Below, one piece after another: positions 1-64,000 of a DNA stretch of 64,000 nt. Under the pieces are notes generated by a model. It was not told the origin of the DNA, did not search any database, and was given only the letters and a program-made list of their open reading frames with translations. This stretch comes from Mobula hypostoma (taxonomy: Eukaryota). The stretch spans positions 175,896,001-175,960,000 of the forward strand of contig NC_086097.1 of NCBI RefSeq assembly GCF_963921235.1. The letters are read 5' to 3'. Position 1 is the stretch's first letter, and each line of letters starts with the position of its first letter. The position numbers and the translations under genes are program-made.

Positions 1-63
1 TAGCCTGTTTCTATGTTGAATGATTCCAAGACTCTAAATAACCACTTTTACTTAATAAAATCT

Positions 64-69
64 TTTATT
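64..69 (-). promoter_or_regulatory. Candidate polyadenylation signal (AATAAA on minus strand) for the desmoglein 3' UTR
   Basis: TTTATT on + at 64-69 in AT-rich unique sequence 2.7 kb past the stop. An alternative is at 1540-1545. Motif only. Confidence 0.25.
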
Positions 70-276
70 CCAAACAAGGTGTAAACATAAATTGCAGCTT
101 TTCAGAAAAACACCTGAGCAATCAAATTTCTCACATCATCCCTCTCAGAGAACATGTATTAATTAATCTGCCATTTTCCTAACAACAAGACCTACAAAAC
201 ACTAAATTAAAAGAGACAAATCAACATATACTCAGTTTCCTGTATGAAGTTAATTGTCAGAGATTAATACATTTTG

Positions 277-359
277 ATAAAGCAATTATTACTTCGAAGC
301 CCCATAATATAAAAACGCATAAAGCAATTATTACTTTGAACCCCATAATATAAAAATGC
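277..359. repeat. Tandem duplication, 2 x ~42 bp
   Basis: ataaagcaattattacttcgaagccccataatataaaaacgc followed by ataaagcaattattactttgaaccccataatataaaaatgc. Confidence 0.9.
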
Positions 360-1544
360 GTAACGAGTGTTAACAGTCTATGTATCCATCACAGCAAGTT
401 GTTGTTAAAAAAAGTCATAATGCACTTAAAGCCATTCAAAATGTTTCAGTGAAATAATAGTTTAAAAATCTCCATTTCAAAAAAAATACACTCAATTCCA
501 AATGTTACATTGATTGAGATTACACTGATCATAAGCACGTGTCAATAAGCAGTTCCGTAGCACGCCCTGTCAGAGATATTTCCCTCTGGTGGTGATGAAA
601 GCAAGCAATCCACCAAAAATAGTTTGAGAGGCAAAATTACACCTGTCCTGCACAACAGCAGGAAGTTGCTTTGGACAGAATTCTGCTCTACAATAGCAGA
701 ACATTCAGGAAGAGTTTAAATTCATTCTGCGAAATAATAAAGATGAGTTGAGTGCAAAGCAAGGGCGCGAGGCAAAAGACCAACCACAAATTATTGAATG
801 CAGAAGCAGACATGAGGGGCGTCTTCCTCTACTTCTGTTTCTTAAGAGATATTTCCTGTGAAGCTTTACATTGAGTGCTTACACACACAAAATTGGCACC
901 GAGACACATGTAGAAATATCAAACATATTCTGCAGTTGCTGGAAATCTTGAGCCACACACGCAAAATACTGGAGGAACTCAACAAATCAGGCAGCATCAA
1001 TGGAGGAACTCGATGTGTGGGGGATGAATTACCAGCACTTCAATCTGAAGTATCCACAATTCCTTATCGCCCCCAACCCGTCCCTCCAGATGCTGTTCAA
1101 CCCGTTCCGTTCTTTCAGCAGATTGCGTGTGGCTCCAGGTTTCAATCTTTGCAATCTGTTGTGTCTCCAGTTAAACAGGCCACTTAATTCATCAAGTTGC
1201 TTACGTGAGCCTCCACTTAATGTCTCTTACGAACAAGAGCAGAAGTAGGCCACTCAACCCTTCTAATGTTCTCTGCCACTCAATACGAACAATGGCTGAT
1301 AAGTGTAACCCCAATTCAGCATTCCTATATAATTACCGTCACCCTATCAACACAACCTTTCTATCCCCCTTTCCCTGCTGTCCACCTAAAATCTCTATGG
1401 GAACCAGTCCCACATTCTTCCCGTTCCCTGGGAAAGAAGTGTTTACTGGTATTCCCAATTGTATTTGGGAGCCACCACCTAAGAATGAATGGAAATACAC
1501 TGAGGTCACCTGGGGCCATTAGATACCCCTGGCTCTGTGTTTAT

Positions 1545-1680
1545 TCTTTGGTGTCATTGGACTGGTAATCCCAGAGATAAGGATTATTGATCCAGATACA
1601 CAGGTTCAAATCCCCTGATTGCTGAGGAATTTTAAGTTCAACTAATAAAATAAAACCAGTATAAAAAAAGCCATGGAAAT
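1545..1680 (+). mobile_element. SacSINE1/DeuSINE-like SINE head fragment
   Basis: ggactggtaatcccagag...ggttcaaatccc (B-box-like)...gaattttaagttcaactaataaa resembles the shark DeuSINE head from memory. Related pieces at ~14090-14210 (+) and ~40330-40550 (-). Confidence 0.45.
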
Positions 1681-2810
1681 GATTTACTGGAGTAACTCAG
1701 ATGGTCAGGCAGAGGGATGGTCAATTGGAGTTACTCAGCAGTTACTCCTTGTGTTTTACCTGTAAGTGTGATCTTTTGTAGTTCAATATTAACCTAATAT
1801 CAGTCCTGAAGAAGGGTCTCAGCCCAAAATGTTGACAGGTTATTCCACTCCATAGATCCAGTGTGACCCAACGAGCTCCTCCAACATTTTGTGTATGTTG
1901 CTCAATGCTAATGCCATCTCTTTTTTTTTGGGTGTAATGATGTGTTAAGTCAACTCATTTTTGAACCATATAACCCAGGTTAGGATTTAAGGACAGGGAT
2001 GAGGGGGAGTTAGTTTTCAGAGTTAGTAAATGAAGAGTCAGGGGCAAGGGCCCGTACTTGGAGTCCAGCTGGAGGGCTCCGCAGTCGTAGGCCGGCAGTA
2101 TCGGCGGCTGGGCCAGCAGGCACCGAGATCAGAGACCAGCAATCTCCAGGTTGGCGAATCCTGGGTCGGAGGTCAGGTGGACAGGAGGCATGATCAGTGA
2201 GTCCTAGTGTCGAAACTTGAAGGTCAAAATCCTGTGTGTGGGCATGCAATGCTGGCACTGGAATACGTGGCAACTCTTGCGGGATGACTCCAGCACATCT
2301 TTAGATGTTTTGGTTGTTGGCGCAAACAACACATTTCACTGTATGTTTTGATGTAACGAGTAACAGTGCATTTTACCAATCAACCACAAACACAAGGCAA
2401 TCTGTAGATGCTAGAAATCCGAGCAACACAAACAAAATGCTGGAGGAACTCAGCAGGCCGGGTAGCATCTATGGAAAAAAAGTTGACGTTTTGGGCAGAG
2501 GCCCTTCATCAGGACTCAAGAACCCAAAATGTTGACTGCTTATTCTTTTCCATAGATGCTCTCTGGCCTGTTGGATTTTACTGACGGAACACACCACAGT
2601 CACTGCATGTTGGTGATCAACGGAATAAGTGTTTAGGCTGGTGAATGGGGTGTGAAGAAACTTGCTGCTGTTGCCTGAGGAAAAAAAATAAACTAAATAT
2701 TTTTAGAATTAAAAAAAATATATTTCCTCCAGTATTATTTCAGGCCAAAGTAATGAACGGATTGAGGGGAATTCCTATTCCTGAACTAACTGTACAACAT
2801 TGGTAGTCTT

Positions 2811-3698
2811 TTATACTGATTTATATGTCACACTGCTGGACTTGCTGATTGTCACATTTTTCTCAATTGCCTTTGTGTTGATAGGACTGTGATTCAGGGT
2901 CTCTCTCAGACCTATATCGCCTGAACCAGTGACTACCAAATTCTCCTGGGTAACAGGAACATGACCAATCACCTGCTTGGACAGCATATCATGCACCCCT
3001 TCTGATGCCAAGTTAACTGAACTTGTCACAACTGTAGTTTTGTGTGTTAATCTCTGACCAATTGGTTGGTCAGTGGCCACATGCTGTATCTCTCCCAAGC
3101 CTGCACCAGTTGACCTAGTTACCACTACATTCTTCTGGACAACAGGAGCAGCAGTGAAGGCTGGGACTGTCCCCTGGAACCCTCCTGGGCCATAACCGGC
3201 TGTGGTCGCAGTCATTGCTGGGTCAGTTGTGAGGGACACGTTCTGGTATTGGTTGTACTGTGAAGTCACAGTGCTCTGTTCATCAACAACCAGGGACTCC
3301 TCCTGACTCGGCTCGATAGTGGTAGTCACGACATAGTGCTTCTTCAGAGGTAACAGAAGGGCTCCACTGGATTGTTGATTCATAATGCTGGACGAAACAA
3401 CTTCTTTCTTCGCTATTTCCTTCTGTTGGATCAAGGGTTGAGAGCTGGTCTTCTGCTCCCACTTTGTGGAAGTAGCCACTTTGGAGACTTCTGTCATCAA
3501 CTCACCACTGCAGATTTTTGCCAACATCTTGAACTTTGGATCCAAGTCATTCAAAAAGTAGTCATCGAAAGGAGCTTCTTGAATAAGGCTGCAACAGCCC
3601 AGAGAACCCACAGGTGAGTTTGTTCCTTCACTGTTGTAAATCAGTAGATTATCATCTGAAGGCTGAGATATCCACTCTTGAGTAAGGGCATGCCTCTT
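2811..3698 (-). CDS. DSG2: Desmoglein last coding exon (ICS, linker, repeated-unit domain, terminal domain)
   Basis: ttgtag|AAG; 888 nt to TAA; KRHALTQEWISQPSDDNLLIYNSEGTNSPVGSLGCCS...KNVTISKSSSVTYKSV. Confidence 0.95.
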   Translation of the reverse strand, partial: KRHALTQEWISQPSDDNLLIYNSEGTNSPVGSLGCCSLIQEAPFDDYFLNDLDPKFKMLAKICSGELMTEVSKVATSTKWEQKTSSQPLIQQKEIAKKEVVSSSIMNQQSSGALLLPLKKHYVVTTTIEPSQEESLVVDEQSTVTSQYNQYQNVSLTTDPAMTATTAGYGPGGFQGTVPAFTAAPVVQKNVVVTRSTGAGLGEIQHVATDQPIGQRLTHKTTVVTSSVNLASEGVHDMLSKQVIGHVPVTQENLVVTGSGDIGLRETLNHSPINTKAIEKNVTISKSSSVTYKSV

Positions 3699-6600
3699 CT
3701 ACAATAAAACACAGATGGAAAATACAGATGTTACCAATTCTTGCATCAAGCAGTTTTGTCATTAATTCCAGCATACAGTCATCCAATGTCAGACATAGTA
3801 AAGAAATCAGTAAATTGATTTATTGTTGTCACATGTAACAAGGTTCAGAGAAAAGGTTTGCTTTGCATGCCATCTCTAAAGGTCACTTCACCACATCAGT
3901 GTGTTGAGATGGTACATGGGAAAAGCAGAGGCAGAACGTGGACAAAGTGTCACAGTTACAGAGAAAGTGCAGTGCAGGCAGACACTAAGGTGCAAAGCCA
4001 TTACGAGGTAGATAATGAAGCCAAGAGCCAATTTTATTGTACTAGAGATCATTCAATAGTCTCATGACAGCAGGGTGGAAGCTGTCCTTGAGCCTGGTAG
4101 TTAATGCTTTCAGGCTTTTGTATCTTTCTCTTGATGGGAGGGGGGAGAAGCATCAATGTACAGGGTGAGGTGGGTCTTTGATTCTGTTAGCTGCTTGAGC
4201 AAGGCAGGGATAAGCACAATCAAGAGTCCATTGAGGGAAGGCTGGTTCCTACCAGGTGCTGTGCTATGTCCACAACTCTCTGCAGTTTCTAAAATAAACC
4301 TCAAACAACATCCATGGGAAGAGAAGGGGAACTAACGTTTCAGGTTGAAGATCTTCCTATGCAGAACAGCACCTCATATTTCGCCTGGCAATCGCCTCTG
4401 ATCTGGGCCGACAATTACGTGCCGGGTGGCACCTAATTAATTAGCTTGTTTATTTCGGCTTTTTTCTTAAAGATGTGCTGGGTGCCTCCCGGCTACCGCT
4501 GTACCCCTGCGTGCTTCACAGACCAGTATCGGTTCGCTGCCCGGAGGGTGGGGGCCACTGCACCACCCCAACCTGTGACGACTCAGCCTAACACACCATC
4601 ATCAGTGTGCTCGATGTCTTCCAAATTCCCGCAAGTGATACTACACTGTATATATATATTACTTCTACTTTATATCGGCTGTGTATTTTTACGTGTTATT
4701 TGGTATGATTCGGCAGCTTCATAGCTTAAAGGTTACTGGAGAGCCCTTGTGCCATGTTTTTGCCATCGGCACTTGTGTGAGATCTTCGTTACAGAGAACA
4801 GTTCAGGCAATGATTGTGGAGAAGTATTTCTACTTTATTTCGGCTGTGTATTTATCATATCATTCCTGCTTTTACTATATGTTACTGTTATTTTAGGTTT
4901 TAGGTGTTATTTGGCAAGATTTTGTAGGTTATTTTTTGGGTCTGCAAACACTCACAAAATTTTCCCATATAAATAAATGGAAATTGCTTCTTCGCTTTAC
5001 GACATTCCAGCTTACGAACCGTTTCATAGGAATGCTCTACCTTCGGATGGCGGGGGAAACCTGTACTAGTCCCCATCAGCCTGTTTCTGTCCTCTCCGCC
5101 ACCTCTCCCACTGTTCCCATCTGTCCTCCCCACCTCCTTCATGAGGCTATGCTCCACCTTCCTTTGTCAGATTCCGCTATTTGTGAGCATTTGTCACGCC
5201 CATTTCTCATCTCCCAGCCCCTGCTGCTTCCTCCACTTTCCCTATCACCTAGATCCACCCATCACCTGCCAGCTCCTGCTCATTCCCTTCCCCTTCCCCT
5301 CATTGTCCTTTTAATAGCCTTCTCCCCCTCTGTCCTTTGGTCCATGTGAAGGGCCTCGACGTGAAATGTTAATAGTCCATTTCCCTCCACAGATGTTGCT
5401 CCACTGCGTTCTTCCAACAGCCAGTTTTGCTATAAAATGTTAGCTCTGTTTCACATTTTTATTATGAGGAACCAAATCACACAAATCATACAGCACTGTA
5501 TCAGGCCCTTTGGCTCAACGGGTCCGTCCTGACTAAGATGCCTCAAACAAGCTGGTCCCTTTTGGCTCATATCCCTCTAAACCTCTCTTATCCATGTACC
5601 TTTTAAATGTTGATATTGTACCTGCCTCAACTACTTTCTTTGGCAGCTCGTTCCAGCCTTTCTGTAAACAAGTTTCCCCCCAAGTTACTATTAAATCTCA
5701 CCTTAAACCTATGCCCTCTAGTTCTTGATTCCCCAGCGCTAGATAAAAAGACTGTGTTCATACTGTATATACCCCTGTGGATTTTATACATCTCTATAAG
5801 GTCACTTCTCACTTTCTTGCATTCCGTGGAATAAAGTCCTAGCCTGTCCAGCCTTTCCTTATAACTCAGTCCCTCAAATCCTGGCAACATCCTTGTAAAT
5901 TCTTTTTCTGCACTCTTCCAGTTTCATATGTTTCCTAAAGCAGAATTGGGAGAATGGCTGAGAGGATGACCATAAGACCATAAGACAAAGGAGCAGAAGT
6001 AGGCCATTCAGCCCATCACGGGGGTCTCCCTACCATCCAACGGGGACATTTATCAGAACCGCTGTGTATACAGGACCTTTGTATTATCAAGGATCCCACC
6101 CATCCTCTTTGACTTTCTACCGTCAGGCAGAAGACGCCGATGCATTTAAAACAAGAACAGCCAGGATGGGAATTCAGGCCATTAAGCTTCTGAATTCCCT
6201 GCCGCATTACAAATAAAACTTTATCTTATTGCATTCGAAGTGTCACCGGTTAATACATTCTGTACTTCACAATATTTAACTTATGCACTTTACTTTGTTT
6301 ATCTATGTGCAATTCATCCTCACTTTCTTCAGTTATTGTGTATTACGTGTACCACTGTGCTTTACACTCTGGTCTGGAGAAACATCGTCTCATTTGATGG
6401 TACACATGTATATATTTAAATGACAATAAACTTTACTTGAATTAAACTGGACAGGCCTTCTTCCCCTCAGCAAAAGGGTTCAAAGCCAGGAGGATAGAGA
6501 TTTAAAACCATTCACAGAAGCATTAGCAAGGAGGTGAGGTTTCCTCGCCCCAAAGGTGGTGGGGATCATGAACTCGATGGGTGAAAGGGTGGGGGAAGAA

Positions 6601-9600
6601 GAAACCACACCCCTCCTCACCAATCACATTGAATAGCCCAGGAATATAGACAGGAATGGCGGGCTTACAGGCATGGCACTTAAGGAATGGGGTTGGGGAG
6701 TTTGCTTTCAAGCAGCATTTAAGATGAGTGAATGGATTCCATCTGCCATTGAAAACATGCAAAAAAAACAGCAGATGCATAAAATCTGAAATAAAAGCAG
6801 AAAATGCTGGAAACATTCAGCATGCGAGGCAGTATCTATGGAGCGAGAAACAGAGTAACTGTTTCAGGTCGGTTCTCTGGTTAATTCTCGTTTCTCAGAT
6901 GCTGCCTGACCTATTCAGAACTTGCAGGATAGTTAGGCTGTTCCACTGTAACCAACCTCACTGCTAAACCACTACCAAAGTGTTGGAAAACTTATGAGAG
7001 AGTTTCCAGGACCAGAGATGCAGGGACAGACTGGGCAGGTCTGGACATTTTATTCCTTGGAGTGTGGGAGACTAGGGGTGATATTATAGAGGAGCATAAA
7101 ATCACTGGAACATCAATAGGGTGAAAACAATCAGGGTTAGTGAAAAAAAAAGTATAGGACACAGGTTTACGCTGACAGGGGAAAGATTTGAAAGAGACCA
7201 TAGTGGCAAGGTTTTCCATGCAGATTGGGAATGAGCTGCCAGAGGAAATAGAAGAGGTGGGCACAGTTACAATGTTTAAAAGACACTTGGATAGCTACAT
7301 GCATAGGAAGGGTTTGGCGGGACATAGGACAAATGCGGGTAGGTGTGTCTAGCTTAGATGGTTGAGCTGAAGAGCCTCTTTTTGTATATTACTCTTTGAT
7401 TTTAAGTGTCTAAGCTTCTGCATTGAACAAATTACAGTCACATACCCGATTAATGTATTGTTTCACAAAGGACCTGGATGCACCACTCAGCATATCGAAG
7501 CCTTCGAAACTACTGCTAGTCTTCCAGCTTTGATGTTGATTTTGATCCCACATTGATGTTCTGTGGCTATAATCAGGTATCCAAACCTCCTTTGACATTC
7601 CTTCACTTCCTCTGGTGGCCCACCGTCCACTAGTTTCAAAACTCTCGGATACATGACTAGAGGCATGCCTCACATCTGTTTTTTGGATGAGCTCCTCACC
7701 GAACAACTCTCCCGATTTCCCTGGATAAAGTATCTGCGGTAGCAGCTGTAATAGACAGAATAATTTCAGTCACTGATCACTGAAGGGTTTAATATAACAT
7801 GGAGATAAAGAATAGTCAAGAGAGAGCAAGTGAAGAAGATTTATGTTGTTCAATCTTTTGCTTGGGCAGAGATCAGGATACAGGAGGACAAACATACTTG
7901 TATAACTATTTTTAGAGGTCAGATTCTGGTGGGACATGAGTAAATGGCAGGGACATTGTTTATGGACACAGAGAGCTGGGCATGCAAGTCCACAGTTCCC
8001 TGAAAATGATAAACAGGTAGGATAGTGAAAAAGGTGGTTATTATGCCAATCTTTATAGTCCAAGGCATTGAGTATTAAGAGTTTGGAGGTTAAGTTGGTT
8101 AGACTGCACCTGAAGTACAGTTCTGGTTACCATAGTACAGAAAGGATGAAGACAATAGAGATTTGGAATGATGGGGCATAGCTTTAAGGAGAGATTGGAG
8201 AGACTGGTTTTATTACTAGCATGTAGAAGGCTGAGGGATGGCCTTAAACAGTTTGAAAAAATTACAAGGGGCTTGGATGGGACAGCTAGACAGGGTCTTT
8301 TTACTAAGGCAGAGAAATCTAGAGCTGGAGGGGACAAGTTTAAGGTGAGGGGGATGAGTTTGAAGGAGATCTGAAGGGTTTTTATTTCCTCTGCCAGGGA
8401 AAGTGGAGGAGGCAGATATAATTACCAAGTTTAAAAGGGAGGTACATATATAGGGAACGCATAGATGGATATGAGCCTAGTAGTAACAAATGGGATTAAC
8501 ATAGTTAGGTATCATGGTCAGTATGCACAAGGTGGGCTGAAGGGCCCTTATCGATCCTGTAGGATTCTAAAAATAGAAGGTTGTGTGGGAGGGAAAGATT
8601 GGATTGATTGATCATGGAGTAGGTGGAAAGGTCAGATTGAAGGGCGTATGCTGTGCTGTTCTGTGTTCTATGATTCTATTGACGTGGTTAACGAGCAGCA
8701 TGATCCTTTAACCTCAGGAAAGAATACATGTGAAATATCAGTAAAAAATGTATCAAAAAGCAATTATCCACCATATGGGCCGTGTAGCTGCGTTCTTTAT
8801 TTAAAATCTTCTAAGCTGGTGGAAAAGCCTGAGAGTTGTTTTCCTGCATGTTAATATTTATTTTTATTATTGGTTTATTAATGTCATATGTACTGAATGA
8901 GGTACAGTGAAAAGTTTAGTCTTGTATACTGTTCATACCGATCAATTCATTACGTAACACACTGAAGTAGTACAAGGGTCAACAATAACAGTACGCAGAA
9001 TTAAGTGTTATAGTAGAGAGAGAGAGTGCAGTGCAGGCAGACAGTCAGGGCATGGCTTTGACGAGGTAGATTGTGAAATCAAGAGCTCATCAGGGAGACC
9101 ATTCAGGTGACTTATAACAGTACAATAGAATCTGTCTTTAAGTATAGTTTGCAGGTGCTTTCAGGCTCTCTGTCTGGTGGGAGGGGGTTGATTCTGCCAT
9201 TTAACATCATCTGCTTAGGCCAACATTCCCCGAGAGAAAAAGAGGGAATAACGTTACTTTGCATTGTGGATAAGGTTAAGGAGGGATGATAGGACAAAGG
9301 GAATATCATCCCTATCATAACAAGGTTATAGGGAGAGGTTAGGACTTGGAGCACAGGGGTGTGAGGACTGACCATCTTAGATGGGAATCTTGGTTGGTAT
9401 CGATGAGTTGGGCTGAAGGGTCTATTTTAATACTGCATGACTCAGAGTATGAGGCGCAGAGGGGCAGAGAAGGTTAACAAAAGTGAAGGAATAAGGGCAG
9501 TTAGAAGAGAAACAAAAAGAAAGGGATGCAAAGGTTGTGAAATGTTAGGCTGTAGGACACTCCTGTAGGTTAAGCAATGCTAGTGTAGACACTAGAAATG

Positions 9601-12600
9601 ACCGGTTCTGATGGACAGAGAAGATAATCCAGCTGAAGGTGTAGAATTTGGAATGGAATTTGATATCATTTCAGCTTTCTAAAACAGAAAATAAAAGCTT
9701 AGGGTATACGGATTACAAACCGTGTCTACTTGTCCTCCTCCCTCAATGCTGCTTTGTCCCAGAGTACCATCAACTCTGTTTCTCTCCTCGAGGATGAAGG
9801 AATTTTTTCCACCAAATCCACTGCCACACTTGCAAAACAGCAGCAGCAAAGGAAGAACTAGAAAACAGGAATTTCAACATTTATGCAAAAGTCACCATTT
9901 CTAGAGCATACGATGACAACGATAGCAACAGTTCGCTTCAGTGTGCTGCTTTGAAACACATGACCAGAAAAGCAGATAAACATTAATTAATGCAAACCAC
10001 TTCCCAATTTTCAGAAGCCATTCTCAGCGAGGCAGCAGATATCAGATATGAAACTAATCCATGCATCGGCACAATCTTTTGGCAGAGGAATATGTGTATG
10101 AAGATCAAAATCTGCAAGCTAGTGCAACATCATGGTCCAATCAGCACCAGAGACCCATGTGCTCCCACAACAAGAAAAAAATCTGCAGGTGTTGGAAATG
10201 CCTTTGTCTCGGCCCGAAACATCGATTGTTTACTCTTTTCCATTGATGCCAGCTGAGTTCCCCCAGCATGTTGTCTGTGTTCCCATGTGCTCTTGCCAAC
10301 CTACAACTGGCATCATTAAACATTGAAAAGGTCTTCCAAGCCCACTGGAAGTATAAGTGAACCAGTGTCAGTGCACTCTCCCTGGCCAATGTGCATAGTA
10401 TTGTGGCCTTCTTACACTTGGACCTTAGGGCAGGATATGCCATTAAAATGTCCAGCACCAGACGCCACCAGGTTTTATCCTATTGTCATAAGACCACAGG
10501 AGTAGAATTAAGCCCTTTGGTCCATTGAATCTGCTCTGTCATTTCATAATGGCTGATCCATTTTTCCTCTCAGCCCCAATATCCTGCCTTCTCCCCGTAT
10601 TCCTTCACGGCCTGACCAATGAAGAATCGATCAACCTCTGCCTTAAATATAAATACAGACTTGGCCTCCACAGTGGCCTGTGGCAACAAATTCCACAGAA
10701 TCAACATTCTCTGGCTAAAGAAATTCCTCCTCATCTTCACTCTAAAAGGACACCCCTCTATTCTGAGGCTGTGCCCTCTGCTCTTAGATTCTCCCATCAT
10801 AGAAAACATTCTCTCCACATTCTCTACTCTCTCATGGTTTTTCACCATTTTATAGCTTGCATTGAGGTAATCCCTCATTCTTCCGAATTCCAGCAAATAC
10901 AGATCCAGAGCCATCAAATGCTCTTCATATGATAAGCTGTTCAAACCTGGGATCATTTTCGTGAACCTCCTTTGAACCCTCTCCAGTTTCAGCACATCCT
11001 AAGATAAGAGGCCAAAAACTGTTCACAATACTCCAAGTGAGTCCTCACCAGTGCTTGAAAGTCTCAACATTACATCCTTGCTTTTATATGCAAGTCCTCT
11101 TGAAATGAATGCTAACATCACATTTGTCTTCCTCACCACAGACTCAACCTGCAAACTAACCTTCAGGATTCCTGCACAAGGACCCCAAGTCTAATTGTGG
11201 TAGTCTATCTACTTCCTCAAAACTACCTGCCCCTCTATCTATTTTCATATTGTCCGCAAACTTTTCAACAAAGCCATCAACTCAATCATCCAAATCATTA
11301 GCATATAACGTAAAAAGAATCGGTCCCAACAGAGATCCCTGTGGAACACCACTAGTCACTGGCAGCTAACCAGAAAAGGCTCCCTTTATTCCCACTCTTT
11401 GCCTCCTGCCAGTCAGCCATTGCTTTATCCACACTAGTATCTTCCCTGTAATACCATGGGCTCGTAGTTTGGTAAGCAGCCTCATTTGTGGCACTTTATC
11501 AAAGGTCTTCTGAAAATCCAAATACACAACATTAACTGATTCTCCTTTGTCTATCCCGCTTCTTATTTCTTCAAAGAATTCCAACAGAATTGTCAGGCAA
11601 GATTTTCCTTCAGGAAACCATGCTAACTACAGTCTATTTTATCATGTGTTCCAAGTACCCCAAGATCACATCCTTAACAATCGACTCCAACATCTTCCCA
11701 ACCACTGAGGTCACACTACTGGCCTATAATCTCCTTTCTTCTGCTCCTTACCCTTCAAGTGTGGAGTCATATTTACAATTTTCCAGTCTTCCAGAACCAT
11801 TCCAGAATATAGTGATTCTTGAAAGATCATTACTAACCCCTCCACAATCTCTTCAGCCACTTCTTTCAGAACCCTGGGGTGTACACCATCTGGTCCAGAT
11901 GACTTCTCTACCTTCAGACATTTCAGTTTCCCACAAACCTTCTCCTAAGTAATGATAACTTTTCAAACTTCATGACACCTGACACCTGGAATTTCCAACA
12001 TACCGCAAGTGTCTTCCATAGTGAAGACTGATGCAAAATCCTTATTCAGTTTGTCGGCCATTTCCTTGTCTCTATTACTGCCACTCCAGCAACACTTTTC
12101 AGCAGTCTGATATCCACTCTCGCCTCTCTTTCACACTATGTATCTGAACAGACTTTTGGTATCCTCTTTATTATTGGCCAGCTGTATTACATGTACTCCT
12201 TCTTAATGACTTTTTTAGTTGCCTTCTGTTGGTTTTTAAAATCCTCTAACTTCCCACAAATTTTTGCTCTATTATATGCCCTTCCTTTGGCTTTTATGTT
12301 GGCTTTGACTTCTCTTGTTAGCCATGTTTTTGTCATCTTGCCTTCAGAATACTTCCTCCTCTTTGGGATGTATATATCCTTTGCCTTCCGAACTGCTTCC
12401 AGAAATTCCAGCTATTGTTGTTCTGTCTTCATCCCTGCCAGTGCTCTTTTTCAATAAATTCTGGCCAACTCCTCTCTAATGCCTCTGTAATACCCTTTAC
12501 TCCACTGTAATAGTGATAGCTGGCTGGTGGTGTAGTGCGCATCAGGGCCAGACTTTGGAGCAAAGGCTCTCAAGTTCGAATCCAGCTGACTCCCTTGCAC

Positions 12601-15600
12601 GCTTTCCATCAGTGTCGAGCTAGCAACTCAGCTTTGTAAAAATAAGAAAGCCTGCTAAAAAAAATGCTGTCATGATGGCATCCCGATGACTCCACTCAGA
12701 GTTAAGGGCTTTCTTCTTCTTCAATAATGACACATCTGACTTTAGCTTCTCCTTTTCAAATTTCAGGGTGAATTTGATCATATTACGATCACTTTCCCCT
12801 AAGAGTTCTTTTACCAGTTCATTGCACAACATCCAATCCAGAATAGCTGATCCCCTAATGGGCATATTGAAATCCCCCACGACTATTGTAGCATTGTTCT
12901 TTTGCCACGCATTTTGTATCTCCTGTTGTAATTGGTAGACCACATCTGTTTGGGGGTGGGGGTCTGTATATAAATCCCATCAGGGTCTTTTTACCCTTGC
13001 AGTTCCTTAGCTCTATCCACAATTTCAACACTTTCTGACCCTATGTTATAAGGCTATTGCACATATCTTTTATGTTAACAATAAATGTCAAAAATTTATT
13101 TTGCCATGTCCTTACAACTGCACTGCACTTTCTCTGCAATTGCAACACTATATTCTGCATTTGGTTATTGTTTTTCCTTGTACCACCTCGATGCCCTTAT
13201 GCTTTGAAATGCTCCGAATTGATTTTTTGAAAAACTAACCTTTTCACTGCATTTGGTACACGTGACAATGGTAAACCAATACTAAACACTGGCTATCTCT
13301 CCACTACTCTTCCTTTCCAGATGAAGGGCCTAGACCCAAGTGTTAACTATCCATTTTCCCCATGAATGCTGCCCGCCCCACTGAGTTCCTTCAGCATTTT
13401 GTTTTTTTTGTAATAGAGTATTTGGTGGCAATATGTTATTATTGGTTTCTTATTGTCACATGTACCAAGATACACTGAAAAACCTGTCTTGCATACTGTT
13501 CATATACAGATTAAGTCATTATACAGTGTTGGAATAAGGCAAAACAATTATGCAGAATTAAGTTTAAAAGCTACTGAAAAAGTGCCGTGCAGGTAGACAA
13601 TAAAGTGCAAGATAATAACACGGTAGATTGTGAAGTCAATAGTCCATCTTGTATCATACACAAGAGGTTTCTTCAAGAGTCTGATAACAGTGGGATAGAA
13701 TCTCCCCTCCTTCTGGTGGAATATTGTTTCAGGCATCGAGGTATCTTCTGCCCAATTAGAGAAGGGAGAAGAGAAAATGTCCAGAGTGGATGGGGTCTTT
13801 GATTATGTTGGCTTCTTTAGCGAGGCAGCAAAAAGTGTAGACAGAAGGGAAGGTTGCTTTCAAGATGTGCTGAGCTATGTCCAGAACCCTAGTTTCTTTT
13901 GGTCACATGCAGAGTAGTTGCCACACCAAGTTACGTACGTCCAGGCAGAATGCTTTCTATGGTGCATCAATAAAAATTGGTTAAGAGTTGACAAATTCCT
14001 TTAGCTTCTGAAGGAAGTTGAGGCATTGGTAAGCTCCCTTGTCGCTTGTTCACTTCAACAGAGGAAAAGTTCTCGTTCAGTATGGCCTATGTGTGACTCC
14101 AGTACTGCAGACATGGCCAAGCTCTTACCTGCCCTACCCTACAGCTGCTGGGCAATCTGGGATGGACAGTAAATGCCTATTTTGCCACAATGCAAACAAC
14201 TTGTGAATGAGCTTAGATGGGAACCTTGGTCGGCATGGACCAGTTGGGCTGAAGGGCCTCTATCACTTAATGATTTAAGAGCCAAGGCATCAGGAATTAC
14301 TATTACTCAGTACTGCAGCATATGAATAGTCAGCGCTCACCAAATCAGAATCAGGTTCATTATCACTGTTGTAGGATTTGTGATTAAAATGTGAGAGAGA
14401 GTCATTTTACATGTTTAACAAAAGCCACAACTCTTATTTCCACTATAAACAAAACAAAGCAGTCACTTTACACAGATGTCATTAAGTCAGCCATCATCTC
14501 TTAAAGCAAACATAACTCATTGACTGTTTTTGTGAATTATGTAGAATAGTTATGTAAACTATTCTATTATGAACTACATGTCATTTGTCATCCATTACCT
14601 TACCCTGCACTGTCATACATTGTGCAATTTGTTCTTTGTGATAGCAGCGCAGTGTAAGACGCAAGAGAGTTACTCTGAGTAGAAATAACAAAATAAATAG
14701 TGCAAAGAGGAACAACAAGGAACATCTGAAAGCAAAGGTATCTGAAATATTAACCATCAGGCAGCAAAGTTCACTGGGTTAAACTTACGCAGCAGCAGCA
14801 GTAGCAGAGACAGGATGATCAGTGCCACAGCAGAACCTCCCAGCTCTACTTTTGATTGAATTAATCTATCAGAAGAACAATGGTCGATCGTGTAGCAATC
14901 AGTGACATGGACGTCAAGAGTAACCGTGTGTCCTTTGCTGTCAGCATCTTCGATCCACACCGGCACAGAAAATACTCCAGGCCATAAATGTTTTAATGGA
15001 ACCAACCGCATACTGGTCGCTTTAAACAGGAAGAAATAGTGCGAGTTAGTGGCTGGTTTCATTCCCTCCTGTCAGCACCTGCCAACGACTGACACAAGTG
15101 TTATGGGAGTGACCAGGGAATGTGGGTGTTCAGAGGAGCTGGGGGTGGGGACGGTGAATTTGGTGGGTGGGGAGAAACTGGAAGCAAGGTGATGTTGGTG
15201 GGGCCAATATGAAGATTGGGGGTGGAACCAGGAAAGAATTGGGTATAGGACAAGGATGGGAGTTGCTGGGTTGGGTCAGGAGGGGGAGACCAGAGGGAGA
15301 GCCTGGGGGCTGGGTCAGGGGAGAGCCCATAGTTGTCTGGGGTAGGTGGGGCCAGGGGAGGGTGCCTGGGGTAATTGGGGTTACAGAGGTGCCCAGGGTA
15401 GGTGGGGTGCCTAGGGTGGGCAGGGCTAGGAGTAGAGCAAAAACGCAGAGCAAGGGGTTCCAGGTGTCGTGGCCAGGAGGGGTCCGAGGGAGTTGTGAGA
15501 GGGGGATTGTTGGTGGTGAAGAGGTGGGTGTAATTTTACAGTGGGACTCTGGGAAGCTGTGGCTGAAGTGAAGGGAAGGACTGACATCTGGTCTGAACAA

Positions 15601-18600
15601 AAAAAAATTGACCAATTTTAGTCCTATTCTGGATGGATTCCAACAGGGGTATATTTTGAGTTCACCATCTTGACCAAACTAGTTTCCAGCCACTCCTGCC
15701 CACACCACAGCCTCTGGAGACTGTAAAGATCTGTGCTAACTGTGATGCCTTTGAGAGTGCCTGGGCAATGGACCCAAGGGCACCTGGATTTGGGGAGTGT
15801 GTCAGGTTTGGGTCAGATTATGGAATATTGACCAATATAGATCTATTTCCAGGGTGATGCAATGTACTCAGTATCACCACCAGTGACATACCTTCTTGAT
15901 CAACAACTTACAGAAGTGTCTTCTGCTCTGCTTTGTTGCAAATGCCACTGTCTTTGAGACTGGCCACTGAAAATGTTAGGCTCAGTCATGTTTGGACTGA
16001 CACTGGTTGGGGTGGGTTCTACAGCAGCAGATCACTGAAGCAAGAATTACAGCAGCCAATTTGCACTAGAGCAGCTCCCACAAAGAGCAAGATGGTAAAT
16101 CAGGTCAACTTTGGAATACACACAAAATGGTGGACGAACTCAGCATATCAGATTCATTCTGGTAAAGTCCAAGGTCTTACCATCTGTCTGGCCCAACTTC
16201 CACATTTGATTGGACTGTATGTTGAAATGGAAAGGTGCTCCAAACGGAGCGCCATCAGCATCGTTGGCAGTGACATTCAAATATTCTGCCTGGCTGCACA
16301 TGCAAGGTTGTGGGTTAGTAAATTTCGGCACATGATCGTTGATATCTTCCACGTTAATCACGATGGTTCCAGTGGTGGTGTCAGAAGAGCCTCCTGTAGC
16401 AGGTGGGGGGTGGGGGACAGAAGAGGAGGAGGAAGAAATTGTTCACAGAAAAATATCACAATATTCTCTGAAAAACATGTATGTTTAAATCCTCACTATA
16501 AAACTGAGAGGAGATCAAGTCCTAAACACAAAAGATTATGTGGACCATAAACAAGAGATTCTGCAGATACTGGAATTCCAGAGTAACACATACAAAATGT
16601 TGAAGGGTCTCGCCTGAAACATCTACTGTTTTTCCTTCTTCATACATGCGGCCTGTCCTGCTGAGTTCTTACAGCAGATTATGCAGACACTGGAAATCTT
16701 GAGTCCGAGATTCTAGGCTTAAAACTTTGACAGTTTATTCCTCTCTGAAGATGCTGCCTGACTTGCTGAGCTCCACCAGCATTTTGTGTGCATTGTGTCA
16801 TGTGTGACGCCCAGCAGAGCTACTGGACGGATGATGCTAATGAGAGATAAGAAAGACAATGGAGAAACATTCAAAATGCTAATAAGAGAGAAGAGAGGGA
16901 TTAACAGGAAAGAAACACAATTCAGATATTGACAAACCAGTTGCTTTGAACCTGAATTGTTTGAAGTTTGATGGACAGGTGATACCCAAGCAGGGGATAA
17001 AAGGAGCAGGTTTGCTAAGGCATGCGACACACCACGGGACCCTGGAAAGAGCAGTGTGCCCCCACAAGTTGGTGGGAGCTTGGAGGACCGGTTTGCGGGA
17101 ACCGACCAGAGGCTCACAGGGTGTAAAGGTATGATCGGTGGGAACCTGGGGTGTATGTCTGCCCTTGCCTGGGTGCCGGGTTCACCGCGGAAGAACGATC
17201 GTATCCGGAACGGAGGGGTCAGAGTTGGTGACCATAGCGAGATTAGAAGACATCAAAAGGTCTGCCCGAAACCAACTGCGAAGACATCAAAAGGTCTGCC
17301 TAAAACCAAATTGCATTTCTCTCTCTCCCCCCCCCAACGGTACAACAACAGCAATTACTGCGAACTGCACTAAACTGAACTGAACTCTGCTTCACTTAAG
17401 ACTGATCATTTTACCCCTAGACTGCGATAGAGCTTGATTGATTCCTATTACCCTAGTTCTGTGTACATGTGTGTATTATCATTGCTAACCTGTTGCATTT
17501 AGATCCTTACGATTAGTGTACTGTATTACTTATTTCTTTAAAAAAACTTTATTAGTTCCTAGTAATCCAGACTCCAATGAGCGTTCCATTTCTGCTGGTT
17601 TGGCAACCCAGTTACGGGATACGTAACAATTGCATGAGAACAAGCACAACTCTTAAGAAAATGCAAATGTGGCAATTTACAATGAAGATTTTATTTGTTT
17701 TAGGACACATCTGAGTGAATATTAAATTTACAACAGCACAGAAACAGGCTACTGTTTTAAAGCCATGCTGACCGATATTTCTATCTATGTCAGTCCCCAT
17801 TTGCCTATGTTTGTCCCAAACATTTCCTGTTCAAGTATCTGTCTTTTAAATGTATGGCCTTTCACCCGCTACTGTTCCTGTCTTAGCCACTTCCTCCGGT
17901 ATTTCATTTCATATCCGCCCCACCCTCTGTGCAAAGAAGTTGCCCCTCATATCCCTTTTAAATCTGTCGCCTCTCACCTTTATCCTCTCGCCTTTTACTT
18001 TTCCTGGAAAATAGGCCCCATCTATGCCCCTCATCACCTCTATACTCTCCACAAGATCACCACTCAATCTTCATGCTCCAAAGAATAAAATTGTAGCCTG
18101 TCCAGCCTCTCCCTATAACTCAGTTCCGCAAGTCCTGGCAGTGTTCTCATAAATCTTTGTTACACTCTTTTCAGCTTAATTACATCTTTCCAATAACAGG
18201 GTGACCAAAACTGAACACAATACTCAAGGTGGAAACTGTCCTTTCTTGTCCATGCATCTATCCAGATGCTTTTTAAATGTTAATGTACTTCCCTCAACTA
18301 CCTAAAAAGAGAGCGAAGGAAAATTCAAAGGAGATGAGTGGGCCAGAGAGCGGTGGGTGCCCGGAAAATGCACTGCCAGGGGTGATGGTGGAGAAAGCTA
18401 CGATAGAGGTGTTTAAGAGGCTCCTAGATAGTTATGTGAACATGTAGAGAATGGAAGGATATGGACACTGTGTGGGCAGAAGGGTTTAGTTAATTAGGTG
18501 TTCTTTGCTTAATTAGTTCAGTACAACATCATGGGCTGAGGGGTTCTTTCTATGCTGCACTATTCTATGTTGTGTTAACAAGTTACAGGGAAAATTACTG

Positions 18601-21600
18601 GGGTAATGGAATTGCTCTTGGGTAGAATGGCCTCCTGTATGGTAAGGAGATATGCAAGGCTGTTTCTTAAAGGTTCACATGGCAGTGATGACAAATATAT
18701 CCTTTCCAACAATCCACAGAAAAGATAATTTATTTCTGCTTACTGCAACTTGACAGAGTCGAGTTAACAAACAATCTGCTGGGGGAACTCTGTGGGTTGA
18801 GCAGTACCTGTGGGAGCAAATAAATCGTCGACATTTTGGGTCAAGACCCTGAATCAGATGTGAAATGTCAACAGTTCCTTTCCTCCCATACATGCTGAGT
18901 TCTTCCAGCAGATTGTCTGTTGCTCCATGGTTCAGTGTCTGCAGTCTCTTGTGTCTCCAGAGTTCTAGTTAATGTCATTCCATCTACTCACGCTCATTGC
19001 TGATAGCCAGAACTGTTGCAGTGTACTTCCCATCGATCACGTACTCAGACTCCCGGTCAATCACACCATCGATGGTAACCTTTCCGGTTTGTGAGTCAAT
19101 ACTTAACCAGTTAGCCATATCTCTGTCCTTTGCGTACCTGTTGGAAATCCAGAAATGCAAATTAGCACTGTGCTTTTAAAGAAAATTAGTGAAGGATTAA
19201 AACGGTAGAATAGCTTTACTTACTTTGTCATTTCAAGTGGTTGTCCTGTGTCAGCACTCACTGCTGGATAAATGCCAATGACCTTGATCGTCTTAGATTC
19301 CAAGCTTTCAGTGATCCTCGTCACCAGTTTGCTGGGCTTAAATACAATGCCTTCTGCAACATTTTTGACAATGACCTTTATGTTAATGGGCTGTGCTATG
19401 ACTTTATGTACTGTGTGGTGGTATGGTGCCTTGTTGGATAATCGTATAACTAAATGAATCTGCTCCATTTCTTCAAAGTCTAACTCCTGGGTGAGAGAAA
19501 AAAAAGTAAATCATTCCTAGGGCAAACAGAAGAAGCAGCCTGACTGCTGTTAACTGATTTCATTCTGATGATTTAAACTTCATTCACGGGCAGAGCTGAA
19601 AAATTTAAGACCAAAGGGATCCTATTCTGGTTGGCTGCCAGTGGTGTTCCACAGGGATCAGTGTTGGGGCCGCTTCTTTTTACATTGTACATCAACGATT
19701 TGGATTATGGAATAGATGGCTTTGTGGCTAAGTTTGCTGATGATACGAAGATAGGTGGAGGGGCCGGTAGTGCTGAGGAAACGGAGAGTCTGCAGAGAGA
19801 CTTGGATAGATTGGAAGAATGGGCAGAGAAGTGGCAAATGAAGTACAATGTTGGAAAGTGTATGGTTATGCACTTCGGCAGAAAAAATAAACGGGCAGAC
19901 TATTATTTAAATAGGGAAAGAATTCAAAGTTCTGAGATGCAATGGGACTTGCAAGTCCTCGTACAGGATACCCTTAAAGTTAACCTCCAGGTTGAGTCGG
20001 TAGTGAAGAAGGCGAATGCAATGTTGGCATTCATTTCTAGAGGAATAGAGTATAGGAGCAGGGATGTGATGTTGAGGCTCTATAAGGCGCTGGTGAGACC
20101 TCACTTGGGAGTACTGTGGGCAGTTTTGGTCTGCTTATTTAAGAAAGGATGTGCTGACGTTGGAGAGGGTACAGAGAAGATTCACTAGAATGATTCCGGG
20201 AATGAGAGGGTTAACATATGAGGAACGTTTGTCCGCTCTTGGACTGTATTCCTTGGAGTTTAGAAGAATGAGGGGAGACCTCATAGAAACATTTCGAATG
20301 TTAAAAGGCATGGACAGAGTGGATGTGGCAAAGTTGTTTCCCATGATGGGGGAGTCTAGTACGAGAAGGCATGACTTAAGGATTGAAGGGCGCCCATTCA
20401 GAACAGAAATGCGAAGAAATTTTTTTAGTCAGAGGGTGGTGAATCTATGGAATTTGTTGCCACGGGCAGCAGTGGAGGCCAAGTCATTGGGTGTATTTAA
20501 GGCTGAGATTGATAGGTATCTGAGTAGCCAGGGCATCAAAGGTTACGGTGAGAAGGCGGGGGAGTGGGACTAAATAGGAGAATGGATCAGCTCATGATAA
20601 AATGGCGGAGCAGACTCATGGGCCAAATGGCCTACTTCTGCTCCTTTGTCTTATGGTCTTATGGTCTAAGATGAGGAAGGATTTCTGAAATCAAGGATTG
20701 GACGAATAGTGGAATTTTCTCTAGAGGACAGTGGAGGCACAGTCATTGTTGTATTGAAGACAGAGATCAACAGATATCTGTATCTTTGAGGAAGCAACGG
20801 ATTGACCATGCTAATTGCTTCTCAAATGAATATGCAGCGGAGGGTGTGGTCTTTGAAAGACATTGGTAAAACAGATGTATTGTGATAATTGGTGTCAGTT
20901 TATAACTCCAGATTAATGCTGAACATAGAACAATACAGTACAGGAACAGGCCTTTCAACTCACAGTGGTGTGTGGAACTAGCTAACCTAATGATGCCGAA
21001 TTTAGTTAATCCTTTCTGTTTGCACATGGCCCATATCCCACCATTTGCTGCCTATTCATGTGTTGCTTAACACCACTATCGTAATCGCTTCGACCATTAC
21101 TCTCGGCAGTGCATTCCAGGCACCCTCCACTCTGTAAAAAAACTTGCCCGCCTATCTCCTTTGAATTTACCCCCTTCTCACCTTAAATAAATGCTTTCTG
21201 TTATTAGATACTTCCACCCTGGGAAGATAAATACCAGTTGTCTACTCCATCCATGCCTCTTATAATTTTGTAATCTATTAAATTATAACTATAATTATTA
21301 TGCTAACTTTGCCAAAATGTCACACATTACAAGGCATAACATTGTTGTTCTTGAGACAGTTGCAAAGTGATGTGATTTCAACACTGGTAATTTGGCCTGG
21401 CCACATTGACCCTGTATACTAGCAGAGGTTCCCAAATCTTTTTATATGCCATCGGCTAATACCACTAAGCAAGGGATCCATGGATCCCAAGTTGGGAACC
21501 CTGGTAGGATTCCAGAAGTTCCATGGTAAGATTCTGTATGGTTGGACCAGGGAGGCAGTTTGCCAGTCATAGTTTTAGAACAAAGGGTGGAACAGTTAGG

Positions 21601-24600
21601 AAGATAAGGAAAGGCTTTTATACTGAGAGATCATGAGACCTTAATATACAGTTGCGGAATTTAGCAATTCAGTCCCAGTCTGTCTGTTATTCAATCATCA
21701 CTGATGTTTTTTCTTTCTTTCTTTCTTTTTAAATCTTTTTATTGAGTAAGTATACAAAAAAGGTAAGCCATATAAACATTAATACAATGTTAAAGTATAA
21801 TAAAATTCCAAAAGATAACAATACCAAAAAGAAAATACTACAAACAATGTAATTTAAGCATAAGAAACCAAGATAACATAATAGTATACTAAATTTTATA
21901 TATATCAATGGAAAAAAAGAAAAAAAAAACAACCCCAAAAAAAAACCCACCGTGCAACTAACTAAAAGCAAAGCAAAGCAATGGGCTAACTTGAAACCAA
22001 ACATAGTTAAACTTAAAATCACGTCCTCAATCCCGACCTCCATTAAAACAGTGAAAAAAAAACAAGAAGGGTAAATATTACATTAAATGAAAATATCGAA
22101 TAAAAGGTCCCCAAATCTGTTCAAATTTAAATGAAGAATCATAAAGGTTACTTCTAATTTTCTCCAGATTCAAACATAAAATCGTCTGAGAAAACCAAAA
22201 AAAGGTAGTTGGAGCATTAAGCTCTGATGTTTTTTCAATCGCACTTTCTTGTCTGCTTCAAGCTTCAAGTTCTTGGGTGTCAAGCTCTCTGATGATCTAA
22301 CCTGGTCCCAACATATTGATGTAGTTATAAAGAAGGCAAGACAGCGGCTATACTTTATTAGGAGTTTGAAGTGATTTGGCATGTCAACAAATACACTCAA
22401 AAACTTCTATAGTTGTACCATGGAGAGCATTCTGACAGGCTGCATCACTGTCTGGTATGGAGGGACTACTGCACAGGACCGAAAGCTGCAGAAGGTTGTA
22501 AATCTAGTCAGCTCCATCTTGGGTACGAGCCTACAAAGTACCTAGGACATCTTCAGGGAGCAGTGTCTCAGAAAGGCAGTGTCCATTATCAAGGACATCC
22601 AGCACCCAGGGCATGCCCTTTTCTCACTGTTACCATCAGGTAGAAGATACAGAAGCCTGAAGGCACACACTCAGCGATTCAGCAACAGCTTCTTCCCCTC
22701 TGCCATCCGATTCCTAAATAGACATTGAAGCTTTGGACACTACCTCACTTTTTTTAATATACAGTATTTCTGTTTTTGCACATTTTTAAATAATCTATTC
22801 ATTATACATAATTGATTTACTTGTTTATTTATTGTTTTATTTTATTTATTATTATTTTTCTCTCTGCTGGATTATGTATTGCATTGAACTGCTGCTGCTA
22901 AGTTAACAAATTTCATGTCACATGCCAGTGATAATAAACCTGATTCTGATAATGCTCAACCCCTTCATCAATCGATTTCTGCATTAAAGATACCCGATTA
23001 CTTGGGCTCCACAACTGTATGTGGCAGCAAATTCCACAGATTTACCACAGTTTGGCTGAAGAAATTCCTCCACATCGCAGTTCTAAAGGGATATTCCTTT
23101 ATTTTTATTCTGAGGCTGTGCCCGTGGGCACAAGAATCTTCTACTAACGGAGATATCCTCTGCATGTCCATTTTATTCAGGCTTTTCAGAGGAAAGTAAA
23201 CTTTTGGAATTCTCTGTGATAGAGGGATGTGAAGGCCCTGCCAAATGCATTCAAAACGAGAATGTTTAAAGGATAAACCTACTCCATGATCAATCTAACA
23301 CGTCCTTCTCACAGAGCCCACAACCTTTCATTTTCCTTACAGCCATATGCCTAAGAGATTTGAAACATGTCACTGTATCAGCCTCCACCACCTCTCCCAG
23401 CAGTGTGTTCCAGTAACCCATGGCTCTGTGTAATGCTGGAGGAACCTGGCAGGTCGGGCAGCAATTATGGGGAGGAATGGGCAGTTGACATTTTAGGCTG
23501 AGACCCTTCATCAGGAGTCCTGATGTATGGTGTATTCTATAGTAACATACACGGTTTACTGTGGTATCTAGAACAGTACAGCATAGAAACAAGGCCTACT
23601 GTAGGCAACATAGTGCCATGCTAATTAAGCATCCAAGTAAACTAATATTTCTAATTAAGCTAATGGTGCTTAATTACAATAGAATTGTCCACACATGGTC
23701 CTAATCCCTTCCTTCTCTGTACATTCATGTGCCTGTGTAACCTGCCTCCACCACCACCCCTAGCAGCACAATACAGGTACCTACCAACTGTATATAAAGA
23801 ATAATTTTTCCTGCACATCCCCTTCATCTAATTCCACAGCTTAAACACCATCTAGCATTAGATATTTCCACCAGGGGAGAAAGATGCACATAAAGTTCAA
23901 AATATATGAGTTGCTTTGCAACCTTACCTTCTGGAGGTTCAAAATTCCCACATTGGTGCGATTATCCACTTCAATCTTGAAGTGTTCCTGTTCATTACCT
24001 TCAATGATGTCAAAATGTGCCAACCAGTTATCAGTGAACTCCAGATCCCTGTCCTGTACTTCCATGCGGAGGATCTCTGAAGCGAGCACATTTTCTTCCA
24101 CAGTTACCTCATACTGAAGCAGAGTATTTAATCAATTTCTTAGTCTAACAAGATCATCTTATTAGACAATGTAGGCTATTAACACAAGGGATCATGCTGT
24201 GTAGAAAATGGCTATCTTGTTTCCTACATACTTACACCCGTTTCCTATAAATCAGTACACCCACACAGCATGATCCCGGTTTACAGAACACCTGAATTTC
24301 AGAAATCTGACTACACAAATTTCGCCATAAATTTTTGAAGTATATTTCAAGATCGGAAAGTTGGTTACAGAAATGCAAACATCCTTGAGAGTTGTGGAAT
24401 AGCAGTAGCAGCAAATTAATTCAGAAGGTAGCAAATCTTCACATAAAAGCTATTCACTTGTAACTACCCCACAGTAATCAATTAGACACCATCAAAATTG
24501 CAGGCCACTGGTTCACAGCGGGAGGCTTTTTATGTGATGTAATTTGGAAACTGGTTAAGCCACCTCTTGCATTGGCATTTATATAATAATTTATCAAACA

Positions 24601-27600
24601 ATCCTTTGATACTTTAAAGCCATTGAGACTAGCCATTAGATGGGGGACATTCTGAATCTGTACTATTGTAACTACATGAGGAAAGCCGTAAATACACGTT
24701 CATGATAATCGACCCTCATTTAAATTGTTTGTATCTGACTTATGGAAAAATCGGCTGACTGAAAGCTGTCAGGAATGGAAACCCTATGTAACCTGGGAAC
24801 TGCCCGATTTTACTGGCTACGAGAAAGGGAAACGCGGTGAATGCAGAGGAGCCTTAAAATTCTGCTCTTCCGCACAGCACCATTGTAACGAGTGAATATT
24901 TGTGTTACTGTCACCCTCCTAGCAGTTTGAACCAGCTTGCCCATTCTCATTAGCACAGCTATGAACTCGAGACTGTTGTGTGTGAAAAACCCAAGAGATC
25001 AGCAGTTTCCAAGACATTCAAACCACTCTGTCTACCATCAACATTATTCCATGGTCAAAGTCACTTACATCACATTTTTTCCCCATTCTGATATTTGGTC
25101 TGAACAAAAACTAGAAGGTCTTAACCAGGTCTGCATGCTTTTATGCACTGAGCTGTTGCCATGTGATTGACTGATTAGATATTTGCATTAATGAAATGTA
25201 CAGGCGTTCCTAATAAAGTGGTGCATATTCTGCATTCTGTTTTCACTTTTTGTACTTCCTCAATGTATTTACATATGCATAGAATGAGATGAAGGATGAG
25301 AGGGGATCTGATTGAAACATATAAGATTATTAAGGGATTGGACACGCTAGAGGCAGGAAACATGTTCCTGATGTTGGGGGAGTCCAGAACCAGAGGCCAC
25401 AGTTTAAGAATAAGGGGTAGACAATTTAGAACGGAGTTGAGGAAAAACGTTTTCACACAGAGGGTCGTGGTTCTGTGGAATGCTCTGCCTCAGAAGGCAG
25501 TGGAGGCCAATTCTATGGATTCTTTCAAAAAAAAGTTCAGGTAGAGCTCCTAAAGATAGTGGAGTGAAGGGATATGGGGAGAAGGCAGGAAAAGGGTACT
25601 GATTGTGGATGATCAGCCATGATCACAGTGAATGGTGGTGCTGGCTCGAAGGGCTGAATGGCCTACTCCTGCACCTATTGTCTATTGAATGATATGTCTA
25701 AATGGCATGCAAACAAAAAGCTTTTCATTGTGTCTCAGACCATGTGACTATAATAACAAATTATCTACATCATGGGGAATGGTCTCTAGCCTTCATCCTT
25801 GGTCTGACATTTTCTGTCTGACAAATGTTTAGCATAGAGTAAGATCACTGAGCCTTGTACCTATGCATTGGAGCTGGAATTGGTTTATTATTGTCACACG
25901 TACTGGGATACAGCAAAAAGCTTGTCTTGCATACTGTTCACACAGATCAAATCATTACACAGTGCACAAGATAGAGGCATACAAGATCAGACACAAAGTA
26001 GATATTTACACACTTTTCCCAGGAAAGGGGAGTCTAAAACTAGAGAGTATAGATTTAAGGTGGGAGGAGGCAAAGAATCAAAGGGCAGTTGTGAGGCAAG
26101 TTCTTCACACAGTTGGTGGTGGGTATACGGAAAGAGCTGCCTGGAGAAGTGATAGAAGTGGGTACAATTACAATGGTTAAGAGACATTGGATGGGTACAG
26201 GATGTTGATGACACCGCATCTGGAGTATTATGTGCAGTTCTGGTCACCCAGCTATAGGAAAAATGCTACTAAGATGGAAATAGCGCAGTAAAGAATTACA
26301 AAGATGTTGACAGGGCTTGAGGGACGAACTTGTAGGGAGAGGTTGGACAGGCTACAACGTAATTCCTTGGACTGTAGGAGAGAGTAATCTTGTGGTGGGG
26401 TACAAAATCATGAGGGTCATCAATGGGGTGAATGTAGACAATCATTTCTCCCTCTCCCCCCCCACCAGTGTTAGGTAATCAAAGACTAGGGGGTTTGGTT
26501 TTAAGGATGGAGTGGAAAGATTTAATAGGAACCTGAAGGGCACTGCCTTTCAAACAGAGGCAGGGTTTATGTGGAATAAGCTGCCAGAGGACGTGGTTGA
26601 GCCAGGTATAATAGCAACCCTTTGAAGGCATTTAACCAGGTACAAGGATAGGAAAGCTTAAGAGGTGTATGGACCAAATGAAGGTAAATGGGACCAACTC
26701 AGGTAGGTAACTTGGTTGATATGGATGAGTTGGGCTGAAGGGTCTGGGTACCCTCCAAACTGAGCAAATTTCTTCCCCCCCCACCCCCACCTTTCTCTTT
26801 TCCCCACCCAGACCTTTAACTTCTCACTTGCCTATTACTTTCCCTTGGGCCCTCCTCCTTCCCTTTCTCCTGTTGTCCATTCTCCTCTCCCATCAGATTC
26901 TTTCTTCTCCAGCCCTGCCCTTTCCCACCCACTTGGCTTCATCTATCACCTTGCCCCTTTCCCCTTCCCCACATCTTTTTATTCAGGCATTTTCCCTCTT
27001 CTTTCTCAGTCCAGAAGAAGGTCTTGGCCCAAAAAGTCAAAGGTTTACTCTTTTCCATAGATGCTGCTTGACCTGCTGAGTTCCTCCAACATTTTGTGTG
27101 TGTTGTTCTAACATTATATTTTGCCTATATTTCTAAGGTTAAAATGATAACTCTATAAGTATTCTGTGTTACAATAACTGCCTCAATAAATTGGCCAACA
27201 TAGTTCACAACAGGGGGATGGGAACAAGTGCAGAGAGACAGAGGGGTGTAAAATGAGAGAAGAAGCAAAAAGTAGTAAGGTGAAAAGTAAAAGTGGCAGG
27301 CCGGCAAATCCAGGGCAAAAATCAAAAAGGGCCACTTTTCAACATAATTGTATAAGGGCTAAGAGTGTTGTAAAAGTGAGCCTGAAGGCTTTGTGTGTCA
27401 ATGCAAGGAGTGTTCGTAACAAGGTGGATGAACTAAAAGTGCAGATTGTTATTAATGAATATGATATAGTTGGGATCACAGAGACATGGCTCCAGGGTGA
27501 CCAAGGATGGGAGCTCAACATTCAGGGATATTCAATATTCAGGAGGGATAGACATGAAAGAAAAGGAGGTGGGGTAGCATTGCTGGTTAGAGAGGAGATT

Positions 27601-30600
27601 AACGCAATAGAAAGGAAGGATATTAGCCAGGAGGATGTGGAATTGATATGGGTAGAGCTGTATAACACTAAGGGGCAGAAAACACTGGTGGGAGTTGTGT
27701 ACAGGCCACCTAACGCAAGTAGTGAGGTTGGGGATGGTATTAAACAGGAAATTAGAAATGCGTGCAATAAAGGAACAGCAGTTATAATGGGTGACTTCAA
27801 TCTACATAATCAAATTGGTAAGGGTGCTGAGGAAGAGGATTTCTTGGAATGTATGCAGGATGGTTTTTTGAACCAACATGTCGAGGAACCAACTAGAGAG
27901 CAGGCTATTCTAGACTGGGTATTGAGCAATGAGGAAGGGTTAATGAGCAATCTTGTCGTGAGAGGCCCCTTGGGTAAGAGTGACCATAATATGGTGGAAT
28001 TCTTCATTAAGATGGAGAGTGACATAGTTCTTTCAGAAACAAACGTTCTGAACTTAAAGAAGGGTAACTTTGAAGGTATGAGATGTGAATTAGCTAGATA
28101 GACTGGCAAATGACACTTAAAGGGTTGACGATGGATATGCAATGGCAAGCATTTAAAGATTTTGGCAAAAGAATAAATCAGGGAAGGTAGTGCACCCGTG
28201 GCTGACAAGGGAAATTAGGGATAGTATCAATTCCAAAGAAGAAGCATACAAATTAGCCAGAAAAAGTGGCTCACCTGAGGACTGGGAGAAATTCAGAGTC
28301 CAGCAGAGGAGGACAAAGGGCTTAATTAGGAAAGAGAAAAAAGATTATGAGAGAAAACTGGCAGGGAACATAAAAATGGACTGTAAAAGCTTTTATAGAT
28401 ATGTGAAAAGAAAAAGATTGGTTAAGACAAATGTAGGTCCCCTACAGACAGAAACAGGCGAATTGATTATGGGGAGCAAGGACATGGCAGACCAATTGAA
28501 TAACTACTTTAGTTCTGACTTCACTAAGGAGGACATAAATAATCTTCCGGAAATAGTAGGGGACAGAGGGTCCAGTGAGATGGAGGAACTGAGTGAAATA
28601 CATGTTAGTAGGGAAGTGGTGTTAGGTAAATTGAAGGGATTAAAGGCAGATAAATCCCCAGGGTCAGATGGTCTGCATCCCAGAGTGCTTAAGGAAGTAG
28701 CACAAGAAATAGTGGATGCATTAGTGACAATTTTTCAAAACTCTTTAGATTCTGGACTAGTTCCTGATGATTGGAGGGTGGCTAATGTAACCCTACTTTT
28801 TAAAAAAGGAGGGAGAGAGAAACCAGGGAATTATAGACCGGCTAGCCTAACATTGGTGGTGGGGAAAATGCTAGAGTCAATTATCAAAGATGTGATAACA
28901 GCACATTTGGAAAGCGGTGAAATCATCGGACAAAGTCAGCATGGATTTATGAAAGGAAAATCATGTCTGACTAATCTCATAGAATTTTTTGAGGATGTAA
29001 CTAGTAGAGTGGATGGGGAGAACCAGTGGATGTGATATATTTGGATTTTCAAAAGGCTTTTGACAAGGTCCCACACAGGAGATTAGTGTGCAAACTTAAA
29101 GCACACGGTATTGGGGGTAAGGTATTGATGTGGATAGAGAATTGGTTGGCAGACAGGAAGCAAAGAGTGGGAATAAACGGGACCTTTTCAGAAAGGCAGG
29201 CAGTGACTAGTGGGGTACCACAAGGCTCAGAGCTGGGACCCCAGTAGTTTACAATATATATTAATGACTTGGATGAGGGAATTAAATGCAGCATCTCCAA
29301 GTTTGCGGATGACACGAAGCTGGGCGGCAGTGTTAGCTGTGAGGAGGATGCTAAGAGGATGCAGGGTGACTTGGATAGGTTAGGTGAGTGGGCAAATTCA
29401 TGGCAGATGCAACTTAATGTGGATAAATGTGAGGTTATCCACTTTGGTGGCAAAAACAGGAAAACAGATTATTATCTGAATGGTAAACAACAGGAATTCT
29501 ACAGATGCTGGAAATTCAAGCAACACACATTAAAGTTGCTGGTGAACGCAGCAGGCCAAGCAGCATCTGTAGGAAGAGGTGCAGTCGACGTTTCAGGCCG
29601 AGACCCTTTGTCAGGACTCCTGACGAAGTGTCTCGGCCTGAAACGTCGACTGCATCTCTTCCTACAGATTATCTGAATGGTGGCCGATTAGGAAAAGGGG
29701 AGGTGCAACGAGACCTGGGTGTCATTATACACCAGTCTTTGAAAGTGGGCATGCAGGTACAGCAGGCAGTGAAAAAGGCGAATGGTATGCTGGCATTTAT
29801 AGCAAGAGGATTCGAGTACAGGAGCAGGGAGGTACTACTGCAGTTGTACAAGGCCTTGGTGAGACCACACCTTGAGTATTGTGTGCAGTTTTGGTCCCCT
29901 AATCTGAGGAAAGACATCCTTGCCATAGAGGGAGTACAAAGAAGGTTCACCAAATTGATTCCTGGGATGGCAGGACTTTCATATGATGAAAGACTGGATC
30001 GACTAGGCTTATACTAGTTGGAATTTAGAAGATTGAGGGGGGATCTTAATGAAACATATAAAATCCTAAAGGGATTGGACAAGCTAGATGCAGGAAGATT
30101 GTTCCCGATGTTGGGGAAGTCCAGAACGAGGGGTCACAGTTTGAGGATAAAGGGGAAGCCTTTTAGGACCGAGATGAGGAAAAACTTCTTCACACAGAGA
30201 GTGGTGAATCTGTGGAATTCTCTGCCACAGGAAACAGTTGAGGCCAGTTAATTGGCTATATTTAAGAGGGAGTTAGATATGGCCCTTGTGGCTAAAAGGA
30301 ATCACGGGTATGGAGGGAAGGCAGGTACAGGGTTCTGAGTTGGATGATCAGCCATGATCGTACTGAATGGCGGTGCAGGCTTGAAGGGCCGAATGGCCTA
30401 CTCCTGCACCTATTTTCTATTTTTCTATAATCAAAAATTCAATATATTGGGCAGAAGATACAAAAGCCAGAAAGCAGAGAGCAGCAGGCAGAAGGACAAC
30501 TTCTGCCCTGTTGTTATAAGACAATTGAATTGTCCACTTGCATGATAAGACAGGCTCTTGACCTCAATCTACCTCGTTATGAATTTGCACTTCATTGTTT

Positions 30601-33600
30601 ACCTGCCCTACACTTTATTCGTAGCTGCATTCTGTTGTTCTCCCTTGTACCGCAGTGCACTAATGTGATGAAATGATCTGTATTGATAGCATGCAAAACA
30701 ACATTTTTTTACTGTACCTCGGTACCTGAGACAATAATAAACCAATTTAATTCAATGGAAATAAGGGGACGTTGTGTAAAACACACAAGGGTGTATGGGA
30801 TAGAAGCAAATGGTGTAGGGGTGGGAGGGGGATAGGAATAATATAGAAACATTGGCACAGACCTCATGGGTTAAAACCTCTGGTCCTTGTACTACTGGCC
30901 CTTTGTAACGTCAGTTTACGGGAATAAATTTTGAACAGCAAAAAAAAGTACAGTACTGCCAATGTCAGTGATTACTGTATACCTTTCTTTCTATTAGTTG
31001 GTTAAATAAAACAATATTGTCTGGTACAGAAGCTTACCGTAGTTTTCTCTAGGCTCGGAATATTGTCATTAACATCCAAAATTTTGATGCGTACTGTAGT
31101 AGTTGCATGTAATCCATTAATATTTCCTCCTAAGTCCCGTGCTTCAATACGTAAGGAATATAAATCTTTCGTCTTCATAAGCAGAAACAGTATCAAGAAT
31201 CATTAGTACACACGAGTCTATAAGGTATAAAATCTGCTCTGCCATTCAGTCATGGCTCATTTCTTTTTCTCAATCCCATTCTGTCACTTCCTCCCCGTGA
31301 CTCTTCACTCATTTATCAATCAAGAACCTATCAATCTCTGCCTTAAATACACCCAGTGACTTCGCTTTCACAGCTCACTGTGGCAATAAATTCCACAAGT
31401 TCACCAACTTCAGGCAGAAGAAACTCCTCCTCATCTCAGTTCTAAAGAAATGTCCCTAGTGTTCTAAGAGATGTTCTAAAGAAACAAAGGAGGTGGTGAT
31501 GGACTTTAGGAAGACTAAGCCTGCATTGCTTCCTGTTAGTATTGATGGTGAGGACATGGATGTGGTTAAGACATACAAGTGCCTGGGGGTGCACCTGGAT
31601 AACAGACTTGAGTGGAGCACCAACACAGAGGTTGTGTACCAGAAGGGCTGGAGTTGCCTCTACTTCCTGATGAGACTGAGGCCCTTTGGGTTATGCAGGC
31701 CTCTCCTTCATTTGTTCTACCATTCTATTGTCGCCAGTACAGCCTTCTATCTGGTGGTGTGCTCGGGCAATGGCATCAACATGGATGATGCCAACAGGCT
31801 CAATAAACTGATTAGAACGGTGACTCTGTTATAGGAGTCAAATGGGACACACTGGAGGCTGTGGTAGAACAAAAGACCCTACGGAAAATCCTGACAATTC
31901 TGGACGTTTCCCACAGTCTGCTTGCCACCTTGGCTAAACGGAGGAGCACTTTAGTAATAGACTAAGACAACTATGCTGCTCCAAAGAGCGCTATATGAGA
32001 TCATTTTTGCCCTTGGCCATTAGGCTCAATAATGAGTCAAACTATGAAGTGATGACTCCCCCCCCCCCCATTAGACTGTTTGAGGTAACTTACCTTTTAT
32101 TCTTTCTTGCTTCTCTTCTAACATTTGTATATTTGTGCACTTGTATTGCTACTGTGACACTGTAATTTCCTTTGGGATCAATAAAGTATCTGTCTCTTAT
32201 TTTGAGCCTGTGCCCTTGGATCCTTGACTCTCCTATTAATGGAAACATCCTCTCCATGGCCAGTCCCAATTATAATCAACAATATCATTAGTACACTTCC
32301 AAAAAGATTATCAATTTCTTTCTTAAATTTATATTTTATCTTAAAAATCATCCAGTTAAAACTAACAACTTCAAATGAATAATCCAATAATTATTATATT
32401 GTTGATACAAGAGTCAAGCTTAGCATTTATTGTTTATCAATCATTTATCTATCTGCTTATTTGGAGGTAACATGGTAATAAGTACTTTCAGCCTATTGAC
32501 TCCATGCAGTTCAAATGCACCCATGTGAAGAATTAACCCACCAAATGGTACATCTTTGGAACGTGCAGGAAACTGGAATGACCAGAGGAAACTCATGTAG
32601 TCATGGGGAGAACGCACAAACTCTGTACAGACGGTGGCAGAATTGACTTGGGTTGCTGGCACTGTTATGGCGTTACCCAACTGCTACGCTACAGTGCGAC
32701 CCCATGTTGTGCTCAGTAAGAGATTACTCCCAAGTTCTGTAATGCTGCACACTATTCTGCTCTCCCCTGCAAATTAAAGTATTTTCTTCACATGTAGCCT
32801 CCATAGTCATAGTCATACTTTATTGATCCCGGGGGAAATTGGTTTTCGTTACATTTGCACCATAAATAATTAAATAGTAATAAAACCATAAATAGTTAAA
32901 TAGTAATATGTAAATTATGCCAGGAAATAACAAATCTAGAGATTCTCTCAATTTTTAATTCAACTTGCCACATCCCAAAAGGTTTGTTTTCTAATTAATC
33001 TGCAACGTATAAAGCTTATCAGTGTGCAATATATTGAATTTCCTCAATGTTCCACTGTTCCACTTTCTACAGAATCCCTACAGATACTGATGTAATGAAA
33101 TTATGGCTGATTACCAGGGTACATCCATTCTTTCTTTCTGCCTTTGGAGATCTAAAATCATTCACATTTTAACCCAAAATCAGAAAAATGGTGGAACTGG
33201 CTCCCATCAAAATTTGTTGCAGTTCAGGTGGAGTTAGACGAGTATCGAGGGAGAAGGGGACATAAAGGACCATGGTTATATAGGAATACAGAGCTGAGGT
33301 TACATCCATTGTTCATATCAAGTGGTGAGGCAGATTAAAGGTGCTGTGGCCTACACCTGCTTCTGTTTGTGAGATGGAGAGATGTTAAGTGTAGGCTCAT
33401 GTCAGCAGTTTGATGAATCAAAGCATGTTTCATTGGAGACACAAGGGACTGCAAACATTGCAACCTGGAGCCATACACAGTGGCTGCTGGAGAAACTCAG
33501 TGGGTCGAGCTCCATCTCTGGGGAGGGCTGGGTCGAGAAGGGAAATTGTTGACGCTTGCCTTTCTGGAGTTTGCATGGTTTCCCTGTGACTGGATGCATT

Positions 33601-36600
33601 TCTCATTGGTGCTCCAGTTTCTTCCCACACCCCAAAGACATGCAGGCTGGTGGGCTACTTTGGTCGCTGAGTGTGTGGTAGAAGCTGGAGGCGAGTTGAA
33701 TGGGGATGTGGATTAATGCAGGATGTAAAGTACGATCAGATGTCCCCAATATCACCAACCCAGAAATGTGTTCCAGGCCCTTACCACATTGTGTAAAAAA
33801 AACCCCCATCCCTAATGTCTCCCCTAAATATTCCATCACTCACTTTAAAAGAACGTCCTCTTGTATTAGCCATTGCCCCCTGAAAAAGCACTACTGGCTA
33901 TCCACTCTATCTATGCTTCTTATGATCTTAAACAACTCTATCAAGCCACCTCTTATCCTTCTTCATTCCAAAGAGAAAACCCTAGCTTGCTCAAACTTAT
34001 CCTTAGAATACATGCTCTTTAATCCAGGCAGCATCCCGGTCAATCTCTCTGCACCCCCTCTGAAGCTTTTACATCCTTTATTTTATGAGGTGACTGCAAC
34101 TGAACACAATTCTCCAAGTGTGATCTAGTCAGAGTTTTATAAAGTTGCAACATTACTTCACGGCTCTTGAACTCAATCCCCTGACTAATGGAGGCCAGCA
34201 CACCCATATCTTCCTAACCATTTGCATAGCAACTTTGGTAGAGAAATGGATGCAAAGCCCACGATCCTTCTGTTACTCTGCACTGTTGAGAATTCGGCTG
34301 GTACCTCAGTTTGACCTTCCAAAATGTATCATGTTACACTTTTCTGGAATGAACTCCCATCTGCCATTCCTCAGCTCAGCATTCTCTCACTGCCCTGTTG
34401 TAACCTACCACTATCTACACACCACCAACCTTCGTGTCATCTGCAAACTTACTAACCCACCCTTACACCTGCTCGTCCAAGTCATCTATAAAAGCCACCA
34501 AGAACCAGAGCTCCAGGACAGATCACTCTAGCACAGCACTAGTCACTGACCGCCAGGCAGGATATGCTCCATCTGCTACCAGTCTCTGCCTTCCATGGGC
34601 GTTCAGGGTGCTGTTTGACCCACTGAGTTTATGCTCTGCTCGAAGTGGGAGCTACTGGTTAGAGTGGTCTCAGTGAGCTGGAATACGCCCCATCTCTACA
34701 CAGCAACACACGCATGAGTAGTACTTTTACTAACCTCACGGTCCAGTTTAGGGTCCATTACTTGAACTACCCCGTCCGAACTGACAGCAAAAATTTTCTT
34801 ATGGATGTCAATAATGCTATAAGAAATCATGCCATTTTCACCAATGTCTTTATCTGTTGCTCTTATCGTAAGTGCAGCGGTACCTGGGGGGTGGGGGGGA
34901 GGAGGAAGCAAAGAAGCAGGTTTACATGAACAAACTAAAATCTTACCCCTTGTTAAATTCTTTATTTGGAGTATTGCATTCAATCCTGGCCACCCCACAT
35001 TAGGAAGGATCTAAAAACGCAAACACGAAGAAACCTGCAGATGCTGGAAATTCAAGCAACACACATCAAAGTTGCTGGTGAACGCAGCAGGTCAGGCAGC
35101 ATCTCTAGGAAGAGGTACAGTCGATGTTTCGGGCCGAGATGCAGGCAGCTGACATCTTTCTCCTCAGGGAGAAAGTTACTACTACTAGAAGGCATGCATT
35201 ATAGGTGAGAGGGCACAAATTCAAAGGAGATGTGCAGGACAAATTTTCATTTTACATGGAGAGTGGTGGGTTCTCTGGTGGTTTGATGTTTATTTTTAGA
35301 AGCTTTTTGTATGACGCATGGCTCTGGGGTTGTACACCTAATGGAGGTTCCCCCTCCCCCCCCCCACTTTTTCTGCTTAGTACGGTTTTTTTATTATCAC
35401 AAAATTTTTCAAACTTTAAGATAATGTTTTTTCTCCTTGAGACATTGTAAGTGTTGTTACTTCGATGTGCTCGTGTTATTTTTTTTTGAATAATATAATA
35501 ATAAAAAGATTTGAAAACAAAGAGAGTTCCTGCAATGGACTGCCAGGGGTGGTAGTGGGGGCATCTACAACAGAGCTGTATGGGTGACTCTTAGTCAGGC
35601 ACATGAATATACAGGGAAAGGAAGGATACGGGCCATGTGCAGGCAGGAGGGATTAAATTATTTAGGCATCAATGGCGTAATTAGTTTGGCACAACATTGG
35701 GCTGCTTTTAGCTTATTATTGTCACATGTACAGTGAAAAGCTCATCATGCATAATGTTTATACAGATCAAATAATTACAGTGTATTGAAGTAGGACAAGG
35801 TAAAACAATAACAATGAAATCAAAGTGTAAATCCAGTGAAAAAGTGCAGTGTAGGTAAATGATAAAGTGGAAGATCACAAGGGGGTAGACTGTATGGCCA
35901 AGAGTCCATGTTATCGTACAAGACATCTGTTCAAAAGTCTGGTAAAGTGGGATTTGAGCTGTCAGTGAGCCTGTTGGTATGTTCTTTCAGGCTTTTGTAT
36001 CTTCTGCTCGATGGGAGAGGGGAGAAGAGGGAATGTCCAGACAGAGTGGGGTCTTTGATTATGCTGGCTGTTTTACTAAGGCAGTGAGAAATATAGAGTC
36101 CACAGAGGAGAGGCTGTTCCTGTGTTGTGCTGAGTTGTGTCCACACTCTCTACACCTTCTTATGGTTATGTGCAGAGCAGTTACCATTATGCATAAAGAC
36201 AGAATGATTTCTATGGTGCATCAATAAAAATCAACATTATGGGCTGAAAGGCCCATTCCTCTGCTGTACTGTTCTATTTTCTCAGTTCTCATGTGATAAC
36301 CGTGCATCAATTTTCCCAATGGGATTTCAGGGCGTGCATAAATGTCAGCAACATATTGAAGATAGCATGGTGAGGCAACAGTTAATGTTGCTGTCACCAG
36401 CTCCAGAGGCTCTAGTTCAATTCTGACCCAAGTACTGTTCCCCCTGTGGCTGAGGAGGGTGATACAAGTTTCCACCCATGTCTCAAATGTTCATTGGCGT
36501 AGTTAAACTGGCAAGGGAATCACAGGATTGTGGTTGGATATTTAGGAGAGAATTGGACGGCCACTGGGAAAAGAAGTAGAAAACCGAATGGCACCAATGG

Positions 36601-39600
36601 GGTTGCTCTGCTGGGAGCCAGCATGGTGTTAATGGCCCAACTGGCACCCTTGGGTGCTGTAATAAATAATTCAGCAGACCAAGGGAGCATTGTATAAGCA
36701 CCATTCACAAGTAAAACACAAAGTAAACAAACAAGAATGAACATAAATAGAAGGAAAAATGTCAGTTTTAGTACTAAGTGATCAAAGAAGTCATATTTAT
36801 ACTGAGGTAGCGATTAGGGTTGCAGATGATGAAATGGACGAGAAAGACATCAGAGAAGTTCAGAACCTTTTAGTCCAGCTGTGACTGAGGCAGACACACA
36901 GCTGTCCACAAAGGTTACCTCCACAAAAAGAACTGCTGCCTGGGAAGAGACACAGTACACAAAGCTGATGGAAACACATACTGTATGAGGCCGGCGATCT
37001 TAGATCATTGGCTGAAAGGCAAATAGTGTTTAAAATGAGATGTTTAAACAAATTACTCACCAGTTAAACTGAGTTCTTCAACACTCCCCTCAAATACTGT
37101 CTGGTTGAATTCTGGAGGGTTGTCATTGACATCAAGTACTTTAATAAAGAGGTCAATTGGAGTTTCCTTTTGAACTCCAAATTGATCATAAGCATGACCT
37201 ATAATCTGAGAATGCAATAATGTAGAAATCCAGTAAACATTCACCAATATTTCCGGCACGGTTGCAATGTTTTCAACAATCAGAAGTATATTCAGAAGCT
37301 CCCTAGATTATGGAAGACCCCACTCATGGAAAACTGACTTTACAAAATTCACCCATAATTTTCTAAAGAAGGTTAACAAGTAACATTAATATGTTTCATA
37401 TTATTACATATTGGCATTGATTTATTATTGCCACAGGTACCAAAATACAGTGTACCATCTATACAGATTCCATACACAAGTACATAGAATTAATGAAAGA
37501 AAACAGAATGCAGAACGTAGTGTTACAGTAACAGAGAGAGTGCAGTGCAGGAAGACAGACAAAGTACAAGGGTTCATGACAAGGAATTTTGAAAGATTAT
37601 GAATAATTCATCCTTTGGTGTAGGAGAGGTCTGTTCAAGGGTAATATGCTATATTTAAGTTGCTGGTGTCACCATTGTCATTGGCCAAATCAAGGATTGT
37701 GGCGAATCAGTATATAGGAGGGAGATTGAAAATCTGGCTGAGTGGTGCCACAATAACAACCTCTCAGTCAATGTCAACAAGACCAAGCTGATTATTGACT
37801 TCAGGGAGAGGAAACCAGAGATCCATGAGCCAGTCCTCATCAGGGATCAGAGGCAGAGAGGGTCAGCAACTTGGAAATCCTCAGTGTTATCATTTCAGAC
37901 TACCCGTCCTGGGCCCAGCGTGTTAAGTGCCATTATAAAGAAAGCACAGCAGCACCTCTACTTCCTTACAAGTTTGCAAAGACTTGGCATGACATCTAAA
38001 ACTTTGACAAACTTTTATAGATGTGTGGTAGGAATTAATTGCATCATGGCCTGGTACAGAAGCATCAAAGCCCTTAAGTGGCTGCCCACTGTGAACAACA
38101 CACTGCAATCTTCATTCTTGGTAAACTCATTTAGTTCTCTATACACATTTTGTGCTTTCTCATGTCCTTATCTTTCACAGAGATTTTGACGTAAATGTTT
38201 TGGTGAAGAGTTGTGCATTCTGTAAAGGTGTATTTTTGTTACTCAAAATCCTTTAATGCAGGGCACACTTTGTAAGTTCCATTAGTTTCATTGTGACTCC
38301 CATGTTCTTGTAATACATGTCTCAGCTTACAAAAGAGAGGATCCCATGTGCTTAACAACTCTCTCAACTGGTCATTTTCACTGTAAAATGCATACTTACA
38401 TACAATCCCTCCATTGGAAACCTCCCTACCAAATTACATTGCATCTCTGGAGGAGACTAGTTCTCCACTCTACATTTGAAAGCTAAAGACACAAACTTGG
38501 GATACTTTTAGTCAGATGTCGGGGCAGCAGACCAGTAAGGACAAGGGCTGGTGGCCCCACCTCTGGTCAGCGAGTTCCAGGATCAGAGTTCCATGTGGGC
38601 AGTAGGCACGAGGGCTGGTGACCCCCTAGATATACGAATCAGTGAAACAAGAGTTTGAGGCCTACTGTTTGGGGTCCCATCATCAGCAAGTCTAAAGTTC
38701 TAGTATTTGGGGTCCTCACTAATTGTTATTGGTGAATCATAGGTCAATACCAAAGATTGAAGCTCAAAGGTCGATTGGAAATCTGAAAGTCTGTTGAAGC
38801 CTGGATCTGAGTCTCTGCAAGTCCACAGGGGGTGAAGTTGGAGTCCAATACAGGTTGAGTACCCTTTATTCAAAAAGCTTAGGGTTGGAAGAGTTTTGAA
38901 TTTTGGAAAATGTAAAGAGATAGCTCGAGATTGTCATCATTTCTATCTTTGAATTTACGTGCTACCGGTAAGTTGTCTTTGTCTTACACTTGTTCATCAC
39001 AAATATATACTTAACAGTAAAAAAAAATTGCATACCATTAATATAATGAAAATGTAATGTGTGCAGGGTAACAAATGCAGTTCAGCAGTATCGGGAGAAT
39101 ACCCGAATCAGCTGTTGAACAACAACAGAAGGGTTTCAGTCTCCACCTACGATGCTGTGTTTTGATTAAAAGGTTACAGTACACTGCATTTGTATTTTAC
39201 TTTTTTAAAGATTTTATGCAAGGTATTGTGTACAGTTCTGGTCATCCAACTGTAGGAAGGATATCGGTAAGATTGAAAGAGTGCAGAGAAGATTTACTAG
39301 GGTGTTACCAGTTCTGGTGTTAGATTTGTTCTGGTGTTAGATCTTCGTGATCAGCTGATACATTAAAATTTTAATGCTGTGCCTTTTCTTAAATTTCTGC
39401 AACCAACCTGCTGAATGTTCACAATTTATTTCAATTTTCAGATTGTTGTGATAGATCTTTGCTTGTTTAATGATCAGCATACTGTTAAGGAGCATATGTT
39501 CACTCCAACGCTAAAGATACACGATCGAGATCTTCATTTTTCACTTTATGCAATGTTTTCTATTTTTCATTAACTTCCGTTCATTACACCTGTGAGGTCA

Positions 39601-42600
39601 CTTGAGAACAGGGTGTGGTGTGCTGAGACTTGCACATTCCCTGGGAACCTTCTCAGCATCTTGTGGAATTTCCCATTTGTGACGTTATGTCACCACTCTT
39701 TTTTAAAAAAAAAGAATCAGATTTCGGAGGTTTTTGGATTTTGGAATTGTGGGGAAGGGGTGCTCAACCTGTATCTGCAAATCCACTAGTCTGCTGGTGG
39801 TTGAAGACAGTCTGTCCCGAGGTTGGAAAACTATGTATATGTACGTGTTAGTAGGTAGGAGTGAGGAATGGGGCTTGTTTGGTTACTTTTTGTATTCTGT
39901 GTTATTCTGCTGAGCGTTGTGGATATGCTAAGTAGGCGCTGGAATGCGTGACAATACTTGTGGTCTGCCACAGTACACCCTTAGGTTGTGCTGGTTGTTA
40001 ACGCAAGCAATGCATTTCACTGTATATTTTGATGTACATGTAATAAACAAATGAACCTGAATCTCATTCTTCAAACAATCCCACATTTTCCAATCTCAGT
40101 ATTCAATCCCTTGTTATTGGGGCCACTGCAGTAAATCCTAGCTAGGCCCACTCTGGGACTGTCCTCTCCATCTGATCACCGAGACGCTTTGGTGCTTCTT
40201 TCCATGCTTGTGAAAAACAACTATTCCCACTAATTTTTCAAAATTTTCCTCTAGCTTTGTCCCAGTTTCTAATTACTCATTCAATGGAGTGACTGGCACT
40301 TACGGAACACAGCGACTTCCCAGGGCTTTAAGAGAGGCTATGTAAGGGTCAACTTCAGTGGCAATGATTAATAAATATTGAGGTTATGCCTTGAAGAATC
40401 AGATGGTTTTACGACAACCCAGTGCTTTCAGAGTCATTGCAAAAGAGATTACTTTTGTAATCTCAGACTTGTACTTACTTAAATTAATTTACAATTCCCA
40501 GCTACTTTGATGGGAATTCAAGTTCTGTCCTTAGACCTTCGGTTCTTAATTAGAACACAAGAACAGTACAGCACTCATTGCCGTGTCAAATGAATTAAGC
40601 TAGCAAGTAACTGACTAACTAACTAAATTAACCACCTCTGCCTAGGCAATGTCCACATGCCTCCATTGGTTGGACATTCATGTGACAATCTAGCAGCCTC
40701 TCTATCACATTTGCCTTCATAATGAATCCTGGCAGCACATTCCAATCACCCATCACCCTCTGTGTAAAACTGCCTCACATATCTCCTTCCAGCTTTCCCC
40801 TTGTCACCTTAAATGCATGCCCTCTAAAATTATACATTTCAAATCTGGGAAAAGATACCAGTTGGCTATTAATGCCTCTCATAATCTGATAAACTAGTAT
40901 CAAGTCTTCTCTCTGCCTCTGCTGTTCCAGAAAAAAACAACCCAAACATGCCCAACATCTCTTCCAAAAGCATGTCCACTAATCCAGACAAAATCCTGGT
41001 AAACCTCTACTGCACCCTCCTCCCAAGTCTTCACATCTTTTCTGTAATGGGGTAACTAGAATTGAACGTGTAGGGCTCTCAGTAATATTAGATGGACTGT
41101 TAACTGTTAATTGCCTATTACAAAATGGCTTCTCTGAAGTGTCAAAATAAAATGGTTTCTCGCACTGTCAACTTCAGAGTAAGGAGTTCTCTGTGGCAGC
41201 ATGTTTGGGTTATACTTAGTGATAATGGAAATTGTATTCGTTTGCTAGCCAATGGAGGTCATGTTATGCTATCTTGTATGTGTGTGCTGAGCTGAGGATC
41301 ACGGGCTTTTTTGGGAGGAGAACCGAAGAGGAAGGACGTGCTGGACGTGCTCTGGTCGACCACCGTGGTTGGACCCAGGCGGCAGGTCGAGGAGGTCGGC
41401 GGGAATTGAATGGTGGAACGAAGACCCCATTAATTGAGCTCCAACGGTTGTGCACGAAGTGGTTGAACTCTGATAAGTTTGGTGCCTTTTACTTTCCTTT
41501 TATATTCTATCTCTATTAATTACACAGTTCCAGTAAGATTTATAAAGTGTAATCTGTAAATCATACATAGTGTGCTGTCTGATATTTGATGTGTGAGTTT
41601 GTACCAGATGGTGTTACACAGTAACTACGCAAAAGTGATTCATGGTTTGCTGGGCAGACCGGGTTTCCCCTAGACAAACACAAGTGGATAGCCCTGAGCA
41701 TTACATTTGCGGGGGCCATCATCCGGGGTTGAATTCTGTGGAAGCTGTGTAAATTGCCACGTTAAGTTAGTGCAGAGATGGACCGGGATAAGATTGCAAG
41801 CTGGTGTGAGTCCGAGGACGTACCGGTTAATCATGCGCGCGTGTTAAGTGGGGTGGATTTCCGCACTTCGGAAGAAGTGCTAGTGAGAGGGTTGAGTCTG
41901 ATTAAAGCCATCGGTAAGGTAGAACTCGTAGCTAGAAGGTGTGGTAAAGTAGTGGAATCCAGCTTGGTGTTGGTTCGTACGAGTGCTCTCGTCATCATGT
42001 TGGAACTGCCAGCAACGGTCAGCGTCCCGAGAGGTGGGGCTGTGGGGCCTCCACACCCTCCTGGAGGACAAATGTGAGGAGACACTGGAGGAAGAGCTTG
42101 ATGAGGCACCAGGGGAGGTGCCAGTAGCCAGTGGTGGAGGGTTGAAGGAATTTGCGAGGGAACGAGTTCTCAGGGTAATGAGGGAGGAGGGGCAAGAGGG
42201 GTCAGAGTGGGAAGGATTGGTCAGGCCCCGTCCCCCAGCTAGAGGTGAGACCTCCGAGTTGGCAGCCGCCATTACCTCCCTGGCGAGAAGGGCCGAGGGG
42301 CCCCACCCGAAGCTGGGAATTTTCTCAGGAGCCATGCCCACCCCGGAAGGGGAGGACGTTTTTGAGATATGGATCGAAAACATGTCCCAGTTGTTAGGGG
42401 AGTGGCCAGGCTCGGATGAAGAAAAGAGACAGTGATTGATGGAAAGTTTGCGGGGAGTGGCGGCTGGTGTCGTCCGAGGGGGTGAAAGCTGAACAGTCCT
42501 CGGCTTCCCAGGCGGAGTACAGGTGTCCCCAGCTTTTCGAATGTTCGCTTTACGAAACCTTACTGTTACGAAAGACCAACATTAGTTCCTTGTTTTCGCT

Positions 42601-45600
42601 AATAGGTGTTTTCACTGTTAGAAGAAAGGCAGTGTGCGGGGAAAAGCAGTGCGCGAAAAAAAACAGCGCGCGATAAAAGGCAGTGCTCTCCCCCGGATTC
42701 GGAATGGCATTCTCGCCGGCATTGCTTTAACACTTGCCTGTGAGCAGCCATTAGCAAGATGAGTTCTAAAGTATCGGAAAAGCTGAAAAGAGCTCATAAG
42801 GGTGTTACACAGCGTAAAACTAGACATAATTAAGCGTTTCGATCGTGGCGAACGAAGTAAGGACAAAGTGAGTTTGGCTTGTGAAAGTTGACGAAGATGA
42901 TGTTGTAAAGGTTTTGGCATCCCATGACCTAGAACTGATAAATGAAGAGGTGATGCAATTGGAAGAGGAAAGGATAACAATTGAAATGGAATTCAGTAGC
43001 GAAAGTGAAGTCGTTCAGGAACTGAACGTGATGCAACTTTGTGAGATTTTTGCTGCAATGATAAAGTATGACTTTAATTTTGAAAGGGTACGTAGCTTTA
43101 GGGCATACTTGCAAGATGGTTTGAGTCCTTACAAAGAACTGTATGATCTAAAAATGTGCGAGGCTAAGCAGTCAAGCAAGCCTTCCACATCAGCCACAGC
43201 AGACGACAAACCTCGACCTTCGACATCGAGGCGGGCAGTCATAGGAGAAGATGAGCTGCCTACCCTGATGGATGATGAGATGACACCCCAGTGTCTCACC
43301 ACCCCAATCCCCATGCCGCAGACAGATACCAATTTGTGGAGAATGTAGCAGTAGCCGGGATGCACCCAGCACATCTTTAAGAAAAAAAGCCGAAATAAAC
43401 ATGCTAATTAATTAGGTGCCGCCCGGTTGCAGCGCCTCTGATCTGGGTCAACATTTACGTGCCAGGCAGCACCTAATTAATTAGCATGTTTATTTCGGCT
43501 TTTTTCTTAAAGATGCGCTGTGTGCCTCCCGGCCACGGTTGTACCCCTGCATGCTTCACGGATCGGTATCAGTCGGTGGCCCGGAGGGTGGGGGCCGCTG
43601 CACCACCCAAACTCCGACGACTCAGTCTAACACACCATCATCAGTGTGCTCGATGTCTTCCCGATTCCCGTGATGCTACACTGTACATACATTATTTCTA
43701 CTTTATATAGGCTGTGTATTTTTACGTGTTATTTGGTATGATTTCATAGCTGAAAGGTTACTGGAGAGAGTGTTTGTGCCAACAGTGCTTGCGTGAGATT
43801 TCCTGCCGAGAGCGCTTGCGTGAGATTTTCGCTACGGGGAACAGTGCCGGCAATGATTGTGGAAAAGTATTTCTACTTTATATAGGCTGTGTATTTATCA
43901 TATCATTCCTGCTTTCACTATATGTTACTGCTATTTTAGGTTTTATGTGTTATTTGATATGATTTGGTAGGTTATTTTTGGGTCTGTGAATGCTCACAAA
44001 ATTTTCCCATATAAATAAATGGTAATTGCTTCTTCGCTTTACGACATCCCGGCTTATGAACCATTTCATAGGAACGCTCCACCTTCGGATGGCGGGGAGA
44101 CTATCTGGAAGCTTTGGAGGGTGCGTTTGGATTGACGGGAGGTTCCTGGGAGCTTTTAGCAGAGTTTCAAAACATGCAGCAGGAAAGAGGGGAAAGCTCT
44201 CAGAATACATTTTTCGGCTGGAGATAATGCTTAGTGGGTTGCGGCACCGAGGGGTAGTGAAGACGGACGAGGTGGCGAAGTTGAGGATGAATCAGATATC
44301 TAGAGGTTCCCTGGGGGAGGACAAGGCGGCTTGGAGTCTTCGGCAGTCCTATAAACGGAGCCCCTCTCCATCGTTCGTTCAGCTGATTAGAGAGGTGCGG
44401 GAGGATGAGAGCACGTTGGGCTGGAAAGAGGGCTCTGGCCACCGGGGACAATCCTCAGCAGTACGGGAGGTGGTGGCAGGGTTGAGAATCGAGCGACCCA
44501 AGGGGTCCCAGGTGGATAGGGACCCCTCGCATGAGTAGGTTGACAAGGACAGCACCCCCTTCAGGGGACGGGCCACTCAGAGGGCTTGGAGTGGCGGCGG
44601 GTAGCATGTGCCATAACTGTGGAAAAGAGGGGCATTTCCGGCGGGAATGTGAGTGGCAGGAGGTATGCTACAGCTGTGGGGAAGAGGGACACTTCCGGAG
44701 GGATTGTGAGAGACAAGACGCCCTGCGGAGGGCAAGTCCCCGGGTGACTAAGAAGGGAGAGGTGTCGGGAATCTTAGGAGAGACTCAGTGAGGGAACGGA
44801 CTGGAGTCTCTGGAGGAACACATTCCCCAAAATCTACCATGGGACCTCCACAAGCCCAAGCCCTTATTCCAGATAGATTAGTGGGACCCTGCTCCAGCGT
44901 GTCCCTACGGATAGACGGAATCTTCGCAAGGGCCATCCTCGTCGCAAGGGTCGCAAGTCACCTTATTGTACCAGTCATTCTACAACAAACATCTAAAGCA
45001 TTTGCCCGTAACCCCGTTTAATGGCCTGGAGATTTGGGGTGTCAGTGCTGGCGATTATCCGTATGATGGGTATTTGTCAGTGAGACTGGAGTTTTCAGAA
45101 GCCGATGTGGGAGTGTCTGAAATTCTGGAAACGTTAGTGCTGGTTTGTCCGGACTCGGTTGAGGCTGGGGGGGGGTGCTTCAGTTCCGATGGGGACCAAC
45201 ACCCCTGTGGTGTGGAGGCTCATGGGGGCCTGCCAGGAAAGGGCGGGTGAGAACTTCTTGGAGACCCGGGCAGTGCTCCCAGTGTTTCGAGCTGCTTTTG
45301 AGGCAGTGTGGAGCCACCCTGGGCCAGATACTGAATGTAAGCGAGGGACTGTGTGGTGCACCCAGTCGAAGCCTAAGGTAATAAGGCCTGGGAAAGTAGC
45401 GAGGGTGATGGGAACCCCCAGATTTCCCAGTGTGCTTGATGGCGAGGCCCTTTTAGTAGACACCCCGGAAGACCTCGAGGGGGAGTCACGATTTCTGGCT
45501 GGGGTGCTGGTGAGGCCCGAAGTGCAGAGGCCCTCGGTGATACAGGCGAGCAGGATGCTGTGATTGTCAGGAACACCACGGCGAGAGAGATCACCTTTAA

Positions 45601-48600
45601 GAGAGGGATGCCCCTGGCTCATTTGCTCCCTGTGACTGTAATGTCGAGTGGCCCCGTGAGGCCTGCTGGGTGCGGGGGGAATGATTAGAAAACAGAGGGA
45701 AACTGACTGCCGAGGCCTTTAATTTTGGGGACTCGCCGGTGCCGCCGGGTTGGAAGAAAAGGCTGGTGCAGAAGATGTTGAAGCTGGAAGATGTTTTTTC
45801 CTGTGGCGAGTTCAATGTGGGTTGTTCCAAGAGCACTCGCCACACCATCCGGGTGACTGAGGACACCCCGTTCAGAGAGAGGTTGCGGCGACTGGCCCCT
45901 GCAGATATGGAAGATGTGTGCCAGCACCTGTGTAAGTTGAAGGAAGCTGGGATCAACTCTGAATCCCGAAGCCCTTATGTGTCTCCAATAGAGGTGGTCC
46001 GGAAGAAGAACAGGAAGGTACGCATATGTTTGGACTATAGGACTCTGAACTTGCGCACTGTCCCTGACCAGTATACAGTCCTGAGGGTCAAAGACGTGCA
46101 GGCCTGTCTGAGTGGGGCGAAGTGGTTTAGTGTGCTGGACCTGAGGAGTGGATACTACCAGATCCCGATGAGTGAGGCCGACAAAGAGAAGACGGCATTT
46201 ATATGCCCTCTGGGATTTTTCCAGTTCAAAAGGATGCCACAGGGCATATCAGGAACCTTTGCCATCTTCCAGAGGGTCATGGAGAAGATGGTGGGGGATA
46301 TGAATTTGCTTGAAGCGTTGGTGTATTTGGATGACTTGATAGTATTTGGATCCACCTTGTAAGAGTACAAAGCGAGGCTACAGAAGGTGCTAAGCAGACT
46401 GAAGGAGGAAGGGTTGAATCTCTCCCTGGACAAATGCCAGTTCTGCAAGACGTCTGTTAGCTATGTTGGGCACATAATCTCACTGCATGGAGTAGCTACA
46501 GACCCGGCTAAGATAGAAGCGGTGACCACGTGGCCGAGGCCCCAGACTGTGAGCACTCTGTGCTTGTCCTTGGGATTCTGTGGTTATTATCAGAGATTGG
46601 TGAAGGGCTACGCCAAAGTGAGTCACCCCTTGAACCAGCTTCAGCGTGCTTACTCCCCCCCACCCGGGGCAGAAAAGTAGAAGGGGACAGGAGACTGGAG
46701 ACTATCTCAACCCATAGGAGCCCTTTGGACAGAGGTGGGATGCAAAATGTGAGGAAGCTTTTAAATCACTGGAAGAGTTGCTGACCCAGGTACCGGTGCT
46801 GGCTTTTGCGGACCTCCGGTTACCCTATGTACTACACACCGATGCCAGCCGGGAGGGATTAGAGGCCATCTTGTATCAAGATCAGGGTGCCGGGTTGAGA
46901 CTTGTAGCGTTTGTCAGCCGGAGTTTGTTGCCCTTCACTTAGTTATATCCTGACGTCAGCGAAACTGGATGCTACGGGCCATCGGTGGTTGGCGGCCTTG
47001 TCGTCGTGATTTCAGCCTGAAGTACCGGCCGGGGAGCAGGAATGTCGATGCGGACGCTTTGTCCCGACAGGCGCATGAGGAACTGGAGAGGGACCAGGAG
47101 TGGGAGAGTGTTCCTGCATCTGGGGTGAAGGCCATGTGTCAGTTTGCTATCACTGTGAAGGCTGAGGAAAAGGAGATGCCATATTGTGCAGTGGAGCCAT
47201 TAGGAGCTTCTGACGATGCCTTGCCCCCAGTTTACTGTGACTTGACTGCTCTGAAGAGCAAACAGCTGCTGGAATTGAGTCCTGGGGAAGTGGCAGCTGC
47301 TCAGCGAGATGACCCGGGCATTGGTATCATTTGGTACGCAGTGGAAAAGGGGGATATGGCGTGGCCAGAGAAGACGAAACACGCTTCGGTGCCTCCATTA
47401 CTGAGGGAATGGCCTCGGTTGAAGTTGAGGAAACGAATTTTATACCGGGTCACATCACCCCCGGACCAACCTCAGTGTTGGCAGTTGATCCTGCCTGAGT
47501 AAGTATTGGAAGATTGCGTTGAAGTCACTACACGATGATTCTGGACATCTGGGGGTGGAGAAGACCTATGGATTGCTCAGAGACAGGTTTTACTGGCCTC
47601 GAATGAAGTCGGAGGTTGAAGAATACTGCAAGTCATGCATTTGCTGCATACGGTGGAAGACACCGCTTGTGCAGGCCGCTCCTTTGTCACACTTGCAGAG
47701 TGCAGGGTACCTGGACTTGGTGTGTATGGATTTTCTGTCCACAGAACCTGATGCCAGCAACATGGCGAATGTCTTAGTCCTCATGGATCACTACACTAGA
47801 TACGCTCAGGCTTTTCCGACTAAGGACCAGAGGGCGACTACGGTGGCAAAAGTTTTTATGAGAGAAGTATTTTGTGCATTATGGTCTTCCCCGGTGAATA
47901 CATAGTGACCAGAGACGGGACTTTGAGAGTAGGCTCATCTATGAGTTACTGGGCATGCTGGGAGTTGAGAAATCGAGGACCACGCCCTATCATCTGCAGG
48001 GCGATCCCCAGCCAGAGAGGTTTAATTGGACCTTGCTAGACATGCTCAGGACTCTAGAGCAGATGGAGCCAACATATTGGGCATCTGGTTCACTGTCACA
48101 ACTGTACACGCAATGAAGCTACTGGGTACTTGCCCTATTATCTGATGTTTGGGCGCAAGGCGAGGTTGCCCATTGACCTCTGTTTGGGGACTGACTCGGG
48201 TGACGTACAGCCGAAGCCTTATCTGAAGTATGTGTCTGATATGAGCAGAGAGCTGAAAAGGGCTTATGAGTTGGTTGGGGTGGCGGCCGCCAGGCAGAAT
48301 TGGGGAAATAAAAGGAGGTATGACCAGAAAATGAGGTTCTTCCAACTCCTGCCGGGAGACCGAGTCCTTATAAGGAATTTGGGTTTACCTGGAAAGCATA
48401 AGATGGCTGATTGCTGGGCAGCATTGCCCTATGTGGTGGAGAGTCAGATGCCAAACCTACTGATTTTCTGGGTGTGGCCCGAGGACGAGAACGGGCCTGC
48501 CAAGATTCTACATCAGAATCACCTGTTGCCCCTGGGGCAAGATGTACAGGTAGAGCAGGAACCTGACGAGGCGGCTGCACCCAATACCAGGAGTCTGTGT

Positions 48601-51600
48601 CCGTGCAGGGTGGAGGACGTGCCTACCCTGGGAGAGAAGGGCCCGGGCCCAGCCCCTGTGAGGGATACTGACTCGGAGGATGATGACTGGGATGGTTGGT
48701 ATATTCTGCCTTTCGCTGATGCTCCTGAGATGGAGGAAGAGACTTCTGGCCTTTCCCCCACTGGGTTAGACAGGGCTAGTGAGGGGCAGTCCATGGTACC
48801 CCAGGACGCTGAAGGAGAGGATGTAGGGCCTGAACCAGAGGTAGAGGGTTCTGAGGTGCAGAGGAGCTTGGGTGACCGATTGGGGGAGGATTCACCTCGT
48901 AGCTTCAAAGGGTCCCCTGTAGTGCCTGAGGTGGAAGAGTTAAAAAAGGGGGTACGTAGGGCTCAGAGAGGTTGGAACCCTCCGGAAAGGTTGACCTATG
49001 TAGCACCCGGGGAACAGGGTGTGATCTCTACTGTTTTGGGAAGTCAAGTCACTGCTTTCTGCACGTGGATTGGGCTGTGTGTTCTGCAGGAAGGGATGGC
49101 AAATTAGTTGAGCGCATGAGGGCATGACTTAATTCGGTGGGGTGAGAATGTAGGGTTCTCAGTAATATTAGATGGACTGTTACCTGTTAATTGCCTATTA
49201 CAAAATGGCTTCTCTGAAGTGTCAAAATAAAATGGTTTCTCGTACTGTTTACTGCTGAGTAAGGAGTTCTCTGTGGCAGCATGTTTGGGTTATACTTCGT
49301 GATAATGGAAATTGTATTCGTTTGCTAGCCAATGGAAGTCATGTTATGCTATCTTGTATGTGTGTGCTGAGCTGAGGATCACGGGCTTTTCGGGAGGAGA
49401 ACCGAAGAGGAAGGACGTGTTGGACGTGCTCTGGTCGACCACCATGGTTGGACCCAAGCGGCAGGTCGAGGAGGTCGGCAGGAATCGAATGGTGGAACGA
49501 AGACCCCATTAATTCAGCTCCAACGGTTGTGCACGAAGTGGTTGAACTCTGATAAGTTTGGCGCCTTTTACTTTCCTTTTATATTGTATCTCTATTAATT
49601 ACATAGTTCCAGTGAGATCTATAAAGTGTAATCTATAAATCGTACGTTGTGTGCTGTCTTGATATTTGATGTGTGAGTTTTTACCAGGTGGCGTTACACA
49701 GCAACTACGCAAAGGTGAGACATGGTTTGCCAGGCAAACGGGATTTCCCCTAGATAAACACGAGCCAATAGCCCTGAGCGTTACAAATGCAATACCCCAG
49801 ATGCAGCTAATCGGAGTTTTATAAAGCTGCAACACAACTTCACGACTCTTGAACTCAGTGCTTTGACTAACAAAGGCGAGCACGCCAAATGTCTTCTTTA
49901 CCATCCTATAAACCCGTGCAGTCACTTTCAGTGAGCTATGGACTTTTATTTCAAGATCTCTCTGTACATCAATTCTGCTAAGGGGCCTTCTATTAACTGG
50001 GTACTTTGCTTTTACATTTGATTTTCCAAAGTGCAACAACTCAAACTTGGCCAGATTAAACTCCATCTGCCCATATCTGCAACTAATCTATACCTCACTA
50101 TATATGTGGCAATCTTCTACACAATCCACAACACCAGCAGACTTTGTATTGTCTGAAAAATTGGATGAAAGCATGAATGACTTTCCCCAACCACATTTTC
50201 ATCCAAATCATGCAGAAACATGACTACACCACCTGAGAAATAAACATACAATCATGAGTTACCGTCACGCACTATTGATAAAACTGCATCAATAACCACA
50301 TTACTCTGATCTATCCGCATCGCGAAACTATTAGACAGAACAAAGATATTTGATTTATATGTACAAATCAAGGTTCTAATAAAAAACTCATACAAAGATA
50401 GAGATGAAACATCAAACGAGTTGCATTGATAAATGAAATGATTAAAAATAGATTCGTTGACTGTGAAATAAGACTCAAAGCAAGGACTGCATGAGGTTAC
50501 CCAGTGAAAGCCATTCATCTGCTTACAGCAACACACACAAATGCTGGAGGAATCCTGTCTCATTCAGCTGCATCTATGTTTGAATGATAACTAAACTTGA
50601 TTTGATTTCAATTTGAACTCAGCAAGCCAGGCAGCATCTATGGAAAAAGAGTAAATGGTTGACATTTCCGGCTGAGACCCTTCTTCAGGACTTTTCCTCT
50701 TTTCCATATACAGTATGCTGCCAGACCTGCTGAGTTCTTCCAGCACTCTGTGTGTGGTGCCTTGTAATTCCAGCATCAGCAGATTTTCACATGCTTGTGA
50801 TTCATCTGTTTATGCTGCTCAAAGTAAATCTCATAATCCTCGGAGGATGAAAAACCTGGAGAGCTAATGTGAAATTTTCAGAAATCTTCAAAAGCCTTCG
50901 GAGATTCATTGCAACTTACCGTGAAGTTTGGAGTTACTTCTCGATCCACTTTTCCTGTGATGATTAGGTTGCCAGTAAGGGAATCAATCACAAAGAGCCC
51001 AATTGGTGGCTTGTCAGCACCAGGTCCAGTAATCTTGTAGGTGATTTTAACATCAGGTAAGGAATCAAAATCCGACCTGATCTAAGGCAAAGAAAGATAG
51101 GAGAGATTATTTTACTTGTATTTTTCCATATATACACACAGTAGATTCTGGTTAATTGGGCCATTGATTAATCAGGACAGCTGCTTATTTAGGACAACGC
51201 TTAAAGAACAAAAACAAATCAAGAAAATAACTGGGATTCCCTTCATTTATTTGGGACAATACACCATATAACTGGGGCAGAAGACTTGTTGAATATTTTC
51301 CAACCAGGGTCAGTCGTGTCCATGTCTTGCGGCCATTAGACGCTACACTGTGTTTACAGCAAAACAGTTTTTAAACTGTGTCAGTTGCATGTGTTTGTGT
51401 TCAAAAAGGAGTGACTTTTGTCATTGATAGTTGGTGAAAAACAAGCAGCAGACAATTCAGAACTGTTCTGCTCACTGCAGTTTCAAGTATTCAAATGTGG
51501 AAATGCCAGAAATGAACGTGAAATGATTCCACTACCACAAGTTAGGGACTACAAAGAATTTGAAGGCATTGACAATCAGTTTGAAAGTTAAATTCGGTCC

Positions 51601-54600
51601 CTGCCAGACACTCAGCTCTTGCCTGTGGCTTCAAGTAGCTATTTGCATGTGATACTGGGCACACCCCAGTACAGGTGGGCTAAACTAGGTGAAGGTAGCC
51701 AGTGGGTCTTATACCCCAGTGAGAAAGGGATATGCCTGTCCTGTCATGTGAAATCAATCCCGGCCGACCGGACGGATGAGATCTACAGTGAAACCAAACG
51801 GCCAGGAAGGTGGTTCTGCAACGCTCTGTGGAGAGCAAAGGGAATGACAAGGCATTGAAGAAGTCATGCATCAAAAGTCATCCACTGCAACCAGGAAGAT
51901 CCCAGTTGTGATGTCTACTTGTACCACTGGACCCGGACTTCTGAGGTCAAGAGAGTGGAACTACTCCAATGCAACAGTTTATCCACTTTAAAAACTCTCC
52001 TGCGTAGGGTTCCTATTATTGTCTTATACAATGGACAACAACCAGCAGTATTGATAGTGTTCTAATTTGTTTTGCATTTCATTTAACTGCATAATTTGTC
52101 ACTCAGTTGAACAGTAGTTTGTCCTTTTATACCTACCTTTTTAACTATTTCCAAGAAGCTTTGGTTAATTGGGACAGTCACTTAATTGAGCCAAAATGTA
52201 CTGGCACCAATCTGTCCCAATTAACCGGAATCCACTGAGTATTCTTTTTATTACTCTAGATGGACAGTAGAGAGCATTCTGAATGGTCACATCAAGGTCT
52301 GGTATGGAGTCTCCAATGCCCAGGAGGCAACTCGCTCTAGGACCCTCACTATCCAGTACGTGCTCCCTTCTTGTTACTACCATCAGGGAGGAGGCAAAGG
52401 AGCCTGAAGACCCACACTCAATAATTCAAGAACAGCTTCCTCCTCTCCACTGTTAGATTTCTGAGTGATCCATGAACACCATCTTGTTAAGCCTATTTCT
52501 TGCACTATTTATTTTGTAATTTATATGAATTTTATATATTTGCATTATGATTCTGCTATAGAACAACATTCCAAATTGTGTACAAATGATAATAGATCTG
52601 ATGACCATAATCTGAACTACTTGGATGAATGCAGCTCTGACAGAGGCCAAGAAACTTGACGCAATGCTGGGCAAACACTGTGCCCGTGACAGACTGGGCA
52701 GCGTTTATCACTCTCTGCAGGTTCTGCTCGTCCAGGGCAGGGCAGCTACTATACAGGGCTGACATGCAACCTGTCAGGATACTTCCTATAGCACATCCGT
52801 AGAAGTGGGAGAGAATCCTAGTCTACAAGCCGAATCTTTTCAGACACCTTGGAAAATAAATGCACTGATACCCTTTCTTGACCACATCAGTGGAGTGATC
52901 AGGTGAGGTTGCTAGTGACATGAATTCTTTTTTCAAATTCTATTCTTCTCCAGCCCTTTATCTTTCCCACCAACCTGTCTTCATCTATCACCTTCTAGCT
53001 TGCCCTCCTTCCCCTCCCCCCCTTTTTATTCTAGCATCTTCCCCCTTCCTTTCCAGTCCTGATTTAGAGTCTCAACTTGAAATGCTGACTGTTTATTCAT
53101 TTCCATAGATGGTGCCTGACTTACTGAGTTCCTTTAACATTTTGTGTGTGTTTGCCCTGGATTTCCAGCACCTGCAGAGTCTCTTGTGTGTATACATGTA
53201 CATTACAGTGTGTGGATCAGACCTTTGGACTAAAGCACACTATAAAGGATGATGGGTATAATTGAAAACGAGAGATTCTTGACCACAGAGAGAATAGTAG
53301 CAGCAAACTTATGACTTGAAAGAGACAATTCCAAAAGGCACAGTGGTATCTGTCACAGCCAGGCCCTCTTCCTGGAGGTCAGTTGTACATCTCCAAATGG
53401 ACATTATGCTGTTACCCAAATGTATGGGTAAGAATTATGTACTTGTTTTTGTGTTTGTTATTTCTGTGGGTAGAAGCTTGTCAAACTCTTAGAAGTGATG
53501 CTGTAACTATTGCTAAATTTAGCTCTAGTGTAGTGGTTAGTGCATTGTTTTACAGCACCAGCAATCAGAGTTCAATTTGTGCTGTTGTCTCCAAACACAT
53601 TTCCACATAGGGTTCCTCCCATGTTCCAAAAATGTGCAGGTTAGTGGGCTAATTGCTCACATGGGTGTAACTGGGTGGCACAGGCTCGTAGAGCTGAAAG
53701 GGCCCGTCACCGTACTACATCTCCAAATAAAAATAAAACAAAATAAATATAATTTATTCCTACATTTGATATCCCTGAGACAATGTCAAACAATAACAAT
53801 TCTCATTTCACAGACAGTTTAGTACAGGAATTGACAAAAAGGCATGCAGGACTGGCATCATTTCAACTGCCCATACAACGGAACGGGCTCCTGAAATCGT
53901 GAGAGGAAACTGTGCTTCCATTGGCTCTCATAACAATGTGCTTGTGCTCCAAACAACATGAAATAATATTGGATTGGTACATCGCAGGGGCTTACCAGTT
54001 ACTCCTTCCCTTTCGGTTAAGCAGATGGAGATCTATACTATGAGTGAAAGCATGGAGCAGCATTGTAAAGCACTGACATGGTGCGCTGCCGATATAGCTT
54101 TGAATTGTAATGTGTTCGATTCTCTATTTCACTTTGATAAGGAGACTAGAGCTGTGACAGAAGCATGGGATTGCACTACCATAGAAATGACTCTGCCAAT
54201 ACAACCGTTTAACCATCCGACAATGGACTGCACAAACCTCGTGCTCTGAAGCTGCTTCATGAGGATGAGGATGAAGTTTGTTGTTTCAACCACCATGGGA
54301 TGGGACTATATTTAGGTTAACAGCACGTGCAATGTTTACACCACTAATAACCCTTTGAATCCTATCAATGGTACTTATTGAGGGTGCAGCTGGAGGTCTA
54401 TGATTGGCTGCAGAGGTACCCCTTTTAAAATGGAATTGCTAGCTTGAAGGAGTCCATGGAGGTGCTGTTGCTTTCTGGCCTACGTAACACCATTCATGCA
54501 CAACCTGCCTACATCCAATTGTCTGGGGCTGCTATCGAAGGTCTCAGAGGCCGAGTGTTTCTGAATTGTAGTGTTCCTGTTCTGGGGATATACCAGACCT

Positions 54601-57600
54601 GCTTGTGAGATCATCAGCATGGCCTTTGAGCTGGAAAAATTAGCTACGTTTCACAAACTAGGCCATCAATGACATTACTGCTGAAATGGTGACCCTTCAA
54701 AATCCATTAGCATTCGACTTTTGTTGGTCGAGAAGGGAGGTACTTGAGCCATAATCAGCCAGAAGTGCTGCATGTACATTCCGGATAGGACCGAGAATAT
54801 CACCAATTTAGCTGTGCATATCCAGCTAGAAACTGAAAAGGTTAGGACAAGATTGCAGGAGCTATGCAGGACTCCATTGCCACCTTAGGAATTCTTTAGT
54901 TGGCTTCTTTAGCTGGGGCAACTCAATTGTACAGTGGGCAATGGGAGCCATATTCTTCTTGGTTGTGACATTTGTTTAAAATTCTTGCCTGAGCAGCTGC
55001 CTCATACACATGGAACCCTGTTGCCCCGTTGGAAGTCCATCACGGAATTTTAGAGAGTTTGTGCTACTGAAATTTGCACTGCCCTCTACAGGACAAAAGA
55101 AAAGGGATTAAGTTTAGATAGTGTTCAGTTAGCCCAGGCACAAAAGGTCTTCTAAGAAAAGTTTTCAAGAAGAGTATAGCTCCCCTTTGGGGACAGGAGC
55201 CATTTGTCATGTGGAGACAAGGAAATAATAGAAGGATGCTAGTCACACATCTACTTTACTCACTTCAAAGTATCATCATTTGTTAGCTTGTTGTTTGAGT
55301 ATACCCAGTTTACCATAGTCAATTCTGTATGAAATAACATTCATCTGTTCAAACAAGAACAATGTAGTGATAGGGGTCATGCTCCTTGTGCCAAAGTAAA
55401 TGAAGTATAATTAATGACAATGCAAACTTTCACAGTCCAATTAATTAGCAATGCAATAGGATAAATTAATATAGTTCATTTCTCAGAGTTGGGGACGCAA
55501 GAACTAGAGGGCATAGGCTTAAGGTGAAAGGAGAGAGGTTTAAGAGGAACCTGAGGGGTAACTTCACCCAGAGGGCAGTGGGTATATGGAATGAGCTGCC
55601 AGAGAAATTGGTTGAGGCAGGTATATTAATGATATTTAAAGAGAACTTGGACAGGTACATGGATAAGAAAGGTTTACCAAACTTTGGAAAATGGGCTTGT
55701 TTAGAGGGAAATCATGGTCATCAGAGGCCAGCTGGTCTGAAGGGCCAGTTTCTGTGCTGTATGAGCCAAGAGTCCAGACTATAACATGCTCAGGAGACCA
55801 TTATGCACACAGAATTCCAGATTAAACAGGAAATTAGAAATGTGTGCAATAAAGGAACAGCAGTTATAATGGGTGACTTCAATCTACATGTAGACTGGGT
55901 GAACCAAATTGGTAAAGGTGCTGAGGAAGAGGATTTCTTGGAATGTATGCGGGATGGTTTTTTGAACCAACATGTCGAGGAACCGACTAGAGAGCAGGCT
56001 ATTCTGGACTGGGTTTTGAGCAATGAGGGAGGGTTAATTAGCGATCTTGTCGTGAGAGGACCCTTGGGTAAGAGTGACCATAATATGGTGGAATTCTTCA
56101 TTAACATGGAGAGTGACATAGTTAATTCAGAAACAAAGGTTCTGAACTTAAAGAGGGGTAACTTTGAAGGTATGAGTCGTGAATTAGCTAAGATAGACTG
56201 GCAAATGACACTTAAAGGATTGACGGTGGATATGCAATGGCAGGCATTTAAAGGTTGCATGGATGAACTACAACAATTGTTCATCCCAGTTTGGCAAAAG
56301 AATAAATCAAGGAAGGTAGTGCACCCGTGGCTGACAAGAGAAATTAGGGATAGTATCAATTCCAAAGAAGTAGCATACAAATTAGCCAGAGAAAGTGGCT
56401 CACCTGAGGACTGGGAGAAATTCAGAGTTCAGCAGAGGAGGACAAAGGGCTTAATTAGGAAGGGGAAAAAAGATTATGAGAGAAAACTGGCAGAGAACAT
56501 AAAAACGGACTGTAAAAGCTTTTATAGATATGTAAAAAGGAAAAGACTGATAAAGACAAATGTAGGTCCCCTGCAGACAGAAACAGGTGAATTGATTATG
56601 GGGAGCAAGGACATGGCAGACCAATTGAATAATTACTTTGGTTCTGTCTTCACTAAGGAGGACATAAATAATCTTCCAGAAATAGTAAGGGACAGAGGGT
56701 CCAGTGAGATGGAGGAACTGAGTGAAATACATGTTAGTAGGGAAGTGGTGTTAGGTAAATTGAAGGGATTGAAGGCAGATAAATCCCCAGGGCCAGATGG
56801 TCTGCATCCCAGAGTGCTTAAGGAAGTAGCCCAAGAAATAGTGGATGCATTAGTGATAATTTTTCAAAACTCGTTAGATTCTGGACTAGTTCCTGAGGAT
56901 TGGAGGGTGGCTAATGTAACCCCACTTTTTAAAAAAGGAGGGAGAGAGAAACCGGGGAATTATAGGCCGGTTAGCCTAACGTCGGTGGTGGGGAAACTGC
57001 TGGAGTCAGTTATCAAGGATGTGATAACAGCACATTTGGAAAGCGGTGAAATGATCGGACAAAGTCAGCATGGATTTGTGAAAGGAAAATCATGTCTGAC
57101 GAATCTCATAGAATTTTTTGAGGATGTAACTAGTAGAGTGGATAGGGGAGTACCAGTGGATGTGGTATATTTGGATTTTCAAAAGGCTTTTGACAAGGTC
57201 CCACACAGGAGATTAGTGTGCAAACTTAAAGCACACGGTATTGGGGGTAAGGTATTGGTGTGGGTGGAGAATTGGTTAGCAGACAGGAAGCAAAGAGTGG
57301 GAATAAACGGGACCTTTTCAGAATGGCAGGCGGTGACTAGTGGGGTACCGCAAGGCTCAGTGCTGGGACCCCAGTTGTTTACAATATATATTAATGACTT
57401 GGATGAGGGAACTAAATGCAGCATCTCCAAGTTTGCGGATGACACGAAGCTGGGTGGCAGTGTTAGCAGTGAGGAGGATGCTAAGAGGATGCAGGGTGAC
57501 TTGGATAGGTTGGGTGAGTGGGCAAACTCATGGCAGATGCAATTTAATGTGGATAAATGTGAAGTTATCCACTTTGGTGGCAAAAATAGGAAAACAGATT

Positions 57601-60376
57601 ATTATCTGAATGGTGGCCGATTAGGAAAAGGGGAGGTGCAACGAGACCTGGGTGTCATTATACACCAGTCATTGAAAGTGGGCATGCAGGTACAGCAGGC
57701 GGTGAAAAAGGCGAACGGTATGCTGGCATTTATAGCGAGAGGATTCGAGTACAGGAGCAGGGAGGTACTACTGCAGTTGTACAAAGCCTTGGTGAGACCA
57801 CACCTGGAGTATTGTGTGCAGTTTTGGTCCCCTAATCTGAGGAAAGACATCTTTGCCATAGAGGGAGTACAAAGAAGGTTCACCAGATTGATTCCTGGGA
57901 TGGCAGGTCTTTCATATGAAGAAAGACTGGATGAACTGGGCTTGTACTCGTTGGAATTTAGAAGATTGAGGGGGGATCTGATTGAAACGTATAAGATCCT
58001 AAAGGGATTGGACAGGCTAGATGCGGGAAGATTGTTCCCGATGTTGGGGAGGTCCAGAACGAGGGGTCACAGTTTGAGGATAGAGGGGAAGCCTTTTAGG
58101 ACCGAGATTAGGAAAAACTTCTTCACACAGAGAGTGGTGAATCTGTGGAATTCTCTGCCACAGCAAACTGTTGAGGCCAGTTCATTAGCTATGTTTAAAA
58201 GGAAGTTAGATATGGCCCTTGTGGCTACAGGGGTCAGGGGGTATGGAGGGAAGGCTGGGTTCTGAGTTGGATGATCAGCCATGATCATAATAAATGGCGG
58301 TGCAGGCTCGAAGGGCCGAATGGCCTACTCCTGCACCTATTTTCTATGTTTCTATATGCTGTTATCAATGTAATGTATAACTGAATCATAACTTTAGAAC
58401 TCTTCATTGTTAGATTTTATAGGTGTATCTGCATACCAGGCTTATTCACCAGGATACCAGGTGCCTCTGTGTCCCAGAACTCTAGAAACTCTCACATTAT
58501 CTCAATCTGCCAGGTCTTTCCCCATTCTCTTAATCTATCTTTACAAAAACTTAAGACATAGGAGACGAATAAGGCCATTCAGCCCATCAAGTCTGCACCA
58601 CATGCTTCGATTATGGCTTATTTTTCATCTCAACCCCATTCTCCTGCCTTCTCGCTGGAACCTTTGACACCCTTATTAATCAAGAACCATCAACCTCCAT
58701 TTAAAATGTGCCCTCTGACTTGGCTCCACAACTGTCTGTGGCAAAGAATTTCATATATGCACCACCTTCTGGCTAGAGAAATTTCTCCCCATTTCTGATC
58801 TAACAAGATGTCTTTGTATTCCGAGGCTGTGCCCTCTGGCTCTTAATTACCCCATTATTGGAAACAACCTCTCTGTGTCCTCTCTATCTAGTCCTTTCAA
58901 TATTCGATAGGCTTCAATGAGCTTTCCCCTCATTTTTCTAAACTCCAACAAGTACAGGCCCAGACCCATCTAATGCTGCTTATATATTCCTGAGACCATT
59001 TTCATAATCCTCTGGCCCCTCTCTAATGCCAACACATCCCTTCTTAGATATGGGGCCCAGAACTGCTCATAATATTCTAATATGTTCTGATCAATGCCTT
59101 ATAAAGTTTCCACATTACATCCTTGCCTTTATATTCTAGTCCTCTTGAAACGAATGCCTTCTTCACCACTTACTTTCAGCAACACACACAAAACACTGGA
59201 GGAATGAAATGGCTCATGCAGCATCTATGGAGGGAAAAGGGCATTCAACACTTTGGCCTGCAGCTCTTCAGCAGGACTGGAAAGATAGAGGGAAGATGGT
59301 GGGGTGGGAAGGGGTGGAGCAAGTGCTGGTAGGCGATAGCGGGATCCAGGTGAGATGGGGGGGGGGGATAATAGGCAGGTGAGGGAGGGGATGAGTGGGA
59401 ATGATGCAAGAAACTGCGGGGTGTTGGGTGAAAGTATCAAAAGGCTAAAAAAGATGAACTCTGAAAGGAGGGCATGGGATAAAAGGAATAGGGTGAGGGC
59501 AACATGGTGACTTAGTGCTGGAGGTTACTATGCCTATACCTTATCCCCAGAATTCCATTGTTTGCCAAAGGCCTGTAGCATGCCATATGAATTCCCAGGC
59601 TATTCAGGTAAGATTTACACTATTATTAGCCTGTCCTGGGGTTGCAGTGGGAGGGAGAAAAGGAGGGAAGTGTGTGAGAGTTGGAAGGAGGAAGGGGCCT
59701 TGATTTGTTATAGCATTGCTGTTGTGGATGCTTGTGTTGTTCTGGGCATGGTGGGCGTGCTTAGCTGGCACCAGAATGCGTGGTGAACTTGCTGGCTGCA
59801 CCCCCCCGCCACCCCCGGCACATCCTGGTTGCTAAAGCTAACAATACATTTCACTGTATGTTTGGATGTATATGCGAATGAGACTGCAGGCACAATTACA
59901 GTTTCTAAATTAGTGTTAGGCTAATTATGATCGAAGCATTGAGCAGTGTGGGCTTCACAGGCTGAACCAAGACAGGCTCCCCACCCTCCACTGTATGTCG
60001 ATGACAATAATGCAACAATTCCCAAACACAAGCGATTCTGCAGATGCTGGAAATCTTGAGAAATACATGCAAAATACTGCAGAAACTCAGCAAGTCAAGC
60101 AGCATCTCTGGAGGGGAATAAACAGTTGAATGCTATTGACCCCAGTCTTGAATGTTCTCAGTAATAAACCAATTCCAATTCTGATCATCTGCTCTCTGGA
60201 TGCATGTCTACACAATGTGGGTCAAACTACTGATATCAACCTACAATGGCAATGGGATTATTGCTTGGGGGCTCATTTTCTCGAACATCGATAGGCGGAG
60301 AGATCCATTCTCGCTTCTGGCGGTGGGAGGTCCTCCTGGTTGGAAATCGGATGACTTGGATTCCTCTCCTTTCAGC
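2811..60376 (-). CDS. DSG2: Desmoglein (DSG2-like desmosomal cadherin), 13 coding exons (equivalent to exons 3-15); 5' exons outside the window
   Basis: Hand-spliced exons give one open frame of 3087 nt: short propeptide with furin site RQKR|EWISPP (Trp2), EC1-EC4 with DRE/DxNDN/DxD Ca2+ motifs, EC5/anchor, TM, juxtamembrane CxC, ICS (LLIYNSEG..SPVGSLGCCS..FLNDLDPKFKMLAKIC) and NVVVT-type repeat tail. Intron phases 0,0,1,0,0,0,2,1,1,1,0,0 match the desmoglein pattern as I recall it. The family call is solid; orthology to DSG2 specifically is not proven. Confidence 0.9.
4389..5063 (+). mobile_element. Tigger-type non-autonomous DNA transposon, right half only (same family as 42520-44101)
   Basis: Colinear with 43430-44101; ends in TIR ...ggcgggggaaacctg followed by TA; embedded in a Penelope-like remnant (EQHLIFRL codons at ~4363-4386). 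Confidence 0.85.
7446..7745 (-). CDS. DSG2: Desmoglein exon 14 (intracellular region, ICS start)
   Basis: ttacag|CTG...CGG|gtatgt; 300 nt open; ends MLSGASRSFVKQYINR, comparable to the desmoglein 'FL.xYF.xK' motif. Confidence 0.82.
9721..9857 (-). CDS. DSG2: Desmoglein exon 13 (TM end, juxtamembrane region); absent from the ORF track
   Basis: ttctag|TT...ACG|gtttgt; 137 nt; LPLLLLFCKCGSGFGGKNSFILEERNRVDGTLGQSSIEGGGQVDT; phase 1 to 0 fits both neighbours. Confidence 0.9.
10490..13050 (-). mobile_element. Decayed CR1 LINE (endonuclease to RT to 3' end)
   Basis: Minus-strand ORFs carry CR1 ORF2 motifs: [48 protein letters not shown]. Confidence 0.9.
12519..12722 (+). mobile_element. tRNA-derived SINE inserted in the CR1
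   Basis: A-box-like tggtgtagtg, B-box gttcgaatcc, (TTC)n tail, imperfect TSD aatagtgata/aataatgaca; the CR1 resumes on both sides. Confidence 0.75.
14789..15019 (-). CDS. DSG2: Desmoglein exon 12 (anchor and transmembrane helix)
   Basis: ttaaag|CG...C|gtaagt; 231 nt; TSMRLVPLKHLWPGVFSVPVWIEDADSKGHTVTLDVHVTDCYTIDHCSSDRLIQSKVELGGSAVALIILSLLLLLL. Confidence 0.94.
15120..15570 (+). repeat. G-rich low-complexity tract
   Basis: Dense GGG/GGGG runs with imperfect ggggtaggtgggg(t)gcc.aggg units. Confidence 0.75.
16181..16393 (-). CDS. DSG2: Desmoglein exon 11 (EC4 end, EC5/anchor)
   Basis: ctacag|GA...G|gtaaga; 213 nt; GSSDTTTGTIVINVEDINDHVPKFTNPQPCMCSQAEYLNVTANDADGAPFGAPFHFNIQSNQMWKLGQTD. Confidence 0.95.
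16796..17628 (+). mobile_element. Solo LTR (833 bp)
   Basis: TG...CA termini (tgtcatgtg / tacgtaaca), 4-bp TSD ATTG on both sides, TATA-like gggataaaagg (~16994), internal 21-bp duplication gaagacatcaaaaggtctgcc. Confidence 0.8.
18992..19137 (-). CDS. DSG2: Desmoglein exon 10 (EC4)
   Basis: caacag|G...C|gtgagt; 146 nt after an 86-nt intron; YAKDRDMANWLSIDSQTGKVTIDGVIDRESEYVIDGKYTATVLAISNE. Confidence 0.95.
19224..19486 (-). CDS. DSG2: Desmoglein exon 9 (EC3 end, EC4 start)
   Basis: acccag|GAG...AA|gtaagt; 263 nt; ELDFEEMEQIHLVIRLSNKAPYHH...VKNVAEGIVFKPS...IGIYPAVSADTGQPLEMT. Confidence 0.95.
19616..20668 (+). mobile_element. 5'-truncated CR1 LINE (RT C-terminal half and 3' UTR)
   Basis: [34 protein letters not shown]; one frameshift near 20110; tail (tcttatgg)n. 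Confidence 0.93.
21423..21503. mobile_element. Short hAT-like MITE
   Basis: Inverted termini cagaggttcccaa / ttgggaaccctg; no clean 8-bp TSD. Confidence 0.45.
21714..22223 (-). mobile_element. 5'-truncated L1-type LINE (ORF2 C-terminus and 3' UTR)
   Basis: Minus strand reads ELNAPTTFFWFSQTILCLNLEKIRSNLYDSSFKFEQIWGPFIRYFHLM*, then AATAAA and a (GAAA)n tail; exact 13-bp TSD ctgatgttttttc at 21701 and 22224. Confidence 0.85.
22260..22950 (+). mobile_element. Rex1/Babar-type LINE 3' fragment
   Basis: SFKFLGV, KKARQRLYF, HPGHALFSLLPSGRRYRSL, NSFFPSAIR; tail gataataaacctgattctgat; closely similar to 61700-62379. Confidence 0.8.
23928..24113 (-). CDS. DSG2: Desmoglein exon 8 (EC3)
   Basis: cttcag|TAT...AAG|gtaagg; 186 nt; YEVTVEENVLASEILRMEVQDRDLEFTDNWLAHFDIIEGNEQEHFKIEVDNRTNVGILNLQK. 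The DxDxEFTDNWLA motif is typical of desmogleins. Confidence 0.96.
25292..25687 (+). mobile_element. CR1 LINE 3' end
   Basis: MRGDLIETYKIIKG...RTRGHSLRI...FTQRVV; tail ctattgtctattg; near-TSD gaatgagatg/gaatgatatg. Confidence 0.88.
29485..29667. mobile_element. 183-bp Penelope-derived palindromic insertion inside the CR1
   Basis: Exact 14-bp TSD attatctgaatggt (29471-29484, 29668-29681); absent from the sister CR1 at ~57601; inverted repeat 29565-29669 with 52-bp arms. Confidence 0.88.
29616..29652 (+). ncRNA. Minimal type I hammerhead ribozyme motif (Penelope pLTR type)
   Basis: CTGACGA (29620-26), short stem II, GAAAC-GTC (29640-47), gactg; mirrored copy on the minus strand at 29583-29619 (agtc-CTGACAA-agggtctcggcct-GAAAC-GTC-gact). 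Activity untested. Confidence 0.65.
31038..31172 (-). CDS. DSG2: Desmoglein exon 7 (EC2 end)
   Basis: atgaag|ACG...ACG|gtaagc; 135 nt; TKDLYSLRIEARDLGGNINGLHATTTVRIKILDVNDNIPSLEKTT. Confidence 0.93.
31481..32195 (+). mobile_element. Rex1/Babar-type LINE 3' fragment
   Basis: TKEVVMDFRK, YKCLGVHLDNRLEWS, LYFLMRLRPF; ends gggatcaataaagtatctgtct. Confidence 0.75.
34735..34883 (-). CDS. DSG2: Desmoglein exon 6 (EC2)
   Basis: ccccag|GT...GAG|gttagt; 149 nt; (G)TAALTIRATDKDIGENGMISYSIIDIHKKIFAVSSDGVVQVMDPKLDRE. Confidence 0.93.
35271..35525 (+). mobile_element. L1-like 3' UTR fragment inserted in a CR1 remnant
   Basis: T-rich sequence ending aataaaaagatttgaaaacaaagaga, the same terminus as the L1 at 21714-22223. 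Confidence 0.5.
37061..37205 (-). CDS. DSG2: Desmoglein exon 5 (EC1 end with CAR site, EC2 start)
   Basis: tctcag|ATT...G|gtgagt; 145 nt; IIGHAYDQFGVQKETPIDLFIKVLDVNDNPPEFNQTVFEGSVEELSLT. Confidence 0.95.
37660..38080 (+). mobile_element. Rex1/Babar-type LINE RT fragment
   Basis: EWCHNNNLSVNVNKTKLIIDFR; KKAQQHLYFL...TLTNFYRCVV. Confidence 0.75.
38851..39771. mobile_element. Tigger/pogo-type non-autonomous DNA transposon (921 bp)
   Basis: TIRs caggttgagtaccc / ggggtgctcaacctg, flanked by TA on both sides; contains a short CR1 piece at ~39220-39310. Confidence 0.88.
41069..41705 (+). repeat. Gypsy 5' LTR
   Basis: tgtagggctctcagtaatattag...gccctgagcattaca; direct repeat of 49149-49785. Confidence 0.95.
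42520..44101 (+). mobile_element. Internally deleted Tigger (pogo-like) DNA transposon nested in the Gypsy gag
   Basis: TA TSD (42518-19, 44102-03); imperfect TIRs caggtgtccccagcttttcgaa / ttcggatggcggggagac; transposase N-terminal HTH piece (VKLDIIKRFDRGERSKDKV) fused to a C-terminal piece (DDVVKVLASHDLELINEEVMQLEEE...YDFNFER...YKELYD). Confidence 0.9.
43355..43532. repeat. Inverted repeat (hairpin) with ~70-bp arms inside the Tigger element
   Basis: ccgggatgcacccagcacatctttaagaaaaaaagccgaaataaacatgctaattaattaggtgc (from 43355) versus gcacctaattaattagcatgtttatttcggcttttttcttaaagatgcgctgtgtgcctcccgg (to 43532). Confidence 0.92.
44788..49107 (+). pseudogene. Gypsy pol (protease, RT, RNase H, integrase), disrupted
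   Basis: RICLDYRTLN, FSVLDLRSGYYQI, MPQG, VYLDDLIVF, LHTDAS, HDDSGHLG..YWPRM..C..C, LVCMDFL, DHYTRYA, PYYLMFGRKARLPID; many stops and frameshifts plus an RNase H deletion near 46935. Confidence 0.93.
49149..49785 (+). repeat. Gypsy 3' LTR
   Basis: tgtagggttctcagtaatattag...gccctgagcgttaca. Confidence 0.95.
50920..51081 (-). CDS. DSG2: Desmoglein exon 4 (EC1)
   Basis: ccttag|ATC...ACG|gtaagt; 162 nt; IRSDFDSLPDVKITYKITGPGADKPPIGLFVIDSLTGNLIITGKVDREVTPNFT. Confidence 0.95.
51139..52237. mobile_element. Tigger-like MITE with an internal insertion
   Basis: TIRs cagtagattctggttaattggg / cccaattaaccggaatccactg; starts about 57 bp from the exon 4 acceptor; TA TSDs eroded. Confidence 0.8.
51592..52047 (+). 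mobile_element. Possible RTE 5'-UTR-derived non-autonomous element
   Basis: Compositionally distinct block; ctcttgcctgtggct...cacacccc...gggctaaactaggtgaagg resembles vertebrate RTE 5' ends from memory; ends in caacaacca. Confidence 0.4.
53230..54090 (+). pseudogene. Endogenous retrovirus integrase relic (split by a SINE)
   Basis: VVHLQMDIMLLPKCMGKNYVLVFV (from 53382), WVEACQTLRSDAVTIAKF (53467-53520), FDIPETMSNNNNSHFTDSLVQELTK (from 53765), NCPY, QRNGLLKS, VLPLALITM, HEIIL, in retroviral integrase order. Confidence 0.8.
53525..53755 (+). mobile_element. tRNA-derived V-SINE-like element inserted in the ERV integrase
   Basis: tagtgtagtggttagtgc A-box, gagttcaatt B-box-like, ggttcctcccatgttccaaaaatgtgcaggttag V-domain-like, A-rich tail. 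Related copies at 32440-32700 (-), 33555-33720 and 36360-36480. Confidence 0.6.
54090..55107 (+). pseudogene. Endogenous retrovirus env relic (gamma-type TM subunit)
   Basis: PINGTY*GC, WRCCCFLAYVTP, IISMAFELEKLA, ITAEMVTLQNPLAFD/LLVEKGGT*AIISQKCCMYIPDRTENITNLA (ISD plus CX6CC, first Cys read as TGA), hydrophobic SWGNSIVQWAMGAIFFLVVTFV, then a purine tract aaaagaaaaggga (55095-55107). Confidence 0.85.
55821..58355 (+). mobile_element. Young 5'-truncated CR1 LINE with an uninterrupted ORF2 frame
   Basis: ORF 55803-58265 (820 aa) with endonuclease C-half and a complete RT, no stops; tail tattttctatgtttctat; same subfamily as 27211-30428. Confidence 0.96.
58550..59170 (-). mobile_element. Decayed CR1 3' end
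   Basis: Reverse complement of CR1 3' sequence similar to 10490-11150. Confidence 0.75.
60245..60376 (-). CDS. DSG2: Desmoglein exon 3: propeptide, furin site, mature N-terminus
   Basis: ttttcacag|GCT...ATT|gtaggt; 132 nt; AERRGIQVIRFPTRRTSHRQKREWISPPIDVRENEPPSNNPIAI. Confidence 0.93.
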
Positions 60377-60414
60377 CTGTGAAAACAAAAAATAGCTTTA
60401 GATCTACACAAAGA

Positions 60415-60704
60415 CGCAACATTTTGGACCAGTGGAAATGGTCCAGAAGGGTTGTATGGAAACTATTATTACCATTTTTCTTAACAACTAATTTCATTAC
60501 TTAGCCTAATAGATTAGATTTACCACAGTACATAATTATCTATTTAAATGTTTATTTTGCTTTTATATCATCTCAATGCGTACTTAAGAATGTATAAATA
60601 ATTGTAGTTCTATATATATAAAAAAATGGAAAAGGTTATATGTGTGAAAAAAGTACATGATAATTGTGAAATCCTTATCCAAATAAAAATAAAATTAAAA
60701 AAAA
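60415..60704 (+). mobile_element. 290-bp poly(A) retro-insertion (L1-like 3' UTR) beside the exon 3 acceptor
   Basis: AATAAA and A-tail at 60682-60704; 15-bp TSD agatctacacaaaga (60400-14) / agacctacacaaaga (60705-19). Confidence 0.8.
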
Positions 60705-61383
60705 AGACCTACACAAAGATGACAAAAGATTAACCATTAATCCCAGTGCAATGTGATAGAGTCATTACTTGTATAAACAACACGTCACCAACTAACTAGA
60801 TTGTTCATGAATGTGTGACTACATTCATTTATTCTCAGAAACAAGTTTAGCTTTGCCACAAGCTTTTACTGTAGCTGAGAACACAGCCAAGTTTCAAAGG
60901 GATGGGCAGGGTAGAGATGAGATAAAGGTTATGCTTTGTGGAAATTTGATTGAAACTGGTTTGTTTCCCTAAGGGAGATATGAAGTTAGGCAAGTAACTA
61001 AAATACAACTTTCCTTTCGATACATTCAGGACTCAGGACCTGGGAAACTCTTCAGACACACGCAGGTGGATCTGTTGGTTCTAGTCAGTAAGTAAGATGA
61101 GCTCCTGAACTCACAATTTCTTCTCCCCACCTCATTTCTAGCAGCAGATACAAAACCCCGAAAGTATATGTCACCAGGCTCAAGGATAGCTGCCATCCCA
61201 CTGTTATACAACTACTGAACAGTCCCTTAGTACGTTAAGATGGACTCAGCCTCACAATCTACCTCATTATTGCCTTGCATCTTATTGTCTTCCTGTACTG
61301 CAGTCTCTCTGTAACTGTAACACTATTCTGCATTCTGTTATTGTTTTTCCCCTTGTACTACCTTAATATACTGATGTGATGAA

Positions 61384-62379
61384 ATCTTCCTCGCTGACAA
61401 ACAACACTGGTGCATCTCAGGGGTGTGTGCTTAGCCCACTGCTCTACTCTCTATATACACATGACTGTGTGGCTAGGCATAGCTCAAATACCATCTATAA
61501 ATTTGCTTATGATACAACCATTGTTGGTAGAGTCTCAGAGGGTGACGAGAGGGTGTGCAGGAGTGAGATATGCCAACTAGTGGAGTGGTGCCACAGCAAC
61601 AACCTGGCACTCAACATCAGCAAGACGAAAGAGCTGATGGCGGACTTTAGGAAGGGTAAGACGAAGGAACACATACCAATCCTCAGAGGGATTAGAGGTG
61701 GAGAGAGTGAGTAGCTTCAAATTCTTGGGTGTCAAGATCTCTCAGGATCTAACCTGGTACCAACTTATCAATGTAGTTATAAAGAAGGCAAAAATGACTA
61801 TACTTTATTAGGAGTTTGAAGAGATTTGGCATGTCAACAAATACACTCAAAAACTTCTATAGTTGTACCGTGTATTCTGACAGGCTGCACCACTGTCTGG
61901 TATTGAGGGGCTACTGCACAGGACCGAAAGAAGCTGCAGAAGGTTGTAAATCTAGTCAGCTTCACCTTGGGCACTAGTGTACAAAGTACCCAGGACATCT
62001 TTAGGGAACAGTGTCTCAGAAAGGCAGTGCCCATTATTAAGGACCTCCAGCACCCAGGGCATGCCCTTTTCTCACTGTTACCATCAGGTAGGAGGTACAG
62101 AAGCCTGAAGGCACACAGCAACTCAGGAACAGCTTCTTCCCCTCTGCCATCCAATTCTTAAATGGACATTGAAGCTTTGGACACTACCTCACTGTTTTTT
62201 TTTTAAATATACAGTATTTCTGTTCATGCACTTTTTGAATCTATTCAATATACGTAATTGATTTACTATGTTTTATTTATTGTTATTTTTTTCTCTGCTA
62301 GATTACGTATTGCATTGAACTGCTGCTGCTAAGTTAACAAATTTCACGTCACATGCCGGTGATAATAAACCTGATTCTG
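61384..62379 (+). mobile_element. Rex1/Babar-type LINE (RT C-terminal half and 3' end)
   Basis: TGASQGCVLSPLLYSLYTHDC, KFAYDTTIVG, EWCHSNNLALNISKTKELMADFRK; tail aataaacctgattctg. Confidence 0.85.
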
Positions 62380-62399
62380 GTCATCTGCATGGATCTATG

Positions 62400-63495
62400 G
62401 AGTTACAGGGCAGATACTGGCATGGATAGAAGAATGACTGACAGGCAGGAGGCAGCAAATGGGAATAAAGGGGGCTTTTTCTGGTTGGCTACCAGTGACT
62501 AGTGGTGTTCCTCAGGGGTCAGTTTTGGACAACTACTTTTCACATCGTTTGTCAATGATTTAGATCATGGAATTGATGACTTTGTGGCAAAGTTTGTGGA
62601 GGATACAAAGATAGGCAGAGGGGTAGGTAGTGCTAAGGAAGCAATGCAATTGCAGCAGGACTTTGACAAATTGGAAGAATGGGCAAAAATGTGGCAGATG
62701 GAATACAGTGTTGGGAAATGTATAATAATGGATTTTGGTTGAAAAAAAAAGTGCAGACTATATCTAAATATGGAGAAAATTCAAACAAAGGTGCGAGGGG
62801 ACTTGGGAGTCCTCGTGCAAGACTCCCAGGTTAATTTACAGGTTGACCCTGTGGTAAAGGTGGCAAATGCAATGTTGGCATTTATTTCAAGGAGAATAGA
62901 ATATAAAAGAAAGGAGATAATGCTGAGGCTTTTATAAGGCATTAGTCAGACCACACTTGGAATATTATCAACAGTTTTGTGCCCCATATCTCAGAAAGGA
63001 TACGTTGTCATTGGAGAGAGTCCAGAGGAGGTTCACGAGGATGACTGACAAGAGGAGCATTTGATAGCTTTGAGCCTTGACTCACAGGAATTTAGAAGAA
63101 TGTGGGGGGGGGGGGAAGGGGTGAATCTCACTGAAGCATACTGAATGTTGAAAGGACTAGATAAGGTGGATGTTGAGAGGTGGTTTCCTATGGTGGGGGG
63201 GGGGTATTATGGTGGAGGGCACAGCGTCAAAATCGAGGGATGACCTGTTAGAACAGAGGCGAGGAGGAATATTTTCAGTCAGAGTAGTGAATCTGTAAAA
63301 TGCTCTACCACAGGCTGCAGTGGAGACCAAATTGGTGGGTATACTTAAAGCAAAAATTGATAGTTTCCTGATTGGTCAGGGCTTCAAAGGGTATGGCAAG
63401 AAGGCAGGTGTATGGGGTTGAGTGCGATCTAGAATCAGGGAATGGTGGAGCAGACTTGATGAGCTGAATGGCCTAATTCTGCTCCTATGTTTTAT
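62400..63495 (+). mobile_element. Decayed CR1 3' half
   Basis: Colinear with 19616-20668 ([27 protein letters not shown]) with many disruptions. Confidence 0.85.
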
Positions 63496-64000
63496 GGATG
63501 GCATTGTGTTTGGCAGACATTTTGAGCCGAAGGATCTGACCCTGTCCGGTACTGCTTTATGTTCTTTCTTCTGTGTTATTGTGCATGTAAATAAGTTTGC
63601 ATAGATTTTGAAGGTCACCAAAATCTTTCACAAACTTCGATAGATGCACAGTGGAGAGCAACTTAACTGGTTTCATCATGGCTTATTAAGGAAATGCCTA
63701 TGCCTAGGAATGGAAAAGGTTACAGAATGTGATGGACAGCTTAGTCCATCACAAAGCCCTCCCTATGTGAGTACATTTACATGGAGAATTGCTATAATAG
63801 AGCAGTATCCATCAAAAACCACTGAAGACTCTCACCTTCCAGGTCATGCTCTCTTCTCACACCATTGAGAAAGTACAGATGCCTCAGGTCCCACACCATC
63901 AGGTCCAGGAACAGTTATTAACCTACAACCATCAGGTTCCTGAATCGATCTGGATAAATTCATTCACCACAACTCTTAACTGTGTCTATGACCTACTGAC

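What the first reader, a model, noticed from the sequence alone, without database searches (positions are those of the whole stretch)
29471..29681. 183-bp hairpin retro-insertion with back-to-back hammerhead motifs and a perfect 14-bp TSD
Seen: the insert splits a young CR1 (the sister copy has the empty site). It is flanked by attatctgaatggt twice and folds into 52-bp arms with 3 mismatches around a 1-nt centre (tcagga-c-tcctga). Each arm holds a hammerhead core, so both strands encode one; each copy has a lesion (CTGACAA on -, weak stems I/II on +). The same inverted junction recurs at 23511 (tcagga-g-tcctga). Established: Penelope minimal hammerheads have a palindromic ACGU stem III thought to work as dimers, and Penelope insertions often have inverted pLTRs. 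Inference: a tiny non-coding ribozyme-bearing mobile unit (retrozyme- or SINE-like) whose inversion point sits at the ribozyme 5' edge, mobile after this CR1 inserted.
Basis: partly seen in the sequence, partly recalled or inferred. Interest (0 to 1): 0.75.

Follow-up and report, generated by a model that had tools for sequence, protein, structure and literature searches.

The report
Stub-sized two-armed Penelope insertion
This 183-base hairpin is real but is one of the shortest of many mirror-image insertions of a very abundant Penelope-type jumping gene, likely built on the spot from two short DNA copies of the element's end joined head to head, and not a separate ribozyme-bearing mobile unit.

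Summary
In detail: 183-bp insert, perfect 14-bp TSD, 52-bp arms with 3 mismatches, two damaged minimal hammerheads, empty site in a sister CR1. Both arms are the 3' end of a Neptune-type Penelope family (at least 87,619 exact anchor matches). Only 87 loci carry the exact junction motif, against 44,713 arms that run on into the element. Copies with this junction occur in both polarities and 12 subfamily haplotypes and form no lineage. Two-armed insertions range from about 100 bp to kilobases; 155 of 156 have the tail on one arm only; the TSD mode is 14. This layout is published (PMC3846280, PMC8557442). In 22 of 57 sampled pairs the tail-less arm is the deeper one, which argues for two separately primed cDNAs. 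In the hairpin both ribozyme cores are predicted to be locked in duplex. The same CR1 site took at least 38 such insertions. The scan reported this kind before, in this genome and others. Interest is low.

The parts
29471..29484 (.). Target-site duplication, left copy (14 bp)
   Evidence: single copy in the sister CR1 at 57601-57614
29485..29618 (-). Tail-bearing arm: the last 134 nt of the Penelope-type element (positions q1-134 counted from the tail end), element sense on minus
   Evidence: 95.5% identical to natural long copy L238 q1-134
29485..29517 (-). The roughly 33-nt 'tail', present on one arm only
   Evidence: tail-less arms usually begin at q33-40; tail described in PMC3846280, PMC8557442, PMC11167929
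29583..29618 (-). Minimal hammerhead motif of the long arm; core G8 changed to A (CTGACAA); predicted cut between 29587 and 29586
   Evidence: G at this position in 96% of 56 sampled arms
29616..29618 (.). Head-to-head junction: long arm ends at q134, short arm starts at q132, sharing 1 nt
29618..29669 (+). Tail-less inverted arm (q132 to q83, plus 2 nt shared with the TSD), element sense on plus; shorter than usual
   Evidence: 6 of 143 tail-less arms start at q83-89
29616..29651 (+). Hammerhead motif of the short arm; stem I broken by the junction, stem II mismatched; predicted cut after 29647
29668..29681 (.). Target-site duplication, right copy (14 bp)
27739..30429 (+). Host LINE (CR1-type by RT motifs, label recalled), interrupted in its RT region; lies in an intron of a minus-strand cadherin gene
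57601..57614 (+). Empty site in the sister CR1 copy (55821-58356)
23434..23525 (.). Older-subfamily arm ending at q132 followed by an 8-bp inverted stub (G centre); no TSD found

Best explanation
The insert is a very short two-armed, head-to-head insertion of an abundant Neptune-type Penelope-like retrotransposon, likely made in one event when both strands of a staggered target cut each primed a short DNA copy of the element's RNA end. Shown by sequence: both arms are the element's 3' end, one arm has the tail and the other lacks it, a 14-bp TSD brackets the pair, and sister insertions of this layout have every size. Inferred steps: (1) the element's RT-endonuclease, probably a dimer, cuts both strands about 14 nt apart at a loosely mirror-symmetric site; (2) one 3' end primes at the tail end (q1) and the other at an internal site (usually q33-40, here q83 with 2 nt of microhomology); (3) both cDNAs stop early, often just past the hammerhead's 5' edge; (4) their ends are joined through 0-6 nt of microhomology or a short filler. 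The product is likely a dead intronic insertion whose ribozyme cores are paired off in the hairpin.
For: Parent element: long copies carry an ORF with RT and GIY-YIG matches just under Pfam's cut-offs, and DKG, CX2-5CxxC and CCHH motifs (motifs defined in PMC8557442). Abundance: 65,433 + 22,186 anchor matches; 44,713 run into the body. Layout: 155 of 156 two-armed insertions have the tail on exactly one arm. TSD of 10 bp or more in 143 of 156, mode 14, against 1 of 156 with mismatched flanks. Two cDNAs: in 22 of 57 position- or tail-sampled pairs the tail-less arm reaches more than 10 nt deeper than the tailed arm, so neither arm can be a copy of the other. Target: mirror-symmetric bias in 58 sites (A at -8/-7/-3, T at +3/+7/+8). 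Same target, different inserts: 38 insertions at this CR1 site against 0 at a site about 30 bp upstream; the 20 examined all differ in arm extents and 5 share the identical 14-bp TSD. In vitro, a Penelope protein cuts and extends both strands and starts at two sites flanking the tail (PMC11167929, parts 1-2 of 4 read).
Against: For this one copy the short arm lies wholly within the long arm's range, so fold-back copying cannot be excluded from it alone; 23 of 57 pairs have inner ends within 10 nt and fit either model. PMC11167929 saw no difference in start site between strands, whereas genomic pairs here are almost always tail/no-tail. Many arms have no adjacent partner (24 of 59 short arms). 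No full-length or intact source copy was recovered; the longest arm reached about q3000. No biochemistry was done, and no RT tree, so the Neptune label rests on motifs.
Confidence: 0.85

Rival explanations
1. Same parent element, but the second arm was made by fold-back self-priming of a single copy, as proposed for palindromic Penelope junctions in rotifers.
For: PMC3846280 interprets head-to-head palindromes as self-priming (passages read). Near-symmetric centres are common (23 of 57). Arms within an insertion agree at 631 of 676 diagnostic sites against 52% when shuffled.
Against: 22 of 57 pairs cannot be copies in either direction. 12 of 39 exact-junction copies have the tail-less arm 2 nt deeper. 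7 of 156 insertions differ between arms at 2 or more of 5 diagnostic sites, two of them at 4.
Confidence: 0.09
2. A non-autonomous hairpin unit (SINE- or retrozyme-like) that moves as a whole from its own master copy.
For: At least 87 loci carry the exact junction motif. The 30 best hits share the left end, most share the centre, and most have TSDs. Arm ends pile up at the ribozyme edge.
Against: That hit list was selected by the hairpin query. Exact-junction copies show both polarities (27 and 12), 12 haplotypes, 27 label changes on a tree against 29.2 when shuffled, with 97 of 500 shuffles as low (the tree is poorly resolved). One sits in a 72%-identity subfamily (L166). Their right ends vary from q25 to q83. 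Another junction is as common: 5 against 4 of the first 50 listed. Non-LTR retrozymes are defined as tandem arrays (bioRxiv 10.64898/2026.07.22.740005).
Confidence: 0.03
3. A longer two-armed insertion whose middle was later deleted by recombination, leaving a short hairpin.
For: Long palindromes are unstable (general knowledge, recalled), and junctions often show microhomology.
Against: Single-arm copies with a clean TSD end at the same positions (L038, L040). Multi-kilobase arms persist. Recurrent ends at q133-137 are not expected from random deletion.
Confidence: 0.03

Closest known systems
Endonuclease-bearing Penelope-like insertions with an inverted pLTR and one-sided tail (Pen2a_Av and Pen2_Av of Adineta vaga, PMC3846280, passages read; overview in PMC8557442, passages read)
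   Same: Head-to-head inverted pLTR, palindromic junction, inverted copy shorter by about 35 nt, 30-40-nt tail on one side, one TSD around the whole insert.
   Different: Here both arms are under 140 nt and no ORF is left. The TSD is tightly 13-15 bp (8-10 bp in the rotifer cases read). That paper proposes self-priming; the pairs here favour two primed cDNAs.
Minimal hammerheads of metazoan PLEs (Cervera and De la Pena 2014, PMC4209133, parts 1-2 of 4 read)
   Same: Short helix I, extra base between positions 9 and 10.1, palindromic positions 15.2-16.2 with no loop 3. The paper also notes pairs of motifs 100-700 bp apart on opposite strands and ties single motifs to truncated PLEs.
   Different: Helix II is only 3-4 bp, pair 10.1-11.1 is G-U in this copy, both copies are damaged, and opposite strands cannot form the tandem dimer.
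Poseidon element of Anolis (PAc) in vitro (PMC11167929, parts 1-2 of 4 read)
   Same: Both strands cut and extended, two start sites flanking the tail, AT-rich targets, ribozyme cut not needed for insertion.
   Different: Different clade (a linker Zn motif is present here); two-armed products and a 14-nt stagger were not reported in the parts read; 1-nt average microhomology is seen at priming ends here.
Non-LTR retrozymes (bioRxiv 10.64898/2026.07.22.740005, parts 1-2 of 5 read; PMC7229834, search listing only)
   Same: Non-coding, hammerhead-bearing, related to PLE pLTRs.
   Different: Retrozymes are head-to-tail tandem units with intact ribozymes; this is a single head-to-head pair with buried cores and no lineage of its own.
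L1 twin priming (recalled, no call)
   Same: Both target strands prime and an inversion results.
   Different: In L1 the two cDNAs cover different parts of the RNA; here both start near the same 3' end and overlap, giving a palindrome.

Membership tests
EN+ Penelope-like element (parent family) | ORF with RT and C-terminal GIY-YIG endonuclease | tested here: met
   RVT_1 E 2e-5 and GIY-YIG E 2e-4, both just under Pfam cut-offs and in different copies; domain order seen in P0001
EN+ Penelope-like element (parent family) | DKG motif and CCHH motif | tested here: met
   DKG in L238; two cysteines between the GIY- and YIG-like motifs and two later histidines in P0001; definitions
EN+ Penelope-like element (parent family) | Inverted 5'-truncated copy, one-sided 30-40-nt tail, TSD | tested here: met
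   155 of 156 pairs tail/no-tail; TSD in 143 of 156
EN+ Penelope-like element (parent family) | Partial tandem with direct pLTRs, full-length ORF | tested here: inconclusive
   no such copy among fetched loci; longest arm about 3 kb; not searched genome-wide
Neptune clade | CX2-5CxxC linker between RT and EN | tested here: met
   C-x4-C-x2-C in P0001; shared with Nematis
Neptune clade | RT phylogenetic placement | not tested
   no reference PLE proteins were fetched
Minimal PLE hammerhead | CUGANGA and GAAA cores, extra base after A9, palindromic ACGU, short helix I | tested here: met
   met in the family (56 arms); damaged in both arms of this copy
Minimal PLE hammerhead | Self-cleavage as a dimer | not testable with these tools
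   needs an assay; the 3-fold excess of arm ends at the cut site is confounded
Non-LTR retrozyme | Head-to-tail tandem units each with an intact hammerhead | tested here: not met
   single head-to-head pair; cores paired in the predicted fold
Non-LTR retrozyme | Abundant circular or monomer RNA | not testable with these tools
   only assembled contigs of guessed type were available
SINE-like non-autonomous family | Copies descend from a master with shared ends and diagnostic mutations | tested here: not met
   both polarities, 12 haplotypes, no clustering; variable right ends

The most novel reading that the evidence does not exclude
The family's two-armed insertions are a genome-scale record of how Penelope elements integrate: a dimer cuts both strands 14 nt apart, the two ends prime at two different RNA sites (tail and no tail), occasionally on RNAs of different subfamilies, and copying most often stops at a fixed landmark at the ribozyme's 5' edge (an RNA start or a protein-bound splice acceptor), with a smaller stop at the ribozyme cut site that would show cleavage in vivo.
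Probability: 0.5. Interest if true: 0.45.

Novelty: new member of a known kind. Interest (0 to 1): 0.2.

Why it matters
As a single locus it matters little: a probably neutral intronic stub. The family data bear on an open point, since PMC8557442 and PMC11167929 both say the steps that make Penelope's inverted structures are not yet defined or validated. The tail/no-tail rule, the 14-bp stagger and the arm-depth asymmetry give concrete predictions for existing in vitro systems. The result also warns that short palindromes with a ribozyme on each strand are a routine Penelope by-product and should not be filed as new ribozyme elements.

Tried and rejected
Rfam scan: no hammerhead match; the motif was checked by hand and script instead. 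Own lineage for the exact junction: rejected. A CR1 that carried the insert and multiplied: rejected, the 20 loci at this site all hold different inserts. Spliced copies joining q132 to the end of the ORF: 2 pattern matches, both irregular deletions; none of 37 arms leaving the element at q131-139 continued into a distant upstream part in the same orientation, so no spliced form was found. Ribozyme cut site as main stop: 3 ends in q101-105 among 100 arms, no excess; genome-wide 612 apparent ends at q102 against 206 at q99 and 209 at q105, but 36 of the first 100 listed (counted by eye) read as joins through a GTC repeated within the element, so this is only a hint. RNA: no RNA holder listed; only contigs of guessed type, which cannot show starts, strand or level. 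One search used a pattern in the wrong orientation (0 matches) and is uninformative. A phage search with the element protein found nothing and has no bearing. Literature searches; the twin-priming and staggered-cut searches listed no paper that applies these to Penelope elements, judged from listings only; subscription papers and Repbase were not searchable, and no supplements were read.

Full report
Observation. The insert spans 29485-29667 between two identical 14-mers (29471-29484, 29668-29681) and holds 52-nt inverted arms, 94% complementary, around a 1-nt centre. It folds far better than shuffles. A sister LINE copy at 55821-58356 has the 14-mer once. The host LINE lies between minus-strand cadherin exons near 31.1 kb and 24.0 kb (2 of 6 exon candidates matched Pfam Cadherin). 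The site at 23511 has only an 8-bp inverted stub in an older copy without a detectable TSD.

What the arms are. Positions q count from the tail end. The long arm is q1-134 and the short arm q132-83 of one repeat. A search with the whole insert gave 3,749 candidates; all 40 scored were hairpins, which the query selects for. A search with the tail region alone gave a different picture: of 29 other loci fetched, 11 showed an adjacent inverted arm within 1.5 kb, none had this junction, and many ran on for hundreds of bases. [quoted passage not shown] Whole-genome exact counts: 87,619 for a q51-75 anchor, 49,195 reaching q132, 44,713 continuing into the body, 1,817 hairpins with a 0-30-nt spacer at the ribozyme edge and 87 with this exact centre. 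Exact patterns miss mutated copies, so these are lower bounds and the ratios are approximate.

The layout is a continuum. Across all fetched loci L001-L352, which include sets chosen for hairpins, 156 distinct two-armed insertions passed the filter (both arms at least 85% like the reference, gap -30 to 40); 155 have the tail on exactly one arm. Arms run from 45 nt to over 2 kb. A TSD of 10 bp or more was found in 143 of 156, 119 of them 13-15 bp, against 1 of 156 in a control with mismatched flanks. This is the published structure: an inverted 5'-truncated copy, a one-sided 30-40-nt tail and one TSD (PMC8557442; PMC3846280). Cervera and De la Pena already noted hammerhead pairs on opposite strands 100-700 bp apart.

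No lineage of its own. Of 39 exact-junction pairs, 27 have the long arm at q134 and the short at q132, and 12 the reverse; the first class is favoured by the query. They fall into 12 haplotypes at five diagnostic sites. On a tree of 37 exact and 84 other arms (those covering q3-130) the label changes 27 times against 29.2 when shuffled; the tree is weakly resolved, so this shows absence of clustering only. One exact junction lies in a 72%-identity subfamily (L166). A 134/146 junction is as frequent among the first 50 listed, 5 against 4.

How it likely formed. Among 57 pairs sampled by position or by tail, the tail-less arm is deeper by more than 10 nt in 22, the tailed arm in 12, and 23 are within 10 nt. 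In the 22, neither arm contains the other, so both must come from RNA. The two arms usually share subfamily letters (631 of 676 sites; shuffled 52%), but 7 of 156 insertions differ at two or more sites, which may mean two RNAs in one complex. Target sites show a loose mirror-symmetric bias around the 14-mer (58 sites); this site matches 5 of its 6 main positions. The same CR1 site holds 38 tail-end insertions in this orientation against 0 at a site about 30 bp upstream, with 24,270 exact matches to the site's intact sequence; one control site is a thin control. The 20 loci examined all differ inside and 5 share the identical TSD, so the target sets the duplication and the insert length is chance. 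This fits the in vitro finding that a Penelope protein cuts and extends both strands from two start sites around the tail (PMC11167929). For this one copy, fold-back copying cannot be excluded.

Arm ends pile up at the ribozyme's 5' edge. Of 100 arms anchored at q51-75, 11 end at q131-137 (2.3% per nt) against 0.6% upstream and 0.7% downstream; of 80 anchored at q108-132, 20 end at q132-137. With stricter end calling, 33 of 133 arms at risk end at q133-137. Genome-wide, 2,320 arms appear to end at q133 against about 200 at q99 or q105, with different anchors. The samples overlap, come mostly from the start of one chromosome, count both arms of some insertions, and the bins were chosen after looking. 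The cause is not shown. The sequence there reads as a pyrimidine tract plus AG and also contains an initiator-like hexamer (both motifs recalled), and in Drosophila virilis an intron ends at the 5' end of helix I (PMC4209133). No spliced copy was found here. A 3-fold excess at the predicted cut site is confounded by microhomology.

Function. In a head-to-head pair each strand reads the antisense arm first. In the predicted fold nearly all core bases are paired, and freeing them costs 26 kcal/mol on plus and 19 on minus. With the G8 change on minus and the broken stems on plus, ribozyme activity of this copy is unlikely. RNA data were not informative.

Novelty and verdict. A real, fairly recent insertion of a known kind. 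Earlier notes of this scan, read after my own analysis, describe the same stubs, the same mechanism, the pile-up near the ribozyme and a CR1 hot spot in this and other genomes; they are unchecked and add no independent support. The host is probably a ray or other cartilaginous fish (recalled resemblance and those notes; not tested). Interest 0.2.

Noticed in passing
window 14760-37307, minus strand: Exons of a cadherin gene (candidates at 37307-37056, 35010-34699, 31199-31005, 24131-23844, 16442-16143, 15071-14760); two match Pfam Cadherin. It looks desmosomal in type (recalled, not tested). The finding lies in one of its introns.
   Followed up: partly
window 29463-29689 and loci L353-L372, L036, L055: This CR1 position is an insertion hot spot for the Penelope family: 38 tail-end insertions in one orientation against 0 at a neighbouring site; at least one insertion in the opposite orientation (L036).
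   Followed up: yes
window 2388-2570, 50614-50786, 16602-16781, 10179-10250: Older, 70-80% identical relatives that also look two-armed, two of them with an arm ending at q134; no TSDs found in the two tested (2388, 50614).
   Followed up: partly
window 35021-35139: Single tail-bearing arm (q1-119, 89% identical) right beside a cadherin exon; no TSD found.
   Followed up: partly
window 43302-43593 and 4393-5055: A palindromic repeat of about 130-290 bp unrelated to the Penelope arms (weak mir-7131 model match, below threshold), part of a longer repeat with a second copy at 4393-5055; possibly a MITE-like element.
   Followed up: no
L101, L102, L163: Two-armed insertions whose arms differ at 3-4 of 5 subfamily-diagnostic sites, suggesting two different RNAs used in one event.
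   Followed up: partly
L091:4030-4085 (q420-470): A possible second cluster of arm ends near the stop codon of the ORF (ends at q421-468 in several samples); not tested statistically.
   Followed up: no
L176: The one insertion seen with the tail on both arms (q1-925 and q1-2758, about 650 bp apart by the shorter reference).
   Followed up: no
window 41069-41705 and 49149-49785; 22261-22948 and 61713-62379: Other recent repeat pairs (93% and 87% identical), unclassified.
   Followed up: no

Follow-up and report, generated by a model that had tools for sequence, protein, structure and literature searches.

The window, a stretch of 64,000 nucleotides from Mobula hypostoma, carries a desmoglein gene on its minus strand, with the last exon at 2811-3698 recognizable by Pfam and by sequence from PF01049 and four (N/H)xVVT-like repeats. 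Two further exons border an intron of 9.2 kb (51082-60244), which we take to be intron 3, between exons 3 and 4, on the exon structure of human DSG, and within this intron lie the broken remains of a retroviral integrase and env. Because the bordering exons, of 132 and 162 nt, carry canonical splice sites, the plus-strand relic can be placed inside the intron and antisense to desmoglein. The features are as follows.

50920-51081, minus strand: desmoglein exon (cadherin EC1), 162 nt, canonical splice sites, Pfam Cadherin at E 6e-4; downstream border of the host intron
52933-53189, no strand assigned: very high-copy repeat, the 5' flank at the truncation point; many copies in the window, contig depth above 100,000
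53222-53333, plus strand: probably what remains of the zinc-binding, N-terminal region of the integrase, the 5' end of the relic; read by eye, outside the profile match
53334-53520, plus strand: integrase catalytic core, part one (HLQMD, WVEA), with one frameshift; two profile blocks (35.8 and 22.5 bits) covering residues 58-120 of the 336 in the reference
53521-53752, plus strand: SINE-like insert splitting the integrase; tRNA-like A and B boxes, A-rich tail, contig depth up to 8,789 versus about 8
53753-54078, plus strand: integrase core, part two, and linker; profile blocks reaching reference residue 254 of 336
54100-54234, plus strand: likely stub of the N-terminal Env SU (CXXC motif region, first Cys lost); post hoc pairwise test
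54319-55012, plus strand: Env, with C-terminal SU, degenerate cleavage site, heptad region, ISD, CX6CC and TM; several stops and frameshifts, profile 153.5 bits
55095-55107, plus strand: purine tract of 13 nt at the expected place of the polypurine tract, supported by position and not by composition
55108-55361, plus strand: candidate 3' LTR remnant; AATAAC at 55333, CA at 55360-55361, no TG start
55470-55780, plus strand: CR1-type LINE fragment, the 3' flank; ORF 55470-55784, repeat comparison
60245-60376, minus strand: desmoglein exon (RQKREW..NPIAI), 132 nt, canonical splice sites; upstream border of the host intron

The first-pass annotation had read a hidden integrase followed by env across the stops and frameshifts of the plus strand, and three-frame translation located every motif that it named, in the same order. 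The integrase reads HLQMD (53388), WVEA (about 53470), FDIPET..SHFT (53765-53812), CPY (53868), RNGLLK (53879), LPLAL (53915) and HEII (53957). The region upstream of the core, at 53222-53333, adjoins the high-copy repeat ending at 53189, and related copies raise contig depth from 53234 onward (129 versus about 8 for single-copy sequence). The SINE-like insert shows no clear target-site duplication at 53521-53752. In the second part of the core the second Asp position reads Asn and the catalytic Glu falls in a deletion. The C-terminal domain of about 80 residues was not detected, the profile match stopping at residue 254 of 336, and the MLV-type domain PF18697 gave no Pfam match; we read this domain as deleted. 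The stretch 53975-54075 was considered as its W.GPY motif and rejected, since the profile places it in the linker (residues 224-254).

The broken env gene extends overall from about 54100 to 55012. Its stub reached p values of 0.001, 0.014 and 0.041 against three of nine homologues in the post hoc pairwise test of the CWVC region, the profile alone being not significant there (14.1 versus a null of 14.3), and the middle of SU is deleted after it. NGTY lies near 54367, followed by a stop codon, and the basic cleavage site is degenerate. The ISD (54689-54741) is covered by two profile blocks (21.6 and 65.3 bits) that span one frameshift and a short deletion, with the ISD-like LQNPLAFD/LLVEKGG at 54695-54741 crossing the frameshift; CX6CC at 54745-54771 retains its spacing and the CC pair, and has a stop codon in place of its first Cys. 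A hydrophobic TM segment, the membrane anchor, occupies 54917-54976. The purine tract that had been reported is indeed present, although as a mark of a provirus a 13-nt run is insignificant on its own, with 36 runs of at least 13 purines on the plus strand of the window. Beyond it, contig depth indicates multi-copy sequence in the bin 55250-55361 only (352 versus about 8), the bins 55138-55249 and 55362-55473 being near single-copy, and no second copy of 55108-55470 occurs in the window. The candidate 3' LTR more likely ends nearer 55361 than 55430, the limit first suggested. Five contigs of run X1 cover 53165-55531 with 0 differences; as far as contigs can show, the breaks in the relic are not assembly errors, although X1 may be the source sample itself.

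How far does the similarity stand above chance? With frameshift-aware scoring the integrase profile reaches 80.9 bits, versus 15.6 +/- 1.9 (maximum 20.7) in 100 shuffles and 23.2 bits for the next-best non-Gypsy tile of 134, and the Env profile reaches 153.5 bits versus 17.3 +/- 2.4 in 60 shuffles. A phmmer search of the full library with a single Env reading frame gave 35 matches at E<=1e-3 (best E 7.6e-15), 32 of which contain TLV_coat (PF00429). Among 20 of these relatives looked up, 14 were named, ten from sharks or rays and four from bony fish; eleven of the names were ERV Env-like or syncytin-like, two 'Envelope protein' and one uncharacterized. The best PDB match of Env was Syncytin-1 (E 0.02); PDB phmmer searches with two integrase pieces returned nothing relevant, and single-protein tblastn of the integrase was weak (best E 0.004). 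Word-index homologue searches yielded 137 candidates for the env frame and 28 for the integrase piece, none of which scored, and of 24 pattern matches among viral contigs none was confirmed. A tRNA scan of the window found nothing. The check that had been proposed, a search for rve and TLV_coat, was negative with HMMER on single frames (no rve, TLV_coat or MLVIN_C in six full frames and nine relic sub-pieces) and positive once homologues and frameshift-aware scoring were used; single-frame Pfam scans miss such relics entirely.

The statement that RT was not seen held up. The best intron tile of 84 for an RT/RNase H remnant scored 23.6 bits, which lies within background, versus 226.6 for the Gypsy element, and tblastn of 120 Pol proteins at E<1e-3 found, besides this Gypsy element, only two places close to 15 kb; gag was probed only by the few gag-bearing proteins among these queries. 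We read the absence of RT and RNase H as loss by truncation, which counts against a complete provirus and not against a relic.

RT, the classifying gene, is thus gone, and it is the integrase that would place the relic in class I. A class I-like profile (49 rows) gives it 80.9 bits and a Gypsy-type profile (15 rows) 30.1, whereas the window's own Gypsy integrase, contained in neither profile, reverses the preference (149.0 versus 238.8). These rows, gathered from a fish ERV query with no named epsilonretrovirus, SnRV or ERV-L among them, are those that a redundancy filter kept of 120 Pol proteins; 36 of them entered the AU tests. Maximum-likelihood trees, built on 132 residues only and with a long end branch for the relic (1.45), set it inside the class I-like clade with UFBoot support of 100 (66 rows) and 99/97 (38 rows). 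A clade of the relic with three placental gamma rows is rejected (AU p 0.011), and one with gamma rows including the wombat row is not (p 0.44). The labels themselves are uncertain, because P0133, P0138, P0139 and P0145, counted as Gypsy-type, have an RNase H of retrovirus-like type, and P0135, counted as class I-like, groups with them.

Could an integrase fragment of Gypsy origin simply lie next to an unrelated env fragment, or a Gypsy element have captured an env? A Gypsy element does occupy 41069-49790, 3.5 kb away, and AU leaves a clade of the relic with strict Gypsy rows unrejected (p 0.135), but kinship with this local element is rejected (p 0.012; 0.035 with P0146 added), the profile preference is opposite, and integrase, env and purine tract stand on a single strand in the order of a retrovirus, all inside 1.9 kb, which leaves such an origin highly improbable. 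A grouping with Gypsy, the outcome that the first-pass annotation had set against its own reading, was not seen in profiles or trees, and the AU tests are partly decisive on it.

Somewhat less remote, though still improbable, is the reading that the Pol lineage belongs to class III, as an SnRV- or ERV-L-like element, or to some other deep branch of retroviruses, and that it gained its gamma-type Env by recombination. The first-pass annotation had taken ISD plus CX6CC to define gamma-type Env of class I, and this does not stand: in the portions of the sources at hand, gamma-type Env is described also in alpha-, delta- and D-type betaretroviruses and, in fishes and amphibians, alongside a class III Pol of SnRV-like type (10.1101/2021.11.23.469661), and likewise in the class III XtERV-S (PMC8278194), so that recombinants of this kind do occur in fishes and frogs. 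The AU tests fail to reject a basal place with all Gypsy-type rows (p 0.33) or a union with P0138, P0139 and P0145 (p 0.136), against references that hold no named class III element. On the other hand, both trees place the relic inside the class I-like clade, every row at the top of its identities (31-35%) is a class I-like one, from fish or unnamed, versus 23-24% for the P0138 group, and the HLQMD-type motif xLx[MILV]D[FYL] is shared by 26 of the 49 class I-like rows and by one of the 15 Gypsy-type rows and is absent from all 11 mammalian gamma-type rows, the residue after HLQMD in the window being I. The Env tree, with 19 of 27 inner branches open and its bootstrap not settled, gives the relic no supported sister. 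From its sequence, the relic is likely a class I element of the epsilon-related fish type with a gamma-type Env, its place within the clade being loose.

The relic is common to other species. The junction of integrase and SINE is found in organisms B and E, with at least 31 letters on each side (X5 record 28, X12 record 21), and the earlier view that the provirus predates the SINE that splits it is upheld. The junction of the tail with CR1 is found in organism E (X12 record 23, spanning 55334-55674), and organism C matches collinearly, with no contig shown to bridge a unique junction. Divergence from organism E is 72/1113 (6.5%) in the relic versus 30/401 (7.5%) in the flank (Fisher p 0.49), and from organism C 79/1688 (4.7%) versus 29/556 (5.2%; p 0.65); these counts omit the SINE segment of X12 (28/205), the paralogue-like X10 record 11 (24/134) and record 16 (CR1), the X10 records overlap by 25-29 nt, and the contig table lists the longest records only. 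In organism B, by contrast, the flank (10/522) is less diverged than the stretch of ERV plus SINE (18/515). Because relic divergence equals that of the flanking intron, decay looks neutral, and because the relic is common to related species it is likely an old, inert fossil, with a minimum age that we put, roughly, at 30-150 My and likely at tens of My; no neutral rate that could be used was obtained from PMC10787021. Together with the profile and the trees, this comparison upholds the core of the first reading, an old, deletion-riddled class I-like provirus.

A role as a desmoglein regulatory element or non-coding RNA could be imagined for a relic that is kept in several species within an intron of an epithelial gene, and organism C does show one less-diverged stretch (9/373 at 53894-54266). 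That stretch, however, is confined to a single record out of five and does not recur in E, overall divergence matches the flank, and an Rfam scan of the window gave no matches. The env frame, moreover, holds several stops and frameshifts, with no open frame under purifying selection of the kind that marks a co-opted syncytin or percomORF. We consider co-option very unlikely, and the relic likely makes no protein.

The deletions might also be older than the insertion, inherited from a non-autonomous master copy that spread with enzymes supplied in trans. Other copies do exist, since over parts of integrase and env the summed contig depth is 5-20 times that of single-copy sequence in all four runs (a sum that is not a copy number); the deleted layout is common to organisms C and E; and the fish ERV L001, which is without protease and most of RT and has open Pol-remnant and env frames, offers a precedent. 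Yet bins 53794-54017 are near single-copy depth in 4/4 runs, and a contig of 1282 nt from a paralogous copy (X1 record 5) matches nothing but 54235-54433, there at about 81%. Deleted copies of near identity are not in evidence, and orthology alone predicts a common layout. We find this history unlikely, if the most plausible of the alternatives.

We are thus fairly confident that the locus holds a provirus reduced to its broken 3' part, with integrase, env and purine tract, which lies antisense within an intron of desmoglein and is likely class I and epsilon-related with a gamma-type Env, and likely inert and drifting neutrally. Its history would have begun with infection of the germ line and integration, followed by fixation, the copy being likely tolerated in its orientation because antisense intronic copies probably disturb splicing and polyadenylation less, as the antisense bias of intronic ERVs in human data may suggest (PMC1794541, in the part at hand). 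The 5' LTR, gag, protease, RT and RNase H would then have been lost, likely at the repeat ending at 53189, along with the integrase C-terminus and mid-SU; the SINE may have inserted after these losses, and organisms A, B, E and probably C would have split later still.

What kind of element is this among those known? Among the closest described likenesses are the ERVs-GTE of Chen et al., the epsilon-related class I ERVs of fishes and amphibians that bear a gamma-type Env, which, in the parts of that survey at hand, share with the relic a class I-like integrase followed by an Env with ISD, CX6CC, heptads and TM (10.1101/2021.11.23.469661); because the relic has no gag, protease or RT and neither LTR intact, it cannot be placed in their Pol and Env clades. 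The nearest named Env relatives are shark and ray proteins called 'ERV group PABLB member 1 Env polyprotein-like', alike in the SU end and TM motifs (48% identity for XP_067885108.1 of Heterodontus, 43% for XP_051893589.1 of Pristis and 42% for XP_059826944.1 of Hypanus, over 122-123 columns); they are open frames at other loci, whereas the relic copy is broken, and their names come from automatic annotation and do not make them members of the human group. CmiERV lineages II and III of the elephant shark, likened here by description, cluster with epsilonretroviruses and bear env, include near-complete proviruses, unlike the relic, and have been dated for lineage II to 54.5 My by LTR divergence (Han 2015, PMC4422223, as far as the text at hand goes). 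The exogenous epsilonretroviruses WDSV and WEHV are related in Pol to many class I ERVs of fish, but the relic does not belong in their genus, because in the available portions of PMC9967133 and 10.1101/2021.11.23.469661 their Env is without the gamma-type hallmarks and they carry accessory genes.

The earlier remark that few ERVs are described from cartilaginous fishes has to be dropped. In the sources as available, Chen et al. count 25,498 ERVs-GTE in 37 species, including six cartilaginous fishes, three of them with more than 500 copies (10.1101/2021.11.23.469661), cartilaginous genomes have been screened for ERVs in sets of 13 (PMC10435555), 12 (PMC10699275) and 3 (PMC6001957), and ten of the 14 named Env relatives above are from sharks or rays. 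Our literature search found no description of an ERV in a shark desmoglein intron or at this locus, and looking for orthologous ERVs in stingrays it met unrelated papers only. Real as it is, the relic is an ordinary find, a single decayed copy of an ERV type that is widespread and already catalogued by thousands in fishes and amphibians.

Of little import alone, the relic has its use as a dated marker, the nested junctions of ERV, SINE and CR1 flank forming a presence/absence character for host phylogeny and for a minimum age of the lineage. We suggest, tentatively and with the odds against it, that the insertion is orthologous across several ray or shark genera, at 6.5% non-coding divergence, and among the older directly datable retroviral integrations of cartilaginous fishes (>50 My). 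If so, it would contrast with the shark orthologues surveyed so far, which in the parts of 10.1101/2021.11.23.469661 at hand comprise 46 groups in Chiloscyllium, within one genus and undated, and it would set a minimum age, calibrated on the host, for an epsilon-related lineage with a gamma-type Env that has yet to be described.

The relic, a broken integrase (53334-54078) followed by env, lies on the plus strand inside a 9,163-nt intron of a desmoglein gene carried by the minus strand, between exons of 132 and 162 nt and about 2.1 kb from the acceptor; we take its number, intron 3, from human DSG exon structure. Every motif named in the first-pass annotation was found by three-frame translation, in the stated order and spread over three frames.

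Features of the relic and its host gene
2811-3698, minus strand: last desmoglein exon, with PF01049 and four short repeats
50920-51081, minus strand: desmoglein cadherin exon, 162 nt, canonical splice sites, Pfam Cadherin E 6e-4
53521-53752: SINE-like insert splitting the integrase
54100-54234, plus strand: probable N-terminal env stub (p<0.05 with 3 of 9 homologues, post hoc)
55095-55107, plus strand: purine run, placed by position where a polypurine tract is expected (36 such runs in the window)
60245-60376, minus strand: desmoglein exon, 132 nt, with RQKREW, the mature protein start; canonical splice sites

What is left of the provirus? The integrase match spans reference residues 58-254 of 336 and keeps the first Asp of the catalytic triad, with Asn at the second position and the Glu falling in a deletion; profile matching detected no C-terminal domain. 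In env, disrupted by several stops and frameshifts, mid-SU is missing and the end of SU, heptad region, immunosuppressive-domain-like stretch (ISD), CX6CC motif and anchor are kept. As the first-pass annotation had said of RT, profile tiles and tblastn found no RT/RNase H remnant in the window apart from the Gypsy element. The candidate LTR is multi-copy in all four runs compared only over 55250-55361 (depth 93-352 versus near single-copy neighbours) and has the sequence AATAAC at 55333 and a CA dinucleotide at 55360-55361. An LTR with its end at 55361 is possible, and the short repeat is either a conserved LTR end or an unrelated small repeat.

The same intron holds an antisense CR1-type LINE ORF2 at 55785-58265 (+), open over 826 aa (RVT_1 E 7.5e-33) and with a broken near-copy at about 27190-30017. 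In the next intron lies a Gypsy LTR retrotransposon (41069-49790, +) with broken pol and LTRs of about 720 nt, 85-96% alike, which served as control; its near-perfect 44-nt inverted repeat (43383-43505) and unrelated ORF (42872-43348) are possibly a nested DNA-transposon piece.

Single-frame Pfam scans matched nothing retroviral in the relic, nor did two word-index homologue searches. With the main env frame as query (54043-54876, stops entered as X), a full HMMER scan gave 35 protein matches (best E 7.6e-15), 32 of them with TLV_coat; 20 were looked up and 14 named, four from bony fish and ten from sharks and rays (Pristis, Carcharodon, Stegostoma x2, Hemitrygon, Heterodontus, Pristiophorus, Hypanus, Scyliorhinus x2). 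Against PDB the TM piece matched Syncytin-1 (E 0.02), then filovirus GP2 chains, the relatives to be expected of a gamma-type Env. The frameshift-aware comparison proposed in the first-pass annotation put both genes far above shuffles: an Env profile built from 16 homologues scored 153.5 bits (17.3+/-2.4 in 60 shuffles), and the integrase scored 80.9 bits on a class I-like profile (null 15.6+/-1.9, maximum 20.7 of 100) and 30.1 on a Gypsy-type one; on these two profiles the window's own Gypsy integrase scored 149.0 and 238.8, respectively.

The Env alignment retrieved six metagenome loci, of which L001 pairs env with an adjoining RNase H-integrase of class I type that includes MLVIN_C; the L001 integrase as query yielded 120 Pol proteins, of which a redundancy filter left 49 rows of the class I-like and 15 of the Gypsy type. 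In the fish-type ERV at L001:2690-7676, a single 1049-aa frame joins an unannotated N-terminal stretch directly to RT-connection, RNase H and integrase domains, and a 427-aa env frame comes after it; a domain scan of the 1049-aa frame found no protease or RVT_1 match, and the element looks internally deleted and non-autonomous. A second locus, L003, has the same TM stretch.

ML trees (167 columns) nest the relic in the class I-like clade (UFBoot 100 in one, 99/97 in the other), on a long branch without a resolved sister. Sister to that clade is a well-supported Pol group with retrovirus-like RNase H (P0133, P0135, P0138, P0139, P0145; two named from fishes). AU tests reject a clade of the relic and the local Gypsy at p 0.012, and one of the relic and three placental gamma rows at p 0.011; they do not reject its grouping with all Gypsy-type rows (p 0.33), strict Gypsy (p 0.135), the P0138 group (p 0.136) or gamma plus wombat (p 0.44). 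A Gypsy chimera, which the profile scores disfavor, is very improbable. The class I-like assignment is good without being conclusive: the relic lacks RT, and named epsilonretroviruses and class III viruses were absent from the references.

Two premises of the first-pass annotation did not survive the literature. It took ISD plus CX6CC to define class I, and gamma-type Env is not diagnostic, since class III Pol also occurs with it (10.1101/2021.11.23.469661) and a class III ERV with class I-like TM exists (PMC8278194); gamma-type Env is described as absent from exogenous epsilonretroviruses and present in many fish ERVs (PMC9967133). A class III Pol in the relic, which such combinations would allow and the integrase trees do not favor, is unlikely. 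ERVs of cartilaginous fishes, of which relatively few were said to be described, are not rare: among 25,498 gamma-type Env ERVs from 37 fishes and amphibians, with epsilon-related, gamma-related or class III Pol, Chen et al. include six cartilaginous fishes, three with >500 copies (10.1101/2021.11.23.469661), and elephant shark has epsilon-clustering ERVs (Han 2015, PMC4422223). The observation itself was confirmed, its interpretation only partly, and the relic adds one more member to an already known kind of ERV. Like the ERVs of Chen et al. it has gamma-type Env; their 46 orthologous groups in Chiloscyllium are undated (10.1101/2021.11.23.469661). Literature searches on ERVs in shark desmoglein introns and on orthologous stingray ERVs yielded no published description of this locus.

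Twenty listed runs from nine organisms match part of the stretch, and our comparison covers four of these runs (organisms A, B, C and E). Contigs of A (run X1) tile 53165-55531 with zero differences at depth 7-9.5, and that run is possibly the source sample. The integrase-SINE junction is spanned in B (X5 record 28) and in E (X12 record 21, a single contig running on to 54582), where X12 record 23 also spans the tail-CR1 junction; C matches collinearly at 94-98%, with no junction spanned by the contigs shown. The junction common to B and E places the ERV before the SINE, as first proposed, and the SINE before the A-E split. Summed contig depth over parts of integrase and env is 5-20 times single-copy level, so further related copies exist; an env-like paralogous contig (54235-54433, about 81% alike, 37 differences, 3 gaps), identical in A and B (X1 record 5, X5 record 29), suggests a second shared insertion of this family.

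The relic diverges at the same level as its flank (E, 72/1113 versus 30/401 differences, p 0.49; C, 79/1688 versus 29/556, p 0.65). Co-option, against which this flank-like divergence speaks, is highly unlikely; the relic likely does nothing now. For a corrected distance of 0.068, a rate of 1e-9 per site per year gives 34 My, and a rate of 2.2e-10, which is Han's assumption (PMC4422223), gives 154 My; the rates in PMC9826928, stated per generation, lie between about 1.6e-10 and 1.1e-9 when converted to years. Given this spread, tens of millions of years is only a rough minimum age; an insertion common to several genera and >50 My old is conceivable, if doubtful.

The history we propose, more likely than class III Pol, chimera or co-option, would begin when a class I retrovirus, epsilon-related and bearing a gamma-type Env, integrated into the germ line and became fixed in antisense orientation, the one favored among surviving intronic ERVs of human genes (PMC1794541). 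The 5' part and internal segments would then have been lost, the SINE inserted after these losses, and the relic left to neutral decay across several speciations. That the deletions pre-existed in a non-autonomous master copy, instead of forming at the desmoglein locus, is rather unlikely. The relic is most useful as a datable insertion common to several organisms.
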